Below, piece by piece: positions 1 to 23,280 of a stretch of DNA of 23,280 bases (positions are counted from its first letter, which is position 1; each line of letters starts with the position of its first letter). Below the pieces are notes generated by a model. That model saw only the letters and a program-made list of their open reading frames with translations, did no database searches and was not told the origin of the DNA. The DNA lies in contig JANLPS010000270.1 in the NCBI GenBank assembly GCA_031367385.1, positions 1 to 23,280 of the forward strand. The letters are read 5' to 3'. Made by a program: the position numbers and the translations under genes. Origin of the DNA: Archangium sp. GTDB lineage: Bacteria > Myxococcota > Myxococcia > Myxococcales > Myxococcaceae.

Positions 1-141
1 GTTCACAGCATGGTCATCGAACTCGAGCGGCGAGGCCTGATTCGCCGCACCCCTCGGCAGGCGCGCAGCATCGAGCTGCTAATCGACCCTGCCGACCTTC
101 CGCAGCTTCAACCGATCAAAACCACTGTGGCCGGGTACTAG
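1..141 (+). CDS. 3' end of small LexA-type winged-helix DNA-binding protein (partial)
   Basis: Frame 1 reads VHSMVIELERRGLIRRTPRQARSIELLIDPADLP...GY*, resembling the LexA N-terminal HTH pattern (VHxxxxxLExxGxIxRxxxxxRxI). Stop TAG at 139-141 overlaps the stop of the convergent gene. Confidence 0.7.
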   Translation, partial: VHSMVIELERRGLIRRTPRQARSIELLIDPADLPQLQPIKTTVAGY

Positions 142-746
142 GGCCCCGCCTGCGCTTGGGCATCGAGCTGCGAGAGCACGTCAGAGAGCCCCTCGCTCAG
201 AGGCCCCGCCAGCGTCTGGTCAGCGCTCGTCGATGCCGAAATGAGCGAGGGCACCGTAATTAGTGCGGCGTAGATCGCCGCGCCGATGACGGAGTTGCTC
301 CCGCCCCCGCTCGCCCCGACTCCCGGGCCACCGCTGCGGTCACGACATCGGGTTGAAACGAACTCGCGCGTGGGCATGAATTGTTGAGCGGTGTTTTGAA
401 TGCTGCCCGCCACTCGCACACAGCTCACGAGCGCCCGGTCGTCGCTCGGGCGCTGCGACTGCGAGAGCTCGAAAACGAACCGGCGTCGGCTGGTATCGTC
501 AACGGTGATACCGTGCGCTCGAAGCTGGCCCGTGATCGACTGCTGGGCCGCCGTAAGTACGTCTGGTGCTGAGGTGAAGAGCGCACCTTTGTCGACGACA
601 TCAACCGCCACCGGCTCACCGCGAAACGACTCGAAGGTGGGTTGATGCTCGGCTTGGTACCCAGGTTTGGGAGGCGGGCGGTAGGTGGCACATGCACTGC
701 TGAGCAGGGCGCCGGCGAGCCAATGGGCAATGACTTTGTGTTTCAT
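138..746 (-). CDS. putative lipoprotein, unknown function
   Basis: ATG at 746 gives MKHKVIAHWLAGALLSSAC (basic N-terminus, hydrophobic stretch, lipobox-like SSAC). A further hydrophobic segment lies near the C-terminus. Confidence 0.7.
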   Translation of the reverse strand: MKHKVIAHWLAGALLSSACATYRPPPKPGYQAEHQPTFESFRGEPVAVDVVDKGALFTSAPDVLTAAQQSITGQLRAHGITVDDTSRRRFVFELSQSQRPSDDRALVSCVRVAGSIQNTAQQFMPTREFVSTRCRDRSGGPGVGASGGGSNSVIGAAIYAALITVPSLISASTSADQTLAGPLSEGLSDVLSQLDAQAQAGP

Positions 747-795
747 CTGGCCCACTCTTTTGACACAAAACGCGGTTTCCTTCGAAAGGCCCTCG

Positions 796-3700
796 CTACT
801 GCCTCGACACCGCGCTGGTCGGCTCGTCACGCACCTCGAACCGCATCTCGTCGGCCGTGGCCTGTATCTCGGGGGCGTACATCGCCTCGGCCCGGGCGGG
901 CAGGGCGGCGAACCGGCCTGGCACCTCGGCCCGCAGCTCGTAGCTCAGCCGCGTCGTGCCCACCTTGACCTCGGGCAAGAACATCGCCACCCGGTCGCTC
1001 CGCAGCTCGGCGTGCGCACAGGCGTAGTTGCAGACCTCGGGCCCGCTCTTGAGCATCACCGCTTCGAAGCCGGCTGCCTTCAGGTCTTCGATCATCACGA
1101 ACTCGACCGCCTTGTTCGCGGTGATGTCGAGGTCGACGCGCACCCGCGTACCCGATTCGACCGGCATGCCGTACTCCGTCGGAGCGCTCGACTTCTCGGT
1201 GCTCGGCTTGCCCAGCAAGGTGTAGGTGCGCTTGATCTTCACGTCACCACCCACGCCCTTGATGAAGTCGTTCTGGTTGAACACGTCGAAGGTGGCGGCG
1301 AAGTACCCGGTGCCCGACGCGTCTCGCTTCACTTCGATGACGTTGTGCCCAGGCCTGAGCGCGGAGTCGGGCAGGGTGAGCGGCACGAGGTCGAGCCCGC
1401 CCTTCGAATAGGCGATGCGCTTGACCTCTTTGCCGTTGACGAACACCACGAACGAGCCGCTCTTCAGCGAGGCCCCCTCGCGCTTCGCCAGCGCTGCCAG
1501 GGCGTACACCGCGAACGCCGTGTCACGGGTGTTGCGCCACTTGCCGCCGTTGCGACGCAGCACCAAGAAGTCGGTCAGCGGCGCGATCAACGGTGACTTG
1601 AGGTCGTACCGAATCATCGCCATCAGGGTGAACGCAGTGGCTTCGATCGCCGCGCTGGTCGACCAGGCGTCATTCGCTTCACCCACCGACGCGTCTTTGC
1701 GGCTCTGTGCTGCCTTCACCACGTCGTCGAGGTTCTCGACCGCGATTCGGGCCCGGCTGTCTTTTGCGTTGAGCATCGCCAGCGCCAATTGGCCTCGCGC
1801 GCGGGCGGTGAGCTTGGTGCGAATCGCGAAGTCTGCATCGATCGCCGCCTTGGGCACCGAGCCTGTGGAGCTGAGCGCGAACACCATGAAGGCGTGCGTC
1901 TCAGGCTCGTTCAAGCCTTCGCCGAGGTGCTCGGTCAAGAACCCACGCCCGCGGGTCACCAGCTCTGCGTTCACCGGAGCGCCCGCTTCTTTGGCCAACC
2001 CGAGGGCGTACACGACGTAGGCGGTCATCCACAGATTGGTGTGGTCGTCGTGCCACCAGCCCCAGCCACCGTCGCTGTGCTGAAACGAGGCCAGCCGGTC
2101 GAGCCCTTGCGCCACCATGTCATCGAGCTTCGCTGGCACTCGATCTGGCGAAAGGTTGAAGTCTTTCGCTGCCTTGCGCGCGATCACCGCCGGCACGAAG
2201 CGCGAGAGCGTCTGCTCGACACACCCGTACGGGTACTGCGCCAGGTACGGCAAGCTGTCGAACATCGCCGAGAGCACCGACGGCGTCATCAACAGCTCGA
2301 AGTTGGTCAACGACGCCTTGCGCTTCTCGGGCAGATCGAACTCGACCTTGAACGAGTCGGTCAGGCGGCCTGAAAAGAATTGCCGCTGCGCCGAGCCGTG
2401 AACGAGGGCTGGCAGCTTCCACTCCATCGCATCGGAGGTGCCACCGCCTTTGACCGTCGCGCGAATGGTGCGATCGCCGAGCTCGGAGACCTTGAACCGC
2501 GCATCGAAGCGAGCGATCTGCTCGGGCGTCACTCGCACCGTCTTGCTCGCGGGGCCCATCGCCTTGAGCCCGGGCGCCCCGATCGACACCTCGATGTCAG
2601 TCGCCGAGGGCAAGTGGCTCTCGATCACCGCCGACAGAATCACCTCGTCGTTCTCGATGAAGAACCGCGGTGCTTGCAGCCGAACCATCAACGCCTTCGC
2701 GGTCTTGACCGAGTCATGACCTTGACCCAGGTGCGGGCCCTCCGAGACCACGGTCGCGATTGCCTTCCACGAGGTGAGCGAGTCGGAGAGCTTGAGCTTC
2801 TGTGACAGCGGGGCGCCGACCGTCCCCGTTAACACGGGGTACCAGCCCGCCGAGGTGCCGAAGTCAGAACGCACTTTGATCGCCGGGTCTGCCGCTGCCT
2901 CTGGCTGCTCGGCGTCTTCTTTTCGGCTTCGCTTCGCGGGCGCGCTCTCAGACTCGGCTGACTTCGAAGCCTTCTCTTCACGCCTAGCTCCGGAGCCGAG
3001 ATCGTCATTTATTCGCGAGTCTTCCGCTGACGCTGGCGCCGCAGACACGACCGGTGACAGCCCCGCGGAGTCTTTGTCTCTGCCGAGCACTTCGCTGGGG
3101 GCAGGCTTCTTCTCGGCTGCCCTGCGCGTGAAGCCGCGCTCGTTCATCGTGCTCATCGTGCGCACCGTCAATTGCCGCCGGTGCCGCCCGAAGAAGGTCA
3201 TGAAGTCGGTGCGTTCTTTCTCGAGCGCGAAGAGCGCCTCGTCGACCACGGTCATCGCGATCTCGACGGGCGCTCCGGCGGGGCCGTTCTTCACCAAGAT
3301 CGATGCGTTGAGCGACGAGCCTGGCTCGACCACCGGCCGGCCCAGCTCGACCTTCACCGCGAGCGCGACGTCACTGCCGGTAACCGAGATCGGCCGTTGC
3401 AGTTGCCTCCATTCAGCGTTCTCGAACCTCGTCGCCCCCAGAAACGCGTTGGGCGACATCGCGGCGGTCACCGGCAGCTCGACGTACCGGGCGCGCCCGG
3501 TCAGCTCGACCACCTTCGAGGCCCGAATCAGCTCGTTCTCGAGCGTGAGCAGCACGTGGCCACCCGGGCGATCAGTCACCACCAACACCCGCGCCACGTG
3601 CCCGACCTTCAGCGGCCCACGGTCGGTGAAGAGCTGAAAGCCGGGGTTCGGAGGCGTCATCGGCTTCGCCTCGTTTGTCAACCACAGGTCACTTTGCGCC

Positions 3701-6075
3701 AGCACCACCTCGGGCCTCGCCGCGTCGGCCACTTCGACGCGCACCATGCCAAGCGCATCGGCGTCGAGCTGCGAGGCACCGCGGCCCTTGACGATCTTGG
3801 TGCGGGCTTCGGCGATCTTCACCGGCTTGCCATCGGAGCTGACTCGCACCAACCGCACCACCACCTCGGCGTCGACCGGGCGGCCATTTGGGTCTTCGGC
3901 GCGCAGCTGCAGCCCGACTTTCTCGCCTGGCTTGTAGAGGTAGTGACCCGAGCGAACGTCGACGAAGGAGGGCGTGGTGACGACTTTTACTGAGCCTGCT
4001 CCGGCGATCTCTCGGCGTGAGCTGTCGGTGATCAACACCTGCGCCGAGTACTGCAGCGACGCCTCGGTCAGCTCCGCAGCCTTGGGCACTTCGAACTCCG
4101 CCGTGCCATCAGCGCCGGTTTTGAAGAGCACGGTGTATTGCGCGAGCTCCGGGTTGTATGAGCGGTAGCGCCTCCGAGAGGTGAAGTCTTGGTCGTCTTG
4201 CGGGTACCCGTCTGATGAGCCGTCTTCGTCTTGCTCGTCGCTCTCTTCGCCGACCCACGGGCCCCAGGTGTGCGCCCACCGCAGCACCAGTACCAGCGCG
4301 CGGCCCTGCGCGTTGCTCACCGCGCCGCCTGAGAAATACGACGCCTTGACCTTGAACTTCACCGGCTCGCCCGGCTTCGGGTTGCCGACCGCGTCGACGC
4401 TCACCGAGTATTCGGGCGGCTTGTATTCTTCGACCCTGAAGCTGCACGGCTGCTGCTGGTACGACTCGGTGTTGCTCGAGACGCTGACGTTGTAGGCCCC
4501 CAACGTCGCGTTCTTGGGCAAGGTGAGCGAGAAGCTCGCGGTACCGAACGAGCTCGTGGTCAACATCGGCTGCGCCACGGTCTTGCCCGTCGGGTCGTTG
4601 ACGTAGAGCTGAAACTTGCGGTTCGGCAGCGCGGTGCTCGGGCCCCCTTCACGCGACCGCAGAAATATCTTCAGGCCCACCGTCTCGTTCGGCTTGTAGA
4701 TCGGCCGGTCGGTCATCGCGTACGCGAGCTCTTCACGGTTCGTGTCGCTGCCGTACCAGTCACCCGCGCCCGACATTGACCAGTTCTCACCGACGTGCGC
4801 CCACACCCGCACCGTGGTGTTGTTCTTGTCACCGGTAAACGTCGCCAACCCGTTTGCATCGGCTTTGCCGGTCTCCTTGCGCCACTCGGAGTTGCCGCGC
4901 GAGTAGAACACCGCCACCTCGGCCCCCGCCTGCCCTACGCCCGTCTCGACGTCGCTCACCCAGACCAGAATCTTGTTTCGGTCGGTCTTGGTGACGATGG
5001 CGAGGTTGGTGACCAGCACATCGGCCATCGCCCGCTCGGTGCCCGCGCTGACCTCGAGCAGGTAGGCTCCGGGCTGCTTGATCGCGCTCAGCTCGAGCTC
5101 TTTGTTGCCGGGGGCGTAGGCGCTGGCCACGTCGAACGGGTCTTTCCACGTCGAGACCACTTCGCCGCTCGCCCACAGGCTGCCCGGGTCGGGCTTGACG
5201 AACTTCGAGGGGTCGACCCGCTTGAGCGTGTAGGTGGCGTTCTTCACGTTGCGCCACCAGACCGTCGCCTTCGGTTTCTGCCCGGGCAGCTCGAAGTTCG
5301 AAATGCTCACGCTGACCTGCTTGCGTTTGATCTCTGCCGCCTGGCTCAGTGAGCTGCTGCGCATGTTCGCGGTCTGGGCCGAGAACCGGCTGGCCGACTC
5401 GAAGAGGGCCAGCGCCTCGCTGTATTTCGCCTGGTTGTTTTTGCGTGAGCCGAGGCTGTAGGTCGCGTCGTCGGCCCAATCGGTCGCCCCGGCGGCGACC
5501 TCGGCCATCTCTTTTTCTCCATCGCCCGCGGTCTTCGGGTCGTTGAACCGGCTCTGGGCCCGCAAGAACTTGGCGTGCGCGATGTCGTTGGGGTTGCTGG
5601 CGAAGCCGATCGCCACCTGTGCCATCGCCTCAGCGCGCACGCGGTCGTAGTTGTTTCGCTCGAGCTCGGTCAGCGCCAGCCGAACCACCAGCGCGCTGGC
5701 CTCGTGGGCCTGGCGCGAATCGCCTTTGGCCTCGGGCTTGAGCAACTCGAGCGCGGCCTCGGTCTTCGACATGCCGAGAATCGCCGACTGGCCGGCGGCG
5801 TACGCGCGGGCAAAGTCTTTCGGGCCACTGCTGCCCAGCTTCTCAATCGCGGGAAACGAGTCGCGGCCTGCGTTCGCGCACGAGACGATCTTCTTCACCA
5901 CGGCTTCGCGCCCGGCGGCGGCGTCTCCGGTGGCCTTCAGATACGCGGTGAAGGTGTCGCAGGCCTTGGCGTAGCTCAGCTCATTGAGCTGGCGATTGGC
6001 GGTCTCGAAGTCTGCGGTTTGCGCAAACGCCGACCCTGCGATCAAGGTGAGCGCGGTCAGTATCAGTCGTGACAT
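796..6075 (-). CDS. bacterial alpha-2-macroglobulin family protein with thioester motif and N-terminal TPR-like helical region
   Basis: ATG at 6075 with GGAG upstream; signal peptide ending AFA-Q. MG2 motif TDRPIYKPNETV; thioester YPYGCVEQTLSRF (CVEQ at 2212-2223); QHSDGGWGWW; C-terminal ELRAEVPGRF...PARAEAMYAPE. Confidence 0.95.
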   Translation of the reverse strand: MSRLILTALTLIAGSAFAQTADFETANRQLNELSYAKACDTFTAYLKATGDAAAGREAVVKKIVSCANAGRDSFPAIEKLGSSGPKDFARAYAAGQSAILGMSKTEAALELLKPEAKGDSRQAHEASALVVRLALTELERNNYDRVRAEAMAQVAIGFASNPNDIAHAKFLRAQSRFNDPKTAGDGEKEMAEVAAGATDWADDATYSLGSRKNNQAKYSEALALFESASRFSAQTANMRSSSLSQAAEIKRKQVSVSISNFELPGQKPKATVWWRNVKNATYTLKRVDPSKFVKPDPGSLWASGEVVSTWKDPFDVASAYAPGNKELELSAIKQPGAYLLEVSAGTERAMADVLVTNLAIVTKTDRNKILVWVSDVETGVGQAGAEVAVFYSRGNSEWRKETGKADANGLATFTGDKNNTTVRVWAHVGENWSMSGAGDWYGSDTNREELAYAMTDRPIYKPNETVGLKIFLRSREGGPSTALPNRKFQLYVNDPTGKTVAQPMLTTSSFGTASFSLTLPKNATLGAYNVSVSSNTESYQQQPCSFRVEEYKPPEYSVSVDAVGNPKPGEPVKFKVKASYFSGGAVSNAQGRALVLVLRWAHTWGPWVGEESDEQDEDGSSDGYPQDDQDFTSRRRYRSYNPELAQYTVLFKTGADGTAEFEVPKAAELTEASLQYSAQVLITDSSRREIAGAGSVKVVTTPSFVDVRSGHYLYKPGEKVGLQLRAEDPNGRPVDAEVVVRLVRVSSDGKPVKIAEARTKIVKGRGASQLDADALGMVRVEVADAARPEVVLAQSDLWLTNEAKPMTPPNPGFQLFTDRGPLKVGHVARVLVVTDRPGGHVLLTLENELIRASKVVELTGRARYVELPVTAAMSPNAFLGATRFENAEWRQLQRPISVTGSDVALAVKVELGRPVVEPGSSLNASILVKNGPAGAPVEIAMTVVDEALFALEKERTDFMTFFGRHRRQLTVRTMSTMNERGFTRRAAEKKPAPSEVLGRDKDSAGLSPVVSAAPASAEDSRINDDLGSGARREEKASKSAESESAPAKRSRKEDAEQPEAAADPAIKVRSDFGTSAGWYPVLTGTVGAPLSQKLKLSDSLTSWKAIATVVSEGPHLGQGHDSVKTAKALMVRLQAPRFFIENDEVILSAVIESHLPSATDIEVSIGAPGLKAMGPASKTVRVTPEQIARFDARFKVSELGDRTIRATVKGGGTSDAMEWKLPALVHGSAQRQFFSGRLTDSFKVEFDLPEKRKASLTNFELLMTPSVLSAMFDSLPYLAQYPYGCVEQTLSRFVPAVIARKAAKDFNLSPDRVPAKLDDMVAQGLDRLASFQHSDGGWGWWHDDHTNLWMTAYVVYALGLAKEAGAPVNAELVTRGRGFLTEHLGEGLNEPETHAFMVFALSSTGSVPKAAIDADFAIRTKLTARARGQLALAMLNAKDSRARIAVENLDDVVKAAQSRKDASVGEANDAWSTSAAIEATAFTLMAMIRYDLKSPLIAPLTDFLVLRRNGGKWRNTRDTAFAVYALAALAKREGASLKSGSFVVFVNGKEVKRIAYSKGGLDLVPLTLPDSALRPGHNVIEVKRDASGTGYFAATFDVFNQNDFIKGVGGDVKIKRTYTLLGKPSTEKSSAPTEYGMPVESGTRVRVDLDITANKAVEFVMIEDLKAAGFEAVMLKSGPEVCNYACAHAELRSDRVAMFLPEVKVGTTRLSYELRAEVPGRFAALPARAEAMYAPEIQATADEMRFEVRDEPTSAVSRQ

Positions 6076-6144
6076 GTGGTCTCCCGAGGCGAAACAGACC
6101 ACGGAAACGGCCGAATCACCGAGACGATCTGCAGGGGAGGGCGA

Positions 6145-7347
6145 TTAGAGCGGCGGCGTCGTATCGACGCGTGTTTCCACGATGTCTTGCACCGAGGTCG
6201 CCACGTCGGAGAGCAGGTCGAGCCCGGTCTTCTCTTCGATCGCCCGTACGGTCGTGCGGTACTCCGTCCACACCTTGGTGGCGGTGGTGTCGTTGGGCAT
6301 GATCACCGCGATCACCTGGGTGGCCTCGGTCAAGCTGGCCGCCGCCGCCGTGCCGGAGTCGAACACCACGACCACTTTCCACGTCGCGACGGGTACTGAG
6401 ACGCCAGACCCGATGGTCGTGCCACCGAAGATCGGGCCCGAGGTGATGAAGACCGTCTTGCCCGCGAGCGCCATCTGCCGCTCTTCGTTCTCGAGGCCCT
6501 TCCACGGGCCGTTGTTCAGGGTTGGCGCCTGGGGCACCACGTTGGTCAGCACGAAGGTCGCGAGGTTGTCGCCCGTGGTGTCGGTGCGGTCGGCGCTCGG
6601 GCACATGTGGCCTCTCGCATAGGCCGAGCCGTCGAAGTCGCCGTTGGTGGCCTGACCCACTGTGTTGGGCATTTGCGGGTCGGGGGTGAACGAGCTCGCG
6701 CGCGTCACGTCTCCGAGCCAGGCACCGTTGAGCTGCCATGAGACCCAGTTCGGTACTTTGCGGGTTGAGTTGTACGAGACCACGTACTGCGGCTTGACCA
6801 GCAGCCAGTGGTTCACATCTCCGATCGAGGCCGCCTCGGGCAGGCCCAGGGTGGTGTGCTTCGAGAGCTGCGCTCCGGCGGTCAGGGGGCCGTGGACGCT
6901 GACGCCGGCGTCGAGGCTGGTCGTGTCGGTAGAGCCGACGGTGACCATCAACGAGCCGCTGAAGGCAGTGACTCCGGTGACTTCGAAGGTCCAGGTGCCG
7001 GCCCCGGGAGCGAGGAAAGAGCAGTGGTGATCCATCGTTGCGGCGGTGCGCAGGCAGGTCTGCGAGCCGTCGGCGGAGGAGACCTTCAGCTTGGCGGTGC
7101 CGTCTCCGGTGAGGTCAACGGCGAGCGTGTCACCGGCTTCGGCGACTTTGAGGGTGTAGAGGCGCACTTGATCGACAACGCCATAGGTGCGGCGCGCGAC
7201 GCCCGACTGCAGCGGCCGGGTGAGCTCGCTCTCGCCAACCACCGCATCGCTCTGCGCGTCGGACGTGGCCGTGTCGCAAGCAGTTGTGGCCAGGAGGCAA
7301 GCCAACACCACAGATTGAAGTCGCGACGGCCGGCTCGAAGAGGGCAT
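6145..7347 (-). CDS. DNA/RNA non-specific endonuclease (NucA/EndoG, beta-beta-alpha-Me) with lipoprotein signal and N-terminal PPC-like beta domain
   Basis: SYNSTRKVPNWVSW, YARGHMCPSADR, TFVLTNVVPQAPTLNNGPWKGLE, VPVATWKVV and IEEKTGLDLL motifs; lipobox-like LATTAC. Confidence 0.92.
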   Translation of the reverse strand: MPSSSRPSRLQSVVLACLLATTACDTATSDAQSDAVVGESELTRPLQSGVARRTYGVVDQVRLYTLKVAEAGDTLAVDLTGDGTAKLKVSSADGSQTCLRTAATMDHHCSFLAPGAGTWTFEVTGVTAFSGSLMVTVGSTDTTSLDAGVSVHGPLTAGAQLSKHTTLGLPEAASIGDVNHWLLVKPQYVVSYNSTRKVPNWVSWQLNGAWLGDVTRASSFTPDPQMPNTVGQATNGDFDGSAYARGHMCPSADRTDTTGDNLATFVLTNVVPQAPTLNNGPWKGLENEERQMALAGKTVFITSGPIFGGTTIGSGVSVPVATWKVVVVFDSGTAAAASLTEATQVIAVIMPNDTTATKVWTEYRTTVRAIEEKTGLDLLSDVATSVQDIVETRVDTTPPL

Positions 7348-7591
7348 TCGAGGGAGAGCCGCTCTTCAACAATGCCGCCAACCGTGAATCGCAAAGAGAT
7401 TTAGCAAATCGGCGTGATTTGTAAGTTCTAGCTACAGGCGATTTTTCACTCGTGCGTGCACGGAGGAAAAACTGCCTGAAAGAAGGGCGGTTTTCGAGTG
7501 TGACATTGAAGCAACACGCGAGAATCATTGCGGTTTCGACGCGGCGCGTCGGGTTGAGATTCTCAGGTTTTGAGACGAATTTAGGGGCAGG

Positions 7592-10057
7592 TCAGGGGCA
7601 GCCGGGCCAGTTGGTCGGGAAGTCGGCGGTGTCGTCGTTGCCTGCGTTGCCGGCGCTTCGCTGGTACTTGGGCCATGCACCGGGCGTGTCCAGGAGACCG
7701 GGAGAGTCGACGATGATCGCTTTCACGGTGCCATCGCTTGCGCCGACGTAGAGCACGCCGGTTTTTGAGGCGGGCGCGGCACGGTTGCAGTCGAGCGTGG
7801 GGTGCGTGAGGATTTGGCCCGCCGAAAACGCCTTTGACGTCCACTGCTGAGTACTTGCTCCCAATCGAAAGGCCATCAGCGTTCCGCCATTAGACACGGC
7901 GTAACCCCATCCGGGTTGGCCCGATTGCTGGGTTCGCCCGAGCACCGGGGACGTTCGAACAAACTCATTTCCACCAAATGAAATGGCTACCAGGTCATCG
8001 AGGGTTTGAGGATTGAAGCGGACCAAATCGGAGCCCCTCCCAACGTAACCTTCATCATCTGACGTGATTGCTGGCACTCCAGTATCCTCGGAGTCTGGAC
8101 CACTCTCGAGGCCTCCATCGAATCGACCCAAAAAGATGCGTCGAGCCGTCGCGTTGTTTCCGCCGATGACAAACCCGTTCGACGAGAGTGCCTGACCGGC
8201 CGCAATATCGCCGATATCTGTCCCGAGCTGGTTGCTCGTAAGAGGAGTCACGGTCGAAGCACCCACAGTGAAGGTTCGCCAATAGGAACCGATGATGCGA
8301 TTCAAGACCGATATCACTCCGCCGCGGAAAACAATTCCTGTAGCCGTCGTCGGTGATGCGACGGTGCTTACCGGAGCAGCATCTACTCCGGCGACGGTCA
8401 CAGCCGTCGAGCCGTTCACTGCATCGTAGATGCATGCCTTCGGTGTAAGACTCAGTAGGGTTCCGTTAATGGAGCCGATCGAAATCGTGTTCCCCTGCAC
8501 ACGGCCGAGTGCGATTCCCGAATAAGTCAGCCCCCCCGCCGCTCCCGCGCACCCTGCCGCTAGCCCCGTGGAGGTGAGGTTGTCGGCGTTTAGTGCGGCA
8601 ACAGATCCGCCCGCACCGGCATTGGCTGCGTAATAAACTAGCTGGGGGGTGACTGAGATACTCTGGACAGATCCAGCTGAAATTGATGCCGTAGAGCGAC
8701 CGGTGAGGGAATCCAATTTGTGTATGTAGCCATTGCTTGGATCCCTATTAAATCCGACAAAGAGTTGACCATCGGAGCCAACAGCTAGGGCTTGCACGAT
8801 ATCGACGCCGCTGTCAGTTGGATGCGCAGACCACCTGACGCGGGTCACAGCGAGCTGATTGGAACTAACCAGTGAGCTATTCGTTGCGAGGTCCGTCGCG
8901 CTTACTTCGATTGGAATTCCTCCAGTGATGTTCGGCATCGACGGCTTGCTCAAATCCAACACGAAGCACGCCGCAGCCCCCGGCACGCTCGTGAAATTCG
9001 GGCAATCAGTGTCAGGCGCGCGAGAAATCGCAGCACCCTGCAGTGTAAGCCCCGCGTCACTCAGCGCCTCATTCGACGTCAACACCGCCGCAACGATGGC
9101 GTCACGCTGTTGCGCACCACCATCGGTATTCAATACGAGCCCAAGCGTCGGACCCACCGAGTCACGCACCAAAGCCAGCGACGCAGTCGGTCCACCGCTC
9201 CATCCCGCCACCGCAGACTTTGTCCCATCCGGCGCCGGCAGGGTCACCATCCCGCTGCACGACGCTCCGACGCACGTGAACACCGTATTGAACGACTCGA
9301 TGTTCACAGGCACCGAAGCCACCCGAGGCGAACCACCGTCAGCCTTGCTGAGCGTTACCCTCGCGCCCACGCTCTGCCCCGCGGTCAATCGCGTATTCGC
9401 CGCAGGGCTCTGCCACTGAATCGACAAATCCGACGTGCACGCGCCACCAGTCGGCGACGCGATGCACTCCTCCCAAGATTGGCACTGCAAGGCGGCGGCG
9501 CAGTACCGCGCTGAAATCGAAATCGCCGCGTGCGACGCATTGGCCCAGCCGGCGGTGAACGTAAACATCGACCCCGCATCGGTCGGCAGCGTCACCGGCG
9601 TGTTGTTCCCCGCGACGGCCATCTGCGAGCTCCCGTACGACGAGGTGAGGGGCACATACTTCCCCGTCTCTCCGCCATCGGTCGTTCGCGCGCGAATCAC
9701 GAATTGCACCGTCTCACCCGCGTCGAACACATCGCCATCGGCAGGCCGCTCGAACGACACCTTGAGCAACCGGCAGAGGGGGCCGCTCGCCGAATCTTCG
9801 CAGCTCTCCCACGCCGCGCACGGCGACGGGCACGTCGGCTCGAGCACTCCCGAGTCACGACCGGCATCGATCTTGCCGCCGTCACCGGGCCCGACCTGGC
9901 CGCCATCACTGCCACCGTCAGTCGGAGTGACGCAGAAATGGTACGTGTCGCTGCAGACGCCGCCGTTGTCGCAATCAGAATTCTTCTCGCACGGCCGAGT
10001 GCACACACAGCCACTGACCACCATCACTGTCATCGCGCACAGCCAGAGCTTGTTCAT
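7592..10057 (-). CDS. Cys-rich modular lipoprotein: Cys repeats, Ig-like domains, C-terminal PQQ-like beta-propeller
   Basis: ATG at 10057 overlaps the upstream stop (ATGA). Lipobox VVSGC; two CxxWExCx5GxxC repeats, each followed by an Ig-like segment; many D-G/A/S-G motifs; propeller-like motifs (ALAVGSDGQLFVG, SPVLG, GVLYVGASDG) and a WPKYQR C-terminus. Confidence 0.8.
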   Translation of the reverse strand: MNKLWLCAMTVMVVSGCVCTRPCEKNSDCDNGGVCSDTYHFCVTPTDGGSDGGQVGPGDGGKIDAGRDSGVLEPTCPSPCAAWESCEDSASGPLCRLLKVSFERPADGDVFDAGETVQFVIRARTTDGGETGKYVPLTSSYGSSQMAVAGNNTPVTLPTDAGSMFTFTAGWANASHAAISISARYCAAALQCQSWEECIASPTGGACTSDLSIQWQSPAANTRLTAGQSVGARVTLSKADGGSPRVASVPVNIESFNTVFTCVGASCSGMVTLPAPDGTKSAVAGWSGGPTASLALVRDSVGPTLGLVLNTDGGAQQRDAIVAAVLTSNEALSDAGLTLQGAAISRAPDTDCPNFTSVPGAAACFVLDLSKPSMPNITGGIPIEVSATDLATNSSLVSSNQLAVTRVRWSAHPTDSGVDIVQALAVGSDGQLFVGFNRDPSNGYIHKLDSLTGRSTASISAGSVQSISVTPQLVYYAANAGAGGSVAALNADNLTSTGLAAGCAGAAGGLTYSGIALGRVQGNTISIGSINGTLLSLTPKACIYDAVNGSTAVTVAGVDAAPVSTVASPTTATGIVFRGGVISVLNRIIGSYWRTFTVGASTVTPLTSNQLGTDIGDIAAGQALSSNGFVIGGNNATARRIFLGRFDGGLESGPDSEDTGVPAITSDDEGYVGRGSDLVRFNPQTLDDLVAISFGGNEFVRTSPVLGRTQQSGQPGWGYAVSNGGTLMAFRLGASTQQWTSKAFSAGQILTHPTLDCNRAAPASKTGVLYVGASDGTVKAIIVDSPGLLDTPGAWPKYQRSAGNAGNDDTADFPTNWPGCP

Positions 10058-11004
10058 TGAAACGTTCCTCCAACGCTGACGACGCCGCCACCGGCAATCG
10101 GCATCACCGCGACGCTCGGCCCTGACGCCGGCGACGTACCCCAAATCACAGCGCCCACGATGATCGCCGCTGCGCCCACGCCGACCGCCGCGAGCCCGAT
10201 GCCCTGCCGCAGGCGCGTACCCGCAACCTTGCCCGCATCGTCAGCCACGACGTTCGTGTCATCGAACCGAATCGGCTCAGCCGTGAGCCCATACGCGGCT
10301 CCGAAGATCACGGCCGCCAGGCCCGCGCCGATCGTCACGTACGCGATGGTGCGAGTCGAATCGTTCGAAGCCTGCACCATCGGCGGCTGCGGAGGAGGCG
10401 CCTCCACCACCGGTTTCACCGCGACCGGCGCATCGATCACCACCGGCGGCGCCGGCTCAGGCTTCACGACCACCACAGGCGTGGGCGCGACCACCACCGC
10501 CCGCGAGGTCGGCAGCTTGGTGAGCTCGAGCTCTCCGACCAGCTTGGCCAGCGCCTCACGAGCGACCGCTCCGAAGGCGGCCTTGCCCTTCGGCAGCGTC
10601 ACCGAGATCTGCCGCCGCACCAGCGACCCGTCGTCGCCGACGACCCGACCCGCCGCCACCACGTTCTTCTCAATCGTGTAGTCGATCGACGCGTAGATTG
10701 CGTAGAGCGTCTCGGCCTTCTGCGCGAGCTGCTGCAAACACCCGTCGTCGCGATCGCAGTCTTGCCGCTTCAACGCAATCAGCGCCTCGGTCGAAACCGC
10801 CGTCGAGGGCACCGAGAGCTTGGCCACGCGCAGCAGCCGCGGGAGCTCGACGCGCAGCTCCTCGATCTCCTTCTTCGAAAACCCGGGCGCGACGCGCTGC
10901 ACATCGAGCGTGAAGGGCATCACCGACGCAGTCGCCTCTTGCGCGAGGGCGCCCGTCGAGATCAACGCGGCCAGCACCACAGACACCCGGTTTCGGTTCG
11001 TCAT
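10054..11004 (-). CDS. exported/membrane protein with Pro/Val-rich linker and C-terminal hydrophobic helices
   Basis: Signal peptide ending ALA-Q; CDRDDGCL Cys pair; two Gly/Ala-rich TM-like segments; C-terminal ...VSVGGTFQ. Starts immediately after the kinase stop. Confidence 0.8.
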   Translation of the reverse strand: MTNRNRVSVVLAALISTGALAQEATASVMPFTLDVQRVAPGFSKKEIEELRVELPRLLRVAKLSVPSTAVSTEALIALKRQDCDRDDGCLQQLAQKAETLYAIYASIDYTIEKNVVAAGRVVGDDGSLVRRQISVTLPKGKAAFGAVAREALAKLVGELELTKLPTSRAVVVAPTPVVVVKPEPAPPVVIDAPVAVKPVVEAPPPQPPMVQASNDSTRTIAYVTIGAGLAAVIFGAAYGLTAEPIRFDDTNVVADDAGKVAGTRLRQGIGLAAVGVGAAAIIVGAVIWGTSPASGPSVAVMPIAGGGVVSVGGTFQ

Positions 11005-12570
11005 TTAGAATCCCAACTTGCTCTGGAGCGCATCGAGGCTCTGCTGTGCCTCGACGCAGTCATTCGTGGTCGTCGCCTTCGAAATGCCGACGCTCAAGGT
11101 TGTCTCTTCAGCACGCCAGATGGCGTATTTGGCCGGGCTGTCGGCTGACAGCGTGCCCAGCTCTTTCAACGTCTTCTCGAGAATGTTTCGCCAATTTCGG
11201 TCGGGAGCGCACACCTCTTCGGTGATCTGCAAATACGTTCGCTTCTTCACCTGTTTCGGTTGGCTCTTCGGCACCGCCGGCGCCTTGAGTGAAGCCAGCT
11301 CTTCAATCGGCTCGGGCGGGGGGGGCTCGGCCACCACCGGCCCGGGCTGCACCGCAACCACCGGCATCGTCGGAGCAGCAGCCGCCGGCACCACCGCCAC
11401 CGGCTTGACCGGCCGGCCCGCGAACACACCGAACAGCAGCCACAACAGCACCAGCAGCGCGACGGCCCCCACCACCCAGGGCCACCGTCGCTTGCCTTGA
11501 ACCCGCAATGGCAGGAGCAGCGGTGTCGGCGCAGCGACGGCCCGATTCGTCGGGGCCAACGGGGCAGGGGCGGGCACCACGAGCGGCACCGGCACCGCCT
11601 CCGCGCTCTGCTCCTGTGGGGCCGGGGTCGCCGAAGCGCGGTACGGCGCCACGAAGCCAACGCCCGTCGACCCATCGCTCAGCTCACGCTCGAGCCGGGC
11701 CAACCGCTTCGCGACCTCGGAGGCCGTGGCGGGGCGGTGCGAGGGCTCTTTGCTCATCAACGCGAACACCAGCGCATCGAGCTCGACACTCACATCGGGC
11801 GTCAGGTCGCGCACGTGGGGCACCGCGGCGTTCACGTGCTGCGAGACCATCACGTTGACACTCGAGGCCTGATACGGCCGCTGCCCGGTGAGCATCTCGT
11901 GAAGAATCACGCCCAGCGCATACAGGTCGCTCGAGGGCGTGACCGGCTGCTGCTGCAGCGTCTCCGGGGCGACGTACTCAGGAGTCCCCTCCGCGATCGT
12001 CGTCTGCTGCCCGTGATCTCGCGCCAGCCCGAAGTCGATCAGCTTGAGCCAGTCGACGAACTTGCCGTGATCTTTCGCGAGCTTCAGCATGATGTTCGCG
12101 GGCTTCAAGTCGCGATGCACCAGGCCCTTCTCGTGAACCGCCTCGAGCGCGTCGGCGATTCGCAGCCCGATGCGCACGGCTTGAATCGGCCCCAGCTGGT
12201 GATGCTTGCTCAGGAGCGCGTCGAGGGTCTCGCCCTTGAGGTACTCCATCGCGATGTACTGAAAAGAATCGGTGCGACCGACCGCGAGCACCTTCACCAC
12301 CGTGGGGTGATCGATTTGCTGCAGCACGTCGGCTTCGCGCTCGATCAGCTGCCCCAGCGGCATGCACTTCACCACTGTGCGCTGGCCCGGCAGGCTCAGG
12401 TTGTCGGCGAGAAAGACCGTACCGAACCCACCCGTGGTCAGCTTCTCGACGATGCGGTGGCCGCTCAGCACATCGCCAGGCGAGGGGAGCGCGCCAGCCT
12501 GGGCCTGCGCCTCGGCGCTCAGCGTGTTCGACACGCGAACGGTCGGCTCATTCGGCTCGCTGGCTGCCAT
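11005..12570 (-). CDS. Hanks-type membrane Ser/Thr protein kinase
   Basis: GGFGTVF, VVK, HRDLKPANIML, LIDFGLA, GTPEYVAPE and SDLYALGVILHEM motifs; TM helix (WPWVVGAVALLVLLWLLFGVFA); small C-terminal extracytoplasmic domain with a Cys pair. Confidence 0.95.
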   Translation of the reverse strand: MAASEPNEPTVRVSNTLSAEAQAQAGALPSPGDVLSGHRIVEKLTTGGFGTVFLADNLSLPGQRTVVKCMPLGQLIEREADVLQQIDHPTVVKVLAVGRTDSFQYIAMEYLKGETLDALLSKHHQLGPIQAVRIGLRIADALEAVHEKGLVHRDLKPANIMLKLAKDHGKFVDWLKLIDFGLARDHGQQTTIAEGTPEYVAPETLQQQPVTPSSDLYALGVILHEMLTGQRPYQASSVNVMVSQHVNAAVPHVRDLTPDVSVELDALVFALMSKEPSHRPATASEVAKRLARLERELSDGSTGVGFVAPYRASATPAPQEQSAEAVPVPLVVPAPAPLAPTNRAVAAPTPLLLPLRVQGKRRWPWVVGAVALLVLLWLLFGVFAGRPVKPVAVVPAAAAPTMPVVAVQPGPVVAEPPPPEPIEELASLKAPAVPKSQPKQVKKRTYLQITEEVCAPDRNWRNILEKTLKELGTLSADSPAKYAIWRAEETTLSVGISKATTTNDCVEAQQSLDALQSKLGF

Positions 12571-12687
12571 GGGGCGGCGGTTCTACCAATTTGGCGCAAG
12601 TTGCTCCAGAAAGTGTCGTGGTTTGGCGCAGTTATTTGTCAGTGGCCACTGGCGTTCCGACCCGGACCCGTGATGTGCAGCGCTCCC

Positions 12688-13563
12688 ATGGTCAAACTTC
12701 TGAGCCTCTCGAAAGCCGAGCTGCACCACGCTCCGGCACCGCGCGTGAGTCTCGCCGCCACCATCGGCGAGCGAACGTACGCCTTCGACTCGACGTCAGT
12801 CGTCGAATGCCTTCAAATGGCGTTCGGTGCGACCCCCGAGCTCCAGCGCACGCTTCGCCCAGCCACCACCGCCGACCTCCAGAGCCTGCTCGCCAAAGAC
12901 GTCTCGACCGGCTCGAAGAACTTGGTGGAGTGGATGCGGAACCCCCAAGACCGCAAGCCCGTGACGGCAGAGGAGCTCGGGGCTCGGGTCAGCCGGTTGT
13001 TGGGCATCGCAGTCAGGCCCGAGGGCTTCTTGCGGAAGGCCGCAGACGCGCTCCCCGCGGTGCGCAGGCCGTCGCTCGCCGTGGCCTCGGTCATTGGCGG
13101 GCTCCGATCGCTCGGGGTTGATCTCCGCATCCCCAAGACCCGGGCGACTGCAGCGGCGATTGGCGCTGAGGTCGCCGACTTCGCCGAGACTTTTGAAGAA
13201 GCGACGCCGATGCTCTTCGGGCAGCTTAACGGCGGCTTGAGGATGAACCGGTTTCACGGGGGTGACACCCCGTACGCGATGCTTCGTGACATCTTCAGAG
13301 ACTCGATGAGCGCCAAGGGCCTCGCTGAGCGCAACGGGCTGACCCTCACGCGCAAGCAAGAGAAACAACTCGACGGCTGGGTCGACCGCAAGGCACGGTT
13401 TCTCGCGACCGAGACGACCACGTTCTTCAAAAACCGCGACCCCATGACGTACCCAGAAACGATGTCTGGCTTCCTCGACGTGTTGATCTCAGACCTGGTC
13501 GACTCGGGGGTGCTGCCCGCAGAAGACAAGCCGCGCTCGGGGTGGCGGTTCGGGCCGGAGTGA
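12688..13563 (+). CDS. hypothetical protein (291 aa)
   Basis: 3' part of the 11497-13563 ORF, from ATG 12688. It fills the gap between the divergent kinase and the convergent gene at 13565. No family recognised. Confidence 0.7.
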   Translation: MVKLLSLSKAELHHAPAPRVSLAATIGERTYAFDSTSVVECLQMAFGATPELQRTLRPATTADLQSLLAKDVSTGSKNLVEWMRNPQDRKPVTAEELGARVSRLLGIAVRPEGFLRKAADALPAVRRPSLAVASVIGGLRSLGVDLRIPKTRATAAAIGAEVADFAETFEEATPMLFGQLNGGLRMNRFHGGDTPYAMLRDIFRDSMSAKGLAERNGLTLTRKQEKQLDGWVDRKARFLATETTTFFKNRDPMTYPETMSGFLDVLISDLVDSGVLPAEDKPRSGWRFGPE

Positions 13564-13564
13564 C

Positions 13565-14161
13565 TTACGGCCAGGGCTCGAGCACCGCGCACGTCACCTC
13601 ACCCCAGTCGCCAGTCGACACCGGCTCGAGCAAGATTCGGTACTCGCCATTGGCGACTTGAACGCGAACGCCTTGCTCGTCGGAGAGGTCGACGTCACCC
13701 GCCGAGCCCCGCGCGAACGGCTCTCCAGGAGCAGTGGTTGGCATGCAGGCGAGCACGCCCGACTTGACCTTGATGCGGCCAGCCTCGACCGCCTTTCGCG
13801 GGAGCGACGCTGCGAATGCGAGCCGGGCCTGCTCCTGAGATGTGCCTTCGGAGAACCCTTCGACCAGCACGACGCGCCCCCCGCGCTTGAACACCTCGAC
13901 CCGCCCAGGGCCGCTCTCACTGAGCGAGATCACCCACCCGCTGACCTCGGCACCTTTGACCGCCGCGAAGGTGAGGGGCTGGGTGTCAGCCGGGTAGATT
14001 GCGTCGAAGGCGCTTTGCCAATCACTGCCCTCGGGCTCGAACTCGACCGGGCCGTTCGAAGAGCCGTGCCACCGGGGTGCATCGGCAGCGTCGATCAAGA
14101 GCAACATGATGCTGTTGTTGATGCTCACCACTTCGCCAATTCGCGTCAGGGCGTCGGTCAT
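13565..14161 (-). CDS. hypothetical protein, possibly Imm21-like immunity protein
   Basis: LLLIDAADAPRWHG...SDWQSA and LACMPTTAPG...VRVQVANGEYRI resemble Imm21 motifs as recalled; not verified by search. Confidence 0.5.
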   Translation of the reverse strand: MTDALTRIGEVVSINNSIMLLLIDAADAPRWHGSSNGPVEFEPEGSDWQSAFDAIYPADTQPLTFAAVKGAEVSGWVISLSESGPGRVEVFKRGGRVVLVEGFSEGTSQEQARLAFAASLPRKAVEAGRIKVKSGVLACMPTTAPGEPFARGSAGDVDLSDEQGVRVQVANGEYRILLEPVSTGDWGEVTCAVLEPWP

Positions 14162-14170
14162 GAAGACGCG

Positions 14171-14815
14171 TCATAGCCCGCCTTTGCTCTGTTCGGGCAG
14201 AAGCACGAGCTCGGCATCAATGCTGATTTTGATGATGTCTCCCACCACGACACCAGCGCCCTCACCGGGGAAGTCCCACAGAATGCCGAAGTCTCTGCGA
14301 TTGACCGACGCCGTGGCCTCGATGCTGCGGCGTATGCCCCCCGCGTGATTGAACGGGGCCGAGACGGTGACCGCGAGCGTGACCGGCTTGGTCACGCCGT
14401 GCATCGTCAGGGCACCCGTCACTGCGAAGGCGGTGCCGCTCGATTTGGTCGAGCTGGTCGAGACGAAGGTGATGACCGGGTACTTGGCCGCGTCGAAGAA
14501 GTCGGGGCTCTTCAGGTGCGTGTCACGTTCTTCAACTCCGGTGGTGATCGAGCCCACGTCGATGGTCGCGTTGACGGCGGAGTTGGCTGGCGTGGCCTGA
14601 TCGAGCGTGACAGTGCCCGAAGGCTTTTGAAACATGCCGCGCACGTTGGTGAAGACGTGCTTGCACACGAACGTGACCGAAGAGTTTTCGGGGTCGAGAT
14701 CCCACTTCGATCTCTGGGGAATCGCTGGGACTGGCAGCTTCTCTTGACCGGTGTCGCGAGAGGTGCAGCCGAGAACGAACAGCAACGTGATGACTGCGAA
14801 CATCGCTGAGCGCAT
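14171..14815 (-). CDS. yceI: YceI family polyisoprenoid-binding protein (lipoprotein signal)
   Basis: WDLDPENSSVTF, SITTGVEERDTHLKSPDFFDAAKYPVITFVST, GALTMHGVTKPV and NRRDFGI motifs; ATG 14815 with GGAG upstream; lipobox VLGC. Confidence 0.92.
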   Translation of the reverse strand: MRSAMFAVITLLFVLGCTSRDTGQEKLPVPAIPQRSKWDLDPENSSVTFVCKHVFTNVRGMFQKPSGTVTLDQATPANSAVNATIDVGSITTGVEERDTHLKSPDFFDAAKYPVITFVSTSSTKSSGTAFAVTGALTMHGVTKPVTLAVTVSAPFNHAGGIRRSIEATASVNRRDFGILWDFPGEGAGVVVGDIIKISIDAELVLLPEQSKGGL

Positions 14816-14888
14816 GAAAGGTCTCCCCAAGAGCAGGTGAAGAGACACAGGCGTGCCGAAAGTTTCACAGCGCGCGCACTTCGATGAA

Positions 14889-14913
14889 TGGGCCCTGCAG
14901 GATTCGAACCTGC
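14889..14913 (-). other. att site: displaced 3' fragment of a tRNA gene (T-arm + acceptor strand + discriminator)
   Basis: Minus strand reads GCAGG-TTCGAAT-CCTGC-AGGGCCC-A: a perfect T stem-loop plus a 7-nt acceptor strand and A73. No 5' tRNA half upstream. Lies about 110 bp from the integrase start. Confidence 0.85.
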
Positions 14914-15022
14914 AAAGTATTCTCGAGACTCATGATTTGCGTCAAAATATAAGCACTTGGCTGCACTGAGCCGCACTGCTTAGTGGGTGCGGAGTGGGTA
15001 TTTTTCGCCTACAAACACCTCT

Positions 15023-16036
15023 ATGGATCGATCGGATACGTGGGACGGCGGTTTTAAGCGGCGAAATTCCAAAGGCAAGAAGGTCTACATCATACGCCAG
15101 CGCATCGCGGGGAAGCTGTACGAGGTCAGCACCCGGTGCACGTCGAGCGCTGCCGCCGATGCCCAGCACAGGCGGTTTCAGGCCGACCCGGACGGGTACA
15201 AACCCGGGGGAGACGCTCAGCGCACGGCGCTCACCCTTGACGTTGACCTTGCCGAGGCGTTTCTAAAGTACAGCCGAGATGTCAAAAAGAACTGTTTGTC
15301 GTGGGTCTACGACCAGCAGAATTCGCTCGCATGGTGGCAAGAGCAGCTTGATGGTTGCGACCTTCGCCGATTGACGGCCGACCGCATCGTGGCCGCCCTC
15401 GAGACCCTCCCGAAGCGCAGGGGCTGGAAGCAAAACATCACGGTGCTCAAGACGCTCTACAGTTGGCTGAGAAACGAAAGGCGGACACTCACCACGGCAG
15501 AGGATCCGACCTACGGAACGATCAAGGTGCCGCAGTCGAAACCCGAACAGATTGACACGGTGAAGGCGATCACCCTCGCTCAGTACAAAGCGGCGATGAG
15601 GAAGCTCGAAGACTGGCCTCGCGACGCCCTGCACGTGCTCGCTGGCACCGGTTGGCACGTCTCCGAGCTCCAGCGCTTCGCCTCGGGAGGCAAGATCGAA
15701 AAGCACCCACGCAACGACCAATGGGTGTTGATGTGCCCACTAACGAAGGGTGGGGTACCGCTTCGAACTGAAGTGACCGCGAAGGTGGCAGCGGCCGCGA
15801 AGCGGATCCGAAAAAAGGGCGCGGTCGATTACTTCGAATTGCAGGCGGCGATAAAAGCCACAGGTGCGAAGTTCAATCCGGGCTATCTCAGGCACTCGGT
15901 AGCGACGTGGGCGATCAACTCGGGCGACGACCCTGCGAAGGTAGCGGCGTTTCTGGGTCACAAGTCACCCGCGACGACGCGAAAGTTCTACGCAACGCAC
16001 GCCGTGCCGTTCAAGATCGCCACCCTCGGCGACTAG
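15023..16036 (+). CDS. int: tyrosine recombinase / integrase
   Basis: LAGTGWHVSEL, TKGG, LRHSVATW and FLGHKSPATTRKFY motifs; adjacent to the tRNA-derived att. Alternative GTG start at 14987. Confidence 0.9.
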   Translation: MDRSDTWDGGFKRRNSKGKKVYIIRQRIAGKLYEVSTRCTSSAAADAQHRRFQADPDGYKPGGDAQRTALTLDVDLAEAFLKYSRDVKKNCLSWVYDQQNSLAWWQEQLDGCDLRRLTADRIVAALETLPKRRGWKQNITVLKTLYSWLRNERRTLTTAEDPTYGTIKVPQSKPEQIDTVKAITLAQYKAAMRKLEDWPRDALHVLAGTGWHVSELQRFASGGKIEKHPRNDQWVLMCPLTKGGVPLRTEVTAKVAAAAKRIRKKGAVDYFELQAAIKATGAKFNPGYLRHSVATWAINSGDDPAKVAAFLGHKSPATTRKFYATHAVPFKIATLGD

Positions 16037-16284
16037 CTGATTTTGATGTCGCGTATCGACCCGGCCGACTTCCTCACCCGGGGTTTGTACGGCGCTCGCT
16101 CTGTCAGTAACGCGTCACCGGAGCGAGCCAGAGCCTCGACCTGCTCGAGTGGTATTCGCGCCCGACCGAGCAACGTCACGGGTCGCAGAAGGCCCGTGCG
16201 GATCAATGCGTGAAGCGAATCGTTTCGACCGATGCCGAGCATCTTTGCAGCTGCGCTGAAAGAAAGAAGGATCGGCCCGAACAC
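16033..16284 (-). CDS. excisionase-like HTH protein (MerR/Xis-type)
   Basis: LLSFSAAAKMLGIG...LIRTGLLRPV..GRARIP is a typical Xis/HTH_17 pattern. Convergent with int, with overlapping stops. Confidence 0.75.
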   Translation of the reverse strand: MFGPILLSFSAAAKMLGIGRNDSLHALIRTGLLRPVTLLGRARIPLEQVEALARSGDALLTERAPYKPRVRKSAGSIRDIKIS

Positions 16285-16307
16285 GACGTCATCAGTGGCA
16301 CACCGCT

Positions 16308-16392
16308 CACCGAAACCTCAAGTTTCGCTGCGGGTCGATCGAGGCGACAGGTACTTAGCGATCTCAGATTTCTGACGTGCACCGAAACTTGA
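16308..16392. promoter_or_regulatory. three 13-bp operator-like repeats in a divergent promoter region
   Basis: CACCGAAACCTCA (16308-16320), CAGCGAAACTTGA (minus strand, 16318-16330) and CACCGAAACTTGA (16380-16392). Confidence 0.55.
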
Positions 16393-16424
16393 TCGCGAGA
16401 CGATCGATCGCGTACTGCTGAAGG

Positions 16425-16655
16425 GTGAACCAGAAAACACAAAGCACGATCCGCAAGTCTGGCTGTGCACCTTTACCCGACGATCTGCGTGCCTTGCTCA
16501 CACGCTTAGTCGAGCACAATGGCGTCAAGGCGGCCGTTGCCGCATCAAAGCTCAGCCCGCCTGCCTTTGCGCGAGCCCTGGCGGGGCTGCCGATCAATCA
16601 GGGCACCGTCGCGGTGATAAGGCTGATGGCGCTCGACGCAGGGGCCGCACCGTGA
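16425..16655 (+). CDS. small Cro-like HTH protein
   Basis: GVKAAVAASKLSPPAFARALAG is HTH-like. First gene of the rightward operon; GTG start with AAGG upstream. Confidence 0.6.
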   Translation: MNQKTQSTIRKSGCAPLPDDLRALLTRLVEHNGVKAAVAASKLSPPAFARALAGLPINQGTVAVIRLMALDAGAAP

Positions 16656-16924
16656 GCGGCCTGGCCGAGACCGACGCTCTCCGAGCTGAAAACCAAGCGC
16701 TCAAGCGCGCCGTTCGCCTTGAGATCTACGGCAACCTTGAGCGCGGGATCTCGCCGCACATGCTGAGCGTGCTCGCGATTGCCTTGCCAACCGAAGGTGA
16801 GCGCTATTGGAGCCCTGCGACGGAGAACCTTCGCGCAAGCCTTCAAGCTGGCGTGTTGCCGCTCATAGACCTCGAGCAGATGGTCTCCCGGCTCGGTTTC
16901 ACCTTCGGCGTCAACGGCGCCTGA
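16652..16924 (+). CDS. hypothetical protein
   Basis: GTGA overlap with the previous gene; 90 aa. Confidence 0.6.
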   Translation: MSGLAETDALRAENQALKRAVRLEIYGNLERGISPHMLSVLAIALPTEGERYWSPATENLRASLQAGVLPLIDLEQMVSRLGFTFGVNGA

Positions 16925-16961
16925 AAACAAACGGCCCGGTCACCCGCGACGGTGCCGAGCC
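16924..16961 (-). terminator. putative intrinsic terminator on the antisense strand
   Basis: Minus strand GGCTCGGCACC-GTCGCG-GGTGACCGGGCC (one bulge, one G-T pair) followed by GTTTGTTTT. Confidence 0.5.
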
Positions 16962-16989
16962 CAAGCCACAACGATCGTGAAAGGATCGC

Positions 16990-19437
16990 ATGACTTCCGA
17001 AATCAGTATCACCAGCGAAGCTGAAAACGCAAAACCGGCCTCGATCACGCAGTCGCTTGCACGTATCTACGCGAAACGCGGCTGGCGCGTCGTACCGCTT
17101 CACGACGTCACGGCGGGGCACTGCTCGTGCTCGAAGGGTGCGGCATGCCCGAGCTCCGGCAAGCACCCGCGATTGAACGACTGGGTCACGCGAGCGAGCA
17201 ACGACCTGGCCGTGATCTCCGATTGGTTCGAGCAATGGCCTAACACCAACATCGGCGTGATCACCGGTGAGGCCTTCTTCGTGCTCGACGTCGACCCTGA
17301 CAAGGGAGGCGCTGACAGCCTGGCCGCGTTAACCGCCGAGCACGGCCCCTTACCGCGCACAGTGCAAGCGCTCACCGGGTCGAGAGGCGATCACTACCTG
17401 TTCGCGTTGCCTGACTTCACGGTGACGAACACGGCCGGCAAGCTCGGCCCGGGCTTGGATACGCGCGGCTCCGGCGGTCAAATCGTTGTGGCGCCGTCGG
17501 TGAGCGGCAAGGGCACCTACCAATGGGTGAACAAGCCGTTCGACGCGCCGATCGCCCCCGCCCCCGCGTGGCTCTTGGCGAAGCTCCGGCCCCACGCCCC
17601 TGCTGCACCCCTTGCCGAACGTCAGACGTTCGCCGCAGCGTCGAACGAAGTGCTCGAGCAGGCCGGGCACGCGCTCGACGTTCACGGCCCTGCGATCGAA
17701 GGGAAAGGCGGCGATCAGCACACGTTTGTTGCCGCTTCCATTCTATCGCATGACTTCGCGCTGACCGAGGCCGAGGCTTGGCCGCTGATCGTCGAATGGA
17801 ATGAGACCTGCTCGCCGCCGTGGTCAGAGTCAGACTTGCGCGCCAAGCTTCGCAACGGCGCCAAACACGCGAGCGGGGTCTACGGCTCGAAGCGCACGGC
17901 CGATGCACGCGCCACGGCCGAGAAGTGGATCAGCGACTTCTACGGCTCTGGGAAAGATCCCGAAGATCTCGTCAAACAAGTCAGAGCACTGCGATTCAGC
18001 ACAGCGGTCCAGCGCGAGCTGGTGCTCAAGGATCTGCAGTCTGCGACGAACCTGTCGCAAGCGGCAATCGCCTTGCCGAAAGTCTACCTCAGTGCGCCGG
18101 CCTCGAGCCTTTCAGGCGACGCCGAAGCCCTGGCGCGAGTGATGGTCGCGCCCACTGAAGAGAACGTCGCTCGGCTGTTCGAACGCGAGCACGCCGAATC
18201 GCTTCGGTACTGCAAAGAGTGGAGCGCGTGGCTTGAGTGGAGCGCATCAGTCTGGCGACCAGAGCGAACTGACCTCGCCTTCGATTACGCGCGGGAGCTG
18301 TCGCGGAAGGCCAATTTTGAGGGGAAGGCATCGCCAGCGAAAGCATCGTTTGCGCGCGGAGTCGAGGCTTTCGCCCGGGCTTCACGCACGTTCGCCACCA
18401 CGTCGAGTCAGTGGGATTGCGACTCGTGGATTCTCAACACCCCGGGCGGGATCGTCGACCTGAAAACGGGGCACAAGCGGGCCCACGTCAGCACTGACTA
18501 CGTCACCAAGATTACCCGGGTTGCGCCGCAGAGAATGCCAACCCCTGTGCTCGACAAGTTCTTGCGTGAAATCACCTGCGGCGATGCCGATCTTGCCAAT
18601 TACCTGCAACGCGCACTCGGTTCCGCGCTGTCGGGTGCTGTCAGCGATCACGTGCTCCACTTTTGGACCGGCGAGGGCAGCAACGGGAAAAACACGCTGG
18701 GCGACACTGTCGCGGACACCGTCGGCTCCTACGCGAAGACGATTCCCACCGAGACGCTCATGTCGTCGAAGCACGAGCGACACCCAACCGAGATGGCGAC
18801 TATGCAGGGGCTCCGCTTCGCGTTTTCGTCTGAGGTACCAGAGGGGTCACGTTGGAACGAATCGCGCATCAAGTCACTGACCGGTGACGCGACAATCACA
18901 GCGCGATTCATGCGAGGCGATTTCTTTGAGTTCCCGAGAACGCACAAGCACTTCGTTTATGGCAACAGCCGGCCCCAACTGGCCGTGGTCGACCTCGCCA
19001 TGCGACGCCGACTGCACGTGGTCCCATTCAAAGCGTTGTTCTCCGACGAACTCGGGAACAAGGATCCATTACTCCCTGAAAAGCTTCGCGCCGAAGGGCC
19101 GGGCATCTTGCAGTGGTTGATTGAGGGCCACATGGAGTGGCTCCGCGACGGCCGTCTGACGCGCTGTGAGGCCGTCAGGCGCGAAAGCGACGACTACTTC
19201 GCCAGTCAGAGCACGCCAGACATGTGGCTCGCTGAGAACTGCACCTTGCTGGCCTGTGACGAACGCCCCACCGGCACAATCGAGAAGGCCTCAGTGCTCT
19301 ATGCGAATTTCAACCTCTGGAAGGATTTGCGGGGCGAAGCACCCATGAGCCAAACGCGGTGGGGTGAATGGATGTCGACCAGGTTCACCAAGATAGTGGG
19401 CGCAGGGGTTCGTTACCGTGGAGTTCAACTCAAATGA
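16990..19437 (+). CDS. bifunctional Prim-Pol primase fused to D5/P4-family SF3 helicase
   Basis: N-terminal RGWRVVPL..CSC..C...GKHP, NIGVITG..FFVLDVD, HYLF, LDTRGSGGQIVVAPS; PriCT-like WNETCSPPW; D5_N ILNTPGGIVDLKTG; Walker A GEGSNGKNT; IKSLTGDATITARFM. RBS GAAAGGA. Confidence 0.95.
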   Translation: MTSEISITSEAENAKPASITQSLARIYAKRGWRVVPLHDVTAGHCSCSKGAACPSSGKHPRLNDWVTRASNDLAVISDWFEQWPNTNIGVITGEAFFVLDVDPDKGGADSLAALTAEHGPLPRTVQALTGSRGDHYLFALPDFTVTNTAGKLGPGLDTRGSGGQIVVAPSVSGKGTYQWVNKPFDAPIAPAPAWLLAKLRPHAPAAPLAERQTFAAASNEVLEQAGHALDVHGPAIEGKGGDQHTFVAASILSHDFALTEAEAWPLIVEWNETCSPPWSESDLRAKLRNGAKHASGVYGSKRTADARATAEKWISDFYGSGKDPEDLVKQVRALRFSTAVQRELVLKDLQSATNLSQAAIALPKVYLSAPASSLSGDAEALARVMVAPTEENVARLFEREHAESLRYCKEWSAWLEWSASVWRPERTDLAFDYARELSRKANFEGKASPAKASFARGVEAFARASRTFATTSSQWDCDSWILNTPGGIVDLKTGHKRAHVSTDYVTKITRVAPQRMPTPVLDKFLREITCGDADLANYLQRALGSALSGAVSDHVLHFWTGEGSNGKNTLGDTVADTVGSYAKTIPTETLMSSKHERHPTEMATMQGLRFAFSSEVPEGSRWNESRIKSLTGDATITARFMRGDFFEFPRTHKHFVYGNSRPQLAVVDLAMRRRLHVVPFKALFSDELGNKDPLLPEKLRAEGPGILQWLIEGHMEWLRDGRLTRCEAVRRESDDYFASQSTPDMWLAENCTLLACDERPTGTIEKASVLYANFNLWKDLRGEAPMSQTRWGEWMSTRFTKIVGAGVRYRGVQLK

Positions 19438-19441
19438 TGCC

Positions 19442-19535
19442 CAACGTAAGGCTTCGTAAGGGTCTCCCGTTAAGTCGCTCCAGTGACCCGCAAACTCAAG
19501 TGAGTAACCGGAAAGCCTTACGAACCCTTACGTTG
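19442..19535. repeat. 20-bp inverted repeat of tandem iterons; putative replication origin
   Basis: CAACGTAAGGCTTCGTAAGG (19442-19461) and CCTTACGAACCCTTACGTTG (19516-19535) are 19/20 complementary. Each arm has two CGTAAGG units 10 bp apart. Directly after the primase stop. Confidence 0.75.
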
Positions 19536-19601
19536 ACCGTCACCTGTCGCTTGAACGCAACCCAGCGCAGACAGGTGAACCCCCTGGCATGCCGGGTACT
19601 T

Positions 19602-19646
19602 AGGTTCTTCCCTGGGCCGGGCACGTCACGGGTGCACATGACCGCG
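19602..19646 (+). other. putative lambda-like cos packaging site (cosQ-like + cosN-like)
   Basis: AGGTTCT-TCC (cosQ-like; lambda GGGTCCT-TTCC), then TCACG-GGTGCACATGAC-CGCG (lambda TTACG-GGGCGGCGACCT-CGCG). Spacing is within 1 nt of lambda; just upstream of terS. Confidence 0.6.
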
Positions 19647-19702
19647 ATTCCTCGATTGCTCCCGAACCCAAAATATCTGGTCACTCCTGAAGGGCAGACA
19701 AC

Positions 19703-20303
19703 GTGAAAAAGCCTCACTCGGTACGAAGCGCAGCAAAGGCACTCGGGGTGGCGTTGTTCGCCATGCAGACCGCGATCAAGTCTGGCCGAGTCACCGCAAC
19801 GCCAGAGGGCAAGATCGCAGACCTCGAGGTCTGCAAGATCGTAGGTGTGACACGTGCCGCAAGTCGAAGCTGCTGGCACAGTTTCACTTAAACTTGTCGA
19901 GGTGGAAACACGGTCGAAGCGCGAATGGTTGAAAAACTCGGCACGCATGGGCCCCGCCCCCCTCGCCGACCGTGAGACGCAAGAGACGGTCGATCAGGCC
20001 GAGACGTTCAACGCGGCGCGCCGGCGTAAAGAGGTTGCCTTGGCCTCACTGCGCGAGGCCGAGCTGCAGCGGTTACAGGGGCGCTACGCCCTGGTTTCAG
20101 AGGTCGAGTTCGCGATAGCGCAGGAGGTCACTCGCTGCAAAAGCCACCTACTGGCGATCCCCACGCGGCTCCGCGAAGCCGCGCCGCACCTGACGCCGGC
20201 CGATATTCAGACCGTCGAAGAGGTGATCCGGCAAGCGTTGGTCGACCTGGCGAACGGGGTTGCCACCGTGCCTGAGACCGCGCGGAAGGTGGCGATGCAA
20301 TGA
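19703..20303 (+). pseudogene. Nu1-like terminase small subunit, split into two frames by an 82-nt insert (pseudogene or recoded gene)
   Basis: ORF 19703-19891 encodes an N-terminal HTH (SVRSAAKALGV...AIKSGRV...GKIAD). The ORF ending at 20303 encodes a Nu1-type C-terminus (ARRRKEVALA...LQG...LLAIPTRL...IRQALVDLA). Deleting 19838-19919 fuses them into a 172-aa ORF. Confidence 0.75.
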
Positions 20304-20653
20304 CGCCCCGCGAACGGTTCAACGAGCGCCTGCTTTGCGAAATGGACGAGGTCGACAGCGGCGAGCGTCTCCGGCTCGATCGCTTCTTAGGCCAGCGGAT
20401 CGGCAAGCTCAGCCGCGCCGAGGTCCAAGCGCTGCTTGCAACGGAGTTCGGGCACCTCGAAGAGAGCGACCACCTGGTGATCTCGTGGGCCTACTTCGGC
20501 GAGCCCTACTCGCTGAAATTGTACGCCGAGGCAGTCGACCGCGAGATCGCCGCCGAACGTGCCGAACTACTCGCCGGGATCTTCCGCCGAGCCCTGCGTC
20601 ACTTCGGCGCCCAACCTTCACAACCCGCTGCACTTGGAGACACCACGAAATGA
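20300..20653 (+). CDS. hypothetical protein with S4-like N-terminal motif
   Basis: ATGA overlap with terS; contains RLDRFLGQRIGKLSRAEVQALL. Confidence 0.65.
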   Translation: MTPRERFNERLLCEMDEVDSGERLRLDRFLGQRIGKLSRAEVQALLATEFGHLEESDHLVISWAYFGEPYSLKLYAEAVDREIAAERAELLAGIFRRALRHFGAQPSQPAALGDTTK

Positions 20654-20946
20654 ACACTGACCGAGAAATGCCGAGCGCTGAAATGATGCTTCACGAACGG
20701 ATCGCCGAGGCGACCGGACCCGAGCTTGCCTTGTACCTCGAGAGGCATGGCGAAGCCGTGACGGCCGAGCAGGCGGGCGAGATCTCGCGGAGCGTGTCGG
20801 AGTTTTTAACCGCGAACCTCGAAACCTGGACTCGAGCCGGCATGACTTTCGAGAGCGTGCTCCGGCTCGCAGTTGCTCATGGCATGGGAGTGATCGTCAG
20901 GGTGCTCGGCCTGTCACTCAACCCCTCACCCCGCACTCTGAACTGA
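20650..20946 (+). CDS. hypothetical protein
   Basis: ATG 20650 in ATGA overlap, GGAG upstream; MNTDREMPSAEMMLHERI..., helical-looking sequence. Confidence 0.65.
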   Translation: MNTDREMPSAEMMLHERIAEATGPELALYLERHGEAVTAEQAGEISRSVSEFLTANLETWTRAGMTFESVLRLAVAHGMGVIVRVLGLSLNPSPRTLN

Positions 20947-20953
20947 GACCGCC

Positions 20954-21496
20954 ATGACCACCGAGACCACTAAAGATCTTCGCTTCCAGACACTCGACCT
21001 CGAGGCCTTCAAGCGCTCTGCAACGCGTTTGACCGAGGTCGGTCAAGCAGATCGCATCTTGACCGAGGCCGAGATCACCACGGCGCGCGAGCGGATAATG
21101 CCCAAGATCCTGGAAGCGATCGACGCCTACCTGAACAAGCGCAGCGGGGCGGCCCCCTCGCCAACCGAATACGCCGCCATGCGTTCGAAGGCGTGGAGTT
21201 ACTCGGCGGCGCTCGTGCTGGCATGGCGCGACTCACGCAACGGCATGCGCCCGATGCAGGTCGACCGAGCGGCCAAAGAACTCGGCGAGGTCATCGGCGG
21301 GCTGACCCCGACCCTGGCTGAGCTCCGCGACCTGGAATCCGAGGTCGAGGCAGGCGAACGGCGCCTCGCTGCGCTCGAGCGAGACCGCGAGAGTCAAGCC
21401 CGAGAGGAACAGCGGCAAGCGGCGTTCGCAGAACTTGCGGCAAGGTTCAAAGAGCGCCACGGCGTCACTGTCGTTGAAGTTCCGAGCGAGGGCTGA
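20954..21496 (+). CDS. hypothetical protein with C-terminal coiled coil
   Basis: 7 bp after the previous stop; LAELRDLESEVEAGERRLAALERDRESQAREEQRQ heptad-like segment. Confidence 0.7.
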   Translation: MTTETTKDLRFQTLDLEAFKRSATRLTEVGQADRILTEAEITTARERIMPKILEAIDAYLNKRSGAAPSPTEYAAMRSKAWSYSAALVLAWRDSRNGMRPMQVDRAAKELGEVIGGLTPTLAELRDLESEVEAGERRLAALERDRESQAREEQRQAAFAELAARFKERHGVTVVEVPSEG

Positions 21497-21498
21497 CC

Positions 21499-21870
21499 AT
21501 GACACCCGACGACGCGGGGCAGGTGACGGCCGAGAGCTTGGTTGCGCTTTTCAATGACCATCGGTTTACAGAACTGGTGCCCCGCGTCTTGTCGACAATG
21601 AAACACGCGGAGATCAAGGCACACCGCGATCATTGGCTGCGCCTCGCGGCTCGGGCGGTGAACACCGACCTCTACACGGAGGGCAAACGGGAGATCGTCG
21701 CGTTCTTGTTCGAGCGTTCTCAATCTCTGCTCTCCGCGTTTCCTGATCAGATTGTTCCGGACGCAATGCCTGATGGGCCGCTCATGGTCGCTCTCCTGGT
21801 CAACGGCGAAAAGCTGCCGTCACGCCGCACCTTTGAGCGGGCGATCCGACCTCTGCGACAAAGGCGCTAG
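21499..21870 (+). CDS. hypothetical protein
   Basis: 2 bp after the previous stop, GAGG upstream; 123 aa. Confidence 0.65.
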   Translation: MTPDDAGQVTAESLVALFNDHRFTELVPRVLSTMKHAEIKAHRDHWLRLAARAVNTDLYTEGKREIVAFLFERSQSLLSAFPDQIVPDAMPDGPLMVALLVNGEKLPSRRTFERAIRPLRQRR

Positions 21871-21925
21871 GTTTTGTCGCTCGAATTTGCGGGCCGGAGC
21901 GTGGGTAGGGCATGGATAGATCCAT

Positions 21926-23188
21926 ATGGTCGCCAAGCGCTCAGCACCCGAAACCACTACTCGCAACGTCGGCCCGCTTACCGGTCGCGCCGCGTTCTCA
22001 CCTGGTTCAGTCAACGATAAGGCTCGCACGGTTGACGTTCTGTGGTCGACCGGCGCCAAGGTGCTTCGCTCGTCTTGGTTCGACGGCCAGAGCTACGAAG
22101 AGCTTTCGATGGATCCCGCGCACGTGCGCATGGGCCGGTTGAACAACGGTGCCCCGTTTCTCGCGGATCACCGTGGCGCGCTCGACTCAGTGATGGGGGT
22201 TGTCGTCAAGGGCTCTGCGAAGCTCCAAAACGGTCAAGGAGTTGCGACGGTTCGTTTCCCCGCTGAGGGTGTGGACCCCAAGGCCGATCAGCTGTTCGCC
22301 AAAGTGCGCGACGGCGTCGTGCAAAATATTTCAGTCGGCTACCGCACCTACAAGTCAGAGAAGGTCGAGGGCGGCGACGAGAAGATCCCGACCTTCCGCG
22401 CCGTCGATTGGGAGCCATACGAGATCAGCGCCGTTGCAATGGGCGCCGATGACCAAGCCGGTTTTCGCAGTGCCAATTTCAACCAACCAAACGAATGCGT
22501 CTTTGTGACGCGAAAGGGCAGCACCATGGAGATCGACAACGAGAGTAGCAACGATGTGGTGGCAGATGAACGCGCGAGGGTCTCTGCGATTCGAGCACTG
22601 TGCAAAACCGCACGGCTCGATGCGCGCATTGAAAACGATTTGATCAAGCGCGGCGGCGATCTTAACGACGTCAGAAACGCGATCATTGACCTGATGGCCC
22701 TGCGCGATCAGGAGCACCCGACCGACAATCACTACACGCCGATCGACGGCGGCGAGTCAGTCGCTTATGGCCGGTTCGCTATGGGCCGCACGGATACCGA
22801 GAAGTTCAACGAGTGTGCGGCGGCGGCGTTGGTCTTGCGGTCGGGCAGCTCGGTGGTCGATCACGCTATCCAGACCAAGGCCAGGGGGTTTGAAAACTCC
22901 AAGCTCGATGCCGGCGATCTGGCGGGCCTGGGGCTGTACGAGATTGCGAAGCGTACGGTTGAGCGCGCCGGCCTGAAGACGGGGGGGAAATCGCGTGAGC
23001 AGATAGCGTCCCTCGCACTGACCCACCGTTCGAGTGCGCTTGCCGCCGCGTCAGACTTCGGCGTTCTGTATGAGCAGGCGATCGGAAAGATCTTGCTCGG
23101 CGCATACGCTACGGCCCCGGATTCCTGGCGAGCGTTCTGCCCACGCGATGCGGATCGGCTCGAGGGTGACGCGATCTGCGGCACGTGA
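21926..23188 (+). CDS. HK97-type prohead protease - scaffold - major capsid protein fusion, apparently C-terminally truncated
   Basis: Protease motifs PFLADH, NISVGY, WEPYEISAVAMGAD; scaffold-like ERARVSAIRALC; capsid start SDFGVLYEQAIGKILLGAY...WRAFC, then stop 15 codons later. Confidence 0.8.
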   Translation: MVAKRSAPETTTRNVGPLTGRAAFSPGSVNDKARTVDVLWSTGAKVLRSSWFDGQSYEELSMDPAHVRMGRLNNGAPFLADHRGALDSVMGVVVKGSAKLQNGQGVATVRFPAEGVDPKADQLFAKVRDGVVQNISVGYRTYKSEKVEGGDEKIPTFRAVDWEPYEISAVAMGADDQAGFRSANFNQPNECVFVTRKGSTMEIDNESSNDVVADERARVSAIRALCKTARLDARIENDLIKRGGDLNDVRNAIIDLMALRDQEHPTDNHYTPIDGGESVAYGRFAMGRTDTEKFNECAAAALVLRSGSSVVDHAIQTKARGFENSKLDAGDLAGLGLYEIAKRTVERAGLKTGGKSREQIASLALTHRSSALAAASDFGVLYEQAIGKILLGAYATAPDSWRAFCPRDADRLEGDAICGT

Positions 23189-23197
23189 GAGACCCGG

Positions 23198-23280
23198 TTA
23201 CCGCCGCGTCATCAGTCGCTTTCGAAGAGCGCTGAATAGCTGAGCCGGAGTGGCATCGGCACGCGGCGGCAACCGGAGCC
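23198..23280 (-). CDS. possible 3' end of a convergent gene entering from outside the window
   Basis: Open minus frame ...LRLPPRADATPAQLFSALRKRLMTRR* ending at TAA 23200-23198; too short to verify. Confidence 0.3.
   Translation of the reverse strand, partial: LRLPPRADATPAQLFSALRKRLMTRR

Follow-up and report, generated by a model that had tools for sequence, protein, structure and literature searches.

The window analysed here, a stretch of 23,280 nucleotides from Archangium sp., is contig C142 of a 7.97-Mb genome assembled in 562 contigs at a depth of about 8. Among the host genes on its minus strand, which were named by eye, are those for a 1768-aa alpha-2-macroglobulin-like protein (796-6102), a DNA/RNA non-specific endonuclease-like protein (6145-7347) and a Ser/Thr kinase (11005-12570). 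A satellite-like element extends from 14888 to the contig end. It begins with a 28-bp att-like sequence (14888-14915, minus strand) that copies the 3' end of tRNA-Met, the intact tRNA-Met gene being located on contig C261, and continues with a tyrosine integrase (14987-16036, plus strand; PF00589), an AlpA/excisionase-like HTH_17 gene (16033-16284, minus strand; PF12728) and a primase-polymerase/D5 helicase (16990-19437, plus strand; PF09250, PF08706 and PF19263). The gene terS, which encodes the small subunit of the terminase, starts at 19703, and the intergenic region preceding it (19437-19703) contains a long imperfect inverted repeat (~19445-19535), a candidate packaging or origin site. 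Further downstream, a multicopy IS-like element cuts a head protease-major capsid fusion (21926-23139, plus strand; phrog_4523) at roughly codon 405 of some 660; the end of this element occupies 23140-23280 and recurs on seven other contig ends. At least ten such clusters of repeated contig ends are present genome-wide, one of them with what we take to be an IS91-like transposase motif.

Judged by its genes, the element resembles a PICI-like satellite, with an att site, an integrase, an AlpA-like HTH gene, a primase and packaging genes but not a full phage module; no family match for terL was found in the assembly. Relatives of terS occur in 12 of 207 other genomes of the bacterial family. An ORF listing of four relatives' regions (L273-L276) gave an integrase-like gene, a replication gene, terS, small ORFs and a capsid-like gene, the latter about 660 aa in the two relatives where it is complete, as read from the ORF sequences. 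Together with window positions 14888-23280 and a second satellite on contig C246 of the same genome (L001), these four make up a PICI-like satellite family of this bacterial family in which no terL was seen. On C246, the satellite carries a tandem pair of integrase-like genes (L001 4816-7614) that encode 449 and 446 aa, and the second has at its 3' end a 25-mer (6325-6349) resembling a tRNA end. No description of such a satellite family was found in the literature searched, in which subscription journals were thinly covered, and the family is possibly of more interest than the insert described below.

The insertion in terS

The gene was identified as terS by a profile match to phrog_57 (E=3e-16), bearing out the assignment made in the initial annotation. 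Two AAG codons, at 19835-37 and 19917-19, delimit a span of 82 nt (19838-19919), and excising this span yields a 172-aa ORF without stops; the codon pair, the length and the fused ORF proposed in that annotation were all reproduced from the sequence, as was a 12-nt near-repeat at 19809 and 19833. The native 5' part of the gene (19703-19831, plus strand) starts with GTG and encodes the HTH helices, the wing and the first half of helix 3. The native 3' part (19915-20303, plus strand), assigned by phrog_57 and the paralog alignment, encodes the second half of helix 3, a linker and long helices. The net 82-nt insertion, on the plus strand, can equally be drawn as 19832-19913 and has a GC content of 52%, compared to 65% in the flanks. 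In the frame entered from the 5' part, the TAA at 19889-19891 (plus strand), 18 codons past the first AAG, closes a 62-aa product, as had been stated. The frame is kept in all 16 registers in which a net excision of 82 nt was tried, and the AAG codons therefore do not fix the boundaries of the insert; a matched codon would arise by chance in about 3% of cases.

An uninterrupted terS paralog lies on contig C246. The fused protein aligns with it without a gap over the junction, as the initial annotation had expected of homologues, with 72% identity 5' of the junction and 57% over the 3' HSP. Where the paralog reads DVEVARAEWLAN, the left part in the window ends with LEVCK and the right part starts with REWLKN. 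An alignment of 96 homologues shows no additional residues in any of them between positions 42 and 47, which rules out a simple 1-nt frameshift or an equivalent segment in homologues. The residue left at the junction after exact AAG-to-AAG removal is Cys, a residue found in none of the 96 homologues, which have Ala (86), Leu (9) or Ile (1) at this position; a motif count in a wider homologue set gave Ala in 101 of 107, and none of the 16 excision registers restores it. In an AlphaFold model of the C246 paralog (mean pLDDT 89.6), helices are predicted at residues 6-13, 17-26 and 40-51, and the break falls in the middle of the third. A Foldseek search returned no match at E<=0.001; its weak rows were winged helices of the Xis/RacA/MerR type, with lambda Nu1 at rank 44. 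A protein search with the 3' part of terS returned only itself.

Viral relatives of terS were retrieved by means of an alignment-based motif from the C-terminus, which would let split genes show up as well; a scan with the single paralog had given none. No split at the insert site was present in any of 64 viral or 13 family terS loci. One viral locus (L075) has a short ORF that covers only the C-terminal part, and another (L084) is cut by the contig start. Many of the viral relatives lie less than 500 nt from where a contig begins, a pattern that cos phages would be expected to show. The 13 family loci come from the 12 other genomes mentioned above, and 12 of them are continuous; the terS of genome G114 (L014, G114:C1:766642-767164) shows a simple frameshift, located in the linker that follows the EW helix. 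A search of the phylum added two full-length terS matches, three that are N-terminal only and one weak match. An 800-aa protein (P0007) contains seven stretches matching the TerS profile, the best of which covers the HTH region.

Sequencing support for the insert was sought in separately assembled contigs of four runs (X1-X4) from two studies, the runs with the insert being sediment metagenomes. Contigs of all four span the insert without any difference there, and none contains the joined, insert-free form of terS, with the qualification that X1 may be the source of the assembly and that contigs drop rare variants. Although a genome of 562 contigs at a depth of about 8 might invite a chimera or contamination as the source of the insert, these independently assembled contigs cross it unchanged, which excludes an assembly error and makes such an origin negligible. 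Both terS halves are stop-free outside the insert and the insert is identical in the four runs, so that neither its age nor selection on it can be read. The IS-like end at 23140-23280 has a depth of 140-270 in X1-X3, against about 8 elsewhere, and contigs of X2 and X3 depart from the window at 23140 and continue for about 3.2 kb in other sequence. Since this element seems absent from X2 and X3, its presence in the capsid gene looks strain-specific and later than the insertion in terS, and the satellite was not demonstrably dead before that insertion. The cut in the capsid gene is compatible with decay after the loss of terS.

In blastn searches the insert is single-copy in its own genome. Its homologues were absent from 60 relatives (best other match 33 nt, E=0.003), from 207 family genomes, where only partial matches of 20-35 nt appeared, and, at E<=5e-4, from about 400 genomes of the phylum, these three genome sets overlapping. 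Searches of 50,697 phage and 72,556 plasmid records were also empty (best E 0.3 and 3). Exact-word scans gave one viral and four metagenome matches (L020, L099-L102), all rejected on inspection for their unrelated surrounding sequence, while two viral scans returned nothing; a recurring 35-nt match in one genus sits in an unrelated coding gene (L086). The second copy that the initial annotation had suggested looking for in this genome and its relatives was thus not found, and as far as searched the insert is unique and unconserved, an outcome counted in that annotation among the signs against its proposal. Nor was an insert in TerS described in the literature searched, with the same thin coverage of subscription journals. 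The insertion in terS is real, measures 82 nt and is a one-off.

The third reading frame of the insert

The third frame over 19837-19920 reads DRRCDTCRKSKLLAQFHLNLSRWKHGRS and is the only plus-strand frame open throughout the insert; its GC3 is 0.64, compared to 0.46 for GC1/GC2. The spacing in the peptide suggested a phage zinc finger of the form CxxC-x3-K-x4-F...G...CKxC, and we then tested this. The finger, CxxC-x3-K-x4-F-x8/9-G-x4-CKxC in our own description, forms part of phrog_5558, phrog_1035 and phrog_2255; no dedicated Pfam model was found for it, the best matches being Stc1 and DUF6510. With x8 between F and G it is abundant in viral contigs (L111-L190), and a host gene on contig C311 (G000:C311 1329-1739) carries a version of it.

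A zinc-finger HMM was built from 84 viral motifs, taken from 80 of at least 121 loci. The peptide scores 17.7 bits on it (P=1.5e-7), a value reached by none of 20,000 six-frame shuffles (maximum 11.5), and ranks second among the 14.6 million six-frame residues of the genome; the family was picked by eye after the peptide had been seen, and the C, C, K, F and G of the profile are fixed by the search pattern. Scored on the unfixed positions, the peptide comes first among the 11 genomic CxxC-x3-K-x4-F instances and exceeds 99.6% of random peptides, yet it ranks with the lowest 2.4% of true members. An hhalign comparison with the zinc finger returned a probability of 49%. Pfam gave no match for the peptide, and its sole PHROG match was phrog_5558 (E=0.069, not significant library-wide over six frames), in a region that corresponds to the same motif in five of five test proteins. 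A pattern taken from the first half of the insert retrieved six viral loci, all of which continue into G...CxxC, and a similar pattern gave 17 matches in genomes, of which 14 read as fingers and three as chance.

The likely captured coding fragment (19846-19914, plus strand) holds CxxC-x3-K-x4-F-x9-G, the first two-thirds of the phage motif. The first CxxC, the K and the F stand at family spacing, and the nine-residue distance from F to G is also present in L246. There is no second CxxC: the fragment stops after the Gly, and the frame closes three codons past the insert. On the strength of this resemblance, the core of the insert quite probably represents a fragment of a phage zinc-finger gene, as an atypical member of the family. 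Searches for a donor returned a best E of 2 in a phage tblastn, a single match at E=0.04 in the family genomes, without the second Cys, and nothing with a tighter pattern; the 17 genome and six viral pattern matches are identical at no more than 31 of 48 nt. The finger occurs in six family genomes, and in the three of these that were inspected (L277-L279) it is not close to the insert.

Three of the five distinct proteins retrieved with the pattern have endonuclease VII, HNH or T5orf172 domains (Pfam) following the motif, and a crude motif count placed nuclease-like sequence downstream of the finger in 24 of the 80 listed loci. The insert might accordingly be seen as what is left, in non-functional form, of a larger free-standing homing-endonuclease gene or a similar element that invaded terS and later lost most of its length; homing-endonuclease genes that split an ORF and were later lost are covered in section 12 of Manning and Atkins (10.1101/2022.08.31.505936). 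However, the insert retains neither a start codon nor a 5' region of a donor gene, no nuclease lies nearby and PF02945 is absent from the genome. Moreover, no terS relative examined has such a gene or a remnant at the site, and the site is a variable HTH helix rather than a conserved catalytic motif. We consider this origin unlikely. The finger is also present in proteins without an evident nuclease, and a homing endonuclease is therefore a possibility and not a finding.

Junctions, folding and the fate of TerS

At the left junction, positions 19832-19844 (plus strand), which hold the left AAG (19835-37), are identical at 11 of 13 nt to 19808-19820 (plus strand). The former is a probable templated patch, which would supply the Cys, and the latter its likely template; a local copy of this kind, within 40 nt, exists at 16 of 8073 element positions. 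A perfect 18-bp palindrome (19817-19834), one of 91 in the 7.97-Mb genome, ends at the same junction, and its last three bases may derive from snap-back synthesis. The local copy and the palindrome are not independent features, and taken together they are consistent with snap-back and then loop-out synthesis. The host has two Ku genes and a LigD, with one Ku about 2 kb from LigD. Bacterial non-homologous end joining can ligate heterologous DNA into breaks, as described for Ku/LigD of Sinorhizobium in the part of PMC6379672 that bears on this, and templated patches formed by snap-back and loop-out synthesis are treated for Drosophila (SD-MMEJ / alt-EJ) in the corresponding part of PMC2943611.

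The initial annotation had mentioned a repair or slippage scar as a caveat, and this is the reading that the evidence favours. On balance, we regard the insert as a likely scar of error-prone end joining that took up part of a phage zinc-finger gene and probably inactivated terS. A break in terS, inside helix 3, would have been followed by copying of a 13-nt patch from the adjacent terS sequence, by snap-back off a short hairpin and then by copying of 19808-20, and about 70 nt of foreign coding strand would have been ligated in. One base of the conserved Ala codon was probably lost, the right flank appearing to retain the other two. The left AAG would be a copy of the upstream Lys codon; as it lies inside the copied patch, the match between the two AAG codons can be regarded as a by-product of local copying. 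We infer end joining as the pathway, and replication-linked template switching would leave a similar mark. The contigs of the four runs contain no pre-insertion allele, and the phage, family-genome and pattern searches contain no donor.

The AAG repeat had also been read as the 3-bp target duplication of a MITE-like insertion, or as the border of a spliced or excisable element. A MITE, an IS remnant or a mini-element removed at the DNA level would account for the 3-bp direct repeat, the genome is rich in IS-like elements, and in a hypothetical circle, as read from the sequence, the ends would pair over 6 bp around a GAA loop. The direct repeat is also explained by local copying at the left junction, though, and the remaining evidence speaks against mobility. 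There is a single copy, with the proviso that repeats can be under-assembled; the ends show no terminal inverted repeat longer than 5 of 6 bp; blastn showed no likeness to the contig-end IS-like sequences inspected; and the assembly, from which collapsed repeats may be missing, has no Y1 transposase or reverse transcriptase. No joined allele was found in the contigs of the four runs, and Rfam returned only matches at E>=1, far under the gathering score. Neither form of the proposal was supported by these comparisons, and a mobile or excisable element is very unlikely.

Several other identities were tried and rejected. Over 11 nt the insert resembles the IS-like end at 23140, but blastn did not extend this likeness. 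A simple array finder returned no CRISPR repeat or spacer, and no Cas1 was found in the assembly, which also lacks RVT_1 for a retron msDNA and a Y1 transposase for IS200/IS605 ends. By eye, and against consensus sequences, attC and the symmetry of serine-integrase att sites did not fit. A diverged tandem duplication of the preceding 82 nt was discarded as the DNA alignment was no better than shuffles, 86% of which were as good.

Of the three-way junction that the initial annotation had drawn for the insert, the first hairpin stood (P ~0.99), whereas the outer stem (P 0.27-0.44) and the second hairpin (P <=0.05) did not; the junction, at -19.4 kcal/mol compared to -24.5 for the minimum free energy structure, is not the favoured fold. 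The imperfect hairpin at 19842-19890 (plus strand), with its core at 19854-19879, is modestly more stable than chance. The whole insert gave z=-1.7 as RNA, with 13 of 200 shuffles equally good, and z=-2.1 as DNA, and its folding is barely above that of shuffled sequence.

The proposal that ribosomes bypass the insert, as in T4 gene 60, calls for take-off with peptidyl-tRNA-Lys at AAG 19835 and landing at AAG 19917, which would yield full TerS. The matched codons and the gap-free product agree with it, as do a hairpin 5' to the codon for take-off with another inside the gap and a strong SD-like GAGGTG 13 nt before the landing site; a candidate case of bypassing in a phage large terminase has also been published (PMC10732093, in the part that concerns it). 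Most of the other conserved features of bypass cassettes, as given in section 10 of Manning and Atkins (10.1101/2022.08.31.505936), are absent. The codon after take-off is ATC, neither a stop nor rare at 27 (26.9) per 1000 codons, and here the caveat attached to the original proposal holds. No tetraloop hairpin holds the take-off codon in its 5' arm; in the minimum free energy structure this codon lies, unpaired or as a bulge, in the 3' arm of the hairpin upstream, and the gap hairpin starts 5 nt after it. There is no mini-SD at -5 to -7 of the landing site, the GAGGTG lying further upstream, as in one published exception. The gap's 3' part is not AU-rich (46% AU), and the gap measures 79 nt compared to 50 for T4 and 20 for the clade with the shortest gap. 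Landing would face competition from an in-frame AAA at 19890, and three out-of-frame Lys triplets also precede the landing site. In addition, the product would place Cys at the Ala position of the homologues, and no homologous cassette was found in the 64 viral and 13 family terS loci. With the matched codons as the one gene-60 feature clearly present and conservation lacking, bypass is highly improbable. On the features tested, the insert belongs to none of the gene-60, MITE and known-RNA families.

The preferred scar reading predicts a 62-aa stub that lacks half of helix 3 and, with it, no functional TerS. The insert had been proposed to switch output between a 62-aa HTH-only product and full TerS, but the 62-aa product ends in the middle of the predicted third helix (residues 40-51), before the near-invariant Trp, and is therefore not an intact HTH domain. 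An HTH-less 149-aa piece might perhaps be made from the GTG at 19854, which an SD-like AGGTG (19843-47) precedes by 6 nt; this site (19843-19856, plus strand) is a candidate start of a 149-codon ORF in frame with the 3' part of terS. The database gene call starts later and gives 118 aa, and no promoter-like site was found near the insert.

Were both pieces made, TerS could be a two-piece or regulatory protein, and proteins split by homing-endonuclease genes that reassemble are known (10.1101/2022.08.31.505936, section 12). The last codons of the insert loosely resemble the native segment that they would replace, 5 of 500 shuffles being as good in a comparison that kept the best of seven homologues. 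When the gene's own 5' part is taken for comparison, however, the likeness is what chance would give (289 of 2000 shuffles and 388 of 2000 genomic pieces), the split would fall within a predicted helix, no relative is split at the site and the later start of the database call does not fit. A two-piece TerS is quite unlikely. We likewise give little credence to the broader idea that a scrap of phage endonuclease type has turned into a working expression element in terS, through a 79-nt hop or an HTH-less TerS started within the scrap; that such an HTH-less TerS pairs with, or poisons, the HTH stub or a helper's terminase seems just as doubtful. Most likely, terS is dead, and the intact C246 paralog or a helper phage could cover its loss.

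The two outcomes would differ in what they teach. A functional insert would be a bypass or gene-in-pieces element at birth, with its coding ancestry still readable, and the first in a small terminase within the searches made here; if it were decoded, it would show how bypass cassettes or split genes can arise from endonuclease debris, and the origin of such cassettes is called a puzzle in section 12 of Manning and Atkins (10.1101/2022.08.31.505936). As a repair scar, it would be an ordinary gene-breaking accident and a legible natural case of a break patched with phage coding DNA, in which matched codons and hairpins mimic a bypass cassette by accident, and it would serve as a negative control for bypass candidates in terminases.

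Comparison with known systems

In the parts of the sources relevant to each system, the insert can be set against four others. Like T4 gene 60 and MobA (10.1101/2022.08.31.505936, 10.1101/2024.12.09.627546), it breaks the frame of a phage-type gene between matched codons, has hairpins and may be linked to an endonuclease gene. It differs from them in lacking a stop or rare codon behind the take-off site, a tetraloop hairpin for take-off, an AU-rich 3' gap, an intact nuclease and relatives, and in looking like coding DNA. The UUA inserts in the large terminase of phiHau3 (PMC10732093) likewise interrupt a terminase gene, the two sides of which adjoin each other in relatives, but they measure 10 nt, start with the rare UUA, recur in three genes and affect TerL, whereas the insert described here measures 82 nt, is unique and affects TerS.

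The element as a whole has an integrase, an AlpA-like HTH gene, a primase, terS and a capsid gene in common with the PICIs of Gram-negative bacteria (PMC6092414). In contrast to these, it carries a protease-capsid fusion and comes from a probable myxobacterium. Closest to the preferred reading are the end-joining systems of Sinorhizobium (PMC6379672) and Drosophila (PMC2943611), with foreign DNA at the break, small changes at the ends, direct and inverted repeats of neighbouring sequence at the junction and a host with Ku and LigD. Compared to these, the event in terS is natural, single and undated, and the templated-patch model is a eukaryotic one.
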